The notes under the pieces are model-generated. The model saw only the letters and a program-made list of their open reading frames with translations. It ran no database searches and was not told where the DNA came from. A DNA stretch of 64,000 nucleotides, taken from positions 10,682 through 74,681 of the forward strand of contig CAKPAZ010000003.1 of NCBI GenBank assembly GCA_934133195.1, in the 5' to 3' direction. The stretch is from an uncultured Bacilli bacterium (lineage in GTDB: Bacteria; Bacillota_I; Bacilli_A; ML615J-28; CAG-313). Within the stretch, counting starts at the first letter, position 1; each line of letters begins with the position of its first letter. Below, one piece after another: positions 1 through 64,000 of the stretch. The translations under genes were made by a program, and so were the position numbers.

Positions 1-210
1 CAAACAGGAACTAAGTTCAAACTTGCGGGAAAGGGTATTCAAAACAAAATTACTAATCGTACTGGTAATCAATTTGTTACCGTTAAAGTTGTTACGCCTA
101 CTAACCTTTCAAGTAAACAAAAAGAGATTTTCCAAGAATTATCAACAACCGATGAAACCGCAAATAGTAGTTTCTTCGATCGTATCAAGAAATTCTTTGG
201 TAAAAAATAA
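1..210 (+). CDS. dnaJ: DnaJ co-chaperone, C-terminal fragment (gene runs off left edge)
   Basis: Frame 1 reads QTGTKFKLAGKGIQNKITNRTGNQFVTVKVVTPTNLSSKQKEIFQELS...FFDRIKKFFGKK then TAA at 208-210. This is a typical DnaJ C-terminal tail. The listed ORF 23..253 is a different frame. Confidence 0.85.
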   Translation, partial: QTGTKFKLAGKGIQNKITNRTGNQFVTVKVVTPTNLSSKQKEIFQELSTTDETANSSFFDRIKKFFGKK

Positions 211-223
211 TCATCCTTTTAAA

Positions 224-249
224 AAGTCACCTTCGGGTGGCTTTTTTTT
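224..249 (+). terminator. Rho-independent terminator after dnaJ
   Basis: Stem AAGTCACC (224-231), loop TTCG, stem GGTGGCTT (236-243), followed by a T-run. Confidence 0.8.
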
Positions 250-251
250 AT

Positions 252-286
252 AAAAAAAACAAGCAAGAATAAAAACTCTTGCTTGT
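252..286 (-). terminator. Rho-independent terminator of the 303..3116 gene
   Basis: 10-bp stem ACAAGCAAGA (259-268) / TCTTGCTTGT (277-286). The A-run 252-258 gives a U-run on the minus strand. Confidence 0.7.
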
Positions 287-302
287 ATATATTTTATGAT
301 AA

Positions 303-3116
303 TTAACTTATTACTTGTAATTCTTCAATACTTGTAATTACAAAAGTATACTCATTATTGTAAACATTATAAGAAATAACACTAAGTTTAACCTTTTTAC
401 CATTTAAGGCTTCTAAATTCTTATAGTTATAAGCATAGTATTTAGCATTAGTATAGTAATACATTGTTGCTTCATGTTCACCATCAGTAATATAAACTTT
501 ACTTTCAGAAACATAAATAGTTACAACAATATCTTTCCAGCCTACAGCACCTAGTTTTGCGGCTTCACCGGCAGCATTTGCATCGGACAAATCTTTTACA
601 GTTGCATTTTCTTTAAAAGCTCCATCAGGAAGAGGATTACCACTTGAAATAATCTCTATTGTTGCACCTTTAGCAATTTGTGGCATGCCATAGTATAAAT
701 CAAGGGAACCAGTAACTGTTACTTTATCTCCAACTACAACAGTAGATGGTTCTTTAACGAAGATGATTCCACTTTCATCAGCAAGATAGAATCCCCAAGT
801 ACTTGCCCCTTCACTTCTAGTGATTCCAACCACAATTCCTTCAAGAGATACGGTTTCTCCATTTTTCTTAGCTTTATCACGTGCATCAGCAACCGTCATA
901 CTTTCAAGTTTAGTAACTTTAAAAGTAACATTAATAATTGTTTCTGATTTATCTGTTTTATAAGAAAGGGTTAAAGTTACATCCATAGATACAACGGGTT
1001 CAGGAATTGAAACTGTAAATGTATGAGCTTCTTTACTGATAGTAACACCATCTAAAGTTGATGATTTAATTTCTACATTACCTTGTTCTAACTCAAATGA
1101 TACTTCACTTGCTTTAGTGTATTCTTTACTGAAAGCTGAAGTAATAATATTCTTGGCTTGATAGTTTAATACACTATATGGTGTATCAATAACGCTTAAT
1201 ACTTCTAGTACCGCAGATTTCCAAACAAACTTTTTACTAGATACAGCTCCAATACGTAAAGTTACATAAGCTTCAACACATTTATTAACATAATCATCTA
1301 ACCAACTATATTCAGGTACACCATTTGAACCTGAATTTTGTGAATAAACAATCATAGATAGAGATGGATCATCAAGATCATGAATGTAGTAATTCTTGTA
1401 TGAACCATTGGATTTTTCTAAATAAAGTCTTGTTTTATAAACAATATTAGTAATATTATTATTTGATGGATTTTGAATTAAATCTTTTAAATCTTTACTT
1501 TCAACATATGAACTTGGAATTTCATGTTCTTGATAATCATGATATAATACTTCAGCGTTATTTAATCTAATGGAACCATTATGATTATTATCAAGACGTG
1601 GTTGATACAAATCATAACTACCAGTTACATAAACAAACTCACCCTTAGAAAGCTTTGTAATGTCAGTAACACGGTCAACAGCTGTAGAAATGAAAACGGC
1701 GATTGAACCAGTTTCATCGATAAGTTCAAATCCAGCAGGAGTTTTAGAACCTGATAAATATAAGAAACCAACAATGATTCCTTTAATAGTAACAACATCA
1801 CCTTTTTCCTTTTCTCTCGCATCACAAATATCAATTGTTTCAATTTCTGGTATTTCTTCAACACAATCAAATTCTACAACTTCACTTAATACTACTTCAT
1901 TGTATGTAATAGTAACTTTGATGGAAGCCTTTTGTAATGTAGGAGTACAAGTAATATTAAGAGTATTACCATCAAGAGCAATTGGACCAGATATTACTTC
2001 ATAAGTAACGGAAGAAGTAGTAAGAATTTCATCTTTAGTAAGTAATTCTAAACGACAACTTGCTGAATAAGTAGAACTAAATTCTCTTAATACACGTTTT
2101 AAAGCATAAGCAGTTAATTCTTGATCAGTAACAGTAACTTCCTCATGAATTTCAAGAGGAACAATTCTCCAAAATGAACCACTAGCACTGATTTTACAGT
2201 TTTGTACGGCGATCATACATTTTCTAGTTTGTCCATCATATTTTTCAAGCCAACTTAAATCCTTTCCATTAGCTGTAGTGTAAGCATAGAAAGAATTAAT
2301 ACCATTTAAATCATTAAAGTAATAATTAACAAAACCATTTCCAGGTACTTTCTTGATTGTTGCAGTTACTTCATAAACATTAGAAGTAATGTTTTCAGAC
2401 ACACTTGTTAAAGCTAACTCTTCGATTGATGATTGTTTAACCCCACTTGTAGGTAGAGCATTACCACTAGTGATAACTTCAACACTGCTTGCGACAATTT
2501 GACGAGCTCCAGTATATCCAACTATTTCTGCTGCTGACTTTGATGCTTCATCAATATACATAGTGTAAGTACCTTTTACGATTACTTCTTCACCAAACAT
2601 TACAGTTTCAGCGTCACTACTTGAATAAATGTAGATGGCATCAGTTTTATCAAATACATAAAAACCAACGGGAACATTCTTTTCTGTACCATTAATAATT
2701 CTTGAAACAATACCACGGATTGTTACTTCGGTATCTTTTTCTAAAGTTTTTACTTTTGAAATACTCATATATGAAGGAGCCGGTAAAGAAGCAATGGTAA
2801 TTGTATATTCTTTAGTCTTCTTATAACCATCAAGTTCAAAAGTAACTGTTAAAGTAACACTCTTACTAGTCTCACCAAGAGTTACCTTTCCTTCATTTGT
2901 TAAGGCATCTTCATCAGATGATTGGTAAGTAAGCTTAACGCCACTTATAGTTGTAACAAAATTTAAGTCAGTTGAAACATTGCTGAGATCAGTATCTTGA
3001 AATAATTGATTAATTACTTCATCAACTTGTTTAATCTTAGCATCATCTGGATTCTTACAAGATACAAAAGCAAAACATGTAACTAGTAAGAAAAGAAATG
3101 TTAAAAATTTTTTCAT
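303..3116 (-). CDS. Large surface lipoprotein with three OB-fold-like modules alternating with Ig-like modules; no catalytic domain recognised
   Basis: 937-aa ORF with RBS GGAGAAAAAAACATG and lipobox signal MKKFLTFLFLLVTCFAFVSC. Three similar segments fit the OB-fold pattern of extracellular nuclease/YhcR-type proteins (e.g. EVTIRGIVSRI..VGFYVFDKTDAIYIYS, VVTIKGIIVGF..AGFELIDETGSIAVFIS, TVSLEGIVVGI..WGFYLADESGIIFV). Confidence 0.8.
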   Translation of the reverse strand: MKKFLTFLFLLVTCFAFVSCKNPDDAKIKQVDEVINQLFQDTDLSNVSTDLNFVTTISGVKLTYQSSDEDALTNEGKVTLGETSKSVTLTVTFELDGYKKTKEYTITIASLPAPSYMSISKVKTLEKDTEVTIRGIVSRIINGTEKNVPVGFYVFDKTDAIYIYSSSDAETVMFGEEVIVKGTYTMYIDEASKSAAEIVGYTGARQIVASSVEVITSGNALPTSGVKQSSIEELALTSVSENITSNVYEVTATIKKVPGNGFVNYYFNDLNGINSFYAYTTANGKDLSWLEKYDGQTRKCMIAVQNCKISASGSFWRIVPLEIHEEVTVTDQELTAYALKRVLREFSSTYSASCRLELLTKDEILTTSSVTYEVISGPIALDGNTLNITCTPTLQKASIKVTITYNEVVLSEVVEFDCVEEIPEIETIDICDAREKEKGDVVTIKGIIVGFLYLSGSKTPAGFELIDETGSIAVFISTAVDRVTDITKLSKGEFVYVTGSYDLYQPRLDNNHNGSIRLNNAEVLYHDYQEHEIPSSYVESKDLKDLIQNPSNNNITNIVYKTRLYLEKSNGSYKNYYIHDLDDPSLSMIVYSQNSGSNGVPEYSWLDDYVNKCVEAYVTLRIGAVSSKKFVWKSAVLEVLSVIDTPYSVLNYQAKNIITSAFSKEYTKASEVSFELEQGNVEIKSSTLDGVTISKEAHTFTVSIPEPVVSMDVTLTLSYKTDKSETIINVTFKVTKLESMTVADARDKAKKNGETVSLEGIVVGITRSEGASTWGFYLADESGIIFVKEPSTVVVGDKVTVTGSLDLYYGMPQIAKGATIEIISSGNPLPDGAFKENATVKDLSDANAAGEAAKLGAVGWKDIVVTIYVSESKVYITDGEHEATMYYYTNAKYYAYNYKNLEALNGKKVKLSVISYNVYNNEYTFVITSIEELQVIS

Positions 3117-3249
3117 GTTTTTTTCTCCTATTTTTAAATTTTAGTTTGCTAAAAGACTTAGCAATATAATTATACCTTATATATGTTTTTAGTTCTTTAG
3201 TTTTATACTAGAAAACGCTTTATTAAAAAATCTTTGCTGGTGCAATTTC

Positions 3250-3278
3250 TTGAAAAATATTTATGAAAACGTTATAAT
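3250..3278 (+). promoter_or_regulatory. Sigma-A type promoter of the 3303 gene
   Basis: TTGAAA (3250-3255), 17-nt spacer, TATAAT (3273-3278); RBS AAGGAAGG lies before the ATG at 3303. Confidence 0.6.
3263..3277. promoter_or_regulatory. cre-like (CcpA operator-like) motif overlapping the -10
   Basis: ATGAAAACGTTATAA has one mismatch to WTGNAANCGNWNNCW. A weaker copy lies at 3209-3223 (two mismatches). Confidence 0.3.
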
Positions 3279-3302
3279 ATTGTTGATAAGGAAGGTAAGA
3301 CA

Positions 3303-6300
3303 ATGAAAAACATCAAAACTTTTACAAAATACTTAAGCTTATTCTTGTTTATTATGACCCTTTGTTTAATAACTAGTTGTAAAAAACATGAAGATGAAAA
3401 TCCGATTGATCCCGATGATGAAATCGAAGAAATTACATTTGTACTTCCATCAACCTTAAAAGTACATGAAACTCACAAGATTGTTGGGATTGAATCTGAT
3501 TATGAAGTAAAATCAACAAATGATGAAATCATCAAAGTACATGATGACTATACTTTAGAAGCCTTAGGCGTAGGTAAAGCTATCATTACAATCACATACG
3601 TAAAAAATCAAGAAGTATCAAAAAAATATACTATTGAAGTTCTTGATGAATTAAGCGTTGGACTCCCTGATAAAATAAATCAATATGCTTTATTTGAACC
3701 ACTTGTAACCTCACTTGCTGAAGGTGAACTTAAAGACTATGCTCTTAAGTCAAGTGATGAAAGCATCTTAAAAGTTGTAAATGGAAAACTAGAAGCTCTT
3801 CAAGCTGGTAAATCAACCATTACAGTTACTCGTGGTGATTTTACATATTCAAAAGAAATTGAAGTAGAATATGATGAAGATGCTATGAAAGTAGATCTAC
3901 CTGAAACTCTTGCATGCTACAATATGGTTGAAGTTCTTGTGTATATTGAAAATAGAGGCTATGTAAAAGATTTTACAGTAACTTCATCTAATACAAGATC
4001 AATCAAATATAATGCTGGTTACTTAAATAGCTATCGTGTAGGTGAATCTACCATTGAAATTACTTATGGTACAATTACTAAAAAATATACCATCAATGTT
4101 ATAAATGAATTATATTTAGAAGTACCTGAAGAAATCCGTGTATTTGATAAAGTTGATATTAAATATAGTAATGCAATGAAGAAAAATATGAGTGACGCAG
4201 TAATTACATCAAGTAATCCTGAAATCTTAAATATCATTGATAAAAACCAAATTGAAGGTCTTGCTCCAGGAACTGTTACTATAATTTTAGAGTTTGATGG
4301 TATGAAAATATCAAAAGAAGTAAAAGTTACAACAGGATATAAGTATGAATACAAAAATGCTTTACTTCCAGCCCAAGAAACTATCATGAAAGTAATCGAT
4401 TACTTGAATAATGAAGTTACTAACTTTACTTTATCAACAACAAATAATGATATTATCAAAATTGAAAACAATAAAATCACTGCTTTAAAAGAAGGTACTG
4501 CAACTCTAACTATTGAAATTGGTGAATTTAAAGATGAACTTGAAATCATGGTTATCGGTATGGAAGTTTCAGCCGCATCAACAATGAAACGTGGTGGAAT
4601 TCAAGATTTAAGTATTAACTTTACACCTAATACTTACAGTGAAGGATATACTTTAGAAAGTAGTAACCCTGAAATCATTGAAGTAGTAGAAAAAAATCGT
4701 ATTCGTGCCTTAAAACCAGGTAGTGCAGATATCGTTGTTGTATCAGTAAGTGGTTTAAGAGAAACCTTAACAATCACTGTAGAAGATGTTTACTACTCAA
4801 TTACATTTAATATCACTGATGAAGAAAAAGCCTTACTTCCTGAAGGCTATCTTGAAAATCATCAAAAATTCTCTGTTGATGATCTTCCAATTGCCCTTCC
4901 TAATATGGAAAAAGAGATGAGTTCTTTCTTAGGTTGGAAAATCAACAACAATAGTCAAGACTATGATTTAGAAGATTTAACTTTTGAAATCCCTGTTGGT
5001 ACTAACTACAATGTAACTTTAACATCTGTATGGGGTAACTCTCATATTGAGTTATATCATGAAAATGTTCAAGTAATTGAACCAGAACAAACCTTAAAAC
5101 TTCTTGTTAAAACCTTCATGATTCCAAAAGGCATTGATGTAAATAACCTTGTTTGGGAATCAGCTAATGAAAAGATTGCAATCGTAAAAGATGGTATTGT
5201 AACTGGCGTTAGCGATGGTACCGTTTTAATTAAAGTAAGTCTAAAAGAAAAACCAAATATTAACACAACAATAGGAGTAACAATTATGAGTAACATGAAG
5301 GAAATGGATGAATTATTAAATTACTTTGTTGAAAATGCTATTGATGAAGTAATCGCCAAGAACATTACAGTAACAGGATATCAATTTATCTATCAACATC
5401 GTTTACTTGGTAGTGTTACAAAATACTTATTTACTCCATTTGTGGTAAATAATGATTTCTATCCAATTCCATCATCTAATGCCAACCGTCCAGGAGTTGT
5501 TTATCCTAAGTATTACATTACTGTTCATGATACAGCCTCAGCTGCGGAAACTGCCGATGGAAAAGCTCATGCAAGATACGTTACAGAAGGTGGCGGCGGA
5601 ACTTCATGGCATTATTCAGTTGGTAATGATGGTATTTATCATCAAATTCCTGATAATGAAAATGCATATCATGCAGGTGATGGTGGAAGACCATACATTC
5701 TATATGAAACTGGTGTAAAAGCAGAAGACACAACTAAACTTCCTGTAGTTACTATCAGTGAAGATGGCTACTATGAAATCAATGGAACTAAGACTAAAGT
5801 ATTAGCACCAACTAATGATGGTAAAATTCTAACAACTAAAGATATCAATGATGTTGGTATTCGTACAGTAGTTCAAAATGGTTACTACTATATTGGTAAT
5901 ACTTATTACAATACAACATATCATAAAATATCTAATGCTGGTGGAAACAATAACTCAATCGGTATGGAAACAATGGTAAATAAAGGTTCTGACTTATACT
6001 TAACTTGGCATAATACTGCAAAACTTGTAGCTAACTTAATGTATCAAAACAATTTAGGTATTAACGATGTTCGTCCTCACCATTTCTTTAGTGGTAAGAA
6101 CTGCCCTCAAACAATGCGTGATAACGGTTTATGGGATAACTTTATTACAATGGTTCAATTTGAATATGATGTTTTAACTAAATATAAAGATTATGAAATT
6201 ACTTTTGAATCTCATGATTTAGAATATGTAAATAATGTTGGTCGTGTAATTAAACAAGATAAATACACAAAAACTGTTACTTACACCATTACAGTAACTA

Positions 6301-6374
6301 AGAATGGAGTATCAAAATCAGTAACATTATCATCTAATATTCCAGGTAGTTTAGACCTAAAAGACATCATGTAA
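3303..6374 (+). CDS. Surface lipoprotein: Big_2 Ig-like repeats, one Listeria-Bacteroides (Flg_new) repeat, C-terminal Amidase_2 (N-acetylmuramoyl-L-alanine amidase) domain
   Basis: 1023-aa ORF with lipobox LCLITSC. It has repeated SSN/STN..I..V......ALxxGxxTITV Big_2-like units and a FLGWKINN Flg_new-like unit. Amidase_2 motifs are ITVHDTAS, WHYSVG, AYHAGDG, NSIGMET and PHHFFSGKNCPQ. Confidence 0.85.
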   Translation: MKNIKTFTKYLSLFLFIMTLCLITSCKKHEDENPIDPDDEIEEITFVLPSTLKVHETHKIVGIESDYEVKSTNDEIIKVHDDYTLEALGVGKAIITITYVKNQEVSKKYTIEVLDELSVGLPDKINQYALFEPLVTSLAEGELKDYALKSSDESILKVVNGKLEALQAGKSTITVTRGDFTYSKEIEVEYDEDAMKVDLPETLACYNMVEVLVYIENRGYVKDFTVTSSNTRSIKYNAGYLNSYRVGESTIEITYGTITKKYTINVINELYLEVPEEIRVFDKVDIKYSNAMKKNMSDAVITSSNPEILNIIDKNQIEGLAPGTVTIILEFDGMKISKEVKVTTGYKYEYKNALLPAQETIMKVIDYLNNEVTNFTLSTTNNDIIKIENNKITALKEGTATLTIEIGEFKDELEIMVIGMEVSAASTMKRGGIQDLSINFTPNTYSEGYTLESSNPEIIEVVEKNRIRALKPGSADIVVVSVSGLRETLTITVEDVYYSITFNITDEEKALLPEGYLENHQKFSVDDLPIALPNMEKEMSSFLGWKINNNSQDYDLEDLTFEIPVGTNYNVTLTSVWGNSHIELYHENVQVIEPEQTLKLLVKTFMIPKGIDVNNLVWESANEKIAIVKDGIVTGVSDGTVLIKVSLKEKPNINTTIGVTIMSNMKEMDELLNYFVENAIDEVIAKNITVTGYQFIYQHRLLGSVTKYLFTPFVVNNDFYPIPSSNANRPGVVYPKYYITVHDTASAAETADGKAHARYVTEGGGGTSWHYSVGNDGIYHQIPDNENAYHAGDGGRPYILYETGVKAEDTTKLPVVTISEDGYYEINGTKTKVLAPTNDGKILTTKDINDVGIRTVVQNGYYYIGNTYYNTTYHKISNAGGNNNSIGMETMVNKGSDLYLTWHNTAKLVANLMYQNNLGINDVRPHHFFSGKNCPQTMRDNGLWDNFITMVQFEYDVLTKYKDYEITFESHDLEYVNNVGRVIKQDKYTKTVTYTITVTKNGVSKSVTLSSNIPGSLDLKDIM
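5511..6110 (+). other. Amidase_2 catalytic module (domain of the 3303..6374 protein) with about 85-aa insertion
   Basis: His (ITVHDT), His-x7-Lys-x-Cys (HHFFSGKNCP) and NSIGxE motifs are present. About 85 aa (about 5688-5945) separate HAGDG from NSIG. Confidence 0.75.
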
Positions 6375-6385
6375 AATAAAAATAT

Positions 6386-6429
6386 AGACTTTTTCAAAAC
6401 CTTAGGCTTTTGGGAAAGTCTTTTTTTTA
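6386..6429 (+). terminator. Rho-independent terminator
   Basis: Outer stem AGACTTT (6386-6392) / AAAGTCT (6415-6421) with an inner imperfect stem, followed by a T8 run. Confidence 0.7.
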
Positions 6430-6437
6430 AAAAAAGT

Positions 6438-6452
6438 ATGAAAACGCTTGCT
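6438..6452. promoter_or_regulatory. cre-like (CcpA operator-like) motif overlapping the -35 of the 6513 gene
   Basis: ATGAAAACGCTTGCT matches every defined position of WTGNAANCGNWNNCW. Confidence 0.4.
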
Positions 6453-6476
6453 AAAAAATGTTAAAAGTGCTATAAT
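6448..6476 (+). promoter_or_regulatory. Sigma-A type promoter of the 6513 gene
   Basis: TTGCTA (6448-6453), 17-nt spacer, TATAAT (6471-6476) with an upstream TG; RBS AAAGGAGAAAAATATG. Confidence 0.65.
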
Positions 6477-6512
6477 AAGGTGTAAAAATAATGAAAGGAA
6501 AAGGAGAAAAAT

Positions 6513-9500
6513 ATGCTAAACTTTAGAAAAAGAATTTTCTTATTTTTAACACTCATTATGACTGCTTTATGTTTAGTAAGTTGTACAGATGTAAAAAATA
6601 CAGTTCGTATTAATTTCGAAGAAGATGAATACACTGTAAGAATGCAATCTACTTTAACAGTTAAACCAGTCATTAAAGCTTCTGCCGATTTCGACATGAA
6701 TGGATTTGAAGTAGTTTATGAATCTTCAAATGAAGATGTTGTACGTTACGTTAATGGTATTTTATATCCTGTTAGCGAAGGCGAAGCACAAATTAAAGCT
6801 TATTGGAAGGATAAAGATGTAATCTTTGATAAGGCTACAGTTAAAGTTATTAAACCTGCTTTACCAGAATTACTAGTTGAAGATCCTATCAATGTATTGA
6901 AAAACGATGAGGTTCTACTACCTTACACTTTATATAAAAACTACACTGATGCTAAAGCAACATTCAAAGCTTTAACACCTGAAATCGCAACAATCGATGA
7001 AACAGGTAGAGTTAAAGCTCTTAAAGTTGGTCAAGCTCTATTTGAAGCAGTAGTTAGTGACTACGCAGAAACAAGTGAAGTTTATACAATAAAAGTTAAC
7101 GTTGTTGAATCTGACTTCTCTATCAAGTATGTTCTTGATGGTGGTGTAAATGCTGAAACTAACCCTGTTGGTTACAACACTTTAGATTGCCCTATTGAAC
7201 TTGCTCCTGCAACAAAAGAAGGTTATGACTTTGTTGGTTGGAATTTAGATGGTCAAATCGTTAATGAAATTCCTGCTAATACTACAGGTGATCTTGTACT
7301 TGTAGCAGTATGGAAAGCTATTGAATACAAACTTGAATTTGACGTTGATGGTGGTGTATTTGAAGGTGACCTACCTACATCTTATACTGCTGATTTACTA
7401 CCTCTTGCTCTTCCAACTTTAACAAAAGAAGGATATGAATTCCAAGGTTGGAAACTTGACAAAGCTGTAGTTACTGAAATTAAAGAAGGTACTACTGGTG
7501 ATTTAACACTTAAAGCTGTATGGAAAGCTCTTGAATGGAATGTTTCATTCGATCTTGATGGTGGTGAATTCCCTGGTACATATGCAACAAGAGAAGAAAT
7601 GGTAAATGACTTTATGAAAGACTTTGGTGCTTTCGCAAAGATCGACATGACTACTCCTGCTCAATACTGGGCTCAAGATCCTGCTAGAACAAACTTCTGG
7701 AAAGATGCAAAAATGCATGCTAAATGGTCTTGGATCTTCAAAGCATTAATTCCTTTTGCAAAAGCTCAAGGTATTGATACTAAGTATTTAGCTGGTATGA
7801 ATGCAGACCCTATCTCAATCATAACATATGCAACTCAAAACGTAGCTATCTACTTATTAGGTATTAACAATGCTAAATGGAATGAAACTTATAAAGCAAC
7901 ATATGGTGGCTTAGCAAGTAAATGGACTACAGTTGACTGTACAAGTGAAGCTGTATTAAATAGTTGGGTTCAATATGTTGGTGTTAAGACAACTCGTAAC
8001 ACTGATGAAGAATTCGTTCTTCCTACACCTGCTAAACCTGGTTATGATTTCGCTGGTTGGTTCGATGCTGAAGATAATAAAGTTGAAACAGTTGCTGCTG
8101 GTACATTAACTGATGTTGCTGTAAAAGCTAAATGGACTCTTGCAAACTACAATATCAACTTTGATTATGCTGGTGGTACACTTGTTGGTAAATATGCAAC
8201 AAGAGAAGACCTGGTAAATGACTTTATGAAAGACTTTGGTGCTTTCGCAAAGATTACTATGACTACACCTGCTGAATACTGGGCTTCTGATTATAAGACA
8301 AGTTTCTGGAGAGATGCAAAGATGTATGCTAAATGGTCTTGGATCTTTAAAGCATTAGTTCCACTTGCTAAATCTCAATATCAAGAAACAACATACTTAG
8401 ATAATATGCTTGCAGATCCTATCTCAATTTCTGGATATGCAACTCAAAACGTAGCTATCTACTTATTAGGTATTAACAATGCTAAATGGAATGAAACTTA
8501 TGCTTCAACATATAAAGGTTTATCTAGTAGATTTACTACTGTTGATTGTACAAGTGAAAAAGCATTAAATAGCTGGATTGAATATGTTGGTGTTAAATCT
8601 ACATATACAATCTTTGATGAAGTTACACTTCCAACTCTAACAAAAGAAGGTTATACATTTGTTGGTTGGTTCAATGGTGACCAAAAGGTTGAAAAAATTG
8701 CTGCTGGTACATATGGAGAATTAAATTTAGTTGCTAAATTTGAAGGCAATAAATATGAAATTGAATATGTATTAGAAGAAGGTGCAACACTTCCTGAAGG
8801 TGCTGCAAAAGAATATGTATTTGGTACTGGACTTGCTACACTTCCTGTTCCAACAAAAGAAGGTTATGATTTCTTAGGTTGGTATGAAGGTGAAACTAAA
8901 GTTGAAACTATCGCAGCTGATAGAACTGGTAAAGTTACTTTAACTGCAAAATTTGAAAAGAAAGCCGAAGTTACTGAATATGAAATTACTTATAATCTAG
9001 ACGGTGGAACTCTTCCTGAAGATGCTCCTACTAAATACACAAAAGGCGTTGGTCTTGCATCACTTGTAACTCCAACAAAAGAAGGTTACACATTCTTAGG
9101 ATGGTACTTAAATGGTGAATTAGTAACTGCTATTAGTGCTTCTCAAGAAGGTAACATTACTCTTGAAGCTAGATGGGAAGAAATCGTTCAAGAAGAAGAA
9201 TATGAAATTACTTATGACTTAGATGGTGGTTCTTGGCCAGTAACTAAGATTGAATCATATGAAGACTTTGCTGCTGCATTCGCTGCTGCATATTCTGAAT
9301 ATGTTGGTAAAGAAGTTACTCCTGAAACTTTCATGGATGTATCTTTCAACTATGGTAATTTAGATGATTTCTTCGACAATGCTAAATACTCTGCTGATTG
9401 GGCATGGGTTAGAACATTTGTTGTTGAATATTGTAACAAAACTGATAACCAATATAAATCAAATATTGCTGATAAGACTGCTGATTATCATAACACAATC

Positions 9501-12500
9501 TTAAGAGCAAACGTTCACGGATTTATTAATCAAGCACAATGGTCAAAATGGCCTGCAAGTGCTAACTATTCAAGTGTTAAATTTGAAGACTTCCAAGACA
9601 AAGTTCCTGGTGGAAAAACTATCGCTGGTCCTGATAAATATGTAAATACTAAAGGTGCTACATTAGTTACTCCTGTTAAAGAAGGATTCGACTTTGCAGG
9701 TTGGATTTGTGGTGATGAAATTATTACTGAAATCGCTGCTGGTACAACTGGTAACTTAACACTTAAAGCTAAATGGCGTGCATCTTCAGGTGAACAAGGC
9801 GTTATCCTTGTAGGTCCTGAAAGAGCATACAAGACAATTGATGAAGCTATGGCAGTTGCAATGCCTGGTGATGTAATCAAACTAGATGCTGGAACTTATG
9901 AAGGCGGAACAATCACTGTTGCTAATGTAAAATTAGTTGGTCCTAATGCTGGTATCAACCCTGTTAACACTACAAGAAGTGCAGAAGCTATCATTACTGG
10001 TGATATCACTGTTGCTGCAAACTATGTAACAATCGATGGTATTAGATTAACTGGTAAAGCTCGTATTGTTGGTTCTGCTAACGGTATTGAAGATTTAACA
10101 ATTACTAATGTTCACATTTTTGAATGTGCTCTTAATGAAACTTCTGCAGACTCATCAAATGCTCCTTTCTACTTCTATACTTCACAAGAAAATGCTGAAT
10201 TTAAGAATATTGTTATTACAAACTGCTTAAATTCTGATACTAAAGAAGGAAGAGGCATGATCCTTTATGGTGCTCATATCAATGGCTTAACTATGAAAGA
10301 TAACAAATTCGTAGGTAAGAGAATTAACTATAACGATGGTATTAAAATCGACAGTAATGCTGGCTGGGGTATCAAAGGTAAAGTTGAAATCGTAAGTAAC
10401 CATTTCGAAAACTACGCTCAATATGTAATTTGGGTACGTCTATATGGCGATGGTGAATATGATATTCAAAACAACGTATTTATTAACAATGGTCAAACTG
10501 CTGGAAGCCATGCTGCTATATCATTTATTACATATAAAGGTGATGGTGGAAAAGTTAGTATTAACTTTATGTACAATACAGTTGACAACTCTTACATGGC
10601 TGCAAGAATTGACAAGGCTGATCGTACAGCTGAAAATTTAATCGTACATATTAACTATAATAAGATTAAAAATTGTAAAGCTTCATACTACGTAAAGAAT
10701 GCCAATGCTTTCAACGTAGATGCTGCAAACAACTATTATGACAAAACTCCAGTTGCTCAAATGTTTAGTGGTGCTGTTTGGGAACCTTACTACACTGATG
10801 AAGATAAAGTTCCTCTATGGGGTCAACCTTTAACATTCAAAGCAATTAATTATGAACTTGACGGTGGTGAATTAGATGAAGCTGCTCCTAGATCATTTGA
10901 TTCTACAACAGGTCTTTCTGTTCTTCCAATTCCAACAAAACGTAATCGTATTTTCGTTGGTTGGTTAATGAATGGTGAATTCGTAACTAGCATTCCTGCT
11001 GGTACTGATACTGCTGTTACATTAACAGCTGTATGGCGTGAAGACGCTATCTATGTAAGTAAGAATGGTGAAAGCTATGCTGTTGCAACTTTAGCAGAAG
11101 CTATCGCAAAAGCAAAAGCTGGCGACAAGATTATCGTTCTTGCTGGTGTATATGAAGAAAACATCACAATTAGTGTTGCTAACTTAACTCTTGTTGGTGT
11201 TAACCAAGGTATCAACCCTAACACTGGAACAAGAGGTGCTGAAGCAATCATTAAAGGTGTTATTACAATTACTGCAAGTGCTACTGACCTTACAATTGAT
11301 GGTTTAGCATTTACTGGTAATGCAAAAGTTAAAAACGCTTCTAATAATGATACAATTAGTGGATTAACATTCCAAAACAACGTTGTATATGATATGGAAG
11401 CTACAACTGCTTGGATTTTAAATAGATATCAAATGGATGCCTTCTTAGAAATCAAAGTTTCTGGTGGATCATCTAATAATATCGGTGTTTATAACAACAA
11501 GTTTACAAACGTTGGTAATGTTAACGTTCTAGTAAACAGAGTTGAAAACTTAAGTGTTGATGGTAACGTATTTAAAGACTTCGGTCGTGATGCCATTCGT
11601 TCTGAAGGTGGTTACTCTTATGGAATCTTAGCATTCACAAACAACCATTTCGAACAAACAACTGCTGGTCATGGTTATGCTGGTATCTTCACATATTCAA
11701 TCGCTGGTGGAGCTGGCACTAACGCTAAAGCCGTAGTTAGAGGTAACACATTTGTTAAAGTTGGTTCAAATGATACTTCAATTGCTCCATACAATGGTGC
11801 ATTAATATCACACGTATACCAAGAAAATCAATTAGCATGGATCGTTGAAGATAACGTATTTGATCATTGTTCAAATATTATGTGGCTTCGTAACAATGGT
11901 GCTAAAGAATCTACTTGGTCTTGTACAGTTCAAAATAACCAATTCTTAGGTATTCCTCAAACTTATTACTTTGGAACATATCGTGGTACTGATACTGCAT
12001 CTACAAATCCACATCTTGCTGTATTTGGTGCTAACTACTATGAAGATAATGATGGTAATGTAATTACTGACTTAACTCAATATGCTGATATGTTTAAACA
12101 CTTAAAGACTTATGGAACAGCTCTAGCTACAAAACCTGGTGAAGCAACAGTTGAAGCATATGAATTCTGGAGAATTTCATATGACCTAGATGGCGGTACT
12201 GCAAAAGGTCTTGTAACTCATTACAATAGAGAAACTGGCGCTATTAAACTTCCTACTCCTACATGGAATATTTACCATGAATTTAAAGGATGGACATTAG
12301 ATGGCGTTACAATCACAGAAATTCCTGAAGGAACAAAAGGAGACTTACACATCGTGGCTGTTTGGGAAGAAATCGAAGGTAACCCTGTTACAATTGAATT
12401 TGAATTAAACGGTGGTAACTGGAACTATTCATCATTTGATGAAATTAGTTTAGATTTATTAAAAGATTACAACACTTATGGTGGAACAAACTATACACAA

Positions 12501-14651
12501 GACAATGTACCATCAGGTGCATGGGAAAACATCAACGTTCATACATTCTTCTATAGTGAAGGTATGTCTGAAAAATGGGGATGGCTTGCTGAATGGCTTG
12601 GTCAAGTAGGTGGAACTCCTAACAAAGCTGCATGTACAGCTCTTACAACAAAAGCAACAGTTGAAGAATTCAATGCTGCTAATGGAAACTACAAATATGC
12701 TGTATCTTATGAATTTAGAGCATTCATGAAGGGTAGTTCAGTTACATCTAATGGTAACTATAAGACTAGTGATTATAGTGACCCACAATTAAGAGAACAA
12801 GTTTGGGAACCATATAATGCAACTGTAAAAACAACTCTTGATACTACAGAAGGTAAGATTCTTACTCTTCCAACTCCTAAGAAACCTTTCTTAACATTCG
12901 TTGGATGGTATGACAATGCTGAATTTACAGGTGATCCTGTTACAACTATTACTGTAGGTGCAACAAATCCTAAATATTATGCTAAGTTTATCGACCCTAA
13001 TCCTGTAACTGGTATTAATATTCTTAATGGTATAACTGAAACTAAACGTTTCACTGAATTACAATTACAATGGGAAGTATTACCTGGTAATGCAACAAAT
13101 AGAGATGTTAAATTCCTTGTTAGTGATTCTAAGATTGCTACTGTAACATCTGAAGGTTTAATCAACTTCTTAGTTGCTGGTACAGTTACAATTAAAGTTG
13201 TTTCTAGCTCAAATCCAAGTATTTATGCAGAAATGACAGTTAATGTATATGTTCCTCAACATATCGAAGGTTCATTCAAGACTAACTCATATGTAGTTTT
13301 AGGTCAAACTATTGAACTACTTGCTGAAGTTATGAATGGTGAAGGCCAAATCGAATGGACAAGTAAAGATGAATCAATCGCAACAGTAAATAATGGTATC
13401 GTTACTCCAGTTAAAGCTGGTACAGTAACTATCGTTGCATCCCTTGTTGGTGCTCCAGAAGTTAAACTTGAATATGTAGTTGTTGTTCTTGAAGAAATGC
13501 CTGAAGGTGTTCTTGAATACTTATTAAGACAAAATAATAGTAATATCTTCTTAAGATCTGAACTTGGTATCGGTGCTGGTAACTATGCTTATTATTCAGA
13601 CATCTTAAGTAGTGTATCTAAATTATTATTCGTTGACTATATAGTTGATAAAACATACTATCAAGAAACTCCTACTCGTAATAATCATGGTGGCGTAAGA
13701 ACTGGTGCGTTAGAATTTATCACTGTTCACTACACTGGTAATATGGCTGCAGGTTCATATGCATCAAGTAATGCTAACTACTTCACTAACTTATCAACTG
13801 ATTCTTCAATTCACTATGTAACTGGTAATGAAGGTATCTATGCTTGTTATGATGAAAAATATGTAACATGGCATGCTGGTGATGGTACTGATACTCCATT
13901 TGAATGGTATCCAACAGGTGTATTAGTAAAAGAAGATGATCCAACTCGTCCAGTTGTAACTATTACAGCTAACTCTAAGTTTGCGATCAATGGTACTGAG
14001 TCAATCGTTCAATGTCCTAGTGGTAAGTCACGTGTTTGGGATCCAGTTACTAAGAAAATGGTAGATGGTCCTGAAGTTATTCCAACTGATAGTAAATATC
14101 TTACTGATTTAGGTCCAGCTGTTAAAGTTGTTGATGGTCAATACTACATTGGTAGAACATGGTGGTGTACTAGTCAAGTTGCTGAAGGACGCGTATGTTC
14201 TTTAGGTGGTAACTTAAATAGTATCGGTATTGAAACTGCATGTAACGAAGGTTCTGACCTATGGTTAACATGGCAAAAGACTGCACAACTAGTTGCTGAC
14301 TTAATGATTAGATATAACCTTGACATCGAAAGAGTTAAAGGTCATAACTTCTACTCAGCAAAAGATTGTCCTCAACCAATGCTTGAAAATGAAGATGAAA
14401 TTTGGTGGGAATTTATCGATCTTTGTAAGGCAGAATATGAAGCAATGTCTACTTATAAAGGCTGGAAGTTCACAATGGTATCAAATAATCCTGATATCGT
14501 TGATAACACTGGTCGTGTAATCAATCAACCTGAATATGACACATGTGTTACATACACTGTAACTTGTGTTAACGGTGAAGAAACTAAGACTATCACTCTT
14601 TCTTCAATGGTTCCTGGTTATTACAGAAATCTTGCACGTGGTGAAAGATAG
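6513..14651 (+). CDS. Giant (2712 aa) multidomain surface lipoprotein: Big_2, many Flg_new repeats, four copies of an unknown helical insert domain, two right-handed beta-helix modules, Big_2 pair, C-terminal Amidase_2
   Basis: Uninterrupted ORF with lipobox LCLVSC. It has repeated EGY(D/T/E)F(V/L/A)GW...G(D/N)LTL.A.W Flg_new units. Beta-helix signatures include ITNVHIFEC, IVITNCLNS, VEIVSNHFENY and YDIQNNVFINNG. C-terminal amidase motifs are ITVHYTGN, IHYVTG, TWHAGDG, NSIGIET and GHNFYSAKDCPQ. Confidence 0.85.
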   Translation: MLNFRKRIFLFLTLIMTALCLVSCTDVKNTVRINFEEDEYTVRMQSTLTVKPVIKASADFDMNGFEVVYESSNEDVVRYVNGILYPVSEGEAQIKAYWKDKDVIFDKATVKVIKPALPELLVEDPINVLKNDEVLLPYTLYKNYTDAKATFKALTPEIATIDETGRVKALKVGQALFEAVVSDYAETSEVYTIKVNVVESDFSIKYVLDGGVNAETNPVGYNTLDCPIELAPATKEGYDFVGWNLDGQIVNEIPANTTGDLVLVAVWKAIEYKLEFDVDGGVFEGDLPTSYTADLLPLALPTLTKEGYEFQGWKLDKAVVTEIKEGTTGDLTLKAVWKALEWNVSFDLDGGEFPGTYATREEMVNDFMKDFGAFAKIDMTTPAQYWAQDPARTNFWKDAKMHAKWSWIFKALIPFAKAQGIDTKYLAGMNADPISIITYATQNVAIYLLGINNAKWNETYKATYGGLASKWTTVDCTSEAVLNSWVQYVGVKTTRNTDEEFVLPTPAKPGYDFAGWFDAEDNKVETVAAGTLTDVAVKAKWTLANYNINFDYAGGTLVGKYATREDLVNDFMKDFGAFAKITMTTPAEYWASDYKTSFWRDAKMYAKWSWIFKALVPLAKSQYQETTYLDNMLADPISISGYATQNVAIYLLGINNAKWNETYASTYKGLSSRFTTVDCTSEKALNSWIEYVGVKSTYTIFDEVTLPTLTKEGYTFVGWFNGDQKVEKIAAGTYGELNLVAKFEGNKYEIEYVLEEGATLPEGAAKEYVFGTGLATLPVPTKEGYDFLGWYEGETKVETIAADRTGKVTLTAKFEKKAEVTEYEITYNLDGGTLPEDAPTKYTKGVGLASLVTPTKEGYTFLGWYLNGELVTAISASQEGNITLEARWEEIVQEEEYEITYDLDGGSWPVTKIESYEDFAAAFAAAYSEYVGKEVTPETFMDVSFNYGNLDDFFDNAKYSADWAWVRTFVVEYCNKTDNQYKSNIADKTADYHNTILRANVHGFINQAQWSKWPASANYSSVKFEDFQDKVPGGKTIAGPDKYVNTKGATLVTPVKEGFDFAGWICGDEIITEIAAGTTGNLTLKAKWRASSGEQGVILVGPERAYKTIDEAMAVAMPGDVIKLDAGTYEGGTITVANVKLVGPNAGINPVNTTRSAEAIITGDITVAANYVTIDGIRLTGKARIVGSANGIEDLTITNVHIFECALNETSADSSNAPFYFYTSQENAEFKNIVITNCLNSDTKEGRGMILYGAHINGLTMKDNKFVGKRINYNDGIKIDSNAGWGIKGKVEIVSNHFENYAQYVIWVRLYGDGEYDIQNNVFINNGQTAGSHAAISFITYKGDGGKVSINFMYNTVDNSYMAARIDKADRTAENLIVHINYNKIKNCKASYYVKNANAFNVDAANNYYDKTPVAQMFSGAVWEPYYTDEDKVPLWGQPLTFKAINYELDGGELDEAAPRSFDSTTGLSVLPIPTKRNRIFVGWLMNGEFVTSIPAGTDTAVTLTAVWREDAIYVSKNGESYAVATLAEAIAKAKAGDKIIVLAGVYEENITISVANLTLVGVNQGINPNTGTRGAEAIIKGVITITASATDLTIDGLAFTGNAKVKNASNNDTISGLTFQNNVVYDMEATTAWILNRYQMDAFLEIKVSGGSSNNIGVYNNKFTNVGNVNVLVNRVENLSVDGNVFKDFGRDAIRSEGGYSYGILAFTNNHFEQTTAGHGYAGIFTYSIAGGAGTNAKAVVRGNTFVKVGSNDTSIAPYNGALISHVYQENQLAWIVEDNVFDHCSNIMWLRNNGAKESTWSCTVQNNQFLGIPQTYYFGTYRGTDTASTNPHLAVFGANYYEDNDGNVITDLTQYADMFKHLKTYGTALATKPGEATVEAYEFWRISYDLDGGTAKGLVTHYNRETGAIKLPTPTWNIYHEFKGWTLDGVTITEIPEGTKGDLHIVAVWEEIEGNPVTIEFELNGGNWNYSSFDEISLDLLKDYNTYGGTNYTQDNVPSGAWENINVHTFFYSEGMSEKWGWLAEWLGQVGGTPNKAACTALTTKATVEEFNAANGNYKYAVSYEFRAFMKGSSVTSNGNYKTSDYSDPQLREQVWEPYNATVKTTLDTTEGKILTLPTPKKPFLTFVGWYDNAEFTGDPVTTITVGATNPKYYAKFIDPNPVTGINILNGITETKRFTELQLQWEVLPGNATNRDVKFLVSDSKIATVTSEGLINFLVAGTVTIKVVSSSNPSIYAEMTVNVYVPQHIEGSFKTNSYVVLGQTIELLAEVMNGEGQIEWTSKDESIATVNNGIVTPVKAGTVTIVASLVGAPEVKLEYVVVVLEEMPEGVLEYLLRQNNSNIFLRSELGIGAGNYAYYSDILSSVSKLLFVDYIVDKTYYQETPTRNNHGGVRTGALEFITVHYTGNMAAGSYASSNANYFTNLSTDSSIHYVTGNEGIYACYDEKYVTWHAGDGTDTPFEWYPTGVLVKEDDPTRPVVTITANSKFAINGTESIVQCPSGKSRVWDPVTKKMVDGPEVIPTDSKYLTDLGPAVKVVDGQYYIGRTWWCTSQVAEGRVCSLGGNLNSIGIETACNEGSDLWLTWQKTAQLVADLMIRYNLDIERVKGHNFYSAKDCPQPMLENEDEIWWEFIDLCKAEYEAMSTYKGWKFTMVSNNPDIVDNTGRVINQPEYDTCVTYTVTCVNGEETKTITLSSMVPGYYRNLARGER
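7534..8757 (+). repeat. Internal tandem duplication, 2 x 612 bp (204 aa), inside the 6513 gene
   Basis: TATGCAACAAGAGAAGA at 7581 recurs at 8193 (offset 612). The encoded YATRE(E/D)(M/L)VNDFMKDFGAFAKI.MTTPA.YWA...NVAIYLLGINNAKWNETY... is near-identical in both copies. Confidence 0.85.
13716..14375 (+). other. Amidase_2 catalytic module (domain of the 6513..14651 protein) with about 107-aa insertion
   Basis: Same motif set as 5511-6110; the insertion (about 13889-14210) lies between HAGDG and NSIGIE. Confidence 0.75.
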
Positions 14652-14665
14652 AAATTAACAAAAAA

Positions 14666-14697
14666 GGCGGTTATAGTAAAACTATAATCGTCTTTTC
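14666..14697 (+). terminator. Rho-independent terminator
   Basis: 12-bp stem GGCGGTTATAGT / ACTATAATCGTC (two G-U pairs), loop AAA, then TTTT. Confidence 0.7.
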
Positions 14698-14803
14698 TTA
14701 TTTAAAGAATTGAAAAAAATTTTAAAATGTGGTATATTAATAATTGAAGTGTGGGGCCCTCTACTATTAGTTTTACTAATATAATAATAGAAGAGGAGTG
14801 TTT

Positions 14804-15388
14804 ATGAATATTAAAATAGAACTAGATGATTCATTAAAAATGTATAATCCATTATGTACAATTAATGATCAATTAATTGAAATTAACAAATTAGAAGAAT
14901 TAGATATCGAAAAAAACTGTAAATTAACACTTAATTTCACAATAAAAGAAAATAAGGAAAAAGAGAAATTAGTAAAACGAATTAGTAAAGCTATTATCTT
15001 ATTATCATCTTTTCTTAAAAAAAGTGATTACCTAACAACTAAAGCTACAGAATATACTAATACTTTAGAACTTGAAACCATTCAAGAAGATGTGACTTTA
15101 AAGTATACATTAGATAATGAAAATACTTTAAATGTAAGTAGTGATCACTCAAATGTAATTTTAAATGAAACAGTAAAAACGACTAATCTTTCATATTTAG
15201 AAAAAAGCCGAAAGTTAGTGCTTAAGACCTTTTCAATTACATTTGCAGTTTTAACACTTATTATTATTAGCATTCTTGGTGCAGCTATCTTTAATGGCAG
15301 TATCTTAGTCTTTCTACTTGGTGCTATAATTAGTATTTTCTTAGTGGTAATCTCCGTAGTTTTCACAAGAAGACTTGACAAAGAATAA
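14804..15388 (+). CDS. Hypothetical membrane protein (soluble N-terminal about 140 aa, two C-terminal TM helices)
   Basis: ORF with RBS AGAGGAG 7 nt before the ATG at 14804 (the track start at 14798 is a GTG). The hydrophobic C-terminus is FSITFAVLTLIIISILGAAIF / ILVFLLGAIISIFLVVISVVF. No recognisable domain. Confidence 0.55.
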   Translation: MNIKIELDDSLKMYNPLCTINDQLIEINKLEELDIEKNCKLTLNFTIKENKEKEKLVKRISKAIILLSSFLKKSDYLTTKATEYTNTLELETIQEDVTLKYTLDNENTLNVSSDHSNVILNETVKTTNLSYLEKSRKLVLKTFSITFAVLTLIIISILGAAIFNGSILVFLLGAIISIFLVVISVVFTRRLDKE

Positions 15389-15445
15389 AAATTTTAAGTA
15401 TGTTTAAGGTTTAAATGCTATAATGCTTACAAGGTGGTGAATAAT

Positions 15446-16120
15446 ATGCGTTTATTACTTGTAGAAGATGAAAAAGCATTATCAAATGCTTTAGTTACAA
15501 TCCTAAAACATAACAATTACTCGGTTGATGCTGTGTACAACGGAGCTGATGCCTTAGATTATCTTGATTCAGAAATTTATGATGGTGTAATTCTTGATAT
15601 CATGTTACCGAAAGTTGATGGAATAACGGTACTTAAAACAATTAGAGCCAAAGGAAACAAAATACCGGTATTACTCCTAACGGCGAAGTCAGAAATCGAT
15701 GATAAGGTATCAGGCCTTGATTCAGGAGCTGATGACTATCTTACCAAACCATTTGTGACCGAAGAACTCCTTGCTCGTTTAAGAGCCATTACTCGTCGTC
15801 AAAAAGACATTCAAGATAATTCACTAAAATACTATGATTTAAAACTTGATAGAGTAAGTTTTGAATTAATCTCTACCAAAGGTAAAGTCTTACTTACCTC
15901 AAAAGAGTTTCAAATTATGGAAATGTTCTTAAAAAATCCAACCATGATTATATCTGTAGATATCTTTATGGATAAAGTCTGGGGATTTGATAGTGAAACT
16001 GATATGTCAGTTGTTTGGACTTATATTTCATATCTAAGAAAAAAACTAAAACTTATTGGATCAGCAGTTAGTATTAAAGCTGTAAGAAATATTGGCTATA
16101 CTTTGGAGACAAAAGCATGA
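15446..16120 (+). CDS. OmpR-family response regulator
   Basis: MRLLLVEDE start, receiver Asp in VILDIMLP, LLLTAK, and a winged-helix C-terminus (VRNIGYTL). RBS AAGGTGGTGA; TGcTATAAT -10 at 15416-15424. Confidence 0.9.
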   Translation: MRLLLVEDEKALSNALVTILKHNNYSVDAVYNGADALDYLDSEIYDGVILDIMLPKVDGITVLKTIRAKGNKIPVLLLTAKSEIDDKVSGLDSGADDYLTKPFVTEELLARLRAITRRQKDIQDNSLKYYDLKLDRVSFELISTKGKVLLTSKEFQIMEMFLKNPTMIISVDIFMDKVWGFDSETDMSVVWTYISYLRKKLKLIGSAVSIKAVRNIGYTLETKA

Positions 16121-17331
16121 TTAAAAAACTAAGATTTAAAATTATTATTGTTATGATGATTGCGGTGGTGGTTGTTTTATCAGTAATTATTGGTGGTATT
16201 AACATCAAAAACTATCATGATTTAACGAAAAGAGCTGACAGTACATTAGAAATCTTAAAGATTAATGATGGTAAGTTTCCTCAAAAACCAATACCTGGCA
16301 GTAATAATCCTTTTGAAATGTCACCAGAACTCCCATTTGAAAGTAGATTCTTTACCATAACCTACAATGAATCAAAGGAAGTATTAGAAGTAAACATTGA
16401 TAAAGTTGCTTCCATTAATAAAGATGAAGCCATCACATATGGTAATAAAGCCATCAAAAATAAAAAAACTAAAGGATTCATGGATTCTTATCGTTTTCTT
16501 GTTGTTGAAAAAGAAAATCAAACATCAATGGTAATTTTCTTAGATTGTAACCGAGAATTAGATAGTTTTAGTAAAGTTCTTAATACGAGTATTATAATTA
16601 GTATTATTGGTGTTTGTGTAGTTTTTGTCTTAGTCTTAATCTTTTCAAAAATTGTGACTAAGCCAGTTGTTCAAACCTACCAAAAACAAAAAAGCTTTAT
16701 AACTGATGCTTCTCATGAACTTAAGACACCACTTACGATCATCAACGCAAGTTGTGAAATTCTTGAATATAACAATGAAGATAATGAATGGATTAAAACC
16801 ATCAAAGATCAAACTAAACGTTTAACCGATCTTACCAATAAACTTGTCTTTTTATCCAAAATGGATGAAGAGTCAAAAAAAGTTATGATGACAGACTTTA
16901 GCTTAAGTGAAGTAATGAATGAAGTAATTACTACCTACCTACCATTATCCGTAACAACCAATAAAAAAATCATCTACAACATTTTACCAAATGTCTCAAT
17001 GACAGGTGATTTAGGGATGATCAAGGAAATGTTAAATCTTCTCATTGATAACGCCTTTAAATATTCAAGTAGTAATAGTGATATTGAAATTAACTTAAAA
17101 ACCCAAGGAAAGTCAAAAATAATTACCATGTCTAACCTTGGAGAAAACCTACCAAGCGGTGATTTAAAGGTTTTATTTGATCGTTTCTATCGTTTAGATT
17201 CATCACGTAATAGTGAAACTGGTGGCCATGGAATTGGACTTTCAGTTGTAAAAGCAATCGTCGAACTTCACAAAGGAAAAATAACTGTCTTCTCAGATAC
17301 TAAAAAGATAACTTTTACCATTATCTTTTAA
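16117..17331 (+). CDS. Sensor histidine kinase (two TM helices, about 125-aa extracytoplasmic loop)
   Basis: ATGA overlap with the response regulator gene. H-box ASHELKTPLT, N-box LIDNAFKYS, DRFYRLD and GGHGIGLSVV are present. Confidence 0.9.
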   Translation: MIKKLRFKIIIVMMIAVVVVLSVIIGGINIKNYHDLTKRADSTLEILKINDGKFPQKPIPGSNNPFEMSPELPFESRFFTITYNESKEVLEVNIDKVASINKDEAITYGNKAIKNKKTKGFMDSYRFLVVEKENQTSMVIFLDCNRELDSFSKVLNTSIIISIIGVCVVFVLVLIFSKIVTKPVVQTYQKQKSFITDASHELKTPLTIINASCEILEYNNEDNEWIKTIKDQTKRLTDLTNKLVFLSKMDEESKKVMMTDFSLSEVMNEVITTYLPLSVTTNKKIIYNILPNVSMTGDLGMIKEMLNLLIDNAFKYSSSNSDIEINLKTQGKSKIITMSNLGENLPSGDLKVLFDRFYRLDSSRNSETGGHGIGLSVVKAIVELHKGKITVFSDTKKITFTIIF

Positions 17332-17569
17332 GCGTGATAACAATTAAACAAACTTAAAATTTTTTAACAAACGTGTGAAAAAGCTAAAAGATTAAAATTT
17401 TAGATAACTAAAGAATTATACTTACCTTACTAAATTAGCAATGTAGATATAATCCTAATAGTCATCTAGGATTTTAGTCTTTTTTTATATATTTTTAAAA
17501 ATATTTAATTTTTTAAACTTCGTTTTAGGTTTGAATATTATAATATTGGTGTGTTTAGGAGGAATCAAT

Positions 17570-20197
17570 ATGAAAAAGCATAAATTTCTATTAATTTTAT
17601 CAATTCTATTAATTATGATTACAATCACAGGATGTGGTACAACATCTAATGAATGTAGTAATGGTCATACCTGGGATGATGGTGTAGTCCAAAAAGAAGC
17701 TACATGTGAAGATACAGGTACAATCCTTTATACATGTACAGTATGTGAAAAAACAAAGACGGAATCAATCAAAGCTCTTGGTCATACTCCAAGTTCTACT
17801 TGGACTGTCTCTACAAATACTCATTATCACATTTGTACAAGATGTGGAGCAACCTTAGATGAAGAAAATCATTCCTATGATGAAACAACTAAAACTTGTA
17901 TTTGTGGTAAGAGTGAAGAAGAAGATACTGGTTATACAGTAACATTTAGTATAGATGATAACGTTCAAATCATCATTTATGAAACTCAAGATACATCTGG
18001 AGAAGGTACTATATATAATAAGGAAGAAACCTTTTTCGCAAGACTTTCAACTGGTGAAGTTTCATCATCAGGTGATGCTCAAGTAAACTTTAAAGTTGTA
18101 GTACCTGATGGTTATATAATTGATACCATTACAATTAGTCCAAGTGCATACAAAAATATTAAAACCATTGATACTTTAACTTATCGTGTAACTAAAGTTA
18201 CTGGTAATATCGAAATAGCTGTAACAATTAAAGAACAACAAACAGTTGAAGAAACTTACTTTATTACGGAAATTAGTGAAACTTCTGCGACACTAACTCA
18301 CAATGATGAAGTTTTAACCTTTAGTTTCCCACTTGGTACAACCTATCAAGTAAATCAAGAAACTGGTGCTTTAACTTTAGCTTTTAGTGAAGTATCAACT
18401 GAGGAATTAACTTTCAGCTTTAGTGGTAACTTACTTGGATCATTAATCTTTAATGTTAATGAAGAAAATGACATTGTAATTGAACTTTCAAATGTAAGTA
18501 TTATAAGTGAAACAAATACTCCAATTTATATCTTAAGTGCTGGTAATTGTGATATTTCTGCGAAAAAAGGAACTGTTAATGAAATTACTGACAATCGTGA
18601 AGCAGTTGAAGATATGAAAGGAGCAATCTATGCAACATGTGATTTAAAGCTAAAAGGAACTGGAACTCTAAATGTTTATTCTAAAAATAATAACGGAATT
18701 CAAACTAAAGATGATTTAGAAATTCAAAAATTAACCCTTTTAGTAAATGTTTGTGACAATGCTTTAAAAGGAAATGATAGTGTTACAATTACATCTGGTA
18801 ACTTAACTTTGATTGCGAGAGTTGGTGATGGTATTAAAACATCTAATACTGACCTTTCAAGTAAAGGAAAACAACGTGGTACAATTACTATTAATGGCGG
18901 AACCATTGACATCTTTGCTGCATGTGATGGTATTGATGCTTCCTTTGATGTAATCATCAACGGTGGTACAATTAACATTTATACTGATAAGTATTCAGAA
19001 TACTCAGAAGAAGTAATTAAAGTTACCGAAAGTATTTACTACATTCGTTCTAATACAACAAGTTATAAATATTCAATTTATTATTACAATACCGAAACTG
19101 ATGGTGTATGGGTAAACGCTGAAACATCATATACTACAAAATCAAATGGTCGTGAAAACTATTATTACTATAAAATAAATAAACTTTCTGAATATAGTTA
19201 TCTAAAGGTTTATGTGTATAACGCAAATCAAGAAAGTGGTCAAAATACTAATTACTATAAAGTATCATCACAAATGACTCTAAATAATAACTATGATACA
19301 ATCGCTTTTGGTACAACTGGCCGTCCTGGAAGTACTAGTCAATCATTTAGTTGGACAACATACTCAACAACTACTCCTGGTGGTGGTATGGGACCAAATG
19401 ATCAAGGTAATACTGATAAAGGTGATTACTCAACTAAAGGTATTAAAGCTGATAATGAAATTACTATCAATAATGGCACTATCACCATCAAATCATATGA
19501 TGATGCTATGCATACTAACAATGATAATACTTTAGAAAGTGGAGTAACTCCTACTGGTAATATTACAATTGTTGATGGTACAATTACCTTATATTCAAAT
19601 GATGATGCTATTCATGCTGATGGCACCGCAATAATTAATGGTGGCACCATTATCATTACTAATTCCTATGAAGGTATTGAAGGAGGAAGTGTTGAAATTA
19701 ATGGTGGTAACATCAGTGTAATCTCAAGTGATGATGGAGTTAATGGTACTAACACAACCGGTACAAGTATTAAAGTTACTGGTGGTACGCTATATGTTTA
19801 TGCGGGAGGCGATGGCCTTGATTCAAACAGCCAAGACTCATATGGTGGTATCTTATTTAGTGGTGGTAAAGCCGTAATCATATCTTATGGACGTAGTGAT
19901 TCATCCATAGATACTGAACGTGGTTACACTTATACAGGGGGAACAATCATTGGTATTGGTCTTTCTGGTGGTATGAGCAGTGAATCAACAAACTGTAAAA
20001 ACTTCTCAAGTGTTGGTACTTCTAAAACTATGAGTTTAACAAAAGATAACTTTCTTAATGTTGAAGATGTTGTTACAATAAAAATTCCTTTCTCGACAAA
20101 TTCTCTAATAGTAGTTCTTGGATCTACTAATTCCTCAATCTCAACAACAACATCTTCAACTTCACTACTTGATAGTAATGGGGTATGCTGGAAATAA
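17570..20197 (+). CDS. Lipoprotein with N-terminal Cys/His-rich modules and a Cthe_2159-like (carbohydrate-binding beta-helix) domain
   Basis: RBS TAGGAGGAATCAATATG and lipobox ITITGCG. Repeated units include NGG(T)I.I....DGI(D/H)A, NGGTINIYTD, DDAIHADGTAIINGG and GGDGLDSN, typical of PF14262-type proteins. The track start at 17531 (TTG) is unlikely. Confidence 0.75.
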   Translation: MKKHKFLLILSILLIMITITGCGTTSNECSNGHTWDDGVVQKEATCEDTGTILYTCTVCEKTKTESIKALGHTPSSTWTVSTNTHYHICTRCGATLDEENHSYDETTKTCICGKSEEEDTGYTVTFSIDDNVQIIIYETQDTSGEGTIYNKEETFFARLSTGEVSSSGDAQVNFKVVVPDGYIIDTITISPSAYKNIKTIDTLTYRVTKVTGNIEIAVTIKEQQTVEETYFITEISETSATLTHNDEVLTFSFPLGTTYQVNQETGALTLAFSEVSTEELTFSFSGNLLGSLIFNVNEENDIVIELSNVSIISETNTPIYILSAGNCDISAKKGTVNEITDNREAVEDMKGAIYATCDLKLKGTGTLNVYSKNNNGIQTKDDLEIQKLTLLVNVCDNALKGNDSVTITSGNLTLIARVGDGIKTSNTDLSSKGKQRGTITINGGTIDIFAACDGIDASFDVIINGGTINIYTDKYSEYSEEVIKVTESIYYIRSNTTSYKYSIYYYNTETDGVWVNAETSYTTKSNGRENYYYYKINKLSEYSYLKVYVYNANQESGQNTNYYKVSSQMTLNNNYDTIAFGTTGRPGSTSQSFSWTTYSTTTPGGGMGPNDQGNTDKGDYSTKGIKADNEITINNGTITIKSYDDAMHTNNDNTLESGVTPTGNITIVDGTITLYSNDDAIHADGTAIINGGTIIITNSYEGIEGGSVEINGGNISVISSDDGVNGTNTTGTSIKVTGGTLYVYAGGDGLDSNSQDSYGGILFSGGKAVIISYGRSDSSIDTERGYTYTGGTIIGIGLSGGMSSESTNCKNFSSVGTSKTMSLTKDNFLNVEDVVTIKIPFSTNSLIVVLGSTNSSISTTTSSTSLLDSNGVCWK

Positions 20198-20218
20198 TTA
20201 TAAAAAGGGGATAATAAA

Positions 20219-20734
20219 ATGAAAAAAATTGGAAAATTATGTACATTAATAATAATGTTAATATGTGTAATTATGATTTCCTCATGCAAAGGAAAAACTG
20301 CATCCTATGCATGTAGTACAATATATGGAAAAATAACCAAAATAAATGACACAAAAATTACTTTAGTGCTTCTTGATACAACAAATCAAACCCAAGGACC
20401 AATGAATCCAAATGGTGAAGAACCACCAACAAAACCAGATGGTGATACAACTAACCCAAGTGGTGAAGAAACTCCACCAACTCCTCCCGATGGAGATTTC
20501 AACCCAGGTGAAAATAGAGGTGAAATGAACAATTTCACAGAATCAAGTATTACCATTACCATTGATCTTGCGGGGGTAAGTATTACCAAAAATAATGAAA
20601 CCATCAATTTAGATGAAATCAAAGAAAATGATATTATTCAAATTGTATTTGATGAATCATCAAATCCTAAATTAGTAAGTTTGATGACTAACGACCCTGG
20701 TGATAAACCAGAACAAGAAGTACAACCTAACTAA
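20219..20734 (+). CDS. Small Pro/Glu-rich lipoprotein
   Basis: Lipobox VIMISSC and a low-complexity NPNGEEPPTKPDGDTTNPSGEETPPTPPDG segment. RBS AAGGGGATAATAAAATG. Confidence 0.7.
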   Translation: MKKIGKLCTLIIMLICVIMISSCKGKTASYACSTIYGKITKINDTKITLVLLDTTNQTQGPMNPNGEEPPTKPDGDTTNPSGEETPPTPPDGDFNPGENRGEMNNFTESSITITIDLAGVSITKNNETINLDEIKENDIIQIVFDESSNPKLVSLMTNDPGDKPEQEVQPN

Positions 20735-20741
20735 CCAACAA

Positions 20742-20776
20742 AAGAATTACTTATCTTTTTAAGTAATTCTTTTTAT
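20742..20776 (+). terminator. Rho-independent terminator
   Basis: Perfect 12-bp stem AAGAATTACTTA / TAAGTAATTCTT followed by a T-run. Confidence 0.8.
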
Positions 20777-20895
20777 TATATAATAAGGAAGAAATAAATG
20801 TAAAATAGTCGTAAAGAAAGTAAAAAGATATTAATTAATATTGTTATATAATAATTAAATATGTTAAAATATAGATATGAAAAGAGGAAATAAAA

Positions 20896-21102
20896 ATGAA
20901 AAAAATAAAAATAGGAATTGGATTAATTATTCTAGGTAATCTTTTATATCTTTTAAATGAAATATTTAATTTTAGTTCATCAAACTTTGGTGATTTTATA
21001 AATGGATTATTACTAGGAATATCAGTTGGAACTAATTTTGTAGGTATTGTATTAATCATTTTATCAGTTAAAAAAGAGGATGACCATGAAAAACAAAGAT
21101 AG
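20896..21102 (+). CDS. Small two-TM membrane protein
   Basis: 68-aa ORF with RBS AAAGAGGAAATAAAAATG and two hydrophobic helices. Confidence 0.5.
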   Translation: MKKIKIGIGLIILGNLLYLLNEIFNFSSSNFGDFINGLLLGISVGTNFVGIVLIILSVKKEDDHEKQR

Positions 21103-21274
21103 TTATATGACAATAGGAATGTTTATAGGATTAATACTAGGCTCTTTAATTGGTCTTGTAATTGGAATCATTCAAAAAGATTTAACCTTTTGGCTATGTA
21201 TTGGTCTTTCTGCAGGCTTATGTCTTGGTATGTTTGTAGGATTACTAATTCCTAAAAAAACTAACAAAAAATAA
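21086..21274 (+). CDS. Small two-TM membrane protein
   Basis: Overlaps the end of the previous ORF. The ATG at 21086 sits 5 nt after AAGAGGA (the track start at 21080 has no spacing). Two hydrophobic helices and a KKTNKK tail. Confidence 0.5.
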   Translation: MKNKDSYMTIGMFIGLILGSLIGLVIGIIQKDLTFWLCIGLSAGLCLGMFVGLLIPKKTNKK

Positions 21275-21276
21275 TG

Positions 21277-21319
21277 GAAACTAGTAAATTAAATAAGATT
21301 GCCTAGTTTCTATTTTTTA
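21277..21319 (+). terminator. Probable terminator
   Basis: Stem GAAACTAG (21277-21284) / CTAGTTTC (21303-21310), then TATTTTTT. Confidence 0.5.
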
Positions 21320-21399
21320 TTGCGATTAATTTGACATAATAACTAAACAAGAGTATAATTAGTATGAAAAGTAGGAAAAGTATAACTAGGAGGTATAAT

Positions 21400-21612
21400 A
21401 TGATAGAAAGTCCAAATAACGATGGAAAATACATATTTGGTGTATGTAAGGTTGGAGAAAAAGGTCAAGTCGTAATTCCTAAGGAAGCAAGAGAAGTGTT
21501 TAATATTAAACCTGGCGATATGCTTGTAATGCTTGGTGACATTAATTCAGGAATTGCGATAGTAAAGACCGATGTCTTTTCAGCCGTTACTGATCAAGTA
21601 TTTAAAAAATAA
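21400..21612 (+). CDS. AbrB/SpoVT-type DNA-binding protein
   Basis: RBS TAGGAGGTATAATATG. The VGEKGQVVIPKEAREVFNIKPGDMLVMLGD swapped-hairpin motif is present. The track start at 21364 lacks an RBS. Confidence 0.75.
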   Translation: MIESPNNDGKYIFGVCKVGEKGQVVIPKEAREVFNIKPGDMLVMLGDINSGIAIVKTDVFSAVTDQVFKK

Positions 21613-21635
21613 GGAAATAAGAAAAGAGGAGTACT

Positions 21636-22559
21636 ATGGAAAATATTATTGAAATTAAGCATTTACATAAATTATTTAAAGATGTACATGCGGTTAATGA
21701 TTTATCCCTTCATGTAAAAAAAGGTGAATTCTTTGCCTTTTTAGGTATCAATGGAGCTGGTAAATCTACCACCATCTCAATCATGTGTGGAAAACTAAAA
21801 AAAGACGAAGGTGAAGTATTAATAAATGGTTATAATATTGATACTGACCTTGACAAAATTAAATCAACAATTGGAGTTGTTTTTCAATCATCAATTTTAG
21901 ATAAAAACTTATCAGTTAAAGATAATCTTGAAGTAAGAGCATCCCTTTATGGAATTACTGGTGAAGCTTTTAAAAATCGATTGAATGAACTTTCAGAACT
22001 ACTTGAATTTAAAGATATCTTAAATCGCCCTTTTGGTAAATTATCAGGTGGTCAAAAACGAAGAATCGATATTGCGAGAGCATTAATTAATCATCCAAGT
22101 ATCTTGATTCTTGATGAACCTACAACAGGACTTGATCCCCAAACAAGAAAACTTGTATGGAATGTAATTCATGAGTTAAGAGAAAAAGAAGGAATAACAG
22201 TTTTTCTAACTACTCACTATATGGAAGAAACTGTCGATGCTGACTATGTTGTAATCCTAGATAGTGGAATAATTGTTGGTGAAGGTAGTCCTGTTGAATT
22301 AAAAAATAAATATACAGGTGACTTTATTACCCTTTATAACGTAACTGATGATGTTAAAGAATTATTAACATCTCTTGGTAAAACATATGAAAATGTACCA
22401 AGTGGAATTAGAATTAGTGTTAAAAACACAGAAGAAGCAACAAACTTAATTATTGAACATCCCGAAATCTTTAAAGATTATGAAATAATAAAAGGTAAGA
22501 TGGATGATGTTTTTCTAAACATTACAGGAAAGAAACTAACAGAAGGTGATCTAAAATGA
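21636..22559 (+). CDS. ABC transporter ATP-binding protein (ABC-2/DrrA-like)
   Basis: Walker A GINGAGKST, signature LSGGQKRR and Walker B ILILDEPT. Confidence 0.9.
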   Translation: MENIIEIKHLHKLFKDVHAVNDLSLHVKKGEFFAFLGINGAGKSTTISIMCGKLKKDEGEVLINGYNIDTDLDKIKSTIGVVFQSSILDKNLSVKDNLEVRASLYGITGEAFKNRLNELSELLEFKDILNRPFGKLSGGQKRRIDIARALINHPSILILDEPTTGLDPQTRKLVWNVIHELREKEGITVFLTTHYMEETVDADYVVILDSGIIVGEGSPVELKNKYTGDFITLYNVTDDVKELLTSLGKTYENVPSGIRISVKNTEEATNLIIEHPEIFKDYEIIKGKMDDVFLNITGKKLTEGDLK

Positions 22560-23455
22560 AAACATTAGGTACTTTAATTAAAAGAAATATCAAATTATTC
22601 TTTAAAGATAAAGGTTTATTCTTTACATCTTTAATTACTCCATTTATTTTGTTAATTTTATATGCAACATTCTTAGGTAAAGTATATCGTGATTCCTTTA
22701 CTTCAAGTCTTCCTGAAGGCTTTAATCTAAGTGATAAAGTCATTAATGGTATTGTTGGTGGAGAATTATTCTCATCATTGCTTGCGGTAAGCTGTATTAC
22801 TGTAGCCTTTTGTTCAAACATGTTAATGGTTCAAGATAAGATAACTAACGCCATAGATGACTTCCATGTCACTCCTGTTAAAGCATCTACACTTGCAGTA
22901 AGCTACTATGTTGCGACATTTGTTTCAACCTTAATTGTTTGTCTTGCAGCATTTATTGGTTCCCTCATCTATGTTGCGGCCATTGGTGGTTGGTGTTTTT
23001 CAGCTCTAGACATAGTATTAATAATTCTTGATATTATTATTCTTGTAATGTTTGGTACTGCCCTTTCTTCAATCATCAATTACTTCTTAACATCACAAGG
23101 TCAAGTATCAGCTGTAGGTACAATCGTAAGTTCATGCTATGGTTTCATTTGTGGTGCATACATGCCAATAAGTTCATTCAATGTTGGACTTCAAAAGGTA
23201 ATTATGTTTTTACCAGGAACCTATGGTACAAGCTTACTAAGAAATCATGCTTTAAGAGGTAGCTTTGAACTAATGGGAAAAGAAGGAGTACCATCAGAAG
23301 TAATAACATCAATCAAAAAATCAATAGACTGTAACCTTGAATTTTTTGGACATAATGTTTCAATGCTAGGTTTATATCTAGTAATTTGCTTAACAGTTGT
23401 AGGTTTACTTACCATATACATTTTAATCAATAAGTTTGTAAAAAGAAACAAATAA
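22556..23455 (+). CDS. ABC-2 type transporter permease
   Basis: ATGA overlap with the ATPase gene; a 299-aa protein with about six TM helices. Confidence 0.8.
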   Translation: MKTLGTLIKRNIKLFFKDKGLFFTSLITPFILLILYATFLGKVYRDSFTSSLPEGFNLSDKVINGIVGGELFSSLLAVSCITVAFCSNMLMVQDKITNAIDDFHVTPVKASTLAVSYYVATFVSTLIVCLAAFIGSLIYVAAIGGWCFSALDIVLIILDIIILVMFGTALSSIINYFLTSQGQVSAVGTIVSSCYGFICGAYMPISSFNVGLQKVIMFLPGTYGTSLLRNHALRGSFELMGKEGVPSEVITSIKKSIDCNLEFFGHNVSMLGLYLVICLTVVGLLTIYILINKFVKRNK

Positions 23456-23487
23456 AACTTTAGGATAACACCTAAAGTTTTTTTAAG
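23455..23487 (+). terminator. Rho-independent terminator
   Basis: Stem AAACTTTAGG / CCTAAAGTTT, loop ATAACA, followed by a T-run. Confidence 0.8.
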
Positions 23488-23568
23488 TTTTTGAAACTTC
23501 TTCACTCTTTATTTTTGCTTTTTTGTTTACTTTTTGGTATAATATTAAGACAAGAGAGGATGAAGTTT

Positions 23569-24312
23569 ATGCAACGTTATATGATTAATAAGAATAACTC
23601 ATATGTTGATTTTGATAACCATATTATCAAAATGATGTCGGAAGATGCTCATCATATGAAGAATGTTATGAGAATGAACATAAATGATAAAGTAATCGTT
23701 GTGTATGAAGAAAAGAGTTACCAATGTATAATTTTAACCCTAACAAACAATGAAGTAACTCTTGAGATAGAACATTCTCTTGAAGAAAATAAAGAACTAG
23801 ATTGTGAAGTTTGTATTGCACAAGGACTAGTGAGAAAAGAAAAAATGGAAGAAGTTATTGATCATATCTCAGAACTTGGAGCAACCCTTTATCAACCAGT
23901 TGTTTTAAGAAGATGTAATGTAAAGGTAAGTAATGAAAATATTGATAAAAAACTTATCCGTTTAAATAAAATTGCGAAAGAAGCATCAGAACAAGCCCAT
24001 CGCTTAAAGGTTTTAGAAGTAAAGGCTCCAATTAGCTTTAAACAATTTTTATCTTTCTCAAAATCATTTGATTTATGTTTAGTTGCTCATGTAGATTTAG
24101 ATAATCCCCTTTATATAGGTGATGCCATAAAAGATGAAAAACGCATCCTAGTACTTGTAGGACCTGAAGGTGGATTTGATCAAGAAGAATTAGATGAATT
24201 AAAAAATAATAATTTTAAAATGATATCACTTGGAAAAAGAGTCTTAAGAACCGAAGTTGCACCAAGTTATATTATGAGTATAATTGATTACTTAAGAGGT
24301 GAAAACAAGTGA
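23569..24312 (+). CDS. rsmE: 16S rRNA (uracil1498-N3)-methyltransferase RsmE
   Basis: MQRYMI start is typical of RsmE, with GAGAGG 9 nt upstream. GPEGGF and LGKRVLRTEVAP motifs are present. The TGgTATAAT promoter at 23535-23543 lies inside the longer track ORF. Confidence 0.85.
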   Translation: MQRYMINKNNSYVDFDNHIIKMMSEDAHHMKNVMRMNINDKVIVVYEEKSYQCIILTLTNNEVTLEIEHSLEENKELDCEVCIAQGLVRKEKMEEVIDHISELGATLYQPVVLRRCNVKVSNENIDKKLIRLNKIAKEASEQAHRLKVLEVKAPISFKQFLSFSKSFDLCLVAHVDLDNPLYIGDAIKDEKRILVLVGPEGGFDQEELDELKNNNFKMISLGKRVLRTEVAPSYIMSIIDYLRGENK

Positions 24313-25628
24313 AATTTAGCGTAATATCGTTAGGATGTAAAGTAAATAGCTATGAAACGGAAGTCCTAATAAATGATTTAAATAACAAAGGATGGGAATA
24401 CTGCCTAAAAGATGATGATGTTGATGTCATCATTATTAATACTTGTACGGTAACATCGACTAGTGATCAAAAGTCAAGACAAATAATCAGAAGTACAAAA
24501 AGAAAACATCCAAACGCAATCATTGTTGCGATGGGATGCTTTGTTCAACTTAATCCCGATGTCGCATCAAACATTGCTGATATCATTATCGGTACAAACA
24601 ATCGCTTAAAAGTATATGAACTTGTCAACTCATACCTTAAAACAAAAGATGAAATTGATAGTTTAGTTAAACCCTTATCAATCGTTGAAGATATTAAAAA
24701 TGTCAAAACATATGAAGAAATGAAACTAAATAGTGTGACTACACACACTAGAGGTTTTGTTAAAATTCAAGATGGTTGTGAAAACTTCTGTAGCTACTGT
24801 GCTATCCCTTATTCAAGAGGGGGAATCAGAAGTAGACTACCAGATGATGTTGTAAATGAAATCAAAAGTTTAGTTAAAAATGGAACCAAAGAAGTAATAA
24901 TTGCAGGGATAAATACTGGTACATACGGTCAAGACTTAGGAAATATTTCTTTAGCAAATCTTATAGAAAGAATCATGAATGAGACCACTTTATACCGTTT
25001 ACGTCTATCATCCATTGAATTAATGGAGGTAACTGATGAACTTCTTGCGACAATCAAGAAGTATGAATCACGTGTAGCTCATCATCTTCATATCCCTCTT
25101 CAAGGTGGATGTGACACAGTCTTAAAGAGAATGCACCGTAAATATCTAACCAAAGATTATGAAGAATTAATTAAAAAGATTCGTTTAATGTTTCCAAACA
25201 TTGCGATTACGACTGACCTTTTAGCGGGATTTGTTGGTGAAACCATAGATGAATTTAATCAAACATGTGAATTCATCAAAAGAATAAACTTCTCATCAAT
25301 GCATATTTTCCCATATTCTCGCCGTAAAGGAACTGAGGCAGATAAAATGGAAGGTCATTTAGACCCTAAAGTAATAAATGAAAGAACCCACATTCTGCTA
25401 GGTATTGCTGGGGAAATGAAATATAATTATGAAAAACAATTTGTAGGAACCATTCAAAATGTTATTACCGAAACCATCAAAAATGGTTATATGACATCAC
25501 ATAGTAGTAACTATCTTGAAATTGATGTTATCTTAGAAGAAGATATTGTTCCTAATATGATAATAGATGTTGAGATTCTAGATGTTCAAAAAAATAAAAT
25601 TATTGGAAGGAGAGTAAAACATGAGTAG
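24309..25628 (+). CDS. mtaB: tRNA t6A37 methylthiotransferase MtaB (radical SAM, YqeV-like)
   Basis: GTG start overlaps the rsmE stop. UPF0004 N-domain, CENFCSYCAIP radical-SAM motif and TRAM-like C-terminus. The rsmE-mtaB order matches B. subtilis yqeU-yqeV. Confidence 0.85.
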   Translation: MKFSVISLGCKVNSYETEVLINDLNNKGWEYCLKDDDVDVIIINTCTVTSTSDQKSRQIIRSTKRKHPNAIIVAMGCFVQLNPDVASNIADIIIGTNNRLKVYELVNSYLKTKDEIDSLVKPLSIVEDIKNVKTYEEMKLNSVTTHTRGFVKIQDGCENFCSYCAIPYSRGGIRSRLPDDVVNEIKSLVKNGTKEVIIAGINTGTYGQDLGNISLANLIERIMNETTLYRLRLSSIELMEVTDELLATIKKYESRVAHHLHIPLQGGCDTVLKRMHRKYLTKDYEELIKKIRLMFPNIAITTDLLAGFVGETIDEFNQTCEFIKRINFSSMHIFPYSRRKGTEADKMEGHLDPKVINERTHILLGIAGEMKYNYEKQFVGTIQNVITETIKNGYMTSHSSNYLEIDVILEEDIVPNMIIDVEILDVQKNKIIGRRVKHE

Positions 25629-26970
25629 TTTTAAAGATTATCATCTAAAAAAAGAATTACTAGAAGGTATTAAAGCTATTGGTTTTGAATCACCAACAGA
25701 AGTACAAAAACAAGTAATCCCTCGAGCTATGAAAAAAGAAAGCTTGATTGTTCAAAGTGCAACTGGAAGTGGTAAAACTCACGCTTTCTTAATTCCGATT
25801 ATTCAAAACTTAGATCCAACCTTACAAGAAGTACAAAATGTAATTATCTCACCTACTAGAGAACTTGCTATGCAGTTATATGATGTTTTTATGGAGTTAA
25901 TCTCCCATCTAGGATATGAAGTAAACGTTCAAAAAGTAATTGGTGGTGGAAATCGTGAAGCCGAGATTAAACGCTTTGAAAAGTCCCAACCACAAATTGT
26001 AATTGGAACACTAGGCAGACTTAATGATTTAGTTGTAAACACTAATGTTCTAAAAATACATAATGCTAAAACCGTTGTAATCGATGAAGCAGATATGATA
26101 TTTGAAGAAAAAGAATTAGTGGAAGTAGATAAGATAATTGGTAAAGTTCAAGGTAATCCCCAATTTTTAATCTTTAGTGCCACCCTTCCCAAAGGCCTAA
26201 GATCATTCTTAAAGAAATACCTTGAAAATGCTCAAACAATAGCTCTAGAAGAAAAAAATCTTACAGCCGCAACCATTGAGCATATCATGCTTCAATGTAA
26301 AGCTAAAGATAAGAGAAACGTTCTTTTAGACCTACTTAAGATAATTAATCCCTATCTTGCTTTAATATTTGTAAATACAAAAGAAGGTGTCGATGAATTA
26401 TCGATGTATCTCGCAAAAGAAGGATACCGCGTAGGTAAACTTCATGGAGCAATGGACGACAGGTCCCGTAAACAAATGATTAAACGTATTCAAAACTTAG
26501 AGTTTCAATATGTAGTTGCTAGTGATATTGCGGCACGTGGTATTGACATTGAAGGTGTAAGTCATGTAATTAACTTTGACCTACCTAAAGATGTTGAATT
26601 CTTCATCCATAGAACTGGACGTACAGCAAGAAACTCCCAAACTGGTATTTCCTATAGCCTTTATGCTTATGAAGATGATGAATATATCAAAGCCCTTCAA
26701 AAGAAAGGTTTGATATGTAAATTCTATCAAATCAAAGATGGTGCGTTAATAGAATCAACCTTCAAAAAAAGAGTAAGAAAACTTTCTAAAAATGAAGAGA
26801 TTGAACAACATATTCATCAAAAAACTCCAATGCCAAAAAAGGTAAAACCAGGTTACAAGAAAAAACGAAATGAAAAAATCAAAAAAGAAATCAAAAAAGC
26901 TAAAAAAGAACGTATAAGTGCAATCTATCGTCGTCGTGCTAAAGAAAGAAAAGAAGAACAAGATAACTAG
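25621..26970 (+). CDS. DEAD-box ATP-dependent RNA helicase with Lys-rich tail
   Basis: ATGSGKT, PTRELA, DEAD (VIDEADMI), SAT and HRTGRTAR motifs. Confidence 0.9.
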   Translation: MSSFKDYHLKKELLEGIKAIGFESPTEVQKQVIPRAMKKESLIVQSATGSGKTHAFLIPIIQNLDPTLQEVQNVIISPTRELAMQLYDVFMELISHLGYEVNVQKVIGGGNREAEIKRFEKSQPQIVIGTLGRLNDLVVNTNVLKIHNAKTVVIDEADMIFEEKELVEVDKIIGKVQGNPQFLIFSATLPKGLRSFLKKYLENAQTIALEEKNLTAATIEHIMLQCKAKDKRNVLLDLLKIINPYLALIFVNTKEGVDELSMYLAKEGYRVGKLHGAMDDRSRKQMIKRIQNLEFQYVVASDIAARGIDIEGVSHVINFDLPKDVEFFIHRTGRTARNSQTGISYSLYAYEDDEYIKALQKKGLICKFYQIKDGALIESTFKKRVRKLSKNEEIEQHIHQKTPMPKKVKPGYKKKRNEKIKKEIKKAKKERISAIYRRRAKERKEEQDN

Positions 26971-26984
26971 AAAGGAAACGTACC

Positions 26985-27896
26985 ATGAAAATAGGAAGTC
27001 ATGTAAGTAATAATGGATTTAAAATGCTTCAAGGAAGTGTTGAAGAAGCTTTAAGCTATGGAGCTAATGCCTTAATGGTGTATTTAGGAGCTCCTCAAAA
27101 TACAATACGAAAACCATATACCGAAATGCATATTGAAGAAGCATTAACATTATGTGATTTAAATGATATAAATCCTGATGATATCATTGTTCATGCTCCA
27201 TATATTGTAAATCTCGCTCAAAGTGATGACCAAAAGTGGGATTACGCTATTACCTTCTTAGGTAATGAATTAATGGGTACCGCGATGATTGGTGCTAAAT
27301 ATATGGTCTTACATCCGGGAGCTCACGTTGGCATGGGTAAAGACTATGCCATTGAAAGAATTGCTACCGGTATTAACTATATTTTATCAGATACCATCAA
27401 TTATAATTCAGTAATCTTACTAGAAACTATGGCAGGTAAAGGAACTGAATGTGGAAGAACATTTGAAGAAATTGCTGAAATTATCAGTAAAGTTCATAAC
27501 AAAAAAAGAATCGGGGTATGTTTAGATACTTGTCATATTAATGATGCTGGTTATGATATAGTTAATCACTATGAAGATGTAATAAAAGAATTTGATCGAA
27601 TCATTGGTCTAGACTACTTAAAAGTAATCCACCTAAATGATTCCAAAAATCCATGTGGTTCACATAAAGACCGTCATGAAAACATTGGGTTTGGAACTAT
27701 TGGTTTTGATACATTAATGAAATTTGTAAATGATGAAAGATTTAAGGATATTCCAAAAATCCTTGAAACTCCATATATTCCATATTCAAAACTAGTTAGT
27801 TTTGCACCATACAAAGAAGAAATTGAAATGATTAAGAAAGGGGAATTCAATCCTTCTTTAAAAGAAGAAGTATTGAAAAATAATTCAGTTGAATAA
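26985..27896 (+). CDS. nfo: Endonuclease IV
   Basis: HAPYIVNLA, LHPG, LETMAGKG, CLDTCH and HLNDSK motifs. Confidence 0.9.
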   Translation: MKIGSHVSNNGFKMLQGSVEEALSYGANALMVYLGAPQNTIRKPYTEMHIEEALTLCDLNDINPDDIIVHAPYIVNLAQSDDQKWDYAITFLGNELMGTAMIGAKYMVLHPGAHVGMGKDYAIERIATGINYILSDTINYNSVILLETMAGKGTECGRTFEEIAEIISKVHNKKRIGVCLDTCHINDAGYDIVNHYEDVIKEFDRIIGLDYLKVIHLNDSKNPCGSHKDRHENIGFGTIGFDTLMKFVNDERFKDIPKILETPYIPYSKLVSFAPYKEEIEMIKKGEFNPSLKEEVLKNNSVE

Positions 27897-28803
27897 GATT
27901 AATAAAAATTATATAAAAGAAAGATTAAATGAACAATCTGAAAACAAAATTAAAGAAGCATATCAATTAATGCAAACTTATGCCTCAGATAATGAAGAAA
28001 TCATTGAAGCAATTGAAGACATCTACTATGGATACCTAGGATATTGTGAAAGTAACAATATTCCTTATGTAGAAGAAGAGTTTCTTGATGAATTAATTAC
28101 AACTGTAAATGAAATGAATGAAAGATATGCTCAACTTGAAAAAGACTTAGAAAATCCAAGTGATGCGAAAGTACTAAGAGTTAAAGTTTGGTTAAATGAC
28201 TTAAAATCAAAGTTCAATCGTATAATTGATATTCCAGTATGTTACCGTCTTTGTGATCTTGCTTATACTGTCTTTTATTCATTTAAGATGATTGGTTTCA
28301 AACCATTCTCTGTTGAAATTGGTAATGTAACAGCCTACTCTAGAAATGCGGTAGAACCTGAAGAACTTGAAAGAGTACCAATCACTGATGAGGTTCACCT
28401 TGTCCATATAGGATTCCAAGAACATGAACTATTTACTATCTACTATGACATGCATCATAAAGATCCATGGGTAATAAAAGGTGAAGTACTTGGCATTCTA
28501 GATAATGAGCATCAAATCGACTGTCCTCAAGTAGTAAAAGGAAAAGGTAATGGTGTATTTGAAAATAATCAAGATTTCTTTAATTTACTTGTGACTAAAT
28601 CAAAAGAAGAAATCATTGAAGAAAATAACCTAGATGAAAAGACTGCTAAATTACTTGATAAAATTAATATGGAAGGCTTCCAAAGAAGAGATTGTAACGA
28701 AACTTTAAATGAAGTTTTAACATATTATGTAGATCATTATGAAAATGATGTCGATGAAGACGAAGAAACTATTGATGAATTTTATGGTGATATCGAGATT
28801 TAA
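27889..28803 (+). CDS. Acidic hypothetical protein, possible pRiA4b ORF-3-like (PRiA4_ORF3) domain
   Basis: 304-aa ORF with a TTG start overlapping the nfo stop. The central LRVKVWLNDLKSKFNRIIDIPVCYRLCDLAYTVFYSF loosely resembles the PRiA4_ORF3 N-terminal pattern. The C-terminus is very acidic. Confidence 0.55.
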   Translation: MNKINKNYIKERLNEQSENKIKEAYQLMQTYASDNEEIIEAIEDIYYGYLGYCESNNIPYVEEEFLDELITTVNEMNERYAQLEKDLENPSDAKVLRVKVWLNDLKSKFNRIIDIPVCYRLCDLAYTVFYSFKMIGFKPFSVEIGNVTAYSRNAVEPEELERVPITDEVHLVHIGFQEHELFTIYYDMHHKDPWVIKGEVLGILDNEHQIDCPQVVKGKGNGVFENNQDFFNLLVTKSKEEIIEENNLDEKTAKLLDKINMEGFQRRDCNETLNEVLTYYVDHYENDVDEDEETIDEFYGDIEI

Positions 28804-28811
28804 ATAAAATC

Positions 28812-28846
28812 AGAAGTTGTGTTTTATGAACATAACTTCTTTTTTT
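28812..28846 (+). terminator. Rho-independent terminator
   Basis: 10-bp stem AGAAGTTGTG / CATAACTTCT (one G-U pair) followed by T6. Confidence 0.75.
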
Positions 28847-29031
28847 AAAGTTAATTAAATTAAGAAAGTCAAACAAAATGCTAATGTAAATATTTCTTAA
28901 ATTTTCATTAGCAAATATAAAACAAATTATTTCAATTTATGTTATAATTCATTTACATTATTTTTAAAAAAGTATCGAAAAAATAGAGGTTTTTTGACCT
29001 TTGTTTTTTATTGTTGAGGGAGGAAAAAAAG

Positions 29032-31398
29032 ATGTTACAAGTAAAAAAACGTGATGGTAAAGTTGTTGAATTCAACATTACAAAAATTGAAAATGCAATA
29101 AAGAAAGCTTTTGAAGCCGTTAATAAAGCTTACTCTCAAGATATAATTGAACTTCTAGCTTTAAGAGTTACTGCTAACTTTAATGATAAAGTCGTAAATG
29201 GCGTAATCTCTGTTGAAGATATTCAAGACAGCGTAGAAGTTATCCTAATTCAAGCAAGTTATGTAGATGTTGCTAAAGCATATATTTTATATCGTAAACA
29301 ACATGAAAATATGCGAAACATCAAATCTACAATTCTTGACTATAAAGATGCGGTAAATAACTATTTAAAGATTAATGACTGGCGTGTAAAAGAAAACTCA
29401 ACTGTTACATACTCTGTTGGTGGTTTAATTCTTTCTAACTCTGGTGCTATTACAGCTAACTACTGGTTATCAGAAATCTATGATTCAGAAATTGAAGCCG
29501 CTCACAGAAATGCAGATATCCATATTCATGATTTATCAATGTTAACAGGATATTGTGCTGGTTGGTCTATTAAACAATTAATTCAAGAAGGATTAGGTGG
29601 TGTACCTGGTAAGATTACCTCAGCACCTGCTGCTCACCTTTCAACTTTATGTAATCAAATGACTAACTTTTTAGGTATCATGCAAAATGAATGGGCAGGA
29701 GCACAAGCTTTCTCTTCATTTGATACTTATCTTGCACCATTTGTAAAAGTTGATAATCTATCATATAAAGAAGTTAAACAATGCATCCAATCTTTCATTT
29801 ATGGTGTTAACACTCCAAGCCGTTGGGGTACACAAGCTCCATTCACTAATATTACATTAGACTGGACAGTACCAAACGACCTTGCAGAACTAAATGCTAT
29901 TGTTGGTGGTAAAGAACAAAACTTCAAATACAAAGATTGTGTTAATGAAATGGCAATGGTTAATAAAGCTTTCATCGAAATAATGATTGAAGGCGATGCT
30001 AATGGTCGTGGATTCCAATACCCAATTCCTACATACTCAATTACTCGTGATTTCGACTGGTCCCCAACTGAAAACAATAAATTACTATTTGAAATGACTG
30101 CTAAATATGGTACTCCATATTTCTCAAATTATATCAATAGTGATATGGAACCTAGTGATGTACGTAGTATGTGCTGTCGTTTACGTCTTGACTTAAGAGA
30201 ATTAAGAAAGAAATCTGGTGGTTTCTTTGGTAGTGGTGAAAGCACTGGCTCAGTTGGTGTTGTTACTATCAATATGCCACGTATAGCTTACCTTTCTAAG
30301 AATGAAGATGAATTCTTTGAAAGATTAACCAAGATGATGGACATTGCAGCAAGATCATTAAAGATTAAGCGTAATGTAATTACTAAACTTCTTGATGAAG
30401 GTCTATATCCATATACAAAGAGATACCTTGGAACATTTAACAATCACTTCTCAACAATTGGTCTTGTTGGTATGAATGAAGCTTGTCTAAATGCTAACTG
30501 GATTCATGAAGATTTAACTCATAAGAATGCTCAAGAATTCACCAAGAAAGTACTAAACTTCATGCGTGAAAAACTATCTGATTATCAAGAAGAATATGGA
30601 GATTTATATAACCTAGAAGCAACTCCAGCTGAATCTACTTCATATCGTCTTGCTAAACACGATGTAAAACGTTACCCTGATATTATTACAGCATCTAAAG
30701 ATGGTGGAACTCCATACTATACAAATAGTTCTCACCTACCTGTTGGATATACAGAAGATGTCTTCACAGCTCTTGATATCCAAGATGAATTACAAGTTCT
30801 ATACACATCAGGAACTGTATTCCATACTTTCCTTGGCCAAAAACTTCCATCTTGGGAAGCTACAGCTAAACTTGTAAGAAAGATTGCTGAAAACTATCGT
30901 CTTCCTTATTATACAATTTCACCAACTTACTCTGTATGTCCTGTTCATGGATATATCACAGGTGAAGTTTACAAATGTCCTGAATGTGGAAGAAAAACTG
31001 AAGTATACAGTCGTATAACTGGATATTATCGTCCTGTTCAAAACTGGAATGATGGTAAAGCTGAAGAATTCAAACAAAGAAAGACTTATGACATTGATCA
31101 TTCTAGTATTGTTGGTAAAGGTATTCATAAAGAAGAAACTAAACATGAAGAAGTACAACCACTAAATGAAATCTTACTATTTACAACTAAGACTTGTCCA
31201 AACTGTAAGATGGCTAAGATGCTTCTTGATAAAGCTCAAGTAAAATATGTCGCAGTAGATGCTGAAGATAACGCAGAAGCAACAAAACACTACGGCATCA
31301 AAAAAGCTCCAACTCTACTTGTTCCAACATCAAATGGTGTAGAAGTATATGATAATGTAAGTTTAATCAAAGGATATATTGAAAAAAATGTCAAATAG
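29032..31398 (+). CDS. nrdD: Anaerobic (class III) ribonucleoside-triphosphate reductase NrdD with fused C-terminal glutaredoxin/NrdH-like domain
   Basis: RBS GAGGGAGGAAAAAAAGATG. ATP-cone N-terminus (MLQVKKRDGKVVEF), SMCCRLRL finger-loop motif, Zn ribbon CPVHG..CPECG and glycyl-radical motif SRITGYYRPV. A CPNC redoxin domain follows. Confidence 0.9.
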   Translation: MLQVKKRDGKVVEFNITKIENAIKKAFEAVNKAYSQDIIELLALRVTANFNDKVVNGVISVEDIQDSVEVILIQASYVDVAKAYILYRKQHENMRNIKSTILDYKDAVNNYLKINDWRVKENSTVTYSVGGLILSNSGAITANYWLSEIYDSEIEAAHRNADIHIHDLSMLTGYCAGWSIKQLIQEGLGGVPGKITSAPAAHLSTLCNQMTNFLGIMQNEWAGAQAFSSFDTYLAPFVKVDNLSYKEVKQCIQSFIYGVNTPSRWGTQAPFTNITLDWTVPNDLAELNAIVGGKEQNFKYKDCVNEMAMVNKAFIEIMIEGDANGRGFQYPIPTYSITRDFDWSPTENNKLLFEMTAKYGTPYFSNYINSDMEPSDVRSMCCRLRLDLRELRKKSGGFFGSGESTGSVGVVTINMPRIAYLSKNEDEFFERLTKMMDIAARSLKIKRNVITKLLDEGLYPYTKRYLGTFNNHFSTIGLVGMNEACLNANWIHEDLTHKNAQEFTKKVLNFMREKLSDYQEEYGDLYNLEATPAESTSYRLAKHDVKRYPDIITASKDGGTPYYTNSSHLPVGYTEDVFTALDIQDELQVLYTSGTVFHTFLGQKLPSWEATAKLVRKIAENYRLPYYTISPTYSVCPVHGYITGEVYKCPECGRKTEVYSRITGYYRPVQNWNDGKAEEFKQRKTYDIDHSSIVGKGIHKEETKHEEVQPLNEILLFTTKTCPNCKMAKMLLDKAQVKYVAVDAEDNAEATKHYGIKKAPTLLVPTSNGVEVYDNVSLIKGYIEKNVK
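31165..31395 (+). other. Thioredoxin-fold (glutaredoxin/NrdH-like) domain fused to the NrdD C-terminus
   Basis: ILLFTTKTCPNCKMAKMLLDKAQVKYVAVDAEDN..KKAPTLLVP, with CPNC at 31195-31206, downstream of the Gly radical codon (31021-31023). Confidence 0.75.
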
Positions 31399-32299
31399 TA
31401 TTTATGATATTATCATCGTCGGAGCAGGACCTGCAGGAATGACTGCTGCCTTATATGCAAGACGCAGTGATAAGACAGTCTTAATTCTTGAAAAAGAAAA
31501 CTTTGGTGGTCAAATAGCTCTAGCCCCAAAAGTAGAAAACTTCCCTACCCTTGAATCTACAACGGGACAAGAACTAGCTGATAAATTACTTAATCAAATC
31601 ATAGAACTTGGTACAGAATTTGAGCTTGAAGAAGTCTTAAAAATTGAAAAAGAAAATGATATATTTACAGTTACAACAAACTATAATGAATATCAATCAA
31701 GAACAGTAATTATCGCAACTGGTGCAAAACATAAAAAAATGGGACTTGAAAAAGAAGAAGAATTCCTTGGAAAAGGCCTATCTTACTGTGCCGTATGTGA
31801 TGGTGCTTTCTTCAAAAATGAAGAAGTCGCTGTAGTAGGTGATGCTAACTCAGCCTTACAGTATGCCCTTGATTTAAGCACATACTGTCCTAAAGTTTAC
31901 GTATGCACATTATTTGATTGCTTCTTTGGCGATCAAATCTTAGTTGATCGTTTACTCCAAAAAGACAACATTGAAATTATTCACAATATTTCATTGATTG
32001 ACTTAGAAGGAACTGACTCTCTAGAAGGTTTAGTATTTGAAAATACTAAGACAAAAGAACATTTAACAATCCCAGTAAAAGGAGTATTCATTGCGATTGG
32101 TCAAGTACCAAACAATGATATAGTTAAAAACCTTGTTGATATCGACAACCAAGGTTATGTAATTACTGATGAAAACCTTCTAACTAAAACCAAAGGATTA
32201 TTTGTTGCGGGGGACTGCCGTACAAAAAATGTACGTCAAGCAACCACAGCTGTAAGTGATGGAGCAATAGCTGCTATCCAGGCAATAAAATTACTATAA
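31388..32299 (+). CDS. trxB: Thioredoxin reductase-like flavoprotein lacking the canonical NADPH-binding HRRxxxR motif
   Basis: Overlaps the nrdD 3' end (alternative TTG start at 31379). FAD motif IIIVGAGPAGMTAA and redox CAVC (31787-31798) are present. The position aligned with E. coli HLIHRRDGFRAE reads VYVCTLFDCFFGD. Confidence 0.85.
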   Translation: MSNSIYDIIIVGAGPAGMTAALYARRSDKTVLILEKENFGGQIALAPKVENFPTLESTTGQELADKLLNQIIELGTEFELEEVLKIEKENDIFTVTTNYNEYQSRTVIIATGAKHKKMGLEKEEEFLGKGLSYCAVCDGAFFKNEEVAVVGDANSALQYALDLSTYCPKVYVCTLFDCFFGDQILVDRLLQKDNIEIIHNISLIDLEGTDSLEGLVFENTKTKEHLTIPVKGVFIAIGQVPNNDIVKNLVDIDNQGYVITDENLLTKTKGLFVAGDCRTKNVRQATTAVSDGAIAAIQAIKLL

Positions 32300-32307
32300 A
32301 AACAAAC

Positions 32308-32350
32308 CCCTAAGCAAATTAGAAACGATACTTTGCTTAGGGATTTTTTA
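32308..32350 (+). terminator. Rho-independent terminator
   Basis: Perfect 11-bp stem CCCTAAGCAAA / TTTGCTTAGGG followed by a T-run. Confidence 0.8.
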
Positions 32351-32386
32351 AAATAACGAGAAGAAAACAAGAAAGAGGATAAATTT

Positions 32387-32938
32387 ATGGTTATTGAAAA
32401 AGTAGTTGATAAAGATGAAATGATAAGAGATATAAAATTATTTAAAAGATATTGTCTTTTACCATTTAAAAGGGGATTATTAGTATTTCCAATTAGTTTA
32501 GTTGTAGCATTTCTTCTTCTTCTTTTTGGATATATCATTGACTCTAGTTCACCTATAGATTATATTGTTATTGGAATAGCATTACTATATTTTGTTCTTG
32601 CGGCAGCTCGTGTTCTAATAAAATCCAATAAAGAAATTAAGAAACTAATAAATGATAGAACGAAAATCTACAATACCAGAGATTATATTATTAGAAAATT
32701 TACTTTTAATAATAATCAATTAGTTATTGAAGGAAACGATGGAACTAATCAAGTAACTGAGACATTTTCATTGGATGATCTTTATGTAGCATGGATTGAT
32801 AAAAAAAGAACAGCTTTTATTCTTCAATTTAAAGCAGGAAAAAACAAAAAGATAGTTGCAGCTCATTCAGATAAAATAGATGAATTAGAAGCATATTTTA
32901 TAAATAATAATATAAGGTATCATATAGTAAAAAAATAA
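32387..32938 (+). CDS. YcxB-like membrane protein (paralogue 1)
   Basis: 183-aa ORF with RBS AAGAGGATAAATTTATG. Two central TM helices are followed by a soluble C-terminal domain. Tandem paralogue of 32994..33554. Confidence 0.6.
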   Translation: MVIEKVVDKDEMIRDIKLFKRYCLLPFKRGLLVFPISLVVAFLLLLFGYIIDSSSPIDYIVIGIALLYFVLAAARVLIKSNKEIKKLINDRTKIYNTRDYIIRKFTFNNNQLVIEGNDGTNQVTETFSLDDLYVAWIDKKRTAFILQFKAGKNKKIVAAHSDKIDELEAYFINNNIRYHIVKK

Positions 32939-32993
32939 TAATATTTATAATATAATAACCATAAAGTTTAATACAAAAAGGAGAAAATATTTT

Positions 32994-33554
32994 ATGATTA
33001 TTGAAAAAGTAGTTGATAAAAATGAAATGATAAGAGACTTAAAATTATTTAAGAAATATTATCTTTTACCATTTAAAACTCAATCATTGATATTTCTATT
33101 TCTTATTATTTATGGTGCCATTAATTTTCTTTTTGCATATTTATTTTCAATTGAATCAAAGTTTGTAGATATAAGTATGATTATTGTTGCACTAGCAGTA
33201 CTATATTATTTAATTATAGCGGCTCGTACTTTGATAAAAACCAATAAAGATATTAAGATGCTAATAAATGATAGAACGAAAATCTACGATACTAGAGATT
33301 ATATTATTAGAAGATTTACCTTTACTGCTGATGAATTAATTATTGAAAAAGATGATGGAACTAATCAAGTAACTGATAAGTTTTTATTAGATGATCTTTA
33401 TATAGTATGGATTGATAAAAAAAGAAAAGCTTTTATCATGCAATTTAAAACTGGTAAAAATAAAAGGATACTAGCAGTTTATTCAGATAAAATAGATGAA
33501 TTAGAAACATATTTCATAAATAATAATATAAGGTATCATATAGTAAAAAGATAA
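32994..33554 (+). CDS. YcxB-like membrane protein (paralogue 2)
   Basis: 186-aa ORF with RBS AAAGGAGAAAATATTTTATG. N- and C-terminal thirds are near-identical to the upstream gene (MIIEKVVDKNEMIRD..., ...YFINNNIRYHIVK). Confidence 0.6.
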   Translation: MIIEKVVDKNEMIRDLKLFKKYYLLPFKTQSLIFLFLIIYGAINFLFAYLFSIESKFVDISMIIVALAVLYYLIIAARTLIKTNKDIKMLINDRTKIYDTRDYIIRRFTFTADELIIEKDDGTNQVTDKFLLDDLYIVWIDKKRKAFIMQFKTGKNKRILAVYSDKIDELETYFINNNIRYHIVKR

Positions 33555-33583
33555 TGATACTTAAATATAATCACTAATAAAAT

Positions 33584-33634
33584 AAAAAGCTCTTAAGTTA
33601 ACAAGTTCATGACTTGAAAACTTAAGGCTTTTTT
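33584..33634 (+). terminator. Terminator hairpin, copy A of a 51-bp direct repeat
   Basis: AAAAAGCTCTTAAGTTAACAAGTTCATGACTTGAAAACTTAAGGCTTTTTT. Outer stem CTTAAGTT/AACTTAAG, inner stem CAAGT/ACTTG, flanked by an A-run and a T-run. Confidence 0.8.
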
Positions 33635-33672
33635 ATATTGTAAAATTATATTGTAAAATTATATTGATAAAA
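33633..33672. repeat. 13-bp tandem direct repeat x3 upstream of the giant gene
   Basis: TTATATTGTAAAA (33633-33645), TTATATTGTAAAA (33646-33658), TTATATTGATAAAA (33659-33672). Confidence 0.85.
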
Positions 33673-33684
33673 ATTTATCAATAT
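33661..33684. promoter_or_regulatory. Perfect 11-2-11 palindrome (operator-like) abutting the -35 of the giant gene promoter
   Basis: ATATTGATAAA AA TTTATCAATAT; the arms are exact reverse complements. Confidence 0.45.
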
Positions 33685-33687
33685 AGT

Positions 33688-33716
33688 TTTACAGAATAAT
33701 TAATTTGTGGTAAAAT
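33688..33716 (+). promoter_or_regulatory. Candidate promoter of the 33760 gene
   Basis: TTTACA (33688-33693), 17-nt spacer, TGgTAAAAT extended -10 (33708-33716). RBS GGAGGAAATATG lies at 33749-33762. Confidence 0.5.
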
Positions 33717-33759
33717 ATAATGGTAGAGAGATAGAGGGATATAAATTAGAGGAGGAAAT

Positions 33760-36700
33760 ATGAAGAATAAAATTTTAAGAATCTTTACAGCTGTTTTATT
33801 GTTAACTACTATATTGGTTGTTACCCTTTCATCTTACAAGAAAAAAGATGATTATGAAGATAATAAACCAACAATACAAGAAGATTTAAATAAGTATGCA
33901 GGTAGCTATGACATACATAAAATTGTATTACAAAATACAAATGAAGTAACGGCGAAAAAATTAGCTGAAAGATTTAATGCTAAATTGAGAATTACTTCAG
34001 ATGGAAGTTATGCTACACTAACTCTTCCTGATGATATAACAATAAACGATATTGTTAAAAGTAATAAAAATAGAGATATTTTAAGCTTAATTGCGCCTGA
34101 CTATAAGGCTACTCTATCAGAACTAACTGAAGAAAGAACAACTAACTTTCCTACTGTTTCTGTAGAGGATGAATATTATGATTTACAAACATACTTAAAA
34201 TATTTAAATTTACAAGATGTTTGGAAAAATTATAAGGGCAGTGGAAAAACTATTGCTGTTATAGATACAGGTATAGATACAGACCACCCTGAATTTGCAG
34301 GCCGAATAAGCGAATATTCATATAATGCTACATTAGATAAGATAGTTAAAGACTGTGTCAATGAAGATGGCAGTTATGACTGGAGCATTATAGAAGATGA
34401 ACAAGGACATGGTACCGCTGTATCAGGTGTAATAGCTGCATCAATGAACAATGAAATTGGTATTGCTGGTATTGCTCCGGAAGCTAAAATTCTAACTATT
34501 AAAGCTGAATGTGATAAAAATGGTAATTTCAAGAACACATCAGACTTAGTATTTGGTTTATATTATGCAATTGAACAAAATGTTGATGTTGTAAACATGA
34601 GTTTTGGAAGTCCAGTCAATGTATTTTCAACTCCTGCTAAACTTGCTGTTGATAGTGACATAGTTTGTATTGCCGCTGCAGGAAATGAATCAACTGCAAA
34701 ACTTACATATCCAGCAGCAGATGAAAACGTCATAGGTGTTGGTGCTTTAGCTGATAATTCTTGGGAACTTGCATCTTACTCTAACTATGGTGATAATACT
34801 GATGTTGTTGCTCCAGGAACTGTTTATACAACATATCTAAATGGCACTTACAAAACAATGTCAGGAACAAGTTTTTCAGCTCCTATTGTTTCATCTTTAA
34901 TTGCTTTATTCTATAATCATTACATGACAACTGATTATGCAAAAGAAGTATTATATGCCGCAAGTTATGATTTAGAAAGTAAGGGAAAAGACTTTTACTT
35001 TGGATATGGTGCTGTTGATGCAAGTGCTTTAATTTTAGAAGAAAAAGGAACAGTCACATTTAACTATTTAACTGATGAAATTAATCCAACAACACAAATA
35101 TTTATCAAAAATCATCCATTACAAAATATTCCTCAACCGGAAAGATTATATTCAGTTTTTGATGGTTGGTATTATGATATTAATTGTAAAGATGAAATTG
35201 ACCTATATGTTGATGCATGGACAAGCGATTTAACTCTATATTGTAGTTGGGGTAATGAAGATGATGTTCTTCCTTATACATATACTACTTTAGATGATAA
35301 TTCTATTGAAATAACATCATACATTGGTAAGAGAAAATATATCACAATTCCTGAATATATTGATAACAAAAAAGTAACAAGCATTGGAAGATCAGCTTTC
35401 GCAAACAATACTAAATTAGTAAACGTAAATCTACCTAGTGGTTTAAAATCAATTAAAGATTACGCTTTTGATGGATGTATTAATATCAAGAATTTTGAAA
35501 TTCCATCAAGTGTTATAAGTATTGGAATTAATGCTTTTAGAAATAATATAAGTCTTTATAATATTAATTTCTTAAGTGATAGTAAACTTGAAGTAATTGA
35601 TGAATATGCATTTATAAATTGCTCATCTCTTACTAGATTTGATATTCCTAAAAATGTAAAATATAATGAAGAAAATAATTACTTCACAGGTAGTGCCTTT
35701 GTTGGATGTACTAATCTAAGACAAGTTAACGCAAGTAGAGATAGTAAATATTTAACATCAATTAATGGTGTTTTATATAACAAAGCATCTTCAACAATCA
35801 TTTTATACCCTGCTGGTTTATCAAATGAAACATATGATTTACCAACATCAGTAACTAAACTTGGTAAGTACTCATTCGCATTTTCTAATATTGATACAAT
35901 TGATTTAAAGAATGTAACAGCGATTAATTCAAATGCATTTGAATCATCTCGAATAAGAAAAATAACCTTAAGTGATAAAGTAACAACCCTTGGAAGTTTT
36001 GCTTTTATAAACTCACAAATTAACGATATTACTTTAGGACATGGCCTAAAGGCTTTAGAATCTGGTACTTTCAGACAATGTAATAACTTATATTCAATAA
36101 CTATACCAAATTCAATAGTTTATATTAGAGGTCCTATTGGAGCCTTTTTCGAAAGTTCACTTACAGACATTACTTTTGAAGAAGAATCTAAACTTTTATT
36201 AATCGATGATTATACATTTGCTAATTCTAATTTACATAAAATTGAAATTCCATCTTCAGTTGTAAAAATTGGTATGTCAGCTTTTTATGGATGTTCAAAT
36301 CTAACCGAAGTAATAATTAATAATGATTCAGCTTTGTCAGTAATTGATGAAAATGCATTTAGTTATACATCAATAAAAACTATCAACTTAACTAGTCATC
36401 TTTATACAATAGGTGCAGGTGCATTCTTTGCGACAAAACTAGAAGAAGTAACAATACCTAGTAGTGTTAATCAAATATATGGAAGTTCATTTGCTGGAAA
36501 CATATACTTAAAAAACATCTTTGTATCACCAGATAACAAGATGTTAACATCCATTGATGGAGTGGTTTACACTAAAGATTATTCAACCCTTTTCGCATAT
36601 CCAGCTGGTAAAGATTTATCATCATATACCATTGATGGAAGAGTAACTGAAATAGGTGAATATGCTTTCTATGGTGCATGCAATTTAACTAGTATTGATT

Positions 36701-39700
36701 TTCCTGAAAATCTAATAATTATAAATGATTATGCTTTTTCTTCATTATCGAATATTTCCTATTATAATTTACCTTCTAGTTTAACTTCAATTGGTGAATA
36801 TGCATTCAGTGACAATGAAAAGTTACAAGGAACTACAATCCCAGGCAATGTTGAAACTATAGGAAGATATGCCTTTAAAGGAAATTATAATTGTATAAAT
36901 ATTAATATTACAACACCATCTAAACTTGATAGATTACCATATGGAGTTTTCGCGTATACAGGAATCTATAGTTTTAGAATTCCTTCAAGTATTTCAAGTA
37001 TTTCTCAAGATGTCTTTTTAGGATGTAATAATCTAGATTCCATCACCTTTGAAGAAAATAGTAAATTACAAGCAATTAGTGCTTACACATTCTCTGGATG
37101 TGATCAGTTAAGAGTAATTACTTTTGAAAATGGTTCTAACCTAGAAACCATTGAAGCCCATGCTTTTGAAGGCTTGAAAAACTTAACAACTATTGATTTT
37201 GGTGATGCTAGTGTAAAAACAATTAGTAACTATGCTTTTAGATTTTGTACTTCATTACAAAATATTACGCTTCCTGAAACATTAACATTTATTGGACGTT
37301 ATGCCTTTTATGGTTGTAAATCCTTAACTAAATTAACTATCCCTTCATCAGTTGATTATATCGGAAGATATGCATTTAATCTTGCTTCATCATTAGATAT
37401 TTACTTTGAAAGTGATACCTTACCTTCTAATATCCAAGAATACTGGGATAAAGGTATTAATAGTTATCACATAGGAGTTAAAGAAATTAAACAAGATGAA
37501 AATTTTGAATATGCTATATTAAGAAATAATACTATATCAATTATTAAATACCTTGGAAATGAAAAAACTCTTGATTTAACAAACTTATCAATTGGAACTG
37601 TTTCATCTATTGGTGGTCATGCTTTCATGAATTCAAGTGTTGAAAGTATAGTTTTACCAGAAACATTAATAGAAATTCAATATTATGCCTTCAAAAATTC
37701 ACGTATTAAAACATTAATCATTCCTGATAGCGTTATAAGAATTGGCAATAATGCCTTTGAAGCATCAAGTATTGAAACAATTACTATTAATGAAACAAGT
37801 AATTTAAAATATATCGATCAATATGCCTTTAGTTTATGTACTTCATTAAAGAGTATATATTTACCAAGTTCTTTAATTAAGCTTGGAACTGGAGCTTTTG
37901 AAAAGAGTTCACTAGAAACTGTAAACTTTGATGAAAATATTACTATAAATGAAATCCCTGAGGATTGTTTCTTAGGAACAAAATTGGTAAATGTTGTTTT
38001 ACCTAATACTGTTACATTAATTAATAACAGTGCGTTTAGAGAAGTAGAAACATTATTAAATATAACATTTGGAACATCTAAACTTTCAATTTTATCAAAT
38101 GCCTTTTATAATTCTGGCTTACAAGAAGTATATCTTCCTGAAAACATTGAATATGTTGGTGAATATAGTTTTGTAGGTTTAAAGAATTTAAAAGAATTTA
38201 AAGTAAGTGAAAATAATAAATATTATCAACAAATTGATGGTGCGTTATATACAAAAGATGGTAAAAAAATAATAGCCTACCCAGCTGGAAAAACGGGTAG
38301 CATTACGCTTCCAACGTCTATTGAAACAATTGGATTTGGAGCTTTTGAAAACTCTAGTTTAACAAACATAGAGTTTGGTGCAGAATCTAATATTTTAAAT
38401 ATTGGATATAGAGCGTTCTTTAACGCTAAAAATTTAGTAGAAATAACAATACCTGATAGTGTTATTTCCATAGATTATTATGCTTTTGCTAATTGTGATA
38501 GATTAGAAAGTGTAAATATCAGTGAAAACTCAAAATTAGCAGGAATTTATGAAGGTGCATTCTACGGATGTATTAACTTAAAATACATCACTTTACCTGA
38601 TACATTATATGTAATTAGTGATTACTGTTTCAGTGGATGCTCATCACTTACTCGTATACCTGTTAATGAAACATCTAGCTTAATTGATATAGCTAGTTAT
38701 GCCTTTGCTTACTCAGGATTAACCGAAGTAAATATTCCACTTTCAATAGTTAATCTTGGTGCATATAGTTTCAAAGGAATAAAAGCAACAACAATAGTAA
38801 TTCCTTCTGAAAATCAAGAAATTCTCAAGATTGGTATTGGTGCCTTTGAAGAATGCGAATACCTAGAAGAAATTACATTACCATTTATTGGTGGTAGCTT
38901 TGAAGATGAAACTAATTATTGGGTAGGATATGTATTTGGTGCTGGAACATATGAAGCTAACGAAGATTATCTACCTGATTTATTAAAAAAGATTACTATC
39001 GATGAAGGTATAAAAGTAGTAAAAAACAATTCGTTTTATAATATTAAAAAATTAGAAGAAATTGATCTTCCTTATAGTTTGGAATTAATAAATGCTTATG
39101 CTTTCTATCTTTGTGAAAGTAGACATCAATTTAAAAGTTCGATATCATTGTCAGGTGATTTTCAAGATTTAAATATGAATTTGGGATCAAATCTATATGG
39201 AACATTGAATATAACGTCATTTGTCACTAGCCTAACTGTAGAAAAAATACAATTAGATTGTTATGATTTAACAAGTGTATCATTACCTGCAACAAAGAGA
39301 TTTCCATATTTTAAAAATTGTAACCGATTACAAGAAATTATTATTCCCGAAGGAACTGAAATTATAGCAGATGACACATGCAATAGTAGCATAATAAAAG
39401 AAATTACATTACCTAGTTCTTTAAAATATATATATGATGAAGCTTTTGGAGGTTCGATATATATTTATAGAATTATCAATAATAGTTCATTAGACATTAA
39501 ACTTGGAGATAGATCATGTGGATGGGCAACTACCTACGCAAATGAATTAATTGATAAAGATGGTAACAAAATAGTATCAAATGATGACTATAGTATAATT
39601 GATTATAATAACTTTAGATTTACATATAAAGATAATAAATATACTTTAGTAGACTATTTAGGATCTGAAGTAGATGTAGTATTACCTGAATTTATATATG

Positions 39701-42700
39701 GAACTAGTTACGAAATAAATTTACAATACAATAGAAAACTAGAAAAAGTTGAAATTCCTAATACTTTTACAACTATTAATGAATACGCATTTTATGATTG
39801 TTCTTCGTTAAAAACCGTTATTATTCCAGATTCAATAATCAAAATAGCATATTCTGCGTTTAGTAGCTGTGAATTATTAACAAATGTAAAACTTCCTAAT
39901 TTTCTTGAAACTATTGAATCTTTTTCTTTTTCTGGTTGCGAATCTATAACATCAATTGTAATACCAAATTCTGTTAGTCGTATAGGTAGATATGCCTTTA
40001 GAGATACATCAATTAAAGAAATAACAATTCCAAATTCAGTAAAAGAATTAGATGGTTTTCAGGATTGTAAATCGCTAGAAACAGTTAATTTACCTGATAC
40101 AGATATTATAATTTATGATGAGGCATTTAATAATTGTGAAAATTTGAAATATATTAAACTTGGCGCTAGAACTAAAATTAATGGAAGTATTATCAATAGT
40201 AATGATTGTATACTTGATTTTAGTAATAGTGAAATTTACAATTATGATAATGGAATAACATATGATGAAACATTCAAAAAAATTATATATGTCGATAAAA
40301 GAATTAAAGGTGAAGTAACTATTAAAGATGGAGTTGAATCGATTAGTAATGCTTTTTCTTATTGTAAAGATGTGACATCAATAATATTACCGGATTCAAT
40401 CACATCAATTTCAGAAAGTGCTTTTTCATATTGTACATCATTAACAACAGTTAAAATGTCAAGTAAAGTCACTAATATAGGTTCATACGCCTTTGAAAAT
40501 TGTACATCACTTGTTGATATTGAATTGCCAAATACAATTGAGACGATTCATAGTTACGCCTTTAAAGATTGTACATCATTAATAACTTTCAAAATTCCAA
40601 ATTTAGTTACAAGTATAGAAGATTCTACTTTTTATGGATGTACATCATTAATTAATATTGAAATTTCCGAAACAGTTACGAAAATAGGGCAATCTGCATT
40701 TAATCAGTGTTCTTCATTACAAAGTATCGCAATACCAACATCAGTTACAAGTATAAATGTTTTGGCATTTGCTGGTTGCAAATCATTAGTAGATATTGAA
40801 ATTCCTGATTCAGTTACAGAATTAGGATGGGGAATCTTTTTAGGATGTAATTCACTAATCTCAGTAAAATTACCTAATTCAATGGATAAAATTGGAGAAT
40901 TCTTTTTTGAAGAATGTATATCTTTAGAAACAGTGGATATTCCAGCAGCAATCACAAGCATAGAACGTTTTGCATTTAATTGTTGTATATCATTAAAAAA
41001 TATTATTTTACCAGATACAGTTAAGAGTATTGAAGATAGTGCATTTACTGATTGTATTTCGTTAAAAAATATTAAAATGTCTACAAATATTACTAATATA
41101 GGAACTTTTGCATTTAATGGCTGTGTTTCATTAGTAGACATACAAATACCAGCTGGTATTACCAGAATAGAAAAATCAAGTTTTGATTCTTGTAGTTCAT
41201 TAAAATCAATTACTTTGCCTGATACAATTAATGAGATTAGAGATTCAGCATTTAAAAATTGTACATCATTATCAAGTATAACAATTTCAAATAATATAAA
41301 TTATATTTCAAGTAATGCATTTTATGGATGTCAATTATTATTCACAGTTATCAATAATTCTGACTTAAAAGTTGGTTTCCAAAATTCAAGTGATGGTATT
41401 ATTTTTGAATATGCTAAGAAAATAATTGAAAAGGATGGAACTATAAGATATTATAACGATGAAGAACTTGGTGATTTAAAAGATACAGAGTATATTGTTA
41501 AAAATAATTTTAAATTTTCATATAATGGACTATTCTACATTTTGATAGAATATGAAGGAAATGAAACAAGTATAGTATTTCCTGAAAATATAAATGGTGA
41601 GAATTACTTCATAAATTTTTCTTCTGATTCAGTTAAAGAAATTAAATTTCCAGACAATTTAATTGAATTAAAAAGTTATTATGTGATTAACGAACAAAGG
41701 TATTCGTTTACTAATAAAATTTATGGTAATAAACTCGAAACAATTGATTTTAATAATTTAACGAAAATAACACATAATTTATTAGAAGATAATAGAAGTT
41801 TGGAAAATGTTATATGTAATAATGTTATTCGTATTGAGTATCAAGCTTTTGAATGGTGTCTTAATTTAAAAAGTGTTAAATTTTTAGAAACGCTTGAGGA
41901 AATAGAATCTAGAGCATTTTATAATTGTACATCGTTAACAACTATAACTATACCAGAATCAGTATCATATTTAGGTGGTGATTCATTTGCCCATTGTTCA
42001 AATTTAATTGATGTAATTCTTCCTAAAAATATTAAATATTTTGCATCTAGTACATTTGATGACACTCCATATATGGAAAATACTAAAGTTATAGATGGCG
42101 TTAAGCATTTAGGTAATTATATTATTGATATTGATAAAAATAAAACACAATTTTCATATGATCCGGGTTATCAAATTACAAATAATGCCTTGAATGGTTG
42201 TACTAGAATAAAAGATTTTATATTAAATAAAACTGATAGTCAATTTATGGAAAGTGGGTTAAGATATTTAACAAATTTAGAAAAATTATATATTAATATA
42301 AATTTAGAAAATCCTATTAGAAACTATCTATATTCTTTCCCTGAAACTTTTAAAACTATTATTATTTCAAGTAGCGTTACAGAAGTAGTAGATAATCAAT
42401 TTAATGGATTTAATGGTGTAATTTACGTTGATCAATATAAAGACAATGTAATGTGGGATTATGAACATCCAAATTGGAATGGAAATAATAAAGTTTATTA
42501 TAAAGGTGAATGGATTAAAGCTTCATTTTATAATAATGATGATACAGAAATTACAACAGATTTCTATTTAGTTAATCAAATAATTAGACAGCCAATAATG
42601 AAAGATTATGTTAAAGATGGAATCAATTACAAATTTATTGGTTGGGATACAGATGGTGATAATAAAGTTAATTCTTTGCCAGCAAATTCTAAAACTAATG

Positions 42701-45700
42701 TAACTGCTAAAGCAATATATGAAGAACAAATAAAGAACTACACTGTCACATTTATGGATAAAGATGGAGTAACAATTCTTGAACAATTAAGTTTACCTTA
42801 TGGTTCTACATTTACTTTAATAACACCAGCTGAAAAACAAGGTTATACTTTTGTTGGTTGGAGAGATTATCCAAAAGATTTAGTTGTAACTGAAGATTTA
42901 ATAATATATTCTGTATGGACTCATAATGGAAATCATGAATATACAATTGATGAAGTAATTGATCCAACATGTACAGAGGCTGGATATACAAAACATATTT
43001 GTTCAATATGTAATGAATATTACATATCTGATTATGTAGATAAACTTGGTCATAACTTTACTCAAGAGGACATAGTAGATCCAACATGTACAGAAGATGG
43101 TTATACAAAACATACATGTTCAGTATGTGACTATACATATTCTGATAATTATGTTAATAAACTTGGTCATACATTTGGTGATTACATAATTGATGAAGAT
43201 CCTACATGTGAAAACTCAGGTTTAAAACATAAAGAATGTCATACATGTCAACATAAAGAAGAAGAAACAATTGCCCCATTAGGTCATAATTATGAAGAAA
43301 CTGATATAGTTGAATCAACATGTACCCATGGTGGCTCAATAACATATACATGTACAAGATGTGAAGATGTTATAACATCATACACAGATTTAAAAGATCA
43401 TGAATATGTTAAAAAATATGTATCATTAACATGGTTAGAAAGACTATTAAAATTCTTAATTAAGATATTTTATGGAATAGAAAATGATAATGCATACTAT
43501 TTTGAATGTGTTAATTGTAAACACATAATGACAGCGAATGAAAATCAAGCAAATTCATCTATTCAAGGCACTTGTTCACATGAAACCTGTGAATGGGTAG
43601 TAGTATTTACAAGTTGTGATGATAATGGATTAAAGACATATAAATGTACAAATTGTGATGAAGTACTTGAAATTGAATTATTAGATCCAATAGGTCATGA
43701 TTTAGTACATCATGAAAAGTTAGATGCTACTTGTGAAGAAGCAGGACATGAAGCATATGATACATGTACAAGATGTGATTATACAACATTCAAAGAAATC
43801 CAAGCAGCAGGTCATACTTCAAGTGATTGGATTATTGACAAAAAATCTAACTGTACTGAAGATGGTTCAAAACATAAAGAATGTACAGTTTGTCATAAAG
43901 TACTTAAAACAGAAGTTATAGATAAACTAGGCCATAATCTTGTTCATCATGAAAAACTAAATCCTACTTGTGAAGAAGCAGGACATGAAGCATATGATAC
44001 ATGTACAAGATGTGACTACACAACATTTAAAGAGATTCCTTCAACAGGTCATACAACGAGTGATTGGATCATTGATAAAGAATCTAACTGTACAGAAGAT
44101 GGAACTAAACATAAAGAATGTACAGTATGTCATAAAGTTTTAGAAACAGAAGTTATAGAAAAACTTGGACACGATTTAGTACATCACGAAAAGTTAGATC
44201 CTACTTGTGAAGAAGTAGGCCATGAAGCATATGATACATGTACAAGATGTGACTACACAACATTCAAAGAAATCCCATCCACAGGTCATACTTCAAGTGA
44301 TTGGATTATTGACAAAGAATCAAATTGTACAGAAGATGGCTCAAAACATAAAGAATGTACAGTTTGTCATAAGATTTTAGAAACAGAAGTTATAGAAAAA
44401 CTAGGTCATAATCTTGTTCATCATGAAAAGTTAGATCCCACTTGTGAAGAAGCAGGACATGAAGCATATGACACATGTACAAGATGTGACTACACAACCT
44501 TCAAAGAAATCCCAGCAACCGGACATAGATCAAGTGATTGGATTATTGACAAAGAATCAAATTGTACAGAAGATGGCTCAAAACATAAAGAATGTACAGT
44601 CTGTCATAAAGTACTTGAAACAGAAACAATAGATATGTTAGGCCATGATCTTGTTCACCATGAAAAGTTAGATTCTACTTGTGAAGAAGTTGGTCATGAA
44701 GAGTATGATACTTGTACAAGATGTGATTATACAACCTTCAAAGAAATCCCAGCAACTGGTCACACATCAAGTGAATGGATTATTGATAAAGAATCAAATT
44801 GTACAGAAGATGGCTCAAAACATAAAGAATGTACAGTATGTCATAAAGTTTTAGAGACAGAAGTTATTGATAAACTTGGACACGATTTAGTACACCATGA
44901 AAAGTTAGATCCAACATGTGAAGAGAATGGCCATGAAGCATATGATACTTGTACAAGATGTGATTATACAACCTTCAAAGAAATTCCTTCAACTGGTCAT
45001 ACTTCAAGTGATTGGATTATAGATCAAAAATCAAATTGTACTGAAAATGGTTCAAAACACAAAGAATGTACAGTATGTCATAAAGTACTTGAAACAGAAA
45101 TCATAAGTAAATTAGGACATGATTTAGTACATCATGAAAAACAAGATCCTACTTGTGAAGAAGCAGGCCATGAAGCATATGATACATGTACAAGATGTGA
45201 TTATACAACCTTCAAAGAAATATCTGCAACTGGTCATACATCAAGTGAATGGATTATTGACAAAGAATCTAACTGTACAGAAGATGGATCAAAACACAAA
45301 GAATGTACAGTATGTCATAAAGTACTTGAAACAGAAGTTATTGATAAACTTGGTCATAATCTTGTTCATCATGAAAAGTTAGATCCTACTTGTGAAGAAG
45401 CAGGCCATGAAGCATATGATACTTGTACAAGATGTGATTATACAACCTTCAAAGAAATCCCAGCAACCGGACATACTTCAAGTGATTGGATTATCGATCA
45501 AGATTCTAACTGTACAGAAACTGGTTCAAAACATAAAGAATGTACAGTATGTCATAAAGCACTTGAAACAGAAGTTATAGAAAAACTAGGACATGATTTA
45601 GTACATCATGAAAAACTAGATCCAACTTGTGAAGAAGTAGGCCATGAAGCATACGATACATGTACAAGATGTGATTATACAACTTTCATAGAAATTCCTT

Positions 45701-46164
45701 CAACAGGTCATACAACAAGTGAATGGATAGTGGATGTTGAGGCTACTTGTACTGAAACTGGTTCAAAACACAAAGAATGTACAGTTTGTCATAAAGTTTT
45801 AGAGACAGAAATTCTTGAAAAACTAGGACATAATCTTGTTCATCATGAAAAGTTAGATGCTACTTGTGAAGAAGTAGGACATGAAGCATATGACACATGT
45901 ACAAGATGTGATTATACAACATTTAAAGAAATCCCATCCACAGGACATACAACAAGTGAATGGATAGTAGATGTTGAGCCTACTCATAAAAAGGAAGGTT
46001 CAAAGCATAAAGAATGTACAACCTGTCATAAAGTTTTAGAGACTGAAACAATCAGTAAGATTTCTAGTAAATGCTGTAACATTAGTTCAAATTCAGTAGT
46101 AATATTTACTCTTATATCAATTTGTAGTTTAATGACTTTTGTTATAAGACGTAAAAAATATTAG
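33760..46164 (+). CDS. Giant (4134 aa) surface protein: signal/anchor, S8 subtilase, Flg_new, four BspA-type LRR cassettes, 2 Flg_new, Cys/His-rich repeat array, C-terminal TM anchor
   Basis: Single uninterrupted 12.4-kb ORF with a strong RBS. The S8 triad motifs are AVIDTGID, HGTAVSG and SGTSFSAP. Dozens of 22-24-aa units follow the pattern IP.SV..IG..AF..C..L. Ten 79-aa repeats follow, and the terminal VVIFTLISICSLMTFVIRRKKY is hydrophobic with a basic end. Confidence 0.9.
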   Translation: MKNKILRIFTAVLLLTTILVVTLSSYKKKDDYEDNKPTIQEDLNKYAGSYDIHKIVLQNTNEVTAKKLAERFNAKLRITSDGSYATLTLPDDITINDIVKSNKNRDILSLIAPDYKATLSELTEERTTNFPTVSVEDEYYDLQTYLKYLNLQDVWKNYKGSGKTIAVIDTGIDTDHPEFAGRISEYSYNATLDKIVKDCVNEDGSYDWSIIEDEQGHGTAVSGVIAASMNNEIGIAGIAPEAKILTIKAECDKNGNFKNTSDLVFGLYYAIEQNVDVVNMSFGSPVNVFSTPAKLAVDSDIVCIAAAGNESTAKLTYPAADENVIGVGALADNSWELASYSNYGDNTDVVAPGTVYTTYLNGTYKTMSGTSFSAPIVSSLIALFYNHYMTTDYAKEVLYAASYDLESKGKDFYFGYGAVDASALILEEKGTVTFNYLTDEINPTTQIFIKNHPLQNIPQPERLYSVFDGWYYDINCKDEIDLYVDAWTSDLTLYCSWGNEDDVLPYTYTTLDDNSIEITSYIGKRKYITIPEYIDNKKVTSIGRSAFANNTKLVNVNLPSGLKSIKDYAFDGCINIKNFEIPSSVISIGINAFRNNISLYNINFLSDSKLEVIDEYAFINCSSLTRFDIPKNVKYNEENNYFTGSAFVGCTNLRQVNASRDSKYLTSINGVLYNKASSTIILYPAGLSNETYDLPTSVTKLGKYSFAFSNIDTIDLKNVTAINSNAFESSRIRKITLSDKVTTLGSFAFINSQINDITLGHGLKALESGTFRQCNNLYSITIPNSIVYIRGPIGAFFESSLTDITFEEESKLLLIDDYTFANSNLHKIEIPSSVVKIGMSAFYGCSNLTEVIINNDSALSVIDENAFSYTSIKTINLTSHLYTIGAGAFFATKLEEVTIPSSVNQIYGSSFAGNIYLKNIFVSPDNKMLTSIDGVVYTKDYSTLFAYPAGKDLSSYTIDGRVTEIGEYAFYGACNLTSIDFPENLIIINDYAFSSLSNISYYNLPSSLTSIGEYAFSDNEKLQGTTIPGNVETIGRYAFKGNYNCININITTPSKLDRLPYGVFAYTGIYSFRIPSSISSISQDVFLGCNNLDSITFEENSKLQAISAYTFSGCDQLRVITFENGSNLETIEAHAFEGLKNLTTIDFGDASVKTISNYAFRFCTSLQNITLPETLTFIGRYAFYGCKSLTKLTIPSSVDYIGRYAFNLASSLDIYFESDTLPSNIQEYWDKGINSYHIGVKEIKQDENFEYAILRNNTISIIKYLGNEKTLDLTNLSIGTVSSIGGHAFMNSSVESIVLPETLIEIQYYAFKNSRIKTLIIPDSVIRIGNNAFEASSIETITINETSNLKYIDQYAFSLCTSLKSIYLPSSLIKLGTGAFEKSSLETVNFDENITINEIPEDCFLGTKLVNVVLPNTVTLINNSAFREVETLLNITFGTSKLSILSNAFYNSGLQEVYLPENIEYVGEYSFVGLKNLKEFKVSENNKYYQQIDGALYTKDGKKIIAYPAGKTGSITLPTSIETIGFGAFENSSLTNIEFGAESNILNIGYRAFFNAKNLVEITIPDSVISIDYYAFANCDRLESVNISENSKLAGIYEGAFYGCINLKYITLPDTLYVISDYCFSGCSSLTRIPVNETSSLIDIASYAFAYSGLTEVNIPLSIVNLGAYSFKGIKATTIVIPSENQEILKIGIGAFEECEYLEEITLPFIGGSFEDETNYWVGYVFGAGTYEANEDYLPDLLKKITIDEGIKVVKNNSFYNIKKLEEIDLPYSLELINAYAFYLCESRHQFKSSISLSGDFQDLNMNLGSNLYGTLNITSFVTSLTVEKIQLDCYDLTSVSLPATKRFPYFKNCNRLQEIIIPEGTEIIADDTCNSSIIKEITLPSSLKYIYDEAFGGSIYIYRIINNSSLDIKLGDRSCGWATTYANELIDKDGNKIVSNDDYSIIDYNNFRFTYKDNKYTLVDYLGSEVDVVLPEFIYGTSYEINLQYNRKLEKVEIPNTFTTINEYAFYDCSSLKTVIIPDSIIKIAYSAFSSCELLTNVKLPNFLETIESFSFSGCESITSIVIPNSVSRIGRYAFRDTSIKEITIPNSVKELDGFQDCKSLETVNLPDTDIIIYDEAFNNCENLKYIKLGARTKINGSIINSNDCILDFSNSEIYNYDNGITYDETFKKIIYVDKRIKGEVTIKDGVESISNAFSYCKDVTSIILPDSITSISESAFSYCTSLTTVKMSSKVTNIGSYAFENCTSLVDIELPNTIETIHSYAFKDCTSLITFKIPNLVTSIEDSTFYGCTSLINIEISETVTKIGQSAFNQCSSLQSIAIPTSVTSINVLAFAGCKSLVDIEIPDSVTELGWGIFLGCNSLISVKLPNSMDKIGEFFFEECISLETVDIPAAITSIERFAFNCCISLKNIILPDTVKSIEDSAFTDCISLKNIKMSTNITNIGTFAFNGCVSLVDIQIPAGITRIEKSSFDSCSSLKSITLPDTINEIRDSAFKNCTSLSSITISNNINYISSNAFYGCQLLFTVINNSDLKVGFQNSSDGIIFEYAKKIIEKDGTIRYYNDEELGDLKDTEYIVKNNFKFSYNGLFYILIEYEGNETSIVFPENINGENYFINFSSDSVKEIKFPDNLIELKSYYVINEQRYSFTNKIYGNKLETIDFNNLTKITHNLLEDNRSLENVICNNVIRIEYQAFEWCLNLKSVKFLETLEEIESRAFYNCTSLTTITIPESVSYLGGDSFAHCSNLIDVILPKNIKYFASSTFDDTPYMENTKVIDGVKHLGNYIIDIDKNKTQFSYDPGYQITNNALNGCTRIKDFILNKTDSQFMESGLRYLTNLEKLYININLENPIRNYLYSFPETFKTIIISSSVTEVVDNQFNGFNGVIYVDQYKDNVMWDYEHPNWNGNNKVYYKGEWIKASFYNNDDTEITTDFYLVNQIIRQPIMKDYVKDGINYKFIGWDTDGDNKVNSLPANSKTNVTAKAIYEEQIKNYTVTFMDKDGVTILEQLSLPYGSTFTLITPAEKQGYTFVGWRDYPKDLVVTEDLIIYSVWTHNGNHEYTIDEVIDPTCTEAGYTKHICSICNEYYISDYVDKLGHNFTQEDIVDPTCTEDGYTKHTCSVCDYTYSDNYVNKLGHTFGDYIIDEDPTCENSGLKHKECHTCQHKEEETIAPLGHNYEETDIVESTCTHGGSITYTCTRCEDVITSYTDLKDHEYVKKYVSLTWLERLLKFLIKIFYGIENDNAYYFECVNCKHIMTANENQANSSIQGTCSHETCEWVVVFTSCDDNGLKTYKCTNCDEVLEIELLDPIGHDLVHHEKLDATCEEAGHEAYDTCTRCDYTTFKEIQAAGHTSSDWIIDKKSNCTEDGSKHKECTVCHKVLKTEVIDKLGHNLVHHEKLNPTCEEAGHEAYDTCTRCDYTTFKEIPSTGHTTSDWIIDKESNCTEDGTKHKECTVCHKVLETEVIEKLGHDLVHHEKLDPTCEEVGHEAYDTCTRCDYTTFKEIPSTGHTSSDWIIDKESNCTEDGSKHKECTVCHKILETEVIEKLGHNLVHHEKLDPTCEEAGHEAYDTCTRCDYTTFKEIPATGHRSSDWIIDKESNCTEDGSKHKECTVCHKVLETETIDMLGHDLVHHEKLDSTCEEVGHEEYDTCTRCDYTTFKEIPATGHTSSEWIIDKESNCTEDGSKHKECTVCHKVLETEVIDKLGHDLVHHEKLDPTCEENGHEAYDTCTRCDYTTFKEIPSTGHTSSDWIIDQKSNCTENGSKHKECTVCHKVLETEIISKLGHDLVHHEKQDPTCEEAGHEAYDTCTRCDYTTFKEISATGHTSSEWIIDKESNCTEDGSKHKECTVCHKVLETEVIDKLGHNLVHHEKLDPTCEEAGHEAYDTCTRCDYTTFKEIPATGHTSSDWIIDQDSNCTETGSKHKECTVCHKALETEVIEKLGHDLVHHEKLDPTCEEVGHEAYDTCTRCDYTTFIEIPSTGHTTSEWIVDVEATCTETGSKHKECTVCHKVLETEILEKLGHNLVHHEKLDATCEEVGHEAYDTCTRCDYTTFKEIPSTGHTTSEWIVDVEPTHKKEGSKHKECTTCHKVLETETISKISSKCCNISSNSVVIFTLISICSLMTFVIRRKKY
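34200..35040 (+). other. Peptidase S8 (subtilisin-like) catalytic domain of the giant protein
   Basis: Asp codon 34264-34266, His 34408-34410 and Ser 34870-34872, in D-H-S order. Preceded by an I9-propeptide-like segment. Confidence 0.8.
40387..41335 (+). repeat. Highly regular 69-bp (23-aa) LRR tandem array, about 14 units
   Basis: Units such as LPDSITSISESAFSYCTSLTTVKM and SSKVTNIGSYAFENCTSLVDIEL. The DNA motif TGTACATCATTA recurs. Confidence 0.8.
43690..46059 (+). repeat. Ten tandem 237-bp (79-aa) Cys/His-rich coding repeats
   Basis: GGTCAT at 43693 and GGCCAT at 43930 give an offset of 237, and 10 x 237 = 2370 nt ends exactly at 46059. The unit is LGH(D/N)LVHHEKLDPTCEE.GHEAYDTCTRCDYTTFKEIP.TGHTSS.WIIDKESNCTEDGSKHKECTVCHKVLETEVI.K. 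Confidence 0.95.
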
Positions 46165-46170
46165 AATATA

Positions 46171-46223
46171 AAAAAAGCCCTTAAGTTAACAAGTTCATGA
46201 CTTGAAAACTTAAGGGTTTTTTT
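46171..46223. terminator. Bidirectional terminator, copy B of the 51-bp direct repeat
   Basis: AAAAAGCCCTTAAGTTAACAAGTTCATGACTTGAAAACTTAAGGGTTTTTTT is identical to copy A at 49 of 51 aligned positions. It serves the giant gene (+) and nrdG (-). Confidence 0.85.
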
Positions 46224-46917
46224 AATAACCTCTTAGATATACATTTGTTATAAATTGTTCTAAGTATTCTTTATATTCGATAGCAGTTTCTTTTTTTACT
46301 TCATGAAAGCCTTTAGAAAGAGAAGAATCTCTTTCAACAAAATGTTGTAGATAGTAAGTTTTGGTTCCGTTAATTAAATCTTTGATTTCTTTAATACTAT
46401 CAAAATCATGAAATTCTTTAACAAGGGTAGTTCTAAATTCATGATGAATATTAGATGTTTCTAAAATGTTAATGGTTTCTTTGATTTTTTCTAGAGGAAC
46501 TTTATTTATTCCTGCTACCATACTATAGTTAGAAGTACCACTCTTGATGTCCATCGCAATGTAATCAACTAAGTGATTGTCGATTAATTCTTTGACCATT
46601 TTAGGATTGGTACCATTGGTATCAAGTTTTATGACAAAACCTAAATCTTTAATTTTCTTTATATAATAAGGAAGTGATGCCATTAGGGTTGGTTCCCCAC
46701 CAGTGATGCAGACGGCTTCAATTATTTTTTTTCTACTAGTAAGGTAATCAATGATTTCGTTAAAATCAAGGGGTTTTTCGACATCATTATTTACAAGAGG
46801 GCCATTGTGACACCATGGACATCTGAAGTTGCAACCACTAGTAAATAGTGTACATGTAACATATCCTTCAAAATCTACAAGCGATATTTTTTCAATTCCA
46901 ACAAATCCATCAATCAT
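46222..46917 (-). CDS. nrdG: Anaerobic ribonucleotide reductase activating protein (radical SAM)
   Basis: GCNFRCPWCHN CxxxCxxC motif and CITGGEPT; 231 aa. ATGA overlap with ispG upstream. Confidence 0.85.
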   Translation of the reverse strand: MIDGFVGIEKISLVDFEGYVTCTLFTSGCNFRCPWCHNGPLVNNDVEKPLDFNEIIDYLTSRKKIIEAVCITGGEPTLMASLPYYIKKIKDLGFVIKLDTNGTNPKMVKELIDNHLVDYIAMDIKSGTSNYSMVAGINKVPLEKIKETINILETSNIHHEFRTTLVKEFHDFDSIKEIKDLINGTKTYYLQHFVERDSSLSKGFHEVKKETAIEYKEYLEQFITNVYLRGY

Positions 46918-47969
46918 TTTGTATTTATCATTTTCAAGATTTCTTCCTTTAAACAGTCGACAATCTTATCTTCAGGAATCTTCTTAATGATTTCTCCTTT
47001 CTTGAATAATACGCCACATCCATTTCCTCCTGCAATTCCAAGATCAGCTTCTCTTGCTTCCCCAGGACCATTGACTACACATCCCATAATGGCGATGGTT
47101 AAGTTTTTGTTAATTGATTCACAAAAACTTTCAATTTCTTTTACGACGGGTTCCATATTATAGTTGGTTCTACCACAAGTAGGACAAACAATCAATCTTG
47201 GTTTTTGGTAAAGATGGCACATGGAAAGAATTTCTTTACATACAGGAATTTCATTTAAAGGTGATCCATGTAAAGATACTCTAATAGTGTTACCAATACC
47301 TTCAAAAAGAAGTGTACCAAGAACATAACTAGAAGCAATGGTTCCACTAAATGTGGTTCCCGATTCGGTAAGTCCAATATGGATAGGATATGGGTAACGG
47401 GCTGCTAAAGCTCTATTTACTTCAATAGTTGATTCAATGTCAGTGGCTTTAATGGATAAAACTAAATCTTTAAAATCAAAACTCTCCATAAGTTTTACTG
47501 CTCGGTCCATACTTTCTAAAAGTGCAAGTGTGGTAACATGATGATATTTTTCAAGTAAATCTTTTTCAAGAGATCCACTATTAATTCCAATACGAATAGG
47601 AACATGATACTCTTTACATTTATCTACTATTTGTTTAACTTTATCATCTGAACCGATGTTTCCAGGATTAATTCTAATTTTATCAGCTCCACTTGTTATA
47701 GCAAGAATTGCGAGTTTATAATCAAAGTGGATGTCCGCAACAATTGGTATTCTAACTTGTTTTTTTATTTCTTTGATCGCAAGCGCATCTTCCTCATCAA
47801 GGACTGCTACTCTAACGATTTCACATCCTAGAAGTGTTAAATCATTAATTTGTTTAACCGTCTTTTCAATGTCTTTAGTTTTGGTGTTAGTCATTGATTG
47901 AATGACAACTTTATTAGATCCTCCAATTATGACATTTCCAACTTTTACTTTTATGGTATCAGATCTCAT
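46914..47969 (-). CDS. ispG: 4-hydroxy-3-methylbut-2-en-1-yl diphosphate synthase (IspG/GcpE)
   Basis: Typical IspG sequence (VIQSMTNT, VRVAV, IPIVADIHFDYKLA, RINPGNIG, C-terminal CPTCGRT...GCVVNGPGE). The TGtTATAAT promoter complement lies at 47994-48002. Confidence 0.9.
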   Translation of the reverse strand: MRSDTIKVKVGNVIIGGSNKVVIQSMTNTKTKDIEKTVKQINDLTLLGCEIVRVAVLDEEDALAIKEIKKQVRIPIVADIHFDYKLAILAITSGADKIRINPGNIGSDDKVKQIVDKCKEYHVPIRIGINSGSLEKDLLEKYHHVTTLALLESMDRAVKLMESFDFKDLVLSIKATDIESTIEVNRALAARYPYPIHIGLTESGTTFSGTIASSYVLGTLLFEGIGNTIRVSLHGSPLNEIPVCKEILSMCHLYQKPRLIVCPTCGRTNYNMEPVVKEIESFCESINKNLTIAIMGCVVNGPGEAREADLGIAGGNGCGVLFKKGEIIKKIPEDKIVDCLKEEILKMINTK

Positions 47970-48009
47970 AATATCACATCCTTAAGTATAGTAATTATAA
48001 CATAAAATA

Positions 48010-48034
48010 AAGAAAAGAGCCCTTTGAAGGCTCT
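48010..48034 (-). terminator. Terminator of the 48033..48593 gene
   Basis: On the minus strand AGAGCC-TTCAAAG-GGCTCT followed by TTTTC; the stop codon lies inside the stem. Confidence 0.65.
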
Positions 48035-48593
48035 ATTTATTACTTGAAGTAGTCTTTTTAGTAGTAGTTTTCTTAGTTGTTTTTTTCTCATCAGGATTTG
48101 GTAAAACTGATGTAGTTGCATTTTCAACTACCACTTTTTTCTTTTTAGTCTTTCTTTGTGGAGAACGAATGTGACCACGTCTTAAAAAGTTATAGATGGT
48201 GCTACGACTTGCTTGTACACCATATTGAGCTTGGACGATACGTGCAAACTCTGAAAAGTTAGTGCCACGATATTCACGGCGATAAAGCTTACAAACAAAT
48301 GTTGAAATTTCAGTATCATATGTATTGTATGGCTTGTAGTTTTTATTTTTATGGATTACTCCATCACGGCCTTCTTCAATTACTTGACGTTTTAAGTTAC
48401 GAACTTGACGAGTAGTGATACCTAGTTTTTTAGCAGCTTGAGTACCATTAATCTCACCTTCGAGTAATTTAGTGATAACTCTTAGTTTTTTACGTTCAGT
48501 TTTAGAAAGCTTTTTCTTAGGTTTTTCTTCGACTAAAGTGACAGTCCCATCAGGGTTTACTACTTCAACCATCTTTGGTTTTACTATTGGCAT
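48033..48593 (-). CDS. HTH protein resembling the N-terminal DNA-binding region of ISNCY-type transposases, with Lys/Thr-rich tail; no DDE domain
   Basis: 186-aa ORF. ITKLLEGEINGTQAAKKLGITTRQVRNLKRQVIEEGRDGVIHKNKNYKPYN...SRSTIYNFLRRGHIRSPQRK matches, from memory, the HTH plus linker pattern of ISNCY/IS1202-group transposase N-termini. It ends in KKTTKKTTTKKTTSSNK. Confidence 0.55.
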   Translation of the reverse strand: MPIVKPKMVEVVNPDGTVTLVEEKPKKKLSKTERKKLRVITKLLEGEINGTQAAKKLGITTRQVRNLKRQVIEEGRDGVIHKNKNYKPYNTYDTEISTFVCKLYRREYRGTNFSEFARIVQAQYGVQASRSTIYNFLRRGHIRSPQRKTKKKKVVVENATTSVLPNPDEKKTTKKTTTKKTTSSNK

Positions 48594-48620
48594 AATATCA
48601 GTCCCTTTCTAACTATAGTT

Positions 48621-48649
48621 ATTATACCAAATTTAGACAATCATTTCAA
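48621..48649 (-). promoter_or_regulatory. Promoter of the 48033..48593 gene
   Basis: On the minus strand TTGAAA, 17-nt spacer, TGgTATAAT (complement of 48644-48649 and 48621-48626). Confidence 0.6.
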
Positions 48650-48750
48650 GTGTTTTGATAGGAAATATTTGTGTGAATACGTTTTTATAATAAAAACAAA
48701 AGATAAAATTTAAACAAAAATATTTATAAAAAAATTAAAAAATATTGTAA

Positions 48751-48778
48751 AAATAAAACCTTTATTTGTTATAAAGGT
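48751..48778 (-). terminator. Orphan terminator-like hairpin (minus-strand polarity)
   Basis: Stem ACCTTTAT (48758-48765) / ATAAAGGT (48771-48778). Only the minus strand has a U-run (TTTATTTT) after it. Confidence 0.45.
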
Positions 48779-49038
48779 GAACAGATAAAAAATAATGGTT
48801 CTAATGTTTTCTATTTAATATTTAATAAATACCAAACTGACTACCTAACTTTTTAGGAAAAACGTAATGTAGTCCTCCTCTATTTCCTTTCGATTAAAAA
48901 TAGAAAATAGCAAAAGTTAAACATTTTTAATCACACGTTTTAATGTTTAATAAAATCCTCTCACTAACCACAAAAAACTCACTTTCTTTTATGAATCATT
49001 AAATTTTATCGTTTATATACATTCACTCACAGTAAAAG

Positions 49039-49066
49039 GCATTATTCTAATTGAATAATGCTTTTT
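49039..49066 (+). terminator. Orphan terminator hairpin (plus-strand polarity) with no upstream CDS
   Basis: Stem GCATTATTC (49039-49047) / GAATAATGC (49053-49061) followed by TTTTTATTTT. Confidence 0.5.
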
Positions 49067-49115
49067 ATTTTATAAATAAACCTTTTAATGATATAATAAG
49101 TAAGTAGTATGGGAG

Positions 49116-49790
49116 GTGTACACATTGACCTACCAAGATTTAGAAGTCGTTTATGAAACTAATCACTTAATTGTAGTTGTAAAACCGGCAGGGATTTTAT
49201 CCCAAAAAGATGTAACTAATGATCTTGATATGATGACTCTTGTTAAAGAATATTTAAAGAATAAATATCATAAACCAGGAGATGTCTTTTTAGGCTTAGT
49301 TCATCGTCTTGACCGTATGACATCAGGATTGATGGTATTTGGTAAAACTTCAAAAGGGGCTAGTCGCCTTAGTGAACAAATCAGAAACCATGAATTCATT
49401 AAAAAGTATTTTACCGTCGTAGAAAATAAAGTAACAAAAGATGGAACGCTAACTAACAAAATGTCATATGATGAAAAAAACAAAAAAGCTTACCTTGATG
49501 AAAATGGTAAACTCGCGGTATTACACTATAAAGTCATAAAAAATGAATTTGGAGCCTTAGGCTTAAAGAACAATACTTTACTTGAAGTATTACTTGAAAC
49601 GGGAAGACATCACCAAATTAGATTACAGATGTCAGCTTTTTCTCACCCACTTTTAGGTGATACCTTATATGGAAGTAAAGTAAAATGTAAAATCTTTTTA
49701 CATGCTTACTACTTAAGCTTTAAAGACCCGGTAACTAAAGAAAAGCTAGAATTTATTAAATACCCTACATGGTATGAAAGGAGAAACTAA
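49116..49790 (+). CDS. RluA-family pseudouridine synthase
   Basis: VVVKPAG and [16 protein letters not shown] catalytic motifs and [10 protein letters not shown]. The start is uncertain (GTG 49116 or TTG 49125 after GGGAGG). TGaTATAAT -10 at 49089-49097. Confidence 0.85.
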
Positions 49791-49791
49791 G

Positions 49792-50949
49792 ATGAAAGAA
49801 TTTAAAGAAAGAAGAATATTTACCTCAGAATCGGTAACTGAAGGTCATCCTGATAAAGTATGCGACCAAATCGCTGATGCAATTCTTGATGATTTACTAT
49901 CAAAAGATAAACATGCGAAAGTAGCATGTGAAGTTGTCGCAACCACTGGTTTAGTCCTTGTTATGGGTGAAGTAACAACTAATAGCTATGTTGATGTTCA
50001 AAAAATTGTCCGTGAGACTGTTGATAGAATAGGCTACAACCGTGGTAAGTTTGGCTTTGACGCTGAAAACCTAAGTGTGCTTGTTGCTTTAGATGAACAA
50101 TCACCTGACATTGCGATGGGAGTAAGAGATGGTGAAGGTGCTGGTGACCAAGGTATTATGTTTGGTTATGCTTGTGATGAAACAGAAGAATTAATGCCTC
50201 TTCCTATTATGCTTGCACATAAACTTGCGAAGAGATTAAGTGATGTAAGAAAGACTAACCATCCAAAAGAACTTCGTCCTGATGGTAAAACTCAAGTATC
50301 AGTAGAATATGATGAAGAAGGAAATCCAGCAAGAATTGATGCTATCCTTGTTTCTACCCAACATGATGAAGATGTAACCATCGATTGGTTAAGAAATGTA
50401 ATTACCGAAGAAGTAATCAAACCAGTAGTACCTGCTCACTTAATGGATGAAAATACTAAAATTTATGTTAATCCAACTGGTCGTTTTGTAATTGGTGGAC
50501 CAAAGGGAGATTCTGGTTTAACTGGTCGTAAGATTATTGTTGACACCTATGGAGGTTATGCTCCTCATGGTGGTGGTTCCTTTAGTGGTAAGGACCCAAC
50601 TAAAGTTGACAGAAGTGCAAGTTATGCTTTAAGATGGATTGCTAAAAACATGGTTGCAGCAGGATTTGCTAAAAAAATTCAAATCCAAGTTTCTTATGGA
50701 ATTGGTATGGCTGAACCTATCTCCATCTGTGTTGACACATTTGGAACTAGTGATTACTCTGAACATGAATTAATTAAAATAATTCGTAAACATTTTGATT
50801 TAACCCCAAAAGGTATTATTGAAACTCTTGACCTACGTCGTCCTATCTACGAACAAACAGCCGCATACGGTCATTTTGGACGTAACGACTTAGACTTACC
50901 TTGGGAAAGACTAAATAAAGTAGAAGAATTAAAAAAGGAGATTAAATAA
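49792..50949 (+). CDS. metK: S-adenosylmethionine synthetase
   Basis: [33 protein letters not shown] and [16 protein letters not shown] motifs. RBS AAAGGAGAAACTAAGATG. The track start at 49774 overlaps the upstream gene. Confidence 0.95.
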
Positions 50950-52242
50950 ATGAAGATTTGTATTATTGGATCAGGAAGTACTTATACACCTGAGCTTATT
51001 GAAGGTTTAATTAATAAAAGAGATTCCCTACCTGTTACGGAATTATACTTAATGGATATTGATGAAAGAAAGTTAAGAATCGTTGGTGGCTTATGTCAAA
51101 GAATGATTGAAGCCGCAAATCTTCCATGTAAAGTTGTAATGACAATGGATTATGAAGAAGCTTTAATCAATGCAGACTTTGTACTTGCACAAATCCGTGT
51201 TGGTAAACTTCCTGCTCGTGTTAAAGATGAAAAGATTCCGCTTAAGTATAACTTAATTGGCCAAGAAACATGTGGTATTGGTGGTATGTTTAAAGGCTTA
51301 AGAACCATCCCTGCTTTAATTAAGATTGTTCACTTAATGGAAAAATGCTGTCCTGATGCATGGTTAATTAACTTCTCTAACCCATCTGGTATGATTGCTG
51401 AAGCTCTACTTAACTACACTAATGTTAAGATGATGGGATTATGTAACGTTCCAATCAACATGATTGATGGTATTAAACGCCAAATGAACTTACCTAATGC
51501 GGAAGTTGAATATTTTGGTCTTAACCACTTCACTTATGTAACTAAGATTATTGATAATGGTCATGATTACCTAGACGAAGCCATCAAAAAAGGTGTAAAC
51601 TCTGAAACAATGAAAAACATCCCTGCTAGTGGTTTCACTCCTGAAGATATCGCCGCAATCGGTGCTATTCCTTCTTGCTATCTTGAATACTACTACTTCA
51701 AAAATAGTAAACTTGAAAAACTTAAAGCTGCTCCTAAAACAAGAGGCGAAGTTTGTATGGAACTAGAAGAACAACTTCTTGCTTTATATGAAAATAGTGC
51801 ATTACACACTAAACCAGAACAACTATCTAAACGTGGTGGTGCCAGATACTCAGAAGTTGCCATCTCTTTAGTTGACTCAATCTGGAATGATAAAAATGAT
51901 ATTCAAGTAGTTAACATCTTAAATCATGGTGCTCTTGATTTCTTAGCTGATGATGATGCCATTGAAATTAGAGCTTACATTGGTAAGAATGGTGCAACTC
52001 CAATTCCTGCTCATTTTGATAATGATCATATTAAAGAATATATCAAACAAGTAAAAGCTTATGAAAAACATGCGGTTAAAGCTGCTATCTATGGTGACCG
52101 TAATGAAGCATTACGTGCCCTTGTAATGAACCCTCTTGTTGGTGATTTAAAGACTGCCGAAGCATGTTTTGATGAATTACTAGAAGCTCATAAAGAATAT
52201 TTACCACAATTCTTTGGTGAAAAGGTTGAGGTAAATAAGTAA
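50950..52242 (+). CDS. Glycoside hydrolase family 4 6-phospho-beta-glucosidase (CelF/ChbF-like)
   Basis: MKICIIGSGSTYTPELIEGL NAD-binding N-terminus, QIRVGKL, ETCGIGG and NFSNP motifs typical of GH4. TAAATG junction with metK. Confidence 0.85.
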   Translation: MKICIIGSGSTYTPELIEGLINKRDSLPVTELYLMDIDERKLRIVGGLCQRMIEAANLPCKVVMTMDYEEALINADFVLAQIRVGKLPARVKDEKIPLKYNLIGQETCGIGGMFKGLRTIPALIKIVHLMEKCCPDAWLINFSNPSGMIAEALLNYTNVKMMGLCNVPINMIDGIKRQMNLPNAEVEYFGLNHFTYVTKIIDNGHDYLDEAIKKGVNSETMKNIPASGFTPEDIAAIGAIPSCYLEYYYFKNSKLEKLKAAPKTRGEVCMELEEQLLALYENSALHTKPEQLSKRGGARYSEVAISLVDSIWNDKNDIQVVNILNHGALDFLADDDAIEIRAYIGKNGATPIPAHFDNDHIKEYIKQVKAYEKHAVKAAIYGDRNEALRALVMNPLVGDLKTAEACFDELLEAHKEYLPQFFGEKVEVNK

Positions 52243-53235
52243 ATGAAGCTGTATATCTTAGGCGTTGATGGTGGAAACACCAAAACAGATTACCTATTAT
52301 ATGATACTTTAGGAAACTTTATCGATGGAATTAGAAGTGGAACTTGTAGTCATGAGGCTAAAGGCTTAGGCTTTAATGGAGCCTACCTTGTGATGAAAGA
52401 AAATATCGAAAACCTCCTTCAAAGAAATAATGTAAACATCGAAGATGTCAAAGGTGCTTGCTTTGGACTTGCGGGAGTAGATGTTCCTTTTCAAAAGAAA
52501 GCTCTTGAAGAAATCGTTGAAAAAATTGGTTTTAAAAACTACATCGTTGTAAATGATGGCTTCCTAGGAATTAAAGCAGCCTCCCCTAATGGAACTGGTG
52601 TCTGCTCAATCAATGGTACTGGTACGGTTAATGTTGGAATCGACCATCATGGTAATGGTACCCAAGTAGGTGGCATTGGTTATTTATCAGGTGATGAAGC
52701 TGGTGGATCATTCCTTGCGAGAAGAACCATCCAAGCAGCTTTTGACGCAAGCTATCGTTTTGGTGAAGAAACATCACTTGTTGATGATGTCTTCAAAATG
52801 TATGAAATAAACCATAAATCAGAACTTGCTGATGCTTTATTACAAAAACCAATTGATTCCACTTACCTTATTAAATGTCTATGCAATAGAGCCAACGAAG
52901 GTGATAGTGTTGCTATCTCCATCTTAGAAACGGCTGGACATAATATGGCTCGTTCAACTGCTGGGGTTATTACTCATCTTGATTTTGAAGAACCTGTTCA
53001 TGTTATTCAAGCAGGTTCCGTATGGTCAAAAGCTACGGCGAATCATATGAATGATAAATTCAAAGATACCGTGTTAAAGTTATCAAAACGTAATTGTAAC
53101 TTTATCATTCTTAATGAACCTCCAGTTATGGGTGCTATCTTTTGGGCCTATGAACTCGCAAACAACACTCTTCCATCTGAAGAAGTAAAAGAAAATATCT
53201 TAAATAGTATAAAAGAATACCAAAAACAATTTTAA
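52243..53235 (+). CDS. BadF/BadG/BcrA/BcrD-type ATPase (N-acetylglucosamine kinase-like)
   Basis: ILGVDGGNTKTDYLL phosphate-1 motif and GLAGVD; ASKHA-fold pattern. TAAATG junction with the GH4 gene. Confidence 0.75.
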   Translation: MKLYILGVDGGNTKTDYLLYDTLGNFIDGIRSGTCSHEAKGLGFNGAYLVMKENIENLLQRNNVNIEDVKGACFGLAGVDVPFQKKALEEIVEKIGFKNYIVVNDGFLGIKAASPNGTGVCSINGTGTVNVGIDHHGNGTQVGGIGYLSGDEAGGSFLARRTIQAAFDASYRFGEETSLVDDVFKMYEINHKSELADALLQKPIDSTYLIKCLCNRANEGDSVAISILETAGHNMARSTAGVITHLDFEEPVHVIQAGSVWSKATANHMNDKFKDTVLKLSKRNCNFIILNEPPVMGAIFWAYELANNTLPSEEVKENILNSIKEYQKQF

Positions 53236-53240
53236 AACAA

Positions 53241-53264
53241 GCCTATAGAAATATAGGCTTTTTA
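53241..53264 (+). terminator. Rho-independent terminator
   Basis: Stem AGCCTATA, loop GAAA, stem TATAGGCT, followed by TTTT. Confidence 0.85.
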
Positions 53265-53354
53265 AATAAAAACTAAAAAAATTAAAAAATTTTTAAAAAA
53301 TAAAATAAAATTACATTTTTTTGGGTTATGTATAGTGAAGAAAGGTAAATAGCT

Positions 53355-53864
53355 ATGAAAATCACCAAATCTTTAATTGAAAAACTAAAACAAAAAGACG
53401 AAGAAGCATTTGAACTAGTTTATAATGAATATGAAAAACTGATATACTACATTGCTTTTTCAATTACAAGAAACAAAGAAAACGCGGAAGAAGTAGTCCA
53501 AGATACTTTCCTTAGAATGTTTAATTCTATTGATAATTATACAGATAAAGGAAAATTCAAAGAATGGCTTACCGAAATCGCCAGAAACATCAGTAAGAAT
53601 AAAGTCACTAGAGATAAAGAAAAAAACACTATCTATGATGATGAAATCATTGGTAGTGCGAAGTCAGAAAAATCAAATATAGATATTATTCTTACCATCG
53701 AGGGAATCTTAGAACCCCTTGAGGCTGATATTGTAATTCTAAGAATTGTTTATGATTTTTCATTTAAAGAAATTGCCAAGTATGAGAATATGACAATTGG
53801 AAAAATCCAAAGTCTATATTACTCATCAGTAAAAAAATTAAAGAAGGGATTTATGTATGAGTAA
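53355..53864 (+). CDS. Sigma-70 family (ECF-like) RNA polymerase sigma factor
   Basis: 169 aa. Region 2 (EEVVQDTFLRMF, FKEWLTEIARN) and region 4 HTH (FSFKEIAKYENMTIGKIQSLYYSSVKKLK). Confidence 0.8.
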   Translation: MKITKSLIEKLKQKDEEAFELVYNEYEKLIYYIAFSITRNKENAEEVVQDTFLRMFNSIDNYTDKGKFKEWLTEIARNISKNKVTRDKEKNTIYDDEIIGSAKSEKSNIDIILTIEGILEPLEADIVILRIVYDFSFKEIAKYENMTIGKIQSLYYSSVKKLKKGFMYE

Positions 53865-55215
53865 ACTAAAGAAAAGCCTAACTAAATATCTTAATGATAA
53901 ACTTCAACATAATGAGTGTTATAGTGAAGTCGTAGAAAAAGCCAATCTTCAAAAAAAGTATAAGGAGAATGTATTTTATATGAAAAAGTCATTTTTAAAA
54001 ATCGCATTACCATGTATTCTTGGTTTATGCTTAATCGTTGGTGTTGTTTTAGGTGTTACTCTAAGTAAGAAGAATGTAGAAAAGAGTGAACCTACTGCTG
54101 TTGTTCAAATGGATGTTAACCCAAGTGTTTCCTTTGTTGTTGATAACAATGGTAAAGTTGTTTCAATCTATGGGGAAAACGATGAAGGTAAGATGATTCT
54201 TACTGGTGAAACATTTACAGGATTAAAACTAGAAGTTGCAATTGAAAAAATCTTAAATGAAGAAAGCAAGACTGGTTATATTGTTAATATCTCAGGAACT
54301 GACTCTCAAAAGATTTCTTTCAACATTGAATGTGAAACTACCGCTATTTCTGATGAACTAGAAGCAAAAATTAGAGATTCAGTAGAAAAAACTTGTGAAA
54401 AGTTAAACATCAATGAAAAAATCGAAGTTACTAAAACACAAACTAAAGAAGCTTTAGTTAAACGTGCAATGGAACTTGATCCAACTCTAACTGAAGAAGC
54501 CGCAAACGCTAAATCAATTCAAGAACTTGTTTCTTACATCATGGGTTGCCAAATTGAAAAGATCAATATCCCTACAGAAGAACTTGAAAATTTATACAAC
54601 CAAGTAAAGATGGAAAAAATCAATATCGTAGAAAGAGAAGAAACTAAGAAAGTAATCGACACTCTTGATTCAACTTATCAAAAGGTTATCGCTCAATATG
54701 ATGATTTATATACAAAACTTGGTGAAGCAAATAAAACTCTAGATCAACTTTACTATGATTATTTCATTAAAGAAACATCTGATTATCAAGTTGCTTTAAA
54801 ATACTTACAAGAACAAAAGGCTGCTCTATTAAAGTTCAAAAATGAACTTGCAGAAATGGATGACAGTAACTTATTAAAACCTGCTAAACAAGCTCAACTT
54901 ACAATCTATGTTAACGCAGTTGCATACGCAGAAGAAGGCCTTGAAAGTGCTAAAAAAATAGCTCTTTCATTAATCGAAACTGCTAAAAACACTATTAATT
55001 CAATCATGGAAGAAATGGATAAAGTAAAAGCTGAACTTCCAGAAGAAATCAAGACTTCTTTAACTGCTCATTTAACAGATGTTGAAACAAAAGTTAACGA
55101 AGCTAAAGATAATGCTTTCAAATCATTCGAAGAAGAATATAAAGAAGATTTAACAAAAGCTTTAGCTGCAGTAGAAGCTTACAAAGCTCAACTAGTAGAA
55201 AACTTAAAAAAGTAA
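53857..55215 (+). CDS. Single-pass membrane protein, candidate anti-sigma factor (long coiled-coil ectodomain)
   Basis: Overlaps the sigma gene by 8 nt. One TM helix (ALPCILGLCLIVGVVLGV), then VVQMDVNPSVSFVVDNNGKVVSIYGENDEG, a pattern seen after the TM helix of clostridial anti-sigma-like proteins. Confidence 0.5.
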   Translation: MSKLKKSLTKYLNDKLQHNECYSEVVEKANLQKKYKENVFYMKKSFLKIALPCILGLCLIVGVVLGVTLSKKNVEKSEPTAVVQMDVNPSVSFVVDNNGKVVSIYGENDEGKMILTGETFTGLKLEVAIEKILNEESKTGYIVNISGTDSQKISFNIECETTAISDELEAKIRDSVEKTCEKLNINEKIEVTKTQTKEALVKRAMELDPTLTEEAANAKSIQELVSYIMGCQIEKINIPTEELENLYNQVKMEKINIVEREETKKVIDTLDSTYQKVIAQYDDLYTKLGEANKTLDQLYYDYFIKETSDYQVALKYLQEQKAALLKFKNELAEMDDSNLLKPAKQAQLTIYVNAVAYAEEGLESAKKIALSLIETAKNTINSIMEEMDKVKAELPEEIKTSLTAHLTDVETKVNEAKDNAFKSFEEEYKEDLTKALAAVEAYKAQLVENLKK

Positions 55216-55276
55216 AGATATAAAATCTGTTAGGTAAGGGTGTAAACCATAAAGGGAAAACAATAGTTTAATAGAA

Positions 55277-55312
55277 AAACATATTAAGTCGTGATGATTT
55301 GATATGTTTTTT
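55277..55312 (+). terminator. Probable terminator
   Basis: Stem AAACATAT (55277-55284) / ATATGTTT (55302-55309) followed by a T-run. Confidence 0.55.
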
Positions 55313-55383
55313 CTTAAGTAACAAAGCAAATATTTAGAATAAATAATTAAAATATGGTAGCATATTCAAAAAGGAGAATTTGG

Positions 55384-55722
55384 ATGAAGAAATTAGGAAT
55401 TTACTTGTTAATGTTTATTTTCGTTTTTACGGTAACAGGATGTAAAAAAAGAGATGAAGGTACATATAAAATACTCGTAAAAGATCCTTATAGCCTTTTA
55501 GCGAGAAGCCTAGATGAATCCTATCAAGCAGGAACCATCGTAAAAGTAGAATATATGAGAAAACCAAATTATAATTGTGGAGTTATAGCTAATGGTAAAG
55601 AATTAAAGACAAAAAGCTATCTTTTAACAACCGTTAAATCCGCGAAGTTTGTAATGCCAAATCATGACTGTGTAGTCGAACTTTATGCGGAAAAAATAAG
55701 TACGGACAATGATTCACAATAG
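55384..55722 (+). CDS. Small hypothetical lipoprotein
   Basis: RBS AAAAGGAGAATTTGGATG and lipobox FTVTGC. The track start at 55354 is less likely. Confidence 0.6.
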   Translation: MKKLGIYLLMFIFVFTVTGCKKRDEGTYKILVKDPYSLLARSLDESYQAGTIVKVEYMRKPNYNCGVIANGKELKTKSYLLTTVKSAKFVMPNHDCVVELYAEKISTDNDSQ

Positions 55723-55734
55723 GAGGAAAATAAG

Positions 55735-56364
55735 ATGAAAAAAGTATTGTCAAAACTTGCTATTTTATTAACAATTATTTGTTGTGTATTTTTAGTATCT
55801 TGTAAAGAAGAAACTATTATAACCCCAAGTAAGGACCCAGTACACAATAATAAAGAATGGTTCACAGATGATGAACTTAAAAAGATAGGATTATCAGGAT
55901 TAGATGCTCCTACAGGTTTAGAAGGAGAAATTATCTCATCAACTACATGGTTTAATGGTGGATACTCTTTTTCTCAAGTGTGTCCAAGTGAAGATGTTTT
56001 CTTTAAAAATGCTGAAGAATACTTTAAGTATTTAAAACAACACCGTTTATATAACCAAGGCTTTATTTATGGAGCGGTAAACATTGAAAAAACTTCAACT
56101 AGTACTAATGAAATATGGTACCGCTTTAACCAAAGTGAAGATCTAAATACTTACTATGATGATAATCCAAGTAAATTATATAAATTCTACTATGTAGCTA
56201 AAAATGAAGTATTAGATGGTTATTATAAACCTGATGCTGTCTACACGCTTGAAATTAGATATGAGTATGATACAAATAGAGAAACCTACTGTTTCAAACT
56301 ATTCATTGAAAATGCTACAAAATCACATAATGGTGTTTATACATACCATTACAAAATGGTGTAA
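55735..56364 (+). CDS. Hypothetical lipoprotein
   Basis: RBS TAGGAGGAAAATAAGATG and lipobox VFLVSC; 209 aa with no recognised domain. Confidence 0.6.
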   Translation: MKKVLSKLAILLTIICCVFLVSCKEETIITPSKDPVHNNKEWFTDDELKKIGLSGLDAPTGLEGEIISSTTWFNGGYSFSQVCPSEDVFFKNAEEYFKYLKQHRLYNQGFIYGAVNIEKTSTSTNEIWYRFNQSEDLNTYYDDNPSKLYKFYYVAKNEVLDGYYKPDAVYTLEIRYEYDTNRETYCFKLFIENATKSHNGVYTYHYKMV

Positions 56365-56367
56365 ATA

Positions 56368-56404
56368 GAAAAAAATGGGTTAAAATTTTAACCCATTTTT
56401 ATTT
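56368..56404. terminator. Bidirectional terminator between convergent genes
   Basis: Palindromic ATGGGTTAAAA/TTTTAACCCAT flanked by an A-run and a T-run. Confidence 0.75.
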
Positions 56405-56794
56405 TTAATCCATTTCTTCCATAAAATGTTTTTTTATAGCTTCAAATGTTTCCACACTTAAATCATGTTCAACCTTACAAGCATCAGCATAAGCGATGTC
56501 ATATGGAACCCCTAATTTCATAAAACATTTTGCGAGAACATTATGTCTTTCATATATTGAACTTGCAATCTTATATCCCTTTTCGGTAAGTGTTATGCCA
56601 CCATTGGTGTCAATTTCAATATAGCCATCATTCTTTAAGTTTTTCATAGCTCTTGAAATACTTGGCTTTGAATAATTCATTGATTTAGCAATATCTAATG
56701 AAATGACACGACCTTGTTCATTATGAAGAACTAAGATTCTTTCTAAATAGTCTTCAGCGGATTCATGAATTTTCAACTCAATCACTTCCTTCAT
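56405..56794 (-). CDS. mntR: DtxR/MntR-family metal-dependent transcriptional regulator
   Basis: ESAEDYLERILVL, an HTH (DIAKSMNYSKPSISRAMKNLKNDGYI) and a metal-binding/dimerisation region (RHNVLAKCFM...KVEHDLS). No SH3-like domain. Confidence 0.8.
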   Translation of the reverse strand: MKEVIELKIHESAEDYLERILVLHNEQGRVISLDIAKSMNYSKPSISRAMKNLKNDGYIEIDTNGGITLTEKGYKIASSIYERHNVLAKCFMKLGVPYDIAYADACKVEHDLSVETFEAIKKHFMEEMD

Positions 56795-56929
56795 TTAGTT
56801 ATTTTACCATATTTTCCAAAATAAAACAAGCATTTTAGTTTTATGAGATAAAAAAAGACTTTATTGCTTTATTTTTTTTCATATTTTTGGTATAATAAGT
56901 TGAATTTTATACAAAAGGAAGTACTAATT

Positions 56930-58591
56930 ATGCTTAATGAATTATTACAAAATATTAAAAATGAACTATATAAGGCTGTAGAAAAACTAGGATATCTTGA
57001 TGAAACAATTATTCCAAATGCTGATGCTATCCTTCTTGAACTACCAAAAGATAAAGATCATGGTGACTATGCAACTAACCTTGCGATGAAACTTGCGAGA
57101 GTAGCAAGAAAGAAACCTCAAGACATTGCCAAAGAAATCATTGAAAACAGTGATTTATCAAAAATGCATCTAACTAAAATGGAAGTTGCAGGTCCTGGTT
57201 TTATTAACCTATTTTTAGATTTAACTTATCTTCATGAAGTAATCTTTAAAATTAATGAAGAAAAAACTTCATATGGTAACCTTACTATTGGCGAAGGAGA
57301 AAACATCGACTTAGAATATGTAAGTGCTAACCCAACTGGCTATCTTCATGTTGGTCATGGTCGTGGTGCCGCTTACGGTGATTCTCTATCTCGTATTATG
57401 AAAAAAGCTGGCTTTAAAGTTAATCGTGAACACTATGTAAATGATGCTGGTAATCAAATTACTAATATGGCTTTAAGTGTTTATGAACGTTATAAAGAAT
57501 TATTTGGTTTACCTATTGAAATGAAAGATGATTACTATCATGGTAAAGAAATCATCAGTGTAGCCGAAGAACTAAAGGAAAAATATGGCGACAAGTTCAT
57601 TGAAAACTTTGATCTTGAATTCTTTAAAGAATATGGAACTAAACGTTTACTTGGTAATTTACAACATGACCTTGAACGTTTCAATGTAACCTTTGATACT
57701 TGGTTTAGTGAAAAAACATTATACAAAACTGGTGCTGTCGAAAAAGTTTTAAAGAAACTAACTGAAGATGGTAATACTTATGTTCTTGATGGAGCAACAT
57801 GGTTAAAGACAACTAAATATAATGATGAAAAAGACCGTGTAATCGTTAAGAGTGATGGTAGTTACACTTACCTTTTACCAGACATTGCTTATCATGCGAA
57901 CAAATTATCTCGTGGATATACTCATCTAATCGATGTTCTTGGAGCTGACCATCATGGTTACATCGAAAGACTTAAAGCTGCTGTTTCAATGGTTGGTGGT
58001 AACTCAGATTTAATTGATATTGAAATCCTTCAAATGGTTAGAGTAATGGAAAACGGCGAAGAAGTAAAAATGAGCAAACGTAGTGGTAAAGCCATTACCC
58101 TTGCTGACTTAATCGATGAAGTAGGTAGTGATGCTCTTCGTTATTTCTATGTTGCAAAATCTCTAAGTACACATATGGACTTAGACCTTGATTTAATGAA
58201 ACAAAAATCAAATGATAATCCTGTATTCTATGCTCAATATGCTCATGCGAGAATCTGCAGTGTTCTAAAGAACTTTGCATCTCTTGGTCATGAATTTAAA
58301 CCAGTAACTGAGTTTACTCATCTTGATCTAAATGTAACTAAGAGTATTTGTTTATTACTTCTTCAATATCCAAGTGTAATCGAAGAAGTCGCAACAAAAC
58401 GTATAGTTCATAAGATTACTCATTTTATCAATGAATTATCATACTTACTTCATAGTTACTATAATGATGAAAAGATTATCACCGACAATATTGAAGAAAC
58501 AATGGAAAAACTTACAATCATTAACGCAATCAAGATTGTCCTTGGTGATGCTCTAAACTTAATCGGTGTAAGTGCCCCTGAAAAAATGTAA
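56930..58591 (+). CDS. argS: Arginyl-tRNA synthetase
   Basis: ATG at 56930 is preceded by AAAAGGAAG and the TGgTATAAT -10 (56888-56896), which lies inside the longer track ORF. Class I motifs NPTGYLHVGHGR and KMSKRSGK. Confidence 0.95.
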   Translation: MLNELLQNIKNELYKAVEKLGYLDETIIPNADAILLELPKDKDHGDYATNLAMKLARVARKKPQDIAKEIIENSDLSKMHLTKMEVAGPGFINLFLDLTYLHEVIFKINEEKTSYGNLTIGEGENIDLEYVSANPTGYLHVGHGRGAAYGDSLSRIMKKAGFKVNREHYVNDAGNQITNMALSVYERYKELFGLPIEMKDDYYHGKEIISVAEELKEKYGDKFIENFDLEFFKEYGTKRLLGNLQHDLERFNVTFDTWFSEKTLYKTGAVEKVLKKLTEDGNTYVLDGATWLKTTKYNDEKDRVIVKSDGSYTYLLPDIAYHANKLSRGYTHLIDVLGADHHGYIERLKAAVSMVGGNSDLIDIEILQMVRVMENGEEVKMSKRSGKAITLADLIDEVGSDALRYFYVAKSLSTHMDLDLDLMKQKSNDNPVFYAQYAHARICSVLKNFASLGHEFKPVTEFTHLDLNVTKSICLLLLQYPSVIEEVATKRIVHKITHFINELSYLLHSYYNDEKIITDNIEETMEKLTIINAIKIVLGDALNLIGVSAPEKM

Positions 58592-58622
58592 AAAAGTAGG
58601 TACAAAAGTACCTACTTTTTTT
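58591..58622. terminator. Bidirectional terminator (argS / LysR gene)
   Basis: Stem GTAGGTAC, loop AAAA, stem GTACCTAC, flanked by A5 and T7. Confidence 0.85.
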
Positions 58623-59513
58623 CTATGATTCTTTGTTATTTAATTTTTCCAACATCATTTTTAAGAACACTCCACTTGCTTTTGAGAATACTTGATGTTT
58701 TTTCCAAGCAAAAACTAATGTTGAATATAGTGGTGGATTGAGTGGTTTAAAACATAATTTACTGTCACCACTAGTATTAATAATATTATCAAGACCGATT
58801 GCATAACCAACGCCTTCTTCAACTAAGATTGAAGCATTAAACAAAAGGTTATAAGTTGCAACAATGTTTAAATTAGTTGGATCTTTTTTGAACCAATCAA
58901 ATAAATTATTCTTTCTCATGGATTGATCAGATCTAATAAGTGGTTTATCCCACAAATCTTCGGGAGTGATATTCTCTTTTTCTGAAAGTTCACTATCTTT
59001 TCTCATCAACACTCCCCAGGTATCTTTTTGAGGGAGATTTACATATTCATATTTAGATAGGTCAACAGGATTTACAAAAATTCCAAAATCAATTAATCCA
59101 TGATCAAGTTTATCAAGGATGATTGAGGAATCTCCACTGTAAAAATGAAATTTAATGTTTGGGTATAAAGAAATAATCGACTTTGCTACTGAGGCAACAA
59201 TATCAATGGTTTTACTTTCCCCTCCACCAATATAGATATCTCCACTAATGTCATCTTGAGAAAAAGCAAGTTCGGCATTAGTTTTTTCATATAAGTCTAA
59301 GATTTCTTCTGCTCTTTTATATAAAAGAATTCCGGTTTCCGTTAAAGTTATCTTTTTAGTTCCTCTGGTAAATAGAGGCTTACCAATTTCATCTTCTAAA
59401 TTCTTCATTTGTCTAGAAAGACTAGGTTGGGTAATAAATAATGACTGAGCAGCCTTAAGAATACTACCTTCTTTAACGACTGCAATAAAGTATCTAAGTT
59501 CACGTAATTCCAT
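58623..59513 (-). CDS. LysR-family transcriptional regulator
   Basis: MELRELRYFIAVVKEGSILKAAQSLFITQPSLSRQMKNLE N-terminal HTH, followed by a substrate-binding domain of about 200 aa. Confidence 0.9.
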   Translation of the reverse strand: MELRELRYFIAVVKEGSILKAAQSLFITQPSLSRQMKNLEDEIGKPLFTRGTKKITLTETGILLYKRAEEILDLYEKTNAELAFSQDDISGDIYIGGGESKTIDIVASVAKSIISLYPNIKFHFYSGDSSIILDKLDHGLIDFGIFVNPVDLSKYEYVNLPQKDTWGVLMRKDSELSEKENITPEDLWDKPLIRSDQSMRKNNLFDWFKKDPTNLNIVATYNLLFNASILVEEGVGYAIGLDNIINTSGDSKLCFKPLNPPLYSTLVFAWKKHQVFSKASGVFLKMMLEKLNNKES

Positions 59514-59590
59514 AGCAATCTCCTTTCAATTAATATTATAATTAATAATGATATGCCTGTCAAGCATAGAATACTATAAAATATAGGTAT

Positions 59591-59619
59591 TTGACATATC
59601 TAATAAACTATAGTATACT
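59591..59619 (+). promoter_or_regulatory. Near-consensus promoter of the 59736 operon
   Basis: TTGACA (59591-59596), 17-nt spacer, TATACT (59614-59619). Divergent from the LysR gene. Confidence 0.6.
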
Positions 59620-59735
59620 TTTGTTGAAGACATAGATAAGAAGGAATAAGACTAACCTAATGACTAATGTTTCTTATTTAGTCTTCAAAAATTTGCACAA
59701 AAGTTGATGGATTAACTTTATAAAGGAGTAAAAGT

Positions 59736-60224
59736 ATGAAAAAAGTAAAATTTGTCCTTTTTCTTTTCGTTACCCTCTTCCTCATATGTAGTTGCTCTTT
59801 AAAAAATAAGGATCATCCATCAACTGATGTTCCAAAAAATGAGGTGGAAGAACAAGTGAATACAATCTATTTATATATTAATGACAAAGTCCTAACCGTA
59901 GAAATTGAAACAAATGTTGCGACTAAAGCATTACTGGAAAGATTAAATAATTCTGACATAACTTACATTGCTCATGATTATGGAGGATTTGAAAAAACTG
60001 GTGATCTTGATAAAAGTCTTCCTACCATTAATTCAAATATTAAAGCCACAACTTTTGATGTTATGCTTTATAATGCAAAAACTTTAGTCATTTTCTATGA
60101 AAGCAATACTTGGTCATATACACCTATTGGAAGAATAACTGGAGTAACCAAAGAAGAACTAAAAAAAATTTTAAAAGTAAATCAAGAAAATATAGAAATT
60201 ACCATCAGTAAGGAGAAAAAATAA
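59736..60224 (+). CDS. Cyclophilin-like fold lipoprotein
   Basis: Lipobox LFLICSC. IYLYINDKVLTVEIETNVATKALLERL...DYGGFEKTGDL..SLP...FDVMLYNAKTLVIFYES fits the cyclophilin-like (Cyclophil_like2) pattern as I recall it. Confidence 0.6.
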   Translation: MKKVKFVLFLFVTLFLICSCSLKNKDHPSTDVPKNEVEEQVNTIYLYINDKVLTVEIETNVATKALLERLNNSDITYIAHDYGGFEKTGDLDKSLPTINSNIKATTFDVMLYNAKTLVIFYESNTWSYTPIGRITGVTKEELKKILKVNQENIEITISKEKK

Positions 60225-60225
60225 A

Positions 60226-60819
60226 ATGAATAAAACATTAAAATCAATTTTGCTACTTATTATCTTATTATTTACATTATCTGGATGTACTACTCAAGCC
60301 CCTAGCGATGAGGATAAAAACAATGAAGGCGGAAATACTCCAAACCCCAATGCAACCGAAGTAGTTGTCTATTTTTCATGTACATCAACAACTAAAAACA
60401 TTGCTGAAAAAATAGGTAACCTTAAAAGTATTCCTGTAATAGAAATTTTACCAAAAGTTCCATATACTGCGGATGACTTAAAATATTATACAAATTGTCG
60501 TGCTGACAAAGAATATGCTGATCCAACTTCCAGACCAGAGATTGCGGAAAACATTGATATAAGTAAATATGATGTAATTTATTTAGGTTATCCAATATGG
60601 TATGGAGAGGCTCCTCGTATTATTTCTACTTTCCTTGAAAGTTATGATTTTGAAGAAAAAACAATTGTTCCATTTTGTACCTCCGCATCAAGTGGAATTG
60701 GAAGTAGTGATAAAAAACTTCAATCTCTAATCTCTGGTGCAACCTGGAAAACCGGAGCAAGTTTCTACAAAAACACATCTAACCAAGAAATCAGTAAATG
60801 GCTTGATGAAGTAAAATAA
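60226..60819 (+). CDS. Flavodoxin-like lipoprotein
   Basis: Lipobox FTLSGC. VVVYFSCTSTTKNIAEKI, YDVIYLGYPIWYGEAPRIISTFLESYDF and KTIVPFCTSASSGIG match the short flavodoxin family that commonly neighbours cyclophilin-like genes. Confidence 0.75.
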   Translation: MNKTLKSILLLIILLFTLSGCTTQAPSDEDKNNEGGNTPNPNATEVVVYFSCTSTTKNIAEKIGNLKSIPVIEILPKVPYTADDLKYYTNCRADKEYADPTSRPEIAENIDISKYDVIYLGYPIWYGEAPRIISTFLESYDFEEKTIVPFCTSASSGIGSSDKKLQSLISGATWKTGASFYKNTSNQEISKWLDEVK

Positions 60820-60835
60820 CTATATAAATAAAAAT

Positions 60836-60878
60836 ACACATTAGATTTGAAATTACTTTCATCTCTAATGTGTTTTTG
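60836..60878 (+). terminator. Terminator (usable by both convergent genes)
   Basis: 10-bp stem ACACATTAGA / TCTAATGTGT followed by a T-run. Confidence 0.7.
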
Positions 60879-60886
60879 TTTAAAGT

Positions 60887-61552
60887 TTAAGGTAATGGAA
60901 ACTCTTTAATTTTTCTATTCAAGAAACCATAAAGGAAATAAAGCCCCACACAGACTCCAAAAGTTAAAGCTGTCATTATGACAAATACGCCAATTGGAAT
61001 CAAATTACTTCCTCTAAATAAACGATAATAATCAGGCCATTTTTTAACACCAACGACCATAATTAAATAAACAAGGGAGTAAAAGCTGTTAAAAATAACA
61101 CTGAACCATGTTGTTTTAAAATCAATATCGTTTGTATTTTCAAAGAATAGGAAATTGTAAATACCAAGTAGTGGACAAATTAAATTAAGTGTTAATCGGT
61201 AACTACTAAAGGTACGTGAGAATCCTTCTTTGGGAGCAATAATACATAAAGCAAATATTAAAGTCATTACGCTAGCAGTTACTCCAATAAGTCTTAAGGA
61301 AAGACACCAACTTAAAGTTACGGCTCTCGTATCAAGTAAGTTTCTAAACTCCATTACCACCATTACACATGATGTAAGAGCAAGAAAGATCGTTGATAAG
61401 ACATTCAAGTAACGAAATACATAATAACTTAATGTGCCATTAAGGCTATAATACTTTGTAATCATACCTCCCGTTGCATAAATCGCGCCAACAATAATTA
61501 GAAAATTTAAAATTAGTGCAAAAGCGTTATTAATAATTCTTTTCATATTCAA
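60887..61552 (-). CDS. Multi-pass integral membrane protein, unknown function
   Basis: 221-aa ORF with about six hydrophobic helices; RBS AAAAGGGGAATTGAATATG on the minus strand. Confidence 0.6.
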   Translation of the reverse strand: MNMKRIINNAFALILNFLIIVGAIYATGGMITKYYSLNGTLSYYVFRYLNVLSTIFLALTSCVMVVMEFRNLLDTRAVTLSWCLSLRLIGVTASVMTLIFALCIIAPKEGFSRTFSSYRLTLNLICPLLGIYNFLFFENTNDIDFKTTWFSVIFNSFYSLVYLIMVVGVKKWPDYYRLFRGSNLIPIGVFVIMTALTFGVCVGLYFLYGFLNRKIKEFPLP

Positions 61553-61698
61553 TTCCCCTTTTACAATATAATTATATCACAAATTTTAAATAAGTCATAA
61601 CTTTGACATTTTTTTATCAAAAAAAAGTAATAAAAGTAGAAATTATGAGAAAAAAGTGGTATAATAGTTATACTTTTTTATAAAATCAAGGAGGAAAT

Positions 61699-62727
61699 AT
61701 GGAAACATTTTTAATGTATTTCTTATTTATTGTAGGTATTATCCTAATAGTTAAAGGTGGCGACTGGTTTGTTGATGGAGCAGTCTGGGTTGCGGAAGTA
61801 ACAAAGATTCCAAAGTTTATCATTGGTGCTACCATCATTAGTTTAGCTACTACCCTCCCTGAAATCATCGTATCAACGATTGCGGCTATCGATGGCCATC
61901 AAATCTTGATCTCAGGAGTTGGTGACTATATAGCTGCCTCTCAAGATAAAGTTGGAATGGCCATTGGTAATGGAATAGGATCAGTTATTTGTAATACTGC
62001 TATGATCCTTGCGATAAGTATTATCTTTATGCCAATTGGTGTAAACCGAAAAGACTTTATGCCAAAAGCTCTTTTACTCCTTACCGCTGTAGTGGTGCTA
62101 TTCATCTTTTCTCTAAATGGTTTATTCTCTATATGGGGAGCCTTTGCTTTATTAATTGTATTTGGTATCTACATATTTGAAAACATTCGTTCGGCTAAAC
62201 AAAGTGAAAATGAAGAACCAACTGAACTTCCAGATAAATCTAAAAAAAGCATTATTCTCAATATTTCTCGTGTTGTCGTTGGTGCAGCTGCAACCGTCAT
62301 TGGTTCACAACTCCTTGTTAATAATGGTAGTAAGATTGCTACCTCTTGGGGTGTTTCAGAAGCTATCATCGGAGTTACCATTGTTGCTGTTGGAACCTCA
62401 CTTCCTGAACTTGTAACGGCGATTGCTTCTATCATCAAAAAACAATCATCAATGTCAGTAGGTAATGTCATTGGTGCTAACGTAATCGATACAACCTTAA
62501 TCCTTGCATTATGTTCATTCATTTATGGAGGTAAATTACCGGTATCTGCTCAAAACATTTACCTAGATTTCCCTGTCGCAATCCTAGTAACTTTGATTGC
62601 GTCAATACCTACCATCATTCAAAAGAAGTTCTCCAGATGGCAAGGTATCTTAATGCTTGTAATCTATATAGCATACTTAGTAATTGTTACCACTAATCTA
62701 TCATGGTATCTATCACTATTTAAATAA
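61699..62727 (+). CDS. Ca2+/Na+ antiporter (CaCA family, YrbG-like)
   Basis: RBS AAGGAGGAAATATG. Two alpha-repeat motifs (ATTLPEIIVS and GTSLPELVTAI) in a 10-TM layout. Confidence 0.85.
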   Translation: METFLMYFLFIVGIILIVKGGDWFVDGAVWVAEVTKIPKFIIGATIISLATTLPEIIVSTIAAIDGHQILISGVGDYIAASQDKVGMAIGNGIGSVICNTAMILAISIIFMPIGVNRKDFMPKALLLLTAVVVLFIFSLNGLFSIWGAFALLIVFGIYIFENIRSAKQSENEEPTELPDKSKKSIILNISRVVVGAAATVIGSQLLVNNGSKIATSWGVSEAIIGVTIVAVGTSLPELVTAIASIIKKQSSMSVGNVIGANVIDTTLILALCSFIYGGKLPVSAQNIYLDFPVAILVTLIASIPTIIQKKFSRWQGILMLVIYIAYLVIVTTNLSWYLSLFK

Positions 62728-62733
62728 CAAAAA

Positions 62734-62758
62734 ATAGGAACCACGTGTTCCTATTTTT
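62734..62758. terminator. Bidirectional terminator
   Basis: Stem ATAGGAAC, loop CACGT, stem GTTCCTAT, followed by a T-run and preceded by an A-run. Confidence 0.8.
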
Positions 62759-63539
62759 CATTATATATAACATAATTATTTATTTTCTTTTTTAATTTTA
62801 TAACTTTCCATATAATAATAGAACCAAGAGAGAGACCTAATACATAAGCAAGTACACTAACATACCAGGTAGTATGGTTCCAAATGATTGAATAACCAAT
62901 AATATGACAGTCATAATATGGACTAATAAAAAACATATTAAAGGTATTAGTTAAATGATATTTTTGTTTAAAAAATTCAAAAGTAGCATTCATTAAAATG
63001 GCCATCGTTACCACAATCAAGAAAACGTAAACCCCAGGTTCTAGTTCAGTTAAGGATTTACCATAATCCATATTATAGATTAAATAACAAGCAAGACATA
63101 CCATACTACTATGCCAAATCATTGATTGAAAAGTAATTGATATTTCGGATACAATTACACTACTTGGAAAGATTAAAACGGAAAGTCCACCAAGCATACA
63201 AAATGACGATAAATAAACATAAAAAGCATTACGGATTTTACCCTTGGTAAAAGGAGCAATCAAGCAAACATAAAGAGGAGTAGAACATAGTTGAAAAGGA
63301 AAGATATTCCAATGATAGCCATTTCTTTCACTAAATACATTATAAAACAATTGTTTATATAGTTCTAAAACAAAGAAAATAAGTCCAAAAATAAAGACCG
63401 TTCGATCAATATTTGAATCCTTTTTTCTTGTTATAAGACGTGAAATAATGATGGTTAAAAGAATCACAACGACTTGGAAAGTAATATTTCCTTTAAAATA
63501 TTCGGTCTTAAAAGAAAAAATATTTTCAAAGAATAACAT
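62751..63539 (-). CDS. Multi-pass integral membrane protein (possibly YwaF/TIGR02206-like)
   Basis: 262-aa hydrophobic ORF; the family assignment is a weak recollection only. Confidence 0.55.
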   Translation of the reverse strand: MLFFENIFSFKTEYFKGNITFQVVVILLTIIISRLITRKKDSNIDRTVFIFGLIFFVLELYKQLFYNVFSERNGYHWNIFPFQLCSTPLYVCLIAPFTKGKIRNAFYVYLSSFCMLGGLSVLIFPSSVIVSEISITFQSMIWHSSMVCLACYLIYNMDYGKSLTELEPGVYVFLIVVTMAILMNATFEFFKQKYHLTNTFNMFFISPYYDCHIIGYSIIWNHTTWYVSVLAYVLGLSLGSIIIWKVIKLKKKINNYVIYNEK

Positions 63540-63615
63540 AATTTAACCATCTCTTAATCTTTATTTTTTTGAATAATGCTTGCATAAAAACTCCTAATTT
63601 AGTAATGTTTAAAGA

Positions 63616-63690
63616 TGGTGTGCTTAGAGAGAATCGAACTCTCATCATCAGGATCGGAACCTGTTGCCTTATCCGTTAGGCTATAAGCAC
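63616..63690 (-). tRNA. tRNA-Arg (anticodon CCG), CCA encoded
   Basis: The reverse complement folds as a cloverleaf: acceptor GTGCTTA/TAAGCAC, D-arm GCCT-AACGGATA-AGGC, anticodon arm ACAGG-TTCCGAT-CCTGA, T-arm GAGAG-TTCGATT-CTCTC, then discriminator A and CCA. Confidence 0.85.
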
Positions 63691-63698
63691 ATGGGATT

Positions 63699-63727
63699 AT
63701 TGTACCATATTTTTAAGAAAATAGCAA
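63699..63727 (-). promoter_or_regulatory. Promoter of tRNA-Arg
   Basis: On the minus strand TTGCTA, 17-nt spacer, TGgTACAAT, ending 8 nt before the mature 5' end. Confidence 0.6.
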
Positions 63728-63802
63728 TCCAAATACATAGGTATAGGTAGGAAATAATTATTTATTAAAAAATAGGTGTAAAAAACTAATGAACTAAAAA
63801 CC

Positions 63803-63831
63803 TTGTAAAAATCTGTAAGTTGTGGTATAAT
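63803..63831 (+). promoter_or_regulatory. Promoter of yggS
   Basis: TTGTAA (63803-63808), 17-nt spacer, TGgTATAAT (-10 at 63826-63831). Confidence 0.6.
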
Positions 63832-63867
63832 AAGTTCACAAATGAGAAACGTAGAAAGAGGTGGATT

Positions 63868-64000
63868 ATGAGTATAAAACAACAAGTTGAAATTGTTAGA
63901 GAAAGCTTAAAGGAGTATCCAAACGTAAAAGTAGTTGCGGCGGTAAAGTATTTTGATATTGATAAAACAAGAGAAATAGTTGAAGCTGGAATTACGGATA
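63868..64000 (+). CDS. yggS: YggS/YlmE-family pyridoxal-phosphate homeostasis protein, N-terminal fragment (runs off right edge)
   Basis: RBS AGAGGTGGATTATG. MSIKQQVEIVRESLKEYPNVKVVAAVKYFDIDKTREIVEAGITD matches the YlmE/YggS N-terminus (..V.AV.KY.....I.E....GI..FGEN). Confidence 0.75.
   Translation, partial: MSIKQQVEIVRESLKEYPNVKVVAAVKYFDIDKTREIVEAGITD

Follow-up and report, generated by a model that had tools for sequence, protein, structure and literature searches.

Two adjacent genes in a 64,000-nucleotide stretch of bacterial DNA (the window) encode giant lipoproteins, P1 and P2, each of which ends in a peptidoglycan amidase module and neither of which carries a recognizable wall-binding domain. 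The question raised by this locus is whose peptidoglycan these enzymes cut, that of the producing cell or that of its neighbors. An earlier note, made from the sequence alone, had favored the second answer and pictured the host as a wall-less, Mollicutes-like cell. The gene pair is flanked by a dnaK-dnaJ operon and a two-component system, with no phage genes adjoining, as the note had also remarked. In four other species (loci L003 to L006), dnaJ is immediately followed by a P1 orthologue (45 to 56% identity), and the locus is chromosomal and syntenic in five species. Residues 1 to 906 of P2 are orthologous to a second lipoprotein in L005 and L006, which has no amidase module (35 to 38% identity), and the promoter-like region of P2 is kept upstream of these orthologues. 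A cre-like motif, TATGAAAACGnT, occurs upstream of both P1 and P2, but the complete cre consensus shows no enrichment; the motif is missing upstream of the P1 orthologues and was not used as evidence. The features of the locus are collected in Table 1.

Table 1. Features of the P1-P2 locus. Nucleotide positions are counted from the first letter of the window.
Feature	Position (nt)	Strand	Basis or remark
Promoter-like site for P1 (TTGAAA-17-TATAAT), then AAGGAAGG ribosome-binding site	3250..3278	+	Consensus match only, 11/12
P1 gene (ORF), 1023-aa lipoprotein with stalk and C-terminal amidase module	3303..6374	+	ORF call, translation, Pfam
P1 signal peptide and lipobox (ITS-C26)	3303..3380	+	Read from sequence
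P1 stalk, ~7 Ig-like (Big_2/HL_N-beta) repeats and one Flg_new (aa 498-575)	3381..5294	+	Pfam, iterative repeat HMM
P1 amidase module, aa 665-1023	5295..6371	+	AF2, Foldseek, split PDB sequence match, invariant residues
P1 module parts: leader, aa 665-730; core N half, aa 731-795; insertion, aa 796-877; core C half, aa 878-960; terminal Ig-like domain, aa 961-1023
P1 family-specific beta-rich insertion inside the amidase fold	5688..5933	+	Missing from XlyA, PlyL, and the phage amidases found
Terminator-like hairpin after P1	6386..6421	+	14-pair stem, then T run
Promoter-like site for P2 (TTGCTA-17-TGcTATAAT)	6448..6476	+	Consensus scan; sequence read
P2 gene (ORF), 2712-aa lipoprotein	6513..14651	+	ORF call, translation, Pfam, repeat HMM
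P2 signal peptide and lipobox (LVS-C24)	6513..6584	+	Read from sequence
P2 beta-helix module 1, aa 1096-1440	9798..10832	+	AF2, Foldseek
P2 beta-helix module 2, aa 1511-1880, paralogue of module 1	11043..12152	+	Sequence comparison
P2 Big_2 pair ahead of the amidase module	13002..13451	+	Pfam, repeat HMM
P2 amidase module, aa 2329-2712	13497..14648	+	Pfam, alignment to P1, family alignment, repeat HMM
P2 insertion, ~aa 2460-2562	13890..14198	+	Position approximate
Terminator-like hairpin after P2	14662..14696	+	16-pair stem

Both proteins begin with a K/R-rich n-region, a hydrophobic core, and a lipobox of the form [LVI][ASTVI][GAS]C, which reads LITSC with Cys26 in P1 (..CLITS-C26) and LVSC with Cys24 in P2 (..CLVS-C24). 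For P1 and P2, a lipid anchor alone is predicted, in line with the membrane-only anchoring described in the earlier note. No large protein of the window has an LPXTG motif near its C terminus or a LysM, SH3, SLH, or CW_binding domain, and the features of wall-anchored autolysins (GW, choline-binding, LysM, SH3b, CWB, PG_binding, and LPXTG) were found neither in P1 and P2 nor in 33 relatives.

Between the lipobox and the amidase module, P2 contains Ig-like domains, 11 Flg_new repeats, 4 copies of an unannotated domain of ~150 aa with no match in Pfam and PDB sequence searches, 2 beta-helix modules, and Big_2 domains. The Big_2 pair and the module behind it align to residues 581 to 1015 of P1 with 35% identity. 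The two beta-helices had been called pectate-lyase-like; Pfam and PDB sequence searches detected neither of them, and the assignment holds at least for module 1 at the level of the fold. A single homologue of this module was found among 5.8 billion proteins, and its AF2 model (pLDDT 77.6, pTM 0.83) therefore rests on a three-sequence alignment. Foldseek matched the model to right-handed beta-helix lyases and hydrolases only, the best matches being PL6 lyases, RbmB, GH87, and polygalacturonases (TM, 0.45 to 0.53). Module 2 shares 31% identity with module 1, and the N/G/F ladder positions are common to both.

The C-terminal modules of P1 and P2 (~360 aa) are paralogous, with 38% identity over 346 aa (E = 5e-71), and the terminal motif quoted in the earlier note is visible in the alignment. 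Pfam Amidase_2 (PF01510) scores 44.2 bits in P1 and 57.8 bits in P2 against a gathering cutoff of 26. Both proteins have the His/His/Cys zinc ligands together with the catalytic Glu, Lys, and Tyr: H742 and Y771 in the N half of the P1 core and E889, H926, K932, and C934 in its C half, and H2406, Y2435, E2574, H2611, K2617, and C2619 in P2. The H, Y, HAGD, E, H, K, and C positions do not vary among 83 family members, nor do they among a set of 33 long members. The amidase domains thus appear intact, as had been claimed, with one correction: the motif given as His-x7-Lys-x-Cys is in fact His-x5-Lys-x-Cys, as in XlyA (PH-KYWSG-K-E-C).

The layout of leader, Amidase_2 domain, and terminal domain stands as to its parts but not as to a continuous core, which is split by an insertion that the earlier note had overlooked. 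The insertion (~82 aa in P1 and ~100 aa in P2) lies between HAGDG and GGNxNSIG(M/I)E and has conserved positions of its own (P150, I154, Y160, P172, N185, Y198, G201, and T203 in module numbering). Neither the leader nor the insertion had a match in Pfam or PDB sequence searches. The closest solved structures by PDB sequence search are XlyA and PlyL (E = 1e-27), which match in two parts. AF2 modeled the P1 module as one rigid body (pLDDT 95.9, pTM 0.94), and Foldseek superposed its core on XlyA (3rdr) with a TM of 0.93 and an rmsd of 1.4 Å, which places it in the T7 lysozyme/PGRP/XlyA fold. The terminal domain weakly resembles an Ig-like domain, as proposed earlier; Pfam aBig_2 matches it below threshold (E = 0.003 to 0.009), and Foldseek matched it to 54-aa Ig-like accessory domains (E ~4e-3).

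The XlyA/CwlA/PlyL/PlyG-type endolysins and autolysins of Bacillus (PDB 3rdr, 3hmb, 1yb0, and 2l47) share with P1 and P2 the catalytic fold, the His/His/Cys zinc site, the catalytic Glu, Lys-x-Cys, and up to ~49% identity in the N half of the core. However, these enzymes consist of a 150- to 160-aa core followed by wall-binding domains, and they are phage or prophage encoded, holin dependent, and devoid of a signal peptide, whereas P1 and P2 have a core split by an insertion of 80 to 100 aa, a leader of ~65 aa, and a terminal Ig-like domain, all at the C terminus of a lipoprotein. Atl AmiA/AmiE and LytA (PDB 4knk, 3lat, and 4x36) have the Amidase_2 fold in common with the module (Foldseek E, 9e-6 to 4e-3), and their remodeling of the wall from outside may be analogous to the role proposed below for P1 and P2. 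They are held on the wall by GW/R or choline-binding repeats; the P1/P2 family has a lipid anchor and an Ig-like stalk instead. The cytoplasmic anhydro-MurNAc-peptide amidase AmpD (PDB 2y28) also has this fold, but the match is distant (E ~4e-3, TMt ~0.53); unlike the P1 and P2 modules, AmpD has neither the insertion nor the terminal domain. AmiD of Escherichia coli was not among the matches of the module in the PDB sequence search or Foldseek. AmiD, whose substrates are peptidoglycan and muropeptides, belongs to Amidase_2 and is lipid anchored. It is thus a precedent for lipoprotein amidases, but it differs from P1 and P2 in its small size (~276 aa), its location on the periplasmic side of the outer membrane, its lack of a stalk, and its C-terminal PG_binding domain.

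A family profile search of 1.84 billion cluster representatives gave 798 matches at E ≤ 1e-30, which corresponds to ~800 clusters at 50% identity with the whole module. Among the 150 matches listed, the whole module forms one stretch at the extreme C terminus of proteins of up to 4,105 aa, and a lipobox is present in 103 of the 129 long representatives. Most of the members inspected are lipoproteins of 600 to 4,105 aa with Big_2/Flg_new stalks and without wall-binding domains. A Pfam scan of 33 long members detected Amidase_2 in all 33, Big_2 in 32, Flg_new in 17, and Beta_helix in 3, and LysM, SH3, SLH, CW_binding, and PG_binding in none; the lipobox Cys is invariant across their alignment. 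Many other relatives stand alone and have no signal peptide, and each genome holds several paralogues of the module, including this signal-less, cytoplasmic form. NCBIfam has no model for the stand-alone paralogue, and the gene neighborhoods of five such paralogues all differ and give no operon-level clue, although a comEC-holA-gpr region is common to two of them. By analogy with AmpD, a role of the stand-alone paralogues in recycling may be conjectured. The family comes almost wholly from uncultured metagenomic sequences. A literature search on cultured RF39 and on lipoprotein amidases of Mollicutes gave no relevant result.

Whether the host has a wall bears directly on the function of these proteins. 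A metagenome-assembled genome (MAG) from the Hadza gut, named "uncultured Bacilli bacterium" (CAKPBI01), matches the window at 98% identity. The window is 93% coding under table 11, with TGA ending 4 of its 39 ORFs; the reading of UGA as Trp, which is confined to Mycoplasmatales and Entomoplasmatales, was therefore not found, but Acholeplasma-like lineages also use code 11. Another contig of CAKPBI01 (contig 2), whose link to the window contig rests on MAG binning, encodes the spore-specific endopeptidase GPR (TIGR01441, 338 bits versus a cutoff of 120). This contig also has genes for a lipoprotein that resembles CE4 deacetylases of the PdaB/PgdA type (E = 4e-46, short of the equivalog cutoff) and for a paralogue of the amidase module that lacks a signal peptide. 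Relatives with family members also carry GPR and the spore protein SspI. No peptidoglycan-synthesis genes were seen in the ~110 kb of the MAG examined, and the one flanking stretch searched for dcw/mur genes beyond the window contained only ylmE-sepF-ylmH.

Published surveys predict a thin peptidoglycan wall for most RF39 and ML615J-28 genomes (PMC10868615 and PMC7301438), with mraY in 87% and murG in 69% of the RF39 genomes (PMC7301438). These genomes are also predicted to have lost most penicillin-binding proteins (PBPs) and lyt/cwl hydrolases, and those of ML615J-28 and RFN20 to have lost sortases (PMC10868615). A lack of peptidoglycan is predicted for some related families (PMC10868615), which also lack spo0A and sporulation genes. 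Since the loss of sortases and wall-binding modules is reported for walled members of these orders, lipid anchoring without wall-binding modules is what would be expected of a walled member. Taken together, code 11, GPR, the PdaB/PgdA-like deacetylase, the spore genes of relatives, and the thin-wall surveys speak against the wall-less premise of the earlier note. The host is probably walled, which leaves the picture of a wall-less predator unsupported, although GPR can persist in lineages that lost sporulation recently.

The explanation that we favor, with a probability of roughly 0.55, is that P1 and P2 are wall amidases, mounted on lipid-anchored stalks, that fill the place of conventional wall-binding autolysins; judged from their conserved residues, they would be catalytically competent zinc N-acetylmuramoyl-L-alanine amidases. 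The host would most likely belong to the thin-walled, uncultured gut Bacilli orders (RF39, ML615J-28, or RFN20-like) in which spore genes are still present. P1 and P2 would be exported and lipid modified at Cys26 and Cys24, respectively, and would for that reason stay on the outer face of the cytoplasmic membrane. The semirigid Ig-like/Flg_new stalk, of ~8 domains in P1 and, in P2, of over 20 domains and two beta-helices, would hold the catalytic module at the outer surface of the wall or farther out, where the XlyA-type core at its tip would cut the MurNAc-L-Ala bond by means of the zinc site and the catalytic Glu, with Lys and Tyr stabilizing the transition state. The insertion, which is placed by sequence, the leader, and the terminal Ig-like domain would be packed on the core and probably extend the substrate groove. 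The lineage would have lost sortases, classical wall-binding modules, and most lyt/cwl autolysins, so that the lipid anchor and stalk would be its substitute. P1, the conserved orthologue adjoining dnaJ, may be the housekeeping amidase of wall remodeling and cell separation. P2 would be a lineage-specific fusion that joins the neighboring stalk lipoprotein to the beta-helix modules and to a diverged amidase module; its reach would extend well past the wall, which makes work on external material more plausible for it. Two points count against a role on the cell's own wall: the stalks, above all that of P2, seem longer than is needed to reach a thin wall, and stalk diversification with several paralogues per genome resembles foraging or adhesion proteins more than housekeeping autolysins.

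Other explanations differ in what they take the module to be and in where they place its substrate. That P1 and P2 are domesticated or remnant prophage endolysins is extremely improbable. The closest structures and phage matches are indeed endolysins (XlyA, PlyL, PlyG, and the phi105 lysin), but matches in phages and IMG/VR cover only the plain core, without leader, insertion, and terminal domain, and the full module is absent from 50,697 phage records and IMG/VR; with lipoprotein signal peptides, no holin partner, and a syntenic chromosomal locus free of phage genes, this origin was rejected. A lectin or adhesin that resembles noncatalytic peptidoglycan recognition proteins (PGRPs) and fixes the cell to other bacteria without cutting is also very unlikely. 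The Amidase_2 superfamily includes noncatalytic PGRPs and the stalk architecture is adhesin-like, but noncatalytic PGRPs typically lose the Cys ligand, and here the zinc ligands, Glu, Lys, and Tyr are invariant throughout both sets of diverse members. The proposal of the earlier note, tethered amidases of a wall-less cell that act only on the peptidoglycan of others in predation, scavenging, or the release of immune-active fragments, is consistent with the lipid or transmembrane anchoring of all large surface proteins of the window, with lipoboxes in 9 of its 39 ORFs, with the predicted lack of peptidoglycan in some related families, and with the lack of synthesis genes in the ~110 kb. It is nevertheless improbable on the evidence for a walled host given above, and a purely offensive role would leave unexplained why a signal-less cytoplasmic form is common in so large a family.

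Foraging by a walled host is a more serious alternative, though still a doubtful one. The stalked amidases, above all P2, would strip stem peptides or muropeptides from the peptidoglycan of neighbors or debris and feed an organism with incomplete peptidoglycan-precursor and amino acid pathways, and the signal-less paralogue would process imported muropeptides in an AmpD-like manner. Such a diet would agree with the inference of Field et al. (PMC10868615) that some precursor steps are missing in these orders, which would have to obtain muropeptides by scavenging, and with the genomes without UDP-GlcNAc synthesis reported by Wang et al. It would also suit the placement of the catalytic module at the far end of stalks that are very long and vary greatly, the union of amidase and two beta-helix modules of the polysaccharide-lyase/hydrolase fold in P2, the several paralogues per genome with one cytoplasmic form, and the GH4 gene paired with a NagK-like kinase gene within the window. 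In one distant relative, genes for a MurQ-like double-SIS protein and a serine hydrolase are found near a stand-alone paralogue, but the MurQ-like match is below its curated cutoff and comes from that single relative. Moreover, the family shows no consistent linkage to any transporter or catabolic operon, the P1 orthologue lies in a housekeeping neighborhood, and an amidase would not deliver intact muropeptides because it parts the peptide from the glycan. A bolder form of this idea, which we consider rather unlikely, is that the genome-reduced gut Bacilli (RF39, ML615J-28, and RFN20-like) possess a large and fast-diversifying arsenal of lipid-tethered stalked amidases, each built around one rigid, elaborated XlyA-type module, that harvests stem peptides and muropeptides from neighbors, with the signal-less paralogue finishing the work in the cytoplasm. 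If so, the arsenal would be the missing enzymatic route behind the predicted muropeptide dependence of organisms with incomplete precursor pathways, and P2-type proteins with beta-helix modules would be multienzyme tools for dismantling the walls of other cells.

RF39-like Bacilli rank with the most prevalent uncultured bacteria in the human gut, and the family bears on whether they are walled and on how a wall is kept after the loss of most classical PBPs, autolysins, and sortases. Since the family is large (~800 clusters) and its catalytic residues are conserved, it is a strong candidate either for the wall hydrolases missing in KEGG-based surveys or for the muropeptide scavenging that the surveys predict. 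The insertion-bearing module is a tractable and confidently modeled target for biochemistry. If P1 and P2 are the stalked amidases of the cell's own wall, they would represent a distinct build of Gram-positive autolysin, in which wall-binding repeats give way to a lipid-anchored modular stalk with the enzyme at its C-terminal end.

The two adjoining genes are present in tandem as claimed in the earlier note, encoding lipoproteins of 1,023 aa (P1) and 2,712 aa (P2). Each is preceded by its own promoter-like site and ribosome-binding site and closed by a terminator-like hairpin, as would fit two independent transcription units. Both N termini carry a classical lipoprotein signal, MKNIKTFTKYLSLFLFIMTLCLITS-C26 in P1 and MLNFRKRIFLFLTLIMTALCLVS-C24 in P2, confirming the lipoboxes noticed before. 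Domain maps based on Pfam and a repeat HMM built for this analysis show P1 as roughly seven Ig-like (Big_2/HL_N-beta) repeats followed by a single Flg_new repeat and the amidase module (aa 665 to 1023). P2 contains 2 Ig-like domains, 11 Flg_new repeats, two beta-helix modules, 2 Big_2 domains, and the amidase module (aa 2329 to 2712). In addition, an unannotated domain of 130 to 155 aa occurs four times in P2, alternating with Flg_new repeats; this domain has no Pfam match and no PDB sequence match and recurs in the P2 orthologs of two related loci, L005 and L006. The motif TATGAAAACGnT has just two copies in the 64 kb, at 3262-3273 and 6437-6448, at promoter-like sites of P1 and P2, respectively, and GAAAAACGCTTGCAAAAG is kept in the P2-ortholog promoters of L005 and L006. 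The motif has only a loose likeness to a cre site, and the cre consensus is not enriched. The G+C content of positions 8001 to 14000 (P2) is 0.35, above that of most of the window (0.25 to 0.33), a difference that amino-acid composition or a foreign source of the beta-helix region may explain.

Features of P1, P2, and their surroundings (window coordinates unless a locus is named)
Feature	Position	Strand	Remarks
P1 ORF	3303..6374	+	1023 aa
P2 ORF	6513..14651	+	2712 aa
P1 catalytic-motif residues	H742, Y771, E889, H926, K932, C934		mapped from family alignment
P2 catalytic-motif residues	H2406, Y2435, E2574, H2611, K2617, C2619		mapped from family alignment
P2 beta-helix modules	aa 1096-1440 and 1511-1880		
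P2 unannotated-domain copies	7545-7946, 8157-8555, 9210-9587, 12396-12806		aa 345-478, 549-681, 900-1025, 1962-2098
Stand-alone paralog of whole module	L008 10001-11065		no signal peptide; same MAG (CAKPBI01); also in L007 and L029
Lipoprotein	303-3116	-	937 aa; weak ExeM/NucH-nuclease, OB-fold, and aBig_2 matches
Tandem paralogous membrane proteins	32387-32938 and 32994-33554	+	~185 aa each
Giant surface protein	33760-46164	+	4134 aa; subtilase S8, 17 BspA-type LRR_5 stretches, LRR_8, 1 Flg_new
Transposase-like fragment	48033-48593	-	186 aa; matches only N-terminal third of ISNCY/IS481-type transposases
GH4 glycosidase gene, then directly BadF/NagK-like sugar kinase gene	50950-53235	+	both below equivalog cutoffs

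The C-terminal modules of P1 and P2 share 38% identity over 346 aa (E = 5e-71), which bears out their reading as paralogs. Their best PDB sequence match is Bacillus subtilis XlyA (3rdr/3hmb; E = 1e-27), followed by PlyL and PlyG. The XlyA match falls into two pieces (module residues 53 to 131 and 214 to 287), which indicates that the Amidase_2 fold is interrupted by an insertion, located between HAGDG and GGNxNSIG(M/I)E and about 82 aa long in P1 and 100 aa in P2. The Amidase_2 domains with intact catalytic motifs thus stand, but the insertion splitting the core had gone unseen, and the proposed His-x7-Lys-x-Cys motif is actually His-x5-Lys-x-Cys, as in XlyA. Across a family alignment of 83 sequences, the module positions H78, T80, S104, Y107, H126-A-G-D129, G217, G223, E225, H262, K268, C270, and P271 are invariant, and several insertion positions are at least 90% conserved. 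Two family members, P0005 and P0006, carry a zinc-ribbon-like CxxC...CxxC sub-insertion within the insertion.

AlphaFold2 modeling of the whole 359-aa module from this alignment (pLDDT, 95.9; pTM, 0.94) gave a leader with a helix and a beta-hairpin, an insertion rich in beta structure, a long helix that connects it onward, and a small terminal beta domain, all of which are predicted to make up a single rigid unit with the core. In Foldseek searches against the PDB, the core superimposed on XlyA (TM score, 0.93; rmsd, 1.4 Å), the last ~54 residues resembled Ig-like accessory domains of glycosidases, and at most about 40% of the model was covered by any solved structure. Judged from residues and predicted fold, the module has everything that catalysis needs, plus family-specific additions. 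Given the place of the insertion in the sequence, these additions probably lie beside the part of the fold that makes up the substrate groove of XlyA and PlyL.

The module as a query retrieved 767 proteins at E values of ≤1e-3, the best matches being mostly stand-alone proteins of 350 to 390 aa that lack a signal peptide and start exactly at the module's leader; these start sites were confirmed by ORF analysis of two loci (L007 and L008). A profile search among 1.84 billion 50%-identity cluster representatives gave 798 matches at E values of ≤1e-30. In the best 150 of these 798, the whole module is one stretch at the extreme C terminus of proteins of 600 to 4,105 aa. A clear lipobox was present in 103 of the 129 long representatives among the matches listed, and most of the others are N-terminally truncated. 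In 33 long members that were aligned and scanned with Pfam, the lipobox Cys is invariant, and Amidase_2 (33/33), Big_2 (32/33), Flg_new (17/33), and Beta_helix (3/33) were detected, with no LysM, SH3, SLH, CW_binding, or PG_binding domain in any of them. From their N termini and lengths, P0295 (2,525 aa), P0310, P0359 (4,105 aa), and P0375 look like P2 orthologs.

The stand-alone paralog lies in the comEC-holA-rpsT-gpr region in two species and may serve in AmpD-like recycling or as a mother-cell lysin of the CwlH type. In a distant relative (L024 12512-16423), a PF00144 serine hydrolase lies 1.4 kb from the stand-alone paralog, and a 610-aa double-SIS protein, a MurNAc-6-P etherase relative (E = 9e-34, below the cutoff), lies 3.4 kb from it.

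The beta-helix regions of P2 have no Pfam match and no PDB sequence match, and only one homolog was found among 5.8 billion proteins. The AlphaFold2 model of module 1, from a three-sequence alignment, is of moderate confidence (pLDDT, 77.6; pTM, 0.83). Every Foldseek match to it (TM scores, 0.45 to 0.53; E ≥ 5e-4) is a right-handed parallel beta-helix protein, either an enzyme or an adhesin (PL6 alginate lyases, RbmB, GH87, polygalacturonases, pectate lyase, and PfbA). Of the two beta-helices proposed earlier, module 1 is supported by modeling at the level of fold; module 2, a putative beta-helix, is 31% identical to module 1.

At 98% identity, the window matches contig 4 of a MAG from the Hadza gut (CAKPBI01, "uncultured Bacilli bacterium"). 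Four further "Bacilli bacterium" MAGs share the gene arrangement hrcA-grpE-dnaK-dnaJ, a module lipoprotein, a second large module-less lipoprotein (seen in L005 and L006, whose contigs extend far enough), and rsmE-mtaB. P1 orthologs are conserved at 45 to 56% identity. Residues 1 to 906 of P2 are orthologous to the module-less lipoprotein, and its C-terminal Big_2-plus-module block is only 35% identical to P1 aa 581 to 1015, a pattern suggesting that P2 arose by an older fusion rather than by recent duplication. Only in this species does the 937-aa lipoprotein gene separate dnaJ from P1; it is absent from the syntenic loci L003 to L006. Elsewhere in the window, the 4,134-aa protein has an N-terminal TM/signal segment, a C-terminal TM helix with an RRKKY tail, and no LPXTG motif. 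The GH4-kinase pair may serve amino-sugar or glycoside utilization, the 186-aa fragment is probably an IS remnant, and the two tandem membrane proteins have near-identical N termini (MVIEKVVDKDEMIRD and MIIEKVVDKNEMIRD). The division genes ylmE, sepF, and ylmH lie just beyond position 64000 (L031 3-2465), with ftsA and ftsZ not immediately upstream.

The earlier note had assigned the amidases to a wall-less, Mollicutes-like cell. Its observation of membrane-only anchoring holds, since the surface proteome is only lipid or TM anchored, with lipoboxes on 9 of the 39 window ORFs. Indirect evidence, however, speaks against the absence of a wall. Genes in the window are read with code 11, in which TGA is a stop. 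On L008, contig 2 of the same MAG, the spore-specific GPR endopeptidase (12196-13242; TIGR01441, 338 bits versus a cutoff of 120), a CE4 PdaB/PgdA-like deacetylase lipoprotein (7511-8665), and the signal-less module paralog lie within 5 kb of each other. One relative has a stand-alone paralog in the same comEC-holA-gpr region, and another carries an SspI spore-protein gene near it (L033 16226-16429). Genome surveys agree: Field et al. 2024 (PMC10868615) predicted a thin peptidoglycan wall for the majority of RF39 and ML615J-28 and for part of RFN20, spo0A and sporulation genes are lacking in the RFN20 families predicted to be without peptidoglycan (CAG-288 and CAG-826) (PMC10868615), and mraY and murG occur in 87% and 69% of RF39 genomes, respectively (Wang et al. 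2020, PMC7301438). The common ancestor of RF39, ML615J-28, and RFN20 lost most PBPs and lyt/cwl hydrolases, and sortases are missing from RFN20 and ML615J-28 (PMC10868615). Given such losses in walled lineages, lipid- or TM-only anchoring is what walled members of these lineages should show and is no diagnosis of a missing wall.

We favor, with a probability of about 0.55, the reading that P1 and P2 act as peptidoglycan amidases on lipid-anchored stalks in a thin-walled host, in place of the wall-binding autolysins that it lacks. P1, being conserved and syntenic, would be a housekeeping enzyme for wall remodeling and cell separation, and its stalk of about eight tandem beta-domains could span a few tens of nanometers if extended, from typical Ig-domain dimensions. 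P2, which has two beta-helices and over 20 domains, would reach far outside any wall, and action on external material would suit it better. The main rival, less probable, is that the primary role is foraging for muropeptides or peptides from the walls of other bacteria, with an AmpD-like cytoplasmic paralog; the need for scavenging that Field et al. proposed (PMC10868615), the strong diversification of stalks, the multiple paralogs, and, as a weak lead, the MurQ-like gene near one distant paralog speak for it, but the module family has no conserved uptake or catabolic operon beside it. A wall-less, predatory host is improbable in view of the code, sporulation, and deacetylase genes, and a noncatalytic lectin is very unlikely because the catalytic residues are invariant. 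Phage genomes (50,697 records) and IMG/VR contained the plain core only, lacking leader, insertion, and terminal domain; a prophage origin, of negligible probability, was rejected.

The Amidase_2 catalytic family is already well known, and E. coli AmiD is a precedent for a lipoprotein enzyme of this kind. A rigid leader-core-insertion-Ig module placed almost universally at the C terminus of stalked lipoproteins in uncultured gut Bacilli appears undescribed as a combination, since Pfam recognizes Amidase_2 only, NCBIfam has no model, and neither a solved structure nor, in a literature search, a paper was found. The observation of two amidase lipoproteins is itself solid, and the module family offers good candidates for the wall hydrolases "missing" from a prevalent gut lineage that is still uncultured, or for its scavenging enzymes.

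Follow-up and report, generated by a model that had tools for sequence, protein, structure and literature searches.

We have analyzed a ribonucleotide reductase (RNR) locus in a 64,000-nucleotide stretch of DNA (the window) from an uncultured Bacilli bacterium of the gut. Two overlapping genes lie on the forward strand. The first, nrdD (29032..31398), was identified with the profiles PF13597, NF006126 and TIGR02487, and encodes a class III RNR of 788 amino acids with an N-terminal ATP-cone and a C-terminal redoxin domain. It begins at ATG 29032, with GAGGGAGG just upstream, and ends at the TAG of 31396-31398. The second, trxR* (31388..32299), was recognized by TIGR01292 and structure alignment as encoding a 303-amino-acid homologue of the low-Mr thioredoxin reductases (TrxRs) with a remodelled pyridine-nucleotide site. 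Its more likely start is ATG 31388, with AAGGA at 31370-31374, which gives an 11-nt overlap with the nrdD stop; the other candidate, TTG 31379, overlaps the stop as well. Upstream of nrdD, a stem of 13 pairs with a run of T after it (28812..28840, forward strand) matches the terminator consensus and may mark the end of the preceding transcription unit, so that nrdD-trxR* would have its own 5′ region (28841-29031). The radical-SAM activase gene nrdG (46222..46917, reverse strand; NrdG2, TIGR02495 211 bits, cut-off 131) is convergent with trxR*. In most relatives the two are directly adjacent; here they are parted by an insertion (32387-46164).

The domain architecture of NrdD is directly observed. 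An ATP-cone, the allosteric on/off domain, occupies residues 3-92 (29038..29307; PF03477, 82.5 bits), and the NRDD catalytic domain residues 121-686 (PF13597, 642.8 bits against a cut-off of 26.2). The NCBIfam scores also lie above their cut-offs, with 1141.9 bits for NF006126 (cut-off 548) and 526.7 bits for TIGR02487 (cut-off 326.35). Together with the RITG664Y motif and the presence of a radical-SAM activase in the genome, these identify a class III enzyme. The glycyl-radical site Gly664 (31021..31023) is invariant in 44 diverse fusion proteins. The glycyl-radical domain also carries probable metal-binding knuckles, C636-x2-H639 and C649-x2-C652 (30937..30987), the metal binding being expected from the family; the three cysteines are invariant in the same 44 proteins and His639 is found in at least 90% of them.

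The diagnostic residues of the active site are equally plain in the alignment. Cys175 (29554..29556), the βA or bottom-face cysteine, corresponds to Cys125 of the Thermotoga maritima enzyme. The finger loop M380-C381-C382-R383 (30169..30180), within SMCCRL at 30166-30183 and with its two cysteine codons at 30172-30177, aligns with S-C329-C330-R of T. maritima but keeps a Met. Glu529 (30616..30618), in NLEATPAE, aligns with Glu495 in NIEQVPAE. All are invariant in the 44 homologues. The formate-type enzyme of P. copri has an MGCR finger loop, and Leu at the position of Glu529. In the definition that PMC4493059 gives after Wei et al. 2014, the thioredoxin-type NrdD2 is marked by a third active-site Cys and an active-site Glu; the finger-loop motifs are defined in PMC9669993 and PMC4493059. 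Both NrdD2 residues are present here, and by its residues the window NrdD is thus NrdD2-like, of the thioredoxin type. The first-pass annotation had taken the adjacent cysteines as a mark of redoxin-dependent NrdDs, and the reference alignment bears this out. NrdD1 (formate-type, with a single-Cys MGCR loop and no active-site Glu) is excluded by MCCR and Glu529, and NrdD3 (methanogen type, with a third Cys, no Glu, no Met, and QCCR/A) by Glu529 and Met380. Burnim et al. 2022 (PMC9669993) describe a 'Thioredoxin-only' subclade with the Glu present and the finger-loop Met absent; the window enzyme, with its MCCR, falls outside it. In their reading an enzyme that keeps this Met could still use formate, and this NrdD would then have the components for either reductant.

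Beyond the catalytic domain comes a linker of about 25 residues (about 689-713; 31096..31170), delimited by alignment and the full-length AF2 model. It varies in sequence and length, is without predicted secondary structure, and has pLDDT <50 at residues 699-707; the full-length model is of moderate confidence (mean pLDDT 76) and has no bearing on docking. The linker leads into a thioredoxin-fold domain (residues 714-788; 31171..31395), found by profiles, AF2 and Foldseek, with C722-P-N-C725 (31195-31206) and cis-Pro760. It comprises 75 residues, its first strand lying 50 residues past Gly664, where the first-pass annotation had reckoned with 80 residues starting about 45 past the radical site; the fusion itself stands, with a pLDDT of 96 for the domain, and the positions given earlier for the Gly codon, the CPNC motif, the paired cysteine codons and the overlap at the nrdD stop were all correct. 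Foldseek matches it to thioredoxins (TM about 0.75). Cys722, Pro723, Cys725 and Pro760 are invariant in the 44 fusion proteins; the domain is real and under constraint. Pfam gives a partial Glutaredoxin/Thioredoxin match at residues 714-767, covering only profile positions 1-39 of 60 in PF00462. The nearest profiles are those of PDO/Grx-like proteins, the MJ0307-type thioredoxin and NrdH, which are TrxR substrates. No family model for a glutathione-dependent glutaredoxin or for NrdH reaches its cut-off (TIGR02181 27, cut-off 90; TIGR02194 NrdH 22, cut-off 85.75; TIGR02196 YruB 34, cut-off 88.55). On the models the fused domain is best described as a generic minimal thioredoxin fold.

TrxR* clearly belongs to the low-Mr TrxR superfamily, with GAGPAG (residues 12-17), CAVC (134-137; 31787-31798), AGDC (274-277) and a PF07992 score of 145.6 bits. 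The FAD motifs are retained, as is the segment 31769..31813, which contains G128-K-G, the redox-active C134-A-V-C137 and F141-F142. The GR/KG and FF residues have a reported role in docking thioredoxin (PMC5627308). The nucleotide site is altered. G151-D152-A-N-S-A (31838..31855) stands in place of GGGxxA, and T174-L175-F176-D-C-F-F180-G-D (31907..31933) in place of H-R-R-D-x-x-R; the two segments align exactly with the 'GGGDSA' and 'HRRDQLRA' of solved NADPH-TrxRs. TrxR* thus lacks the NADPH-binding motifs, the criterion used in PMC10880999, and the earlier description of a TrxR homologue without the 2′-phosphate motif is upheld. It also falls outside the TrxB equivalog TIGR01292, with 333.9 bits where 343.45 are required. 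The substitution of GDANSA for GGGN(S/T)A, likewise pointed out earlier, holds for the window protein, but many close relatives (about 40% of clade members) have GDGN[ST]A, in which GxGxxA is formally kept. What does not vary is the replacement of Gly by Asp at residue 152, along with the loss of the H/R/R/R set: 100% of clade members have Asp152 where 100% of NADPH types have Gly, and T, L, F and F occupy the His and three Arg positions in 85-98% of the 65 operon-linked sequences. A pattern that varies little or not at all among 65 independent sequences is not due to chance. Ten positions separate TrxR* from the NADPH types, and the strongest six (D152, Y159, T174, L175, F176, F180) all fall within the nucleotide site.

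The motif pair GD[AG]N[ST]A...TLFDxFF is conserved throughout a well-supported clade (73 rows, SH-like 97), which lies apart from that of the ordinary NADPH-TrxRs (NTRs) in a tree with the FFTR/DTR-like TrxB of the same genome as outgroup. [quoted passage not shown] That assignment is not sustained. Among solved structures TrxR* matches ordinary NTRs at 3e-65, whereas the FFTRs 6gna, 6gnc and 6gnd score 1e-31 to 1e-35; the clade is separate, and the replacement motif differs from theirs, as it does from that of the FFTR/DTR-like TrxB of its own genome.

The suggested survey for NrdD-redoxin fusions gave at least 598 matches in GTDB. The fusion is widespread among Bacilli, Clostridia and Spirochaetes, where hundreds of genomes have it, and the three-gene set is conserved. 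Among the best 80 of these matches, a TrxR gene follows the fused nrdD directly in about 70 loci; 43 are of the window type, 9 are canonical (GGGxxA/HRRxxxR), 13 have GGGNSA/QNLxxLTGE, 4 are of other types and 1 is cut by a contig end. The presence of 9 canonical NADPH-type enzymes in the same operon slot indicates that the TrxR is functionally tied to the fused domain. Each of the 65 distinct type-A TrxR sequences recovered comes immediately after an nrdD with a fused redoxin; a convergent nrdG is usually present, and the nrdD and TrxR frames often overlap or abut. A class-level scan placed TrxR* after a redoxin-fused nrdD in 30/30 loci, with nrdG convergent in 22 of them.

We propose that the locus encodes a class III RNR of the thioredoxin type (NrdD2-like) together with a complete thiol relay of its own, and put the probability of this whole explanation at roughly 0.6. 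NrdG would place the glycyl radical on Gly664, and each turnover would leave Cys175 joined in a disulfide to one of the finger-loop cysteines, C381 or C382, with Glu529 acting as base. The CPNC domain would swing on its flexible linker to reduce this disulfide, and would itself be re-reduced through CAVC and FAD by TrxR*, the translationally coupled flavoprotein. Taken by itself, the supply of NrdD by the tethered redoxin and TrxR* is a good deal more secure, and we regard it as probable.

What might be the source of electrons for TrxR*? The four basic residues of the 2′-phosphate site have become Thr, Leu, Phe and Phe, and an invariant Asp has entered the glycine-rich turn; the donor is thus most likely not NADPH, and that TrxR* makes no use of this nucleotide is the part of the proposal in which we have the greatest confidence. 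The relay could nevertheless work with a pyridine nucleotide, of which NADH is the likeliest, or with NADPH bound in an unusual manner. The nucleotide-binding domain is full length and its nearest solved relatives are NADPH-TrxRs, but the T/L/F/F set is a hydrophobic replacement under strict conservation, suggesting a new ligand or partner and not a relaxed specificity. In NADH-specific relatives such as AhpF strand β2 ends in an acidic residue, which TrxR* lacks. GxGxxA is kept by the clade members with GDGN[ST]A, but the Asp beside the first Gly of this pyrophosphate-binding turn is common to all. The HRR-type TrxRs in the operon slot of 9 other lineages make pyridine nucleotide a proven solution for the nrdD-redoxin module, and an NADH-preferring TrxR of T. 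maritima has been reported, according to the mention of it in PMC5627308. On balance we judge a pyridine-nucleotide donor unlikely.

The genomes that carry the module bear on the reductant of NrdD itself. No class I or II RNR was found in 13 carrier genomes, so NrdD is their sole RNR, in this gut bacterium as in the others. A PFL-like enzyme is absent from 12/13 and present in 1, which was the result of the pfl check proposed in the first-pass annotation; its prediction of a chain without formate is strengthened to that extent, and weakened by the Met of MCCR and by an FNT-family (formate/nitrite-type) transporter in 8/13 carriers, our own genome included, through which imported formate could serve. 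Formate might then be the turnover reductant, with the tethered redoxin and TrxR* keeping NrdD cysteines (the Cys/His knuckles or the finger loop) reduced for (re-)installation of the radical by NrdG. The redoxin domain indeed begins about 25 residues past the glycyl-radical domain, near C636/H639/C649/C652. Yet both residues that define NrdD2 are present, a reliance on imported formate would leave the DNA synthesis of organisms with a single RNR dependent on the environment, and roles in maintenance and turnover can coexist. We think it improbable that maintenance is the explanation.

The relay that we propose assigns TrxR* to the fused domain. The same genome has a second, FFTR/DTR-like TrxB adjoining a WCGPC thioredoxin, which looks like a housekeeping pair. 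In two carrier genomes of 96-97% completeness (G352 and G054) TrxR* is the sole TrxR-family gene, and so is not purely 'private' there. That TrxR* is a general thioredoxin reductase merely co-regulated with nrdD, the fused domain being reduced by any available thiol system, would agree with this, with the absence of a canonical NTR from own-genus genomes and with the conserved GKG/FF residues, but is equally improbable in view of the 65/65 linkage to redoxin-fused nrdD and the housekeeping pair, and general and dedicated roles are in any case compatible.

Within the proposed relay, the likeliest donor to TrxR* in this organism would be a reduced 2x[4Fe-4S] ferredoxin from PFOR. The genome encodes such a ferredoxin, of 55 amino acids, and an NfnAB-like pair, and PFOR is present in 12/12 near-complete carrier genomes. 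Stand-alone flavodoxin is essentially absent from the carriers, with no match in own-genus genomes. Against it, the rebuilt patch has a hydrophobic and acidic character where a basic one would be expected if an acidic ferredoxin docked at that place, and in 109 of 110 loci the operon has neither a ferredoxin nor a flavodoxin gene linked to it. Ferredoxin is our leading guess, a tentative one. There is a little under an even chance that the GD[AG]N[ST]A/TLFDxFF proteins evolved independently as one more family of pyridine-nucleotide-independent flavin TrxRs, dedicated to a redoxin-tethered class III RNR, in which the hydrophobic pocket receives electrons from a carrier of low potential, be it ferredoxin or another protein or flavin-type donor. 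Were that so, a large share of gut Bacilli, Christensenellales and related bacteria, along with some of the phages of these bacteria, would depend for all their dNTP synthesis on the ferredoxin pool and not on NADPH or formate. More generally, the data suggest that electrons reach this RNR by an uncharacterized route, common among gut anaerobes, in which NADPH probably has no part.

The NrdD3 of Methanosarcina barkeri, studied by Wei and colleagues in 2015, reportedly works with an NrdH-like redoxin and a ferredoxin:disulfide reductase. Its operon has its own small redoxin, with electrons taken from ferredoxin and not NADPH, and of the known systems it comes nearest in function to what the ferredoxin hypothesis requires. 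NrdD3 differs from the window enzyme in lacking the Glu, in its QCCR/A motif, in a separate redoxin and in an Fe-S reductase unrelated to flavin TrxRs. The reductant row in Table 1 of PMC9176816 reads 'Glutaredoxin-like NrdH (NrdD3)'.

The window NrdD has several features in common with the NrdD2 of Neisseria bacilliformis and T. maritima (PDB 4u3e, 4coi; Wei et al. 2014, as described in PMC4493059, PMC9669993 and PMC4390871): the βA Cys, the double-Cys finger loop, the active-site Glu, the glycyl radical, a host without formate production, and reducing equivalents expected by disulfide exchange from a TrxR-recycled thioredoxin-fold protein. In sequence the window and T. maritima enzymes are only moderately similar (1.5e-39). 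NrdD2 uses free thioredoxin, whereas the window redoxin is tethered at the C-terminus; the finger loop is MCCR in place of SCCR, and the TrxR is operon-encoded and without the NADPH 2′-phosphate site. A redoxin fused to an RNR subunit is known from the class I glutaredoxin-NrdB of Facklamia ignava (Rozman Grinberg et al. 2018, PMC6187632), where it was shown to be the RNR's own reductant; the NrdD fusion is merely listed, not studied, in that paper. In F. ignava the fused Grx depends on glutathione and sits at the N-terminus of the radical subunit, while the domain of the class III enzyme here is C-terminal, is no typical Grx and comes with a dedicated TrxR.

The pyridine-nucleotide-independent flavin TrxRs include the FFTR/DTR enzymes of clostridia and cyanobacteria (PDB 6gna-6gnd, 5nii), of which FFTR takes electrons from ferredoxin, the TRi of D. 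vulgaris (PMC5627308) and the DFTR of M. jannaschii. TrxR* has in common with them the low-Mr TrxR fold, FAD, the CxxC and the lack of HRRxxxR. It lies outside their clades, however, with a motif of its own where TRi has TQ/NGK, and at about 303 amino acids is NTR-sized, the solved FFTR chains having 288-294. Its best sequence match is canonical TrxB (TIGR01292; PDB 5uwy, 4gcm, 1tde), which it resembles in length, FAD motifs, CxxC and thioredoxin-docking residues and which itself follows the nrdD-redoxin gene in 9 other lineages; TrxR* departs from it in falling below the equivalog cut-off, and in that six of the ten separating positions are in the NADPH site and are fixed.

The nrdD gene of the window (29032-31398, forward strand) starts at ATG 29032, with GAGGGAGG eight bases upstream, and runs to a TAG stop codon at 31396-31398, encoding 788 residues. 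Each of the features and coordinates listed in the first-pass annotation for nrdD and its thioredoxin reductase (TrxR) neighbor was found in the ORF table and by direct reading of the sequence, which places the radical glycine Gly664 at 31021-31023, the CPNC motif of residues 722-725 at 31195-31206 and the adjacent cysteines C381/C382 at 30172-30177, all on the forward strand. Pfam and NCBIfam assign residues 3-92 to an ATP-cone and residues 121-686 to the class III catalytic domain (PF13597, 643 bits; TIGR02487, 527 bits; NF006126, 1142 bits against a cut-off of 548), with a partial glutaredoxin/thioredoxin match at residues 714-767.

The class III enzymes are distinguished by their active sites: NrdD2 has a third active-site Cys together with a Glu, NrdD3 has the Cys without the Glu, and NrdD1 has neither (PMC4493059), a distinction restated for the finger loops as single-Cys MGCR versus double-Cys MCCR/SCCR (PMC9669993). 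In phmmer alignments, C175 of the window enzyme falls on C125 of T. maritima NrdD, S-M-C-C-R on A-S-C329-C330-R, and NLE529ATPAE on NIE495QVPAE, whereas the formate-type enzyme of Prevotella copri has MGCR, and Leu at the position of the Glu. With the third Cys and Glu529 so aligned, and the P. copri enzyme differing, the window enzyme is by sequence an NrdD2 by definition; the earlier suggestion that an extra active-site Cys marks a redoxin-type NrdD, as opposed to the formate type, is thereby upheld. The diagnostic residues are invariant across an alignment of 44 fusion proteins from widely differing taxa. The finger loop retains the first Met of its motif (MCCR), as do 83% of double-Cys enzymes, and this retention has been read by Burnim et al. 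as permitting either reductant (PMC9669993).

The C-terminal domain has a confidently predicted thioredoxin fold, with a beta-alpha-beta-alpha-beta-beta-alpha order in its AlphaFold model (pLDDT 96). Its Foldseek matches are thioredoxins with TM of about 0.75, one of them the thioredoxin chain of a B. subtilis RNR complex. A profile built from 26 diverse copies is closest to the PDO/'glutaredoxin-like' proteins of Aquifex and Pyrococcus, the MJ0307-type small thioredoxin and NrdH. The domain scores below every Grx and NrdH equivalog cut-off tested and, on this and the profile comparison, we reject a reading as a GSH-dependent glutaredoxin. C722, P723, C725 and cis-Pro760 are invariant in the 44 fusion proteins. 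By contrast, the approximately 25 residues joining the domain to the NrdD core vary in both sequence and length. In the full-length AF2 model, itself only moderately confident, they lack secondary structure, with pLDDT <50 at 699-707. The linker thus looks like a flexible tether, by which the redoxin domain could reach the NrdD active site.

The adjoining gene, ending at 32299 on the same strand, begins at TTG 31379 or, more plausibly, at ATG 31388 (AAGGA at 31370-31374); from either start it overlaps the nrdD stop codon. It encodes a low-Mr thioredoxin-reductase homolog (PF07992, 146 bits; TIGR01292, 333.9 bits, slightly below the cut-off of 343.45). Aligned with solved NADPH-dependent enzymes, its VVGDANSA falls on VVGGGDSA and its VCTLFDCFFGD on VVHRRDQLRAQ. 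Among 150 representatives of clusters at 50% identity, a subset has these same replacement motifs and not random decay; we call this the TLFD type. In a FastTree tree of 226 sequences, rooted on a single outgroup, the operon-linked TLFD type groups together as a single clade (73 rows, SH-like support 97), separate from another of 143 rows (support 100) that contains ordinary NADPH enzymes. Ten positions separate 65 clade members from 75 HRR-type sequences. The six strongest, G152D (100% vs 100%), D159Y, H174T, R175L, R176F and R180F, all lie within the pyridine-nucleotide site, and the remaining four are weaker (80-83%). Conservation of the replacement residues at 85-100% across the 65 sequences leads us to reject decay of the NADPH site or pseudogenization. 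The replacement of GGGN(S/T)A by GDANSA, as first annotated, holds for the window but does not extend to the whole clade: many members have GDGN[ST]A and so keep the GxGxxA pattern. What stays invariant is Asp152, together with the loss of the four basic residues. The protein keeps its FAD motifs, CAVC and the GKG/FF residues, the latter being the core of the thioredoxin interface (PMC5627308). It looks like a functional disulfide reductase in which the donor site alone was rebuilt and then frozen, and it is most likely independent of NADPH.

The first-pass annotation had likened this protein to the flavin thioredoxin reductases (FFTRs) of clostridia. That assignment fails, as the protein matches the solved clostridial FFTRs (6gna, 6gnc, 6gnd) and Gloeobacter 5nii at 1e-31 to 1e-35, compared with up to 3e-65 for NADPH enzymes, and it lies in a separate tree clade. 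The genome of the window carries a second TrxR homolog of 290 aa (contig C2:72907-73779, reverse strand; 1450-2322 of fetched locus L003), whose best solved matches are 5nii (1e-43) and 6gna (2e-35). In place of HRR it reads ILTNGETPNF, which resembles the 'TQ/NGK' motif reported for D. vulgaris TRi, and its gene is convergent with the gene for a canonical WCGPC thioredoxin (C2:72566-72883). On these matches it is the second TrxR, not the nrdD-linked one, that is the FFTR/TRi-like gene of the organism. We found no canonical NADPH-TrxR in genomes of the same genus, and the whole thiol system of the organism may therefore be NADPH-independent. In two other carrier genomes (G352 and G054) the TLFD-type reductase is the sole TrxR-family gene.

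Within the same GTDB class, a scan of 399 species genomes places the TLFD type in several families. Each of the 30 loci retrieved has it directly 3′ of an nrdD with a C-terminal CPNC or CPKC about 60 residues past the glycine, and in 22 of them a convergent nrdG follows. The database survey of NrdD-redoxin fusions that had been proposed took a single genome for each GTDB species, used the aligned glycyl-radical tail and redoxin domain as query, and gave at least 598 confirmed matches, the best 80 all spanning the whole fusion. Record titles include uncultured Bacilli, Erysipelotrichaceae, Christensenellales, Oscillospiraceae, Lachnospiraceae and Spirochaetes, and cultured carriers include Pseudoflavonifractor phocaeensis, Butyrivibrio sp. 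INlla16 and Acutalibacteraceae SVS042; some titles of metagenome-assembled genomes (Bacteroidaceae, Alistipes, Muribaculaceae) are probably binning errors. SMCCRL (SICCRL in locus L070) and NLEATPAE are present in every locus whose contig is long enough to cover them. Between records labelled Bacilli, Clostridia (Christensenellales, Oscillospiraceae, Lachnospiraceae) and Spirochaetes (the window and 43 loci among L036-L115), full-length identity of the fusion protein is 72-87%. Such values are unusually high for hosts so distant and suggest that it has spread horizontally, is under very strong constraint, or both.

What occupies the slot after nrdD was classified with our own motif scripts for the best 80 of the at least 598 matches. 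The window type was found in 43 loci, a canonical GGGxxA/HRRxxxR TrxR in nine, a GGGNSA/QNLxxLTGE TrxR in 13 and another TrxR variant in four; one TrxR-like gene is cut by a contig end, nine loci have no TrxR, and one contig ends 451 nt past nrdD and was not assessable. The slot has been filled from at least two TrxR clades. Unmistakable NADPH-TrxRs occupy it in other lineages, and no other comparative evidence argues as strongly that the enzyme encoded there reduces the tethered domain. The second non-HRR type (L073, L084, L087, L089, L090, L095, L098, L105-L107, L109, L113 and L114; mostly Clostridia) has an intact GGGNSA, but QNLxxLTGE or QDLPxxTGE at the 2′-phosphate site, a pattern shared by the solved structure 7jyp, for which a literature search found no paper on the cofactor. 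In a Spirochaetaceae metagenomic locus (L099:3535-4314), the gene following nrdD-redoxin encodes a 259-aa protein other than a TrxR. Its N-terminus resembles flavodoxin, it carries the iron-sulfur motif CxxCxxCxxxCP, and it may be an alternative module for electron input. Deep-branching TrxR homologs with GDGN[ST]A and TL[FG]DxFF were also seen on metagenomic contigs (L116:134-1012, L117:4001-4915, L118 and L119). Their neighbors are phage-like (GIY-YIG and NUMOD3 endonucleases, dUTPase, PhoH, ClpP and a RecD2-like helicase), no nrdD adjoins them within the stretch seen, and phages of gut anaerobes may carry this type too.

In four other species of the genus (L008-L011), the convergent nrdG directly follows the TrxR gene. 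In the window and in L007, from genome G205, the TrxR gene is followed by YcxB-like genes and not by nrdG; those of the window are two tandem paralogs of 183 and 186 aa. A gene for a 4134-aa surface protein precedes nrdG (46222-46917, reverse strand) in the window, and the 1.5-kb flank of L007 stops short of that point. The module appears to have been split here by an insertion specific to this lineage (window positions 32387-46164). The second gene past nrdG, after an ispG-like gene (46914-47969), is a 186-aa ORF (48033-48593, reverse strand) whose similarity to ISNCY/IS481-type transposases is confined to their N-terminal third (2-115 of 368); it is probably a truncated transposase remnant. 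An Rfam scan of 28000-34000 found no RNA element. Promoter-like matches were not above shuffled expectation, and so no promoter is named.

As the assembly of the window (1.17 Mb) is 64% complete, 12 near-complete carrier genomes were added to the search, including G205 (same genus, 96% complete, with a TLFD-type TrxR 99% identical). None of the 13 has a class I or II RNR. A search for pfl or another formate source, as proposed in the first-pass annotation, gave a PFL-like enzyme in one of the 13. All 12 near-complete genomes encode a NifJ-type PFOR (about 1190 aa). Judged by gene content, dNTPs come from this NrdD alone, and oxidation of pyruvate is predicted to run via ferredoxin and not to formate. 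An FNT-family transporter is encoded in eight of the 13, that of the window included, and formate import may be a supply. Stand-alone flavodoxin is essentially absent among the carriers, with none in the genus. The genome of the window encodes a 55-aa 2x[4Fe-4S] ferredoxin (C1:25333-25500) and an NfnAB-like pair (C12:6060-8308, reverse strand, locus L002) of a 462-aa GltD-like subunit with Fe-S motifs and a 285-aa FNR-like subunit, together likely to form a ferredoxin/NADH/NADPH hub in this reduced genome.

We propose, with a probability of about 0.75, that the module works as a tethered-redoxin relay. NrdG would generate the Gly664 radical; turnover would oxidize Cys175 and a finger-loop Cys, with Glu529 as base, following NrdD2 chemistry (PMC4493059; PMC9669993). 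The tethered CPNC domain would then reduce the disulfide, and be re-reduced by the TLFD-type TrxR, which most likely takes its electrons from a donor other than NADPH. Ferredoxin is our tentative candidate for that donor, suggested by the metabolic setting and by the precedents of FFTR and NrdD3. Against a simple ferredoxin donor, the rebuilt patch is hydrophobic with one Asp, and not basic, and the operon has no linked ferredoxin gene; indeed only one of 110 loci scanned has a linked ferredoxin motif (L099, the Spirochaete locus lacking a TrxR), so that gene linkage gives no clue to the donor. Some other donor would take the remaining probability, and NADH or another pyridine-nucleotide mode is unlikely. 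Two rivals are compatible with the relay. The redoxin could serve activation or repair, with formate as the turnover reductant, for which there is a precedent in Padovani (2001), as far as the account in PMC4390871 goes. Alternatively, the reductase could be mainly a housekeeping enzyme.

Class III RNRs are textbook formate-dependent enzymes. To our knowledge no more than two alternatives to formate have been demonstrated for them, in one or two organisms each. The tethered-redoxin relay would be a third arrangement, with a covalently tethered redoxin and an operon-encoded TrxR, and would be the organism's sole route to DNA precursors. Hundreds of species-level genomes of Firmicutes and Spirochaetes from gut and rumen carry the module, a few of them from cultured strains. 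Its three flavors, with canonical NADPH, TLFD-type and QNLxxLT-type TrxR, thus offer a natural experiment on a change of TrxR electron donor. If the TLFD clade is pyridine-nucleotide-independent, it would be a new family in a small set, with its physiological substrate known from the start; we know of no such substrate for TRi and the Thermoplasma enzyme. As a lineage-restricted essential function, the module could be a selective target in gut anaerobes.

Our literature searches found no description of a redoxin-fused nrdD with a TrxR, and a 2015 review knew of no external or C-terminal cysteine pair in class III enzymes (PMC4390871). One grx::nrdD fusion is listed, without study, in the supplementary survey of the paper on the Facklamia Grx-NrdB (PMC6187632). 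Both the chemistry and the components of the module are known; its tethering, dedicated reductase and conserved rebuilt donor site are uncharacterized. Among precedents, Grx-NrdB comes nearest as a fused redoxin, and the NrdD3 system of methanogens as a class III RNR fed by ferredoxin. The closest characterized system is the NrdD2 of N. bacilliformis and T. maritima, which differs in using a free thioredoxin with TrxR and NADPH.

Follow-up and report, generated by a model that had tools for sequence, protein, structure and literature searches.

A single gene encodes a 4134-aa protein that combines an S8 protease head, a very large BspA-type LRR region and an array of about 25 small Cys/His modules leading to a C-terminal TM helix. 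The gene lies in a DNA stretch of 64,000 nucleotides, referred to as the window, from an uncultured human-gut bacterium. The label Bacilli for this organism comes from neighbouring genes, whose 90% clusters include members that NCBI names 'Bacilli bacterium'. The parts of the protein and the principle of its stalk are already known, and the combination is a small, unstudied and strain-variable family.

The gene and its reading frame

The reading frame and the features that it encodes are as follows, with amino acid (aa) positions counted from the start codon.

33688..33716, + strand: promoter-like TTTACA-17-TAAAAT with TG before the second hexamer (consensus scan, 10/12 matches; a consensus match only)
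33750-33755, + strand: AGGAGG ribosome-binding site, read from the sequence
33760..46164, + strand: complete ORF of 4134 aa, with ATG at 33760 and a stop codon ending at 46164
33772..33831, + strand: N-terminal hydrophobic segment without Cys, aa ~5-24, from the sequence; probable signal-anchor
33901..34107, + strand: propeptide-like beta-alpha-beta-beta-alpha-beta domain, aa ~48-116 (AlphaFold2 secondary structure and pLDDT)
34177..35034, + strand: subtilase (S8A) catalytic domain, aa ~140-425 (PF00082, PDB matches and Foldseek)
35044..35259, + strand: Flg_new (Listeria-Bacteroides repeat), aa ~429-500 (PF09479 in Pfam, 28 bits with the cutoff at 27)
35272..42159, + strand: BspA-type LRR region, aa ~505-2800 (Pfam LRR_5)
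42517..42927, + strand: Flg_new region, aa ~2920-3056 (Pfam copy at aa 2994-3036; degenerate upstream copy by eye only)
42931..43401, + strand: four divergent His/Cys3 modules, aa 3058-3214 (motif scan and module list)
43402..43692, + strand: insert with an amphipathic hydrophobic stretch (LTWLERLLKFLIKIFYGI), then a fifth divergent module, aa 3215-3311 (module list)
43693..46062, + strand: ten 79-aa units comprising 20 modules, aa 3312-4101 (Tandem Repeats Finder, TRF, and module list)
46093..46161, + strand: C-terminal TM helix, aa 4112-4129, and basic stub RRKKY, from the sequence

The giant ORF is real and uninterrupted, as confirmed by its 4134 codons without an internal stop. An initial sequence-only reading had proposed a single ORF with these domains in this order, and this order is confirmed, with the corrections given below. 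Exact repeats inside the gene reach at most 71 nt, and none of its 77-mers occurs twice; because of this, and because the 79-aa units are only ~84% identical in DNA, a collapse of the array during assembly is unlikely. Codon differences among these units are synonymous in 819 cases and non-synonymous in 513, an excess that we count in support of selection acting on the units. It is therefore extremely improbable that chimeric or collapsed repeats have been fused into one frame to give an assembly artefact or pseudogene, even though the source is apparently a metagenome assembled from short reads, a second, independently built assembly from this strain (L001) ends 22 nt past the stop codon of the giant gene, and the closest counterpart elsewhere (L010) is disrupted. 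Such an artefact would have to account for the open frame, the divergence of the units, the excess of synonymous changes and four independent full-length homologues that are colinear from head to tail.

The N-terminus and the protease head

The N-terminal hydrophobic segment contains no Cys and therefore no lipobox, and there is no Cys in the first 60 residues of the giant protein. In contrast, four other large proteins of the 64-kb window do carry lipoboxes. The absence of a lipobox had been predicted correctly, and the type of segment, earlier given as a signal or anchor, can now be narrowed. Visual inspection of the giant protein and of several relatives revealed no signal-peptidase site of the Ala-x-Ala type; the N-terminal hydrophobic segments of these relatives are similar and likewise show no obvious cleavage site by eye, and AlphaFold2 models a single helix over aa 2-34. 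Judged by eye and from this modelled helix, the N-terminus is probably an uncleaved signal-anchor.

The AlphaFold2 model of the head (pLDDT 86) contains the TM helix, a propeptide-like fold, a subtilisin fold and the first Flg_new domain, with a low-confidence linker at aa 117-135 behind the propeptide-like domain. Foldseek aligned this model with unprocessed pro-subtilisin E (3whi) and pro-Tk-subtilisin (2z2z), the alignments spanning 402-429 columns. The domain is termed propeptide-like only from its modelled fold at aa 50-115 and from these alignments of more than 400 columns. An I9-like propeptide followed by an S8 protease with a complete triad had been proposed; the protease was recovered in full, whereas the I9 family was not, as a Pfam scan of the N-terminus gave no I9 match at E <= 10.

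The assignment of the catalytic domain draws on several lines of evidence. PF00082 (Peptidase_S8) matches aa 160-417 with an E-value of 1.4e-49 (169.4 bits against a cutoff of 21.8), and the triad D169/H217/S371 and oxyanion residue N309 align with subtilisin motifs and are invariant in 31 relatives. Sequence matches in the PDB are subtilisins and thermitase, and Foldseek superimposes the domain on thermitase (1thm) with an E-value of 2.3e-24, a TM-score of 0.89 on the target and an rmsd of 2.2 A. The domain is of the generic subtilisin/thermitase type, without a match to a specialised family. The family profile, the Asp-His-Ser order and the alpha/beta fold are all in place, and the protease is predicted to be active.

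The Flg_new and LRR regions

A Pfam scan of the whole protein, which had been suggested as a check, returned only S8, LRR families and Flg_new, with no PA domain and no fn3-type domain. The Flg_new repeat expected after the protease is present just above the cutoff; its Pfam-scored span is ~aa 431-494, it forms a beta-rich domain in the model, and it is also found in relatives. Two further Flg_new repeats had been placed after the LRRs. One is recovered by Pfam and the other is visible by eye only.

BspA-type LRRs, earlier put at about 2400 aa, were confirmed over ~aa 505-2800, with LRR_5 matching 17 stretches for a total of 1231 bits in the full protein. The region consists of four blocks that start near aa 505, 1245, 1995 and 2620, each of which matches LRR_5 when scored separately, and cap-like segments separate the blocks. 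There are ~80-95 LRR units of ~23 aa each, spaced 22-25 aa apart. The HupY/LrrG equivalog NF047961 scores 448.7 bits, below its cutoff of 1250, and this similarity is due to the shared LRRs only.

The Cys/His modules

Between the head and the TM helix, aa 3058-4101 are occupied by 24 regular modules and one degenerate module, each with an invariant His, Cys and Cys-x2-Cys. The four degenerate modules and ten 79-aa repeats noticed earlier were counted correctly, but the insert and fifth module (together ~97 aa) had been overlooked, as had the substructure of the repeats, in which every 79-aa unit joins an A module to a B module, each of ~39 aa. Hydrophobic stretches similar to that of the insert are present in three other proteins (P0150, P0199 and P0212). 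TRF reports a period of 237 nt with 10.1 copies, 85% matches and no indels, and the last module of the array lacks the first Cys. The units had been described as near-identical, which overstates their similarity: they share 72-94% identity in protein and 73-90% in DNA. At the level of modules, identity is 91% between A modules, 81% between B modules and 29% between A and B.

Five positions do not vary in an alignment of 23 diverse module sets, namely His, Cys, Gly and two further Cys. AlphaFold2 predicts an all-beta structure for four modules with a pLDDT of 96.7, although this program places no metal. Foldseek found no significant match for the four-module model in the PDB (best E-value 0.015, TM-score <= 0.2), and when the modules, N-terminus and tail were scanned against Pfam and NCBIfam (E <= 10), nothing appeared beyond chance-level matches to zinc fingers or ribbons, with no model for a C-terminal sorting domain. 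The link to a known protein came instead from sequence, in that a profile of the 23 module sets matches the Thomasclavelia ramosa IgA protease chain 9qa6_A with an E-value of 2.9e-14. Of the three matched stretches, 919-1003 and 1100-1144 lie inside the published ZBD1 (879-1008) and ZBD2 (1101-1171), whereas 854-885 is mostly just upstream of ZBD1 (PMC12237041). The His/Cys3 ligand set corresponds to site 8 of that enzyme (PMC12237041). From the conserved ligands and the sites predicted in the papers on that enzyme, each module probably holds a structural zinc.

Modules of this type also occur elsewhere in the window, in a protein with a different anchor:

17531..20197, + strand: neighbouring lipoprotein, 888-aa ORF, with a His/Cys3 module directly after the lipobox Cys and then a Cthe_2159 domain

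This lipoprotein lies outside the giant gene and, as judged from its sequence, offers internal evidence that the module serves as an anchor-proximal spacer. In other C-terminally anchored proteins, the modules reach to within ~100-140 residues of the anchor.

The C-terminal anchor

The protein ends with an 18-residue hydrophobic stretch followed by RRKKY, with KCCNISSNS just before the helix. The earlier interpretation of this segment as a C-terminal anchor agrees with the sequence and with the recurrence of the TM helix and basic tail in relatives P0320, P0310, P0362 and P0415 and in the L010 copy. The absence of an LPXTG or wall-binding module was likewise borne out, since no LPXTG or xPxTG motif is present anywhere in the giant protein and the Pfam matches include no such module. 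With both lipobox and sortase motifs absent, a lipoprotein or a sortase substrate was rejected as a reading of this protein.

Homologues of the giant protein

Similar genes occur in distantly related bacteria. There are four colinear homologues of 3712-4743 aa and a fifth, disrupted copy (L010) with an equal order, which consists of an N-terminal anchor, pro-S8, Flg_new, BspA-type LRRs, Cys/His modules, a C-terminal TM helix and a basic tail. For P0320, the alignment is colinear over aa 29-4104 with 38.6% identity. Motif-matching modules number 25 to 36 in distant homologues compared with 24 here. The database search for the same domain order that had been recommended was therefore successful, and the impression that this combination is not otherwise known must be given up, as at least five other genes have the same architecture.

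L010 is the sole close counterpart in another genome. Its reading frame contains a stop codon and is shifted over one stretch, and the in-frame stops are TAA, TAG and TGA. An alternative genetic code was rejected because these stops, which occur together with the frameshift, are not TGA only. In relatives L008 and L009, the head is followed by Big_2 or Flg_new repeats and the proteins end without a TM helix, so the head does not always need a C-terminal anchor. The gene of another relative (L013) runs off the end of its contig before the C-terminus.

The full-length relatives were taken from a profile search of cluster representatives. Two shorter protein searches returned only proteins up to ~1.75x the query length, and full-length relatives were thus not visible there. 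A genome scan with a single head sequence found nothing, whereas a scan with the head alignment found at least three close heads among species representatives, counting the matches listed. Exact sequence look-ups of the giant protein, MetK and a 186-aa neighbour gave no match. In the published literature we found no S8-LRR fusion, and the module was not found there as a cysteine-rich repeat or zinc ribbon.

Strain variation and genomic context

Strains differ in whether they carry the giant gene, which forms an accessory cassette. Three features lie at its boundaries:

33584..33634, no strand assigned: left 51-nt direct repeat, a hairpin with an A run and a T run at its sides, with 49/51 nt identical to 46172-46222
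33633..33672, + strand: 13 nt x 3 tandem repeat (TTATATTGTAAAA), just inside the cassette boundary (Tandem Repeats Finder)
46172..46222, no strand assigned: right 51-nt direct repeat, a hairpin with A and T runs (strain alignments and folding)

In six contigs of related strains, the giant gene is missing exactly between the two 51-nt copies, a single copy of which remains. The 13-nt tandem repeat is absent from these empty-site strains. All strain contigs recovered besides that of the same strain lack the whole gene. The left hairpin folds at -20.1 kcal/mol (z -5.5) and the right at -26 kcal/mol (z -8.0), which is consistent with two-way terminators. A simple terminator scan missed both, whereas folding revealed them clearly.

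The flanks of the giant gene are housekeeping genes. A phage or defence element was rejected on account of these flanks and because the ORF has no phage or defence genes as neighbours, and no toxin, immunity or secretion-system genes were found beside it. Peptidoglycan amidase domains are present in several giant lipoproteins of the window.

Comparison with known systems

The overall plan resembles that of the cell-envelope S8 proteinases, such as lactocepin PrtP and the streptococcal C5a peptidase ScpA/ScpB, which are long surface proteins that begin with a pre-pro subtilase and are anchored at the C-terminus. Protease and adhesin are combined in ScpA/ScpB. In enzymes of the PrtP/ScpA type, the S8 domain holds a PA-domain insert, further domains are of the fn3 or A/B type, and the anchor is LPXTG. 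The PA insert, fn3-type domains and LPXTG were not found in the giant protein, which differs further in carrying LRRs and probable zinc modules. A Peptidase_S8-fn3_5 surface architecture is listed in PMC7136413.

Surface LRR_5 solenoids are shared with the BspA-type proteins, such as Tannerella forsythia BspA, GBS HupY/LrrG and those of Ca. Mycoplasma girerdii and Trichomonas. The BspA-like proteins of Ca. M. girerdii have 136-1481 aa, and 23/26 carry a C-terminal TM anchor, but none of the BspA-type proteins described has a protease or a module stalk (PMC4206474).

For the stalk, the closest precedent is the IgA protease of T. ramosa (MEROPS M64; 9qa6). Like the giant protein, it is a human-gut Bacillota surface protease with an N-terminal export signal, a catalytic head and homologous modules (ZBD1/ZBD2 = CTD2/CTD4) just ahead of a C-terminal TM helix and charged tail. 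Its ZBD/CTD2-CTD4 region was named a 'metal-associated periscope domain' in 2025 (PMC12237041, PMC12415215). Isolated CTD2 fits a fully extended rod by SAXS (PMC12415215), and the C-terminal domains, with metal sites that are predicted, have been proposed to act as a stalk, stabilised by metal, that holds the protease out from the cell (PMC12415215, PMC12237041). The earlier suggestion that the Cys/His repeats act as a stalk thus gains support from homology to domains described as extended zinc-linked rods; the accompanying view that such a stalk was not known does not hold, given that the fold had already been described. The two proteins also differ in many respects. The T. ramosa catalytic domain is an M64 metzincin rather than S8, there are ~5 subdomains instead of ~25 modules, and most predicted sites are His2Cys2 rather than His/Cys3. 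That enzyme has the sortase motif SPQTG, which the giant protein lacks; it has no LRRs, is 1234 aa long compared with 4134 aa, and its substrate, IgA1/IgA2, is known.

A more general likeness is to Periscope Proteins and fibrillar adhesins (SasG, Aap, Rib and Sgo_0707), which also consist of an N-terminal functional domain, a rod of tandem domains and a C-terminal attachment (PMC8201768, PMC9704523, PMC9210967). The A/B alternation of modules recalls the E-G5 alternation of SasG, and the ten units, at the protein identity given above, form a tandem array of the kind that characterizes Periscope Proteins (PMC8201768). However, those proteins have an LPXTG wall anchor in place of a TM helix and basic tail, and a single lectin- or adhesin-type head in place of an enzyme plus LRRs. 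Their defining behaviour is variation in repeat number between strains, and at the DNA level their repeats are more similar to one another than those of the giant gene.

A working model and its alternatives

We consider it reasonably likely that the gene product is a Sec-exported precursor anchored at both ends which, after removal of the propeptide, displays its head of protease and LRRs on a rod held in the membrane. The hydrophobic segment at the N-terminus would direct the protein to Sec and persist as a membrane-embedded signal-anchor. Export would then extend to the entire ectodomain, until the C-terminal helix stops transfer with RRKKY left in the cytoplasm. Propeptide-assisted folding and self-cleavage are typical of classical subtilisins, and the subtilase here would presumably fold on its propeptide and then cut it off. 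Once the propeptide had been lost, the N-terminal end would be free, so that the mature chain would hang from the C-terminal helix alone. The sequence-only reading had placed the protease at the distal tip, which needs modification: if the N-terminus is a signal-anchor, this position would be reached only after the propeptide has been removed. The ~25 small all-beta modules, whose homology to the IgA-protease domains is established, may bind metal and form a stiff rod beside the membrane. Its length may be ~90 nm, as scaled from the ~110 A of the three-subdomain model of the IgA-protease domain. This rod would carry the four LRR solenoids, the target of which would most likely be host or microbial surface proteins or glycoproteins, and the S8 protease at the far end would cut bound or nearby material.

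Other functions can be envisioned for the same architecture. The protein might be a nutritional cell-envelope proteinase that, like lactococcal PrtP, mainly feeds an amino-acid-dependent bacterium, with LRRs that capture dietary or host proteins for degradation near the cell, rather than an adhesin or immune-evasion factor. The pre-pro S8 head, long spacer and C-terminal anchor are common to this class, and the generic type of the S8 domain would also suit it. We regard this function as somewhat unlikely, however, as the PA and fn3-type domains are missing from the whole-protein Pfam matches, the ~2300 aa of LRRs far exceed the apparent need for substrate capture, and the lack of the gene in six related-strain contigs argues against a core nutritional role. 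An unlikely function, by our estimate, is that of a device for attachment to, or antagonism of, other microbes or gut protists, in which the LRRs bind partner cells and the protease remodels their surface. Co-aggregation of T. forsythia BspA with Fusobacterium, besides host attachment, has been reported according to the account cited in PMC4206474, and the giant amidase-domain lipoproteins of the window suggest an organism that acts on the walls of other cells. No toxin, immunity or secretion-system gene adjoins the ORF, though, and the findings do not tell microbial and host targets apart.

The anchor itself could be a transient export intermediate, with cleavage of the chain by itself or by another protease releasing a soluble fragment of protease and LRRs. 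A precedent is provided by T. ramosa, where IgA protease activity is mostly in the culture supernatant despite the C-terminal anchor (PMC12237041), and the heads in L008 and L009 that lack a TM helix would fit a released product as well. Nevertheless, simple release of the head would make poor use of a rod of 25-36 modules and the TM tail beside it, both of which are conserved in five to six family members, and shedding as the main function seems quite unlikely to us.

Implications

A broader proposal, which we consider a long shot, is that the gene belongs to a horizontally mobile S8-LRR 'tethered protease-adhesin' cassette with which gut Bacilli and Clostridia would capture and cut host mucosal proteins, such as secretory IgA or mucins, ~100 nm out from the membrane. 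The His/Cys3 stalk would be tunable in length and zinc-dependent, and the C-N-x-S/T/L motif that recurs before the helix would be a hitherto unrecognised sorting or lipidation signal. Should the working model above be right, some uncultured human-gut bacteria would expose an active protease, together with an extensive binding surface, at a distance from the cell on a metal-stabilised rod. The giant gene, which is gained or lost between strains, would then be a candidate for what makes contact with the host or with other microbes differ from strain to strain, for example through cleavage of mucosal proteins.

The stalk module is of interest in its own right. Its profile matches ~70,000 cluster representatives and no Pfam or NCBIfam model exists for it, which places it among the more abundant uncatalogued extracellular domains, with no solved structure of a module array. 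The 20 well-conserved copies in the giant protein are well suited to a first definition of the family and to work on its zinc dependence.

Architecture of the giant protein

The description of the giant protein given in the sequence-only reading holds up well. Its claim of a single ORF is borne out by 4134 uninterrupted codons, and the three kinds of domain detected by Pfam (Peptidase_S8, LRR_5, and Flg_new) are those that had been proposed. The main features, all on the + strand, are as follows.

33688-33716 (+): promoter-like TTTACA-17-TAAAAT with a TG extension, upstream of the ORF (consensus scan)
33750-33755 (+): AGGAGG, with the ATG start codon four bases downstream
33760-46164 (+): the giant ORF
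aa 160-417 (+): Peptidase_S8 (Pfam, E 1.4e-49)
directly after the protease (+): Flg_new (Pfam on a separate piece, 28 bits against a cutoff of 27)
~aa 505-2800 (+): LRR_5, 17 stretches in four blocks (Pfam, 1231 bits; blocks from scanning pieces separately)
aa 2994-3036 (+): Flg_new, the single scored copy in the later region (Pfam on separate pieces)
chain end (+): 18-residue hydrophobic stretch, then RRKKY, matching the terminal helix described earlier

Two Flg_new repeats had been placed after the LRRs; one is scored by Pfam, but the second copy receives no score. Inspection of the N-terminal segment revealed no cysteine and therefore no lipobox, and a motif search of all 4134 residues found neither LPXTG nor xPxTG; the earlier reading had likewise seen no lipobox and no LPXTG.

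The protease head

In a PDB sequence search, the closest solved proteins to the S8 domain are intracellular subtilisins, thermitase, and classical subtilisins, with E values down to 9e-36. The proposed D-H-S triad is complete; D169, H217, and S371, along with the oxyanion residue N309, show no variation when aligned with 30 relatives. An AlphaFold2 model of the head (aa 1-520), built on that alignment, is confident (pLDDT 86.3). It begins with a single long helix (aa 2-34) and a beta-alpha-beta-beta-alpha-beta unit (aa 50-115); a linker modelled with low confidence leads to the subtilisin fold, and a beta domain corresponding to Flg_new comes last. Foldseek matches this model to thermitase (E 2.3e-24, TM 0.89 on target) and aligns 402-429 columns with unprocessed pro-subtilisin E and pro-Tk-subtilisin, which means that the alignment reaches past the ~275-residue catalytic domain. 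Pfam finds no I9, so the putative I9-like propeptide is a prediction from the modelled fold and its pro-subtilisin alignments.

The head family includes dozens of metagenomic proteins with S8, Flg_new, and LRR_5 domains whose first 520 aa show 45-62% identity, and most of these proteins are truncated at contig ends. On two contigs that were followed (L008 and L009), the heads continue into Big_2-rich repeats and are split by a stop or frameshift. On another, from an Izemoplasmatales MAG (L013), the head is joined to a long Flg_new array in a frame that stays open for at least 3831 aa.

The Cys/His module array

Each 79-aa unit consists of an A and a B module, 39-40 aa in length, that share the pattern G-H-x10-12-C-x3-G-x5-7-C-x2-C. 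The giant protein carries 24 regular modules and a last one without the first cysteine, a total that includes the four modules previously called degenerate (aa 3058-3214) and a fifth divergent module located after an amphipathic hydrophobic stretch, LTWLERLLKFLIKIFYGI, that interrupts the array (43402-43560, aa 3215-3270). Hydrophobic stretches resembling LTWLERLLKFLIKIFYGI also occur within or after the arrays of three proteins from the searches (P0150, P0199, and P0212).

The count of ten repeats (43693-46062) is sustained by TRF, which reports a 237-nt period, 10.1 copies, and zero indels. However, 'near-identical' overstates their likeness, since the ten units are only 73-90% identical in DNA. 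Protein identity is 91% among A modules and 81% among B modules versus 29% between A and B. Exact repeats within the giant gene reach 71 nt at most, and the codons that differ between units do so synonymously in 819 cases and non-synonymously in 513. The lack of indels, the absence of any recurring 77-mer within the gene, and these codon differences argue that the array is old, under selection, and correctly assembled; together with the uninterrupted ORF, they speak against the assembly error that the earlier reading had considered.

Scans of Pfam and NCBIfam revealed no model for the module in either library. Across 23 aligned four-module stretches taken from diverse proteins, each module retains the histidine, the three cysteines, and one glycine without exception. 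A four-module AlphaFold2 model is all-beta and very confident (pLDDT 96.7), and Foldseek found no similar structure in the PDB. Used as a profile, the alignment matches one PDB chain, 9qa6_A ('IgA protease'), in three stretches with an E value of 2.9e-14. This chain is the Thomasclavelia ramosa IgA protease (IgAse), an enzyme covered by two papers (PMC12415215, PMC12237041), the first of which names the homologous domains CTD2 and CTD4. That study proposes 'an uncharacterized periscope domain fold', reports SAXS data on isolated CTD2 that fit a fully extended rod, and argues that the C-terminal domains jointly project the protease from the cell (PMC12415215). Because of this homology and the published rod and projection proposal, the suggested Cys-repeat stalk has direct precedent. 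These 2025 reports on IgAse (ZBD or CTD2-CTD4) are the sole description of the ~39-aa His/Cys3 module that we found in the literature.

Searched against 1.84 billion proteins, the module profile yields 69,856 cluster representatives with E <= 0.001, and 16,774 pass the stricter E <= 1e-30. Many of them span 2000-7500 aa and contain dozens of modules each. A word-indexed search showed co-occurring dockerin, cohesin, SLH, Big_2, fn3, CAP, and LRR_5 domains, and the C-termini fall into two classes, those with an xPxTG sortase signal and those with a plain TM helix and a basic tail. The module adjoins the membrane anchor in the giant protein; in other module proteins anchored C-terminally, about 100-140 residues separate the final module from the chain end. 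One further protein in the window carries the module:

17531-20197 (+): lipoprotein encoded by an 888-aa ORF, containing a single regular His/Cys3 module beside a variant one, plus a carbohydrate-binding-type domain (Cthe_2159)

Its modules begin directly after the lipobox cysteine, a position that suggests a general role for the module as a spacer close to the anchor in this organism. A C-N-x-S/T/L motif precedes the C-terminal TM helix by a few residues in the window protein (46063-46161) and, judged by eye, in P0121. It is also present in four (P0139, P0230, P0293, and P0344) of 40 module proteins scored by script as having a TM helix plus basic tail. NCBIfam sorting-domain models do not match this tail, and the motif may act in sorting or modification as a lineage-specific signal or may have arisen by chance.

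Homologues with the same architecture

The domain combination had been regarded as unique, a view that is overturned by a domain-order search. A head HMM run against the 150 module-richest representatives recovered four full-length proteins: P0320 (4678 aa, 34 motif-matching modules), P0310 (4743 aa, 29), P0362 (4288 aa, 25), and P0415 (3712 aa, 36). All share the order of N-terminal hydrophobic segment, S8 head, LRRs, modules, and C-terminal TM helix with basic tail, and thus the arrangement is conserved in distant genomes. P0320, the closest of the full-length homologues, is colinear with aa 29-4104 of the giant protein at 38.6% identity, and its host is a 47.5%-GC MAG whose TrxB is just 33% identical to that of the window. 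Its gene also lies directly downstream of a phage-type integrase gene (contig L091, 6001-20037 and 4789-5715, respectively). The higher identity over ~4100 aa than in TrxB and the neighbouring integrase hint at horizontal transfer of the giant gene.

A fifth copy of ~4150 aa, on contig L010 of a 25%-GC MAG (GCA_964507405.1), has a tail very similar to that of the window protein (…NKCNSLSS…MRKKRY). It is disrupted by an in-frame TAA (2102), a ~220-nt frameshifted stretch (6395-6611), and a 100-N scaffold gap, reflecting either a decaying gene or assembly errors. No source checked gives a name to these homologues.

Classification and proposed function

By function, the giant protein resembles the T. 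ramosa IgA protease, cell-envelope S8 proteinases, and Periscope Proteins or fibrillar adhesins (PMC8201768, PMC9210967), although it lacks the wall anchor of Periscope Proteins. Its family membership is narrower: a subtilase that combines BspA-type LRRs with modules of the IgAse type. The missing PA domain, fn3-type domain, and LPXTG set it apart from enzymes of the PrtP/ScpA type. Its score of 449 bits against a cutoff of 1250 excludes a HupY/LrrG equivalog, and it is neither a sortase substrate nor a lipoprotein. C-terminal TM anchors also occur in BspA-like proteins of Ca. Mycoplasma girerdii (PMC4206474). From these comparisons of function and membership, the giant protein is therefore a genuine, conserved, uncharacterised architecture assembled from known parts.

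We infer a function in which the protein would be exported by Sec with its N-terminal segment as a signal-anchor, while the C-terminal helix would act as a stop-transfer sequence that keeps RRKKY on the cytoplasmic side. By removing its own propeptide, the protein would then free the protease end. Each module is predicted to hold one structural zinc, and 25 modules of ~3.7 nm, scaled from the dimensions of the ZBD1 model (PMC12237041), would form a rod of ~90 nm. The LRRs may recognise a ligand of host or microbial origin, and the protease may cut this target or something close to it; analogy with the T. ramosa enzyme is the sole reason to consider IgA or mucins as substrate or ligand.

Genomic setting and strain variation

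The giant gene is flanked by housekeeping genes, with NrdD, TrxB, and two paralogous membrane proteins upstream, and NrdG, IspG, and MetK downstream. Neighbouring genes fall into clusters with members that carry the NCBI label 'Bacilli bacterium' and come from MAGs. Additional features of the locus are as follows.

32387-32938 and 32994-33554: tandem paralogues of 183 and 186 aa bordering the cassette on its upstream side, each hydrophobic in its N-terminal region and unmatched in Pfam
33584-33634 and 46172-46222: hairpin copies sharing 49 of 51 nt, folding at -20 and -26 kcal/mol
33633-33672: 13-nt tandem repeat in three copies, TTATATTGTAAAA, exactly at the left cassette boundary and upstream of the promoter-like site

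Related strains, Hadza gut samples among them, supplied six contigs (L002-L007) with flanks that are 92-97% identical and an empty site, where NrdG is joined directly to the 183/186-aa gene and window positions 33636-46164 are absent. These contigs carry a single hairpin copy, whereas the window has one on each side of the giant gene. From the empty sites and the hairpin duplication, the giant gene is an accessory cassette, gained or lost by recombination at the hairpin, which resembles a terminator. A Logan assembly of the identical strain stops 22 nt past the stop codon of the giant gene, as expected of short reads at a repeat-rich gene.

Strains differ in the number of their 183/186-aa paralogues: L002 and L003 have a single copy, whereas L004 and L005 have both, which were called there as fragmented ORFs. 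A 186-aa ORF at 48033-48593 (-) has solely HTH_23/28/29/32 domains, of a type seen in transposase N-termini, and is kept in place in strains without the giant gene. The window also encodes three large lipoproteins.

303-3116 (-): 937 aa
3303-6374 (+): 1023 aa
6513-14651 (+): 2712 aa

In two of the three, HL_N-beta, Big_2, and Flg_new repeats lead up to an N-acetylmuramoyl-L-alanine amidase domain at the end of the chain; both are unusually large surface-tethered peptidoglycan hydrolases.
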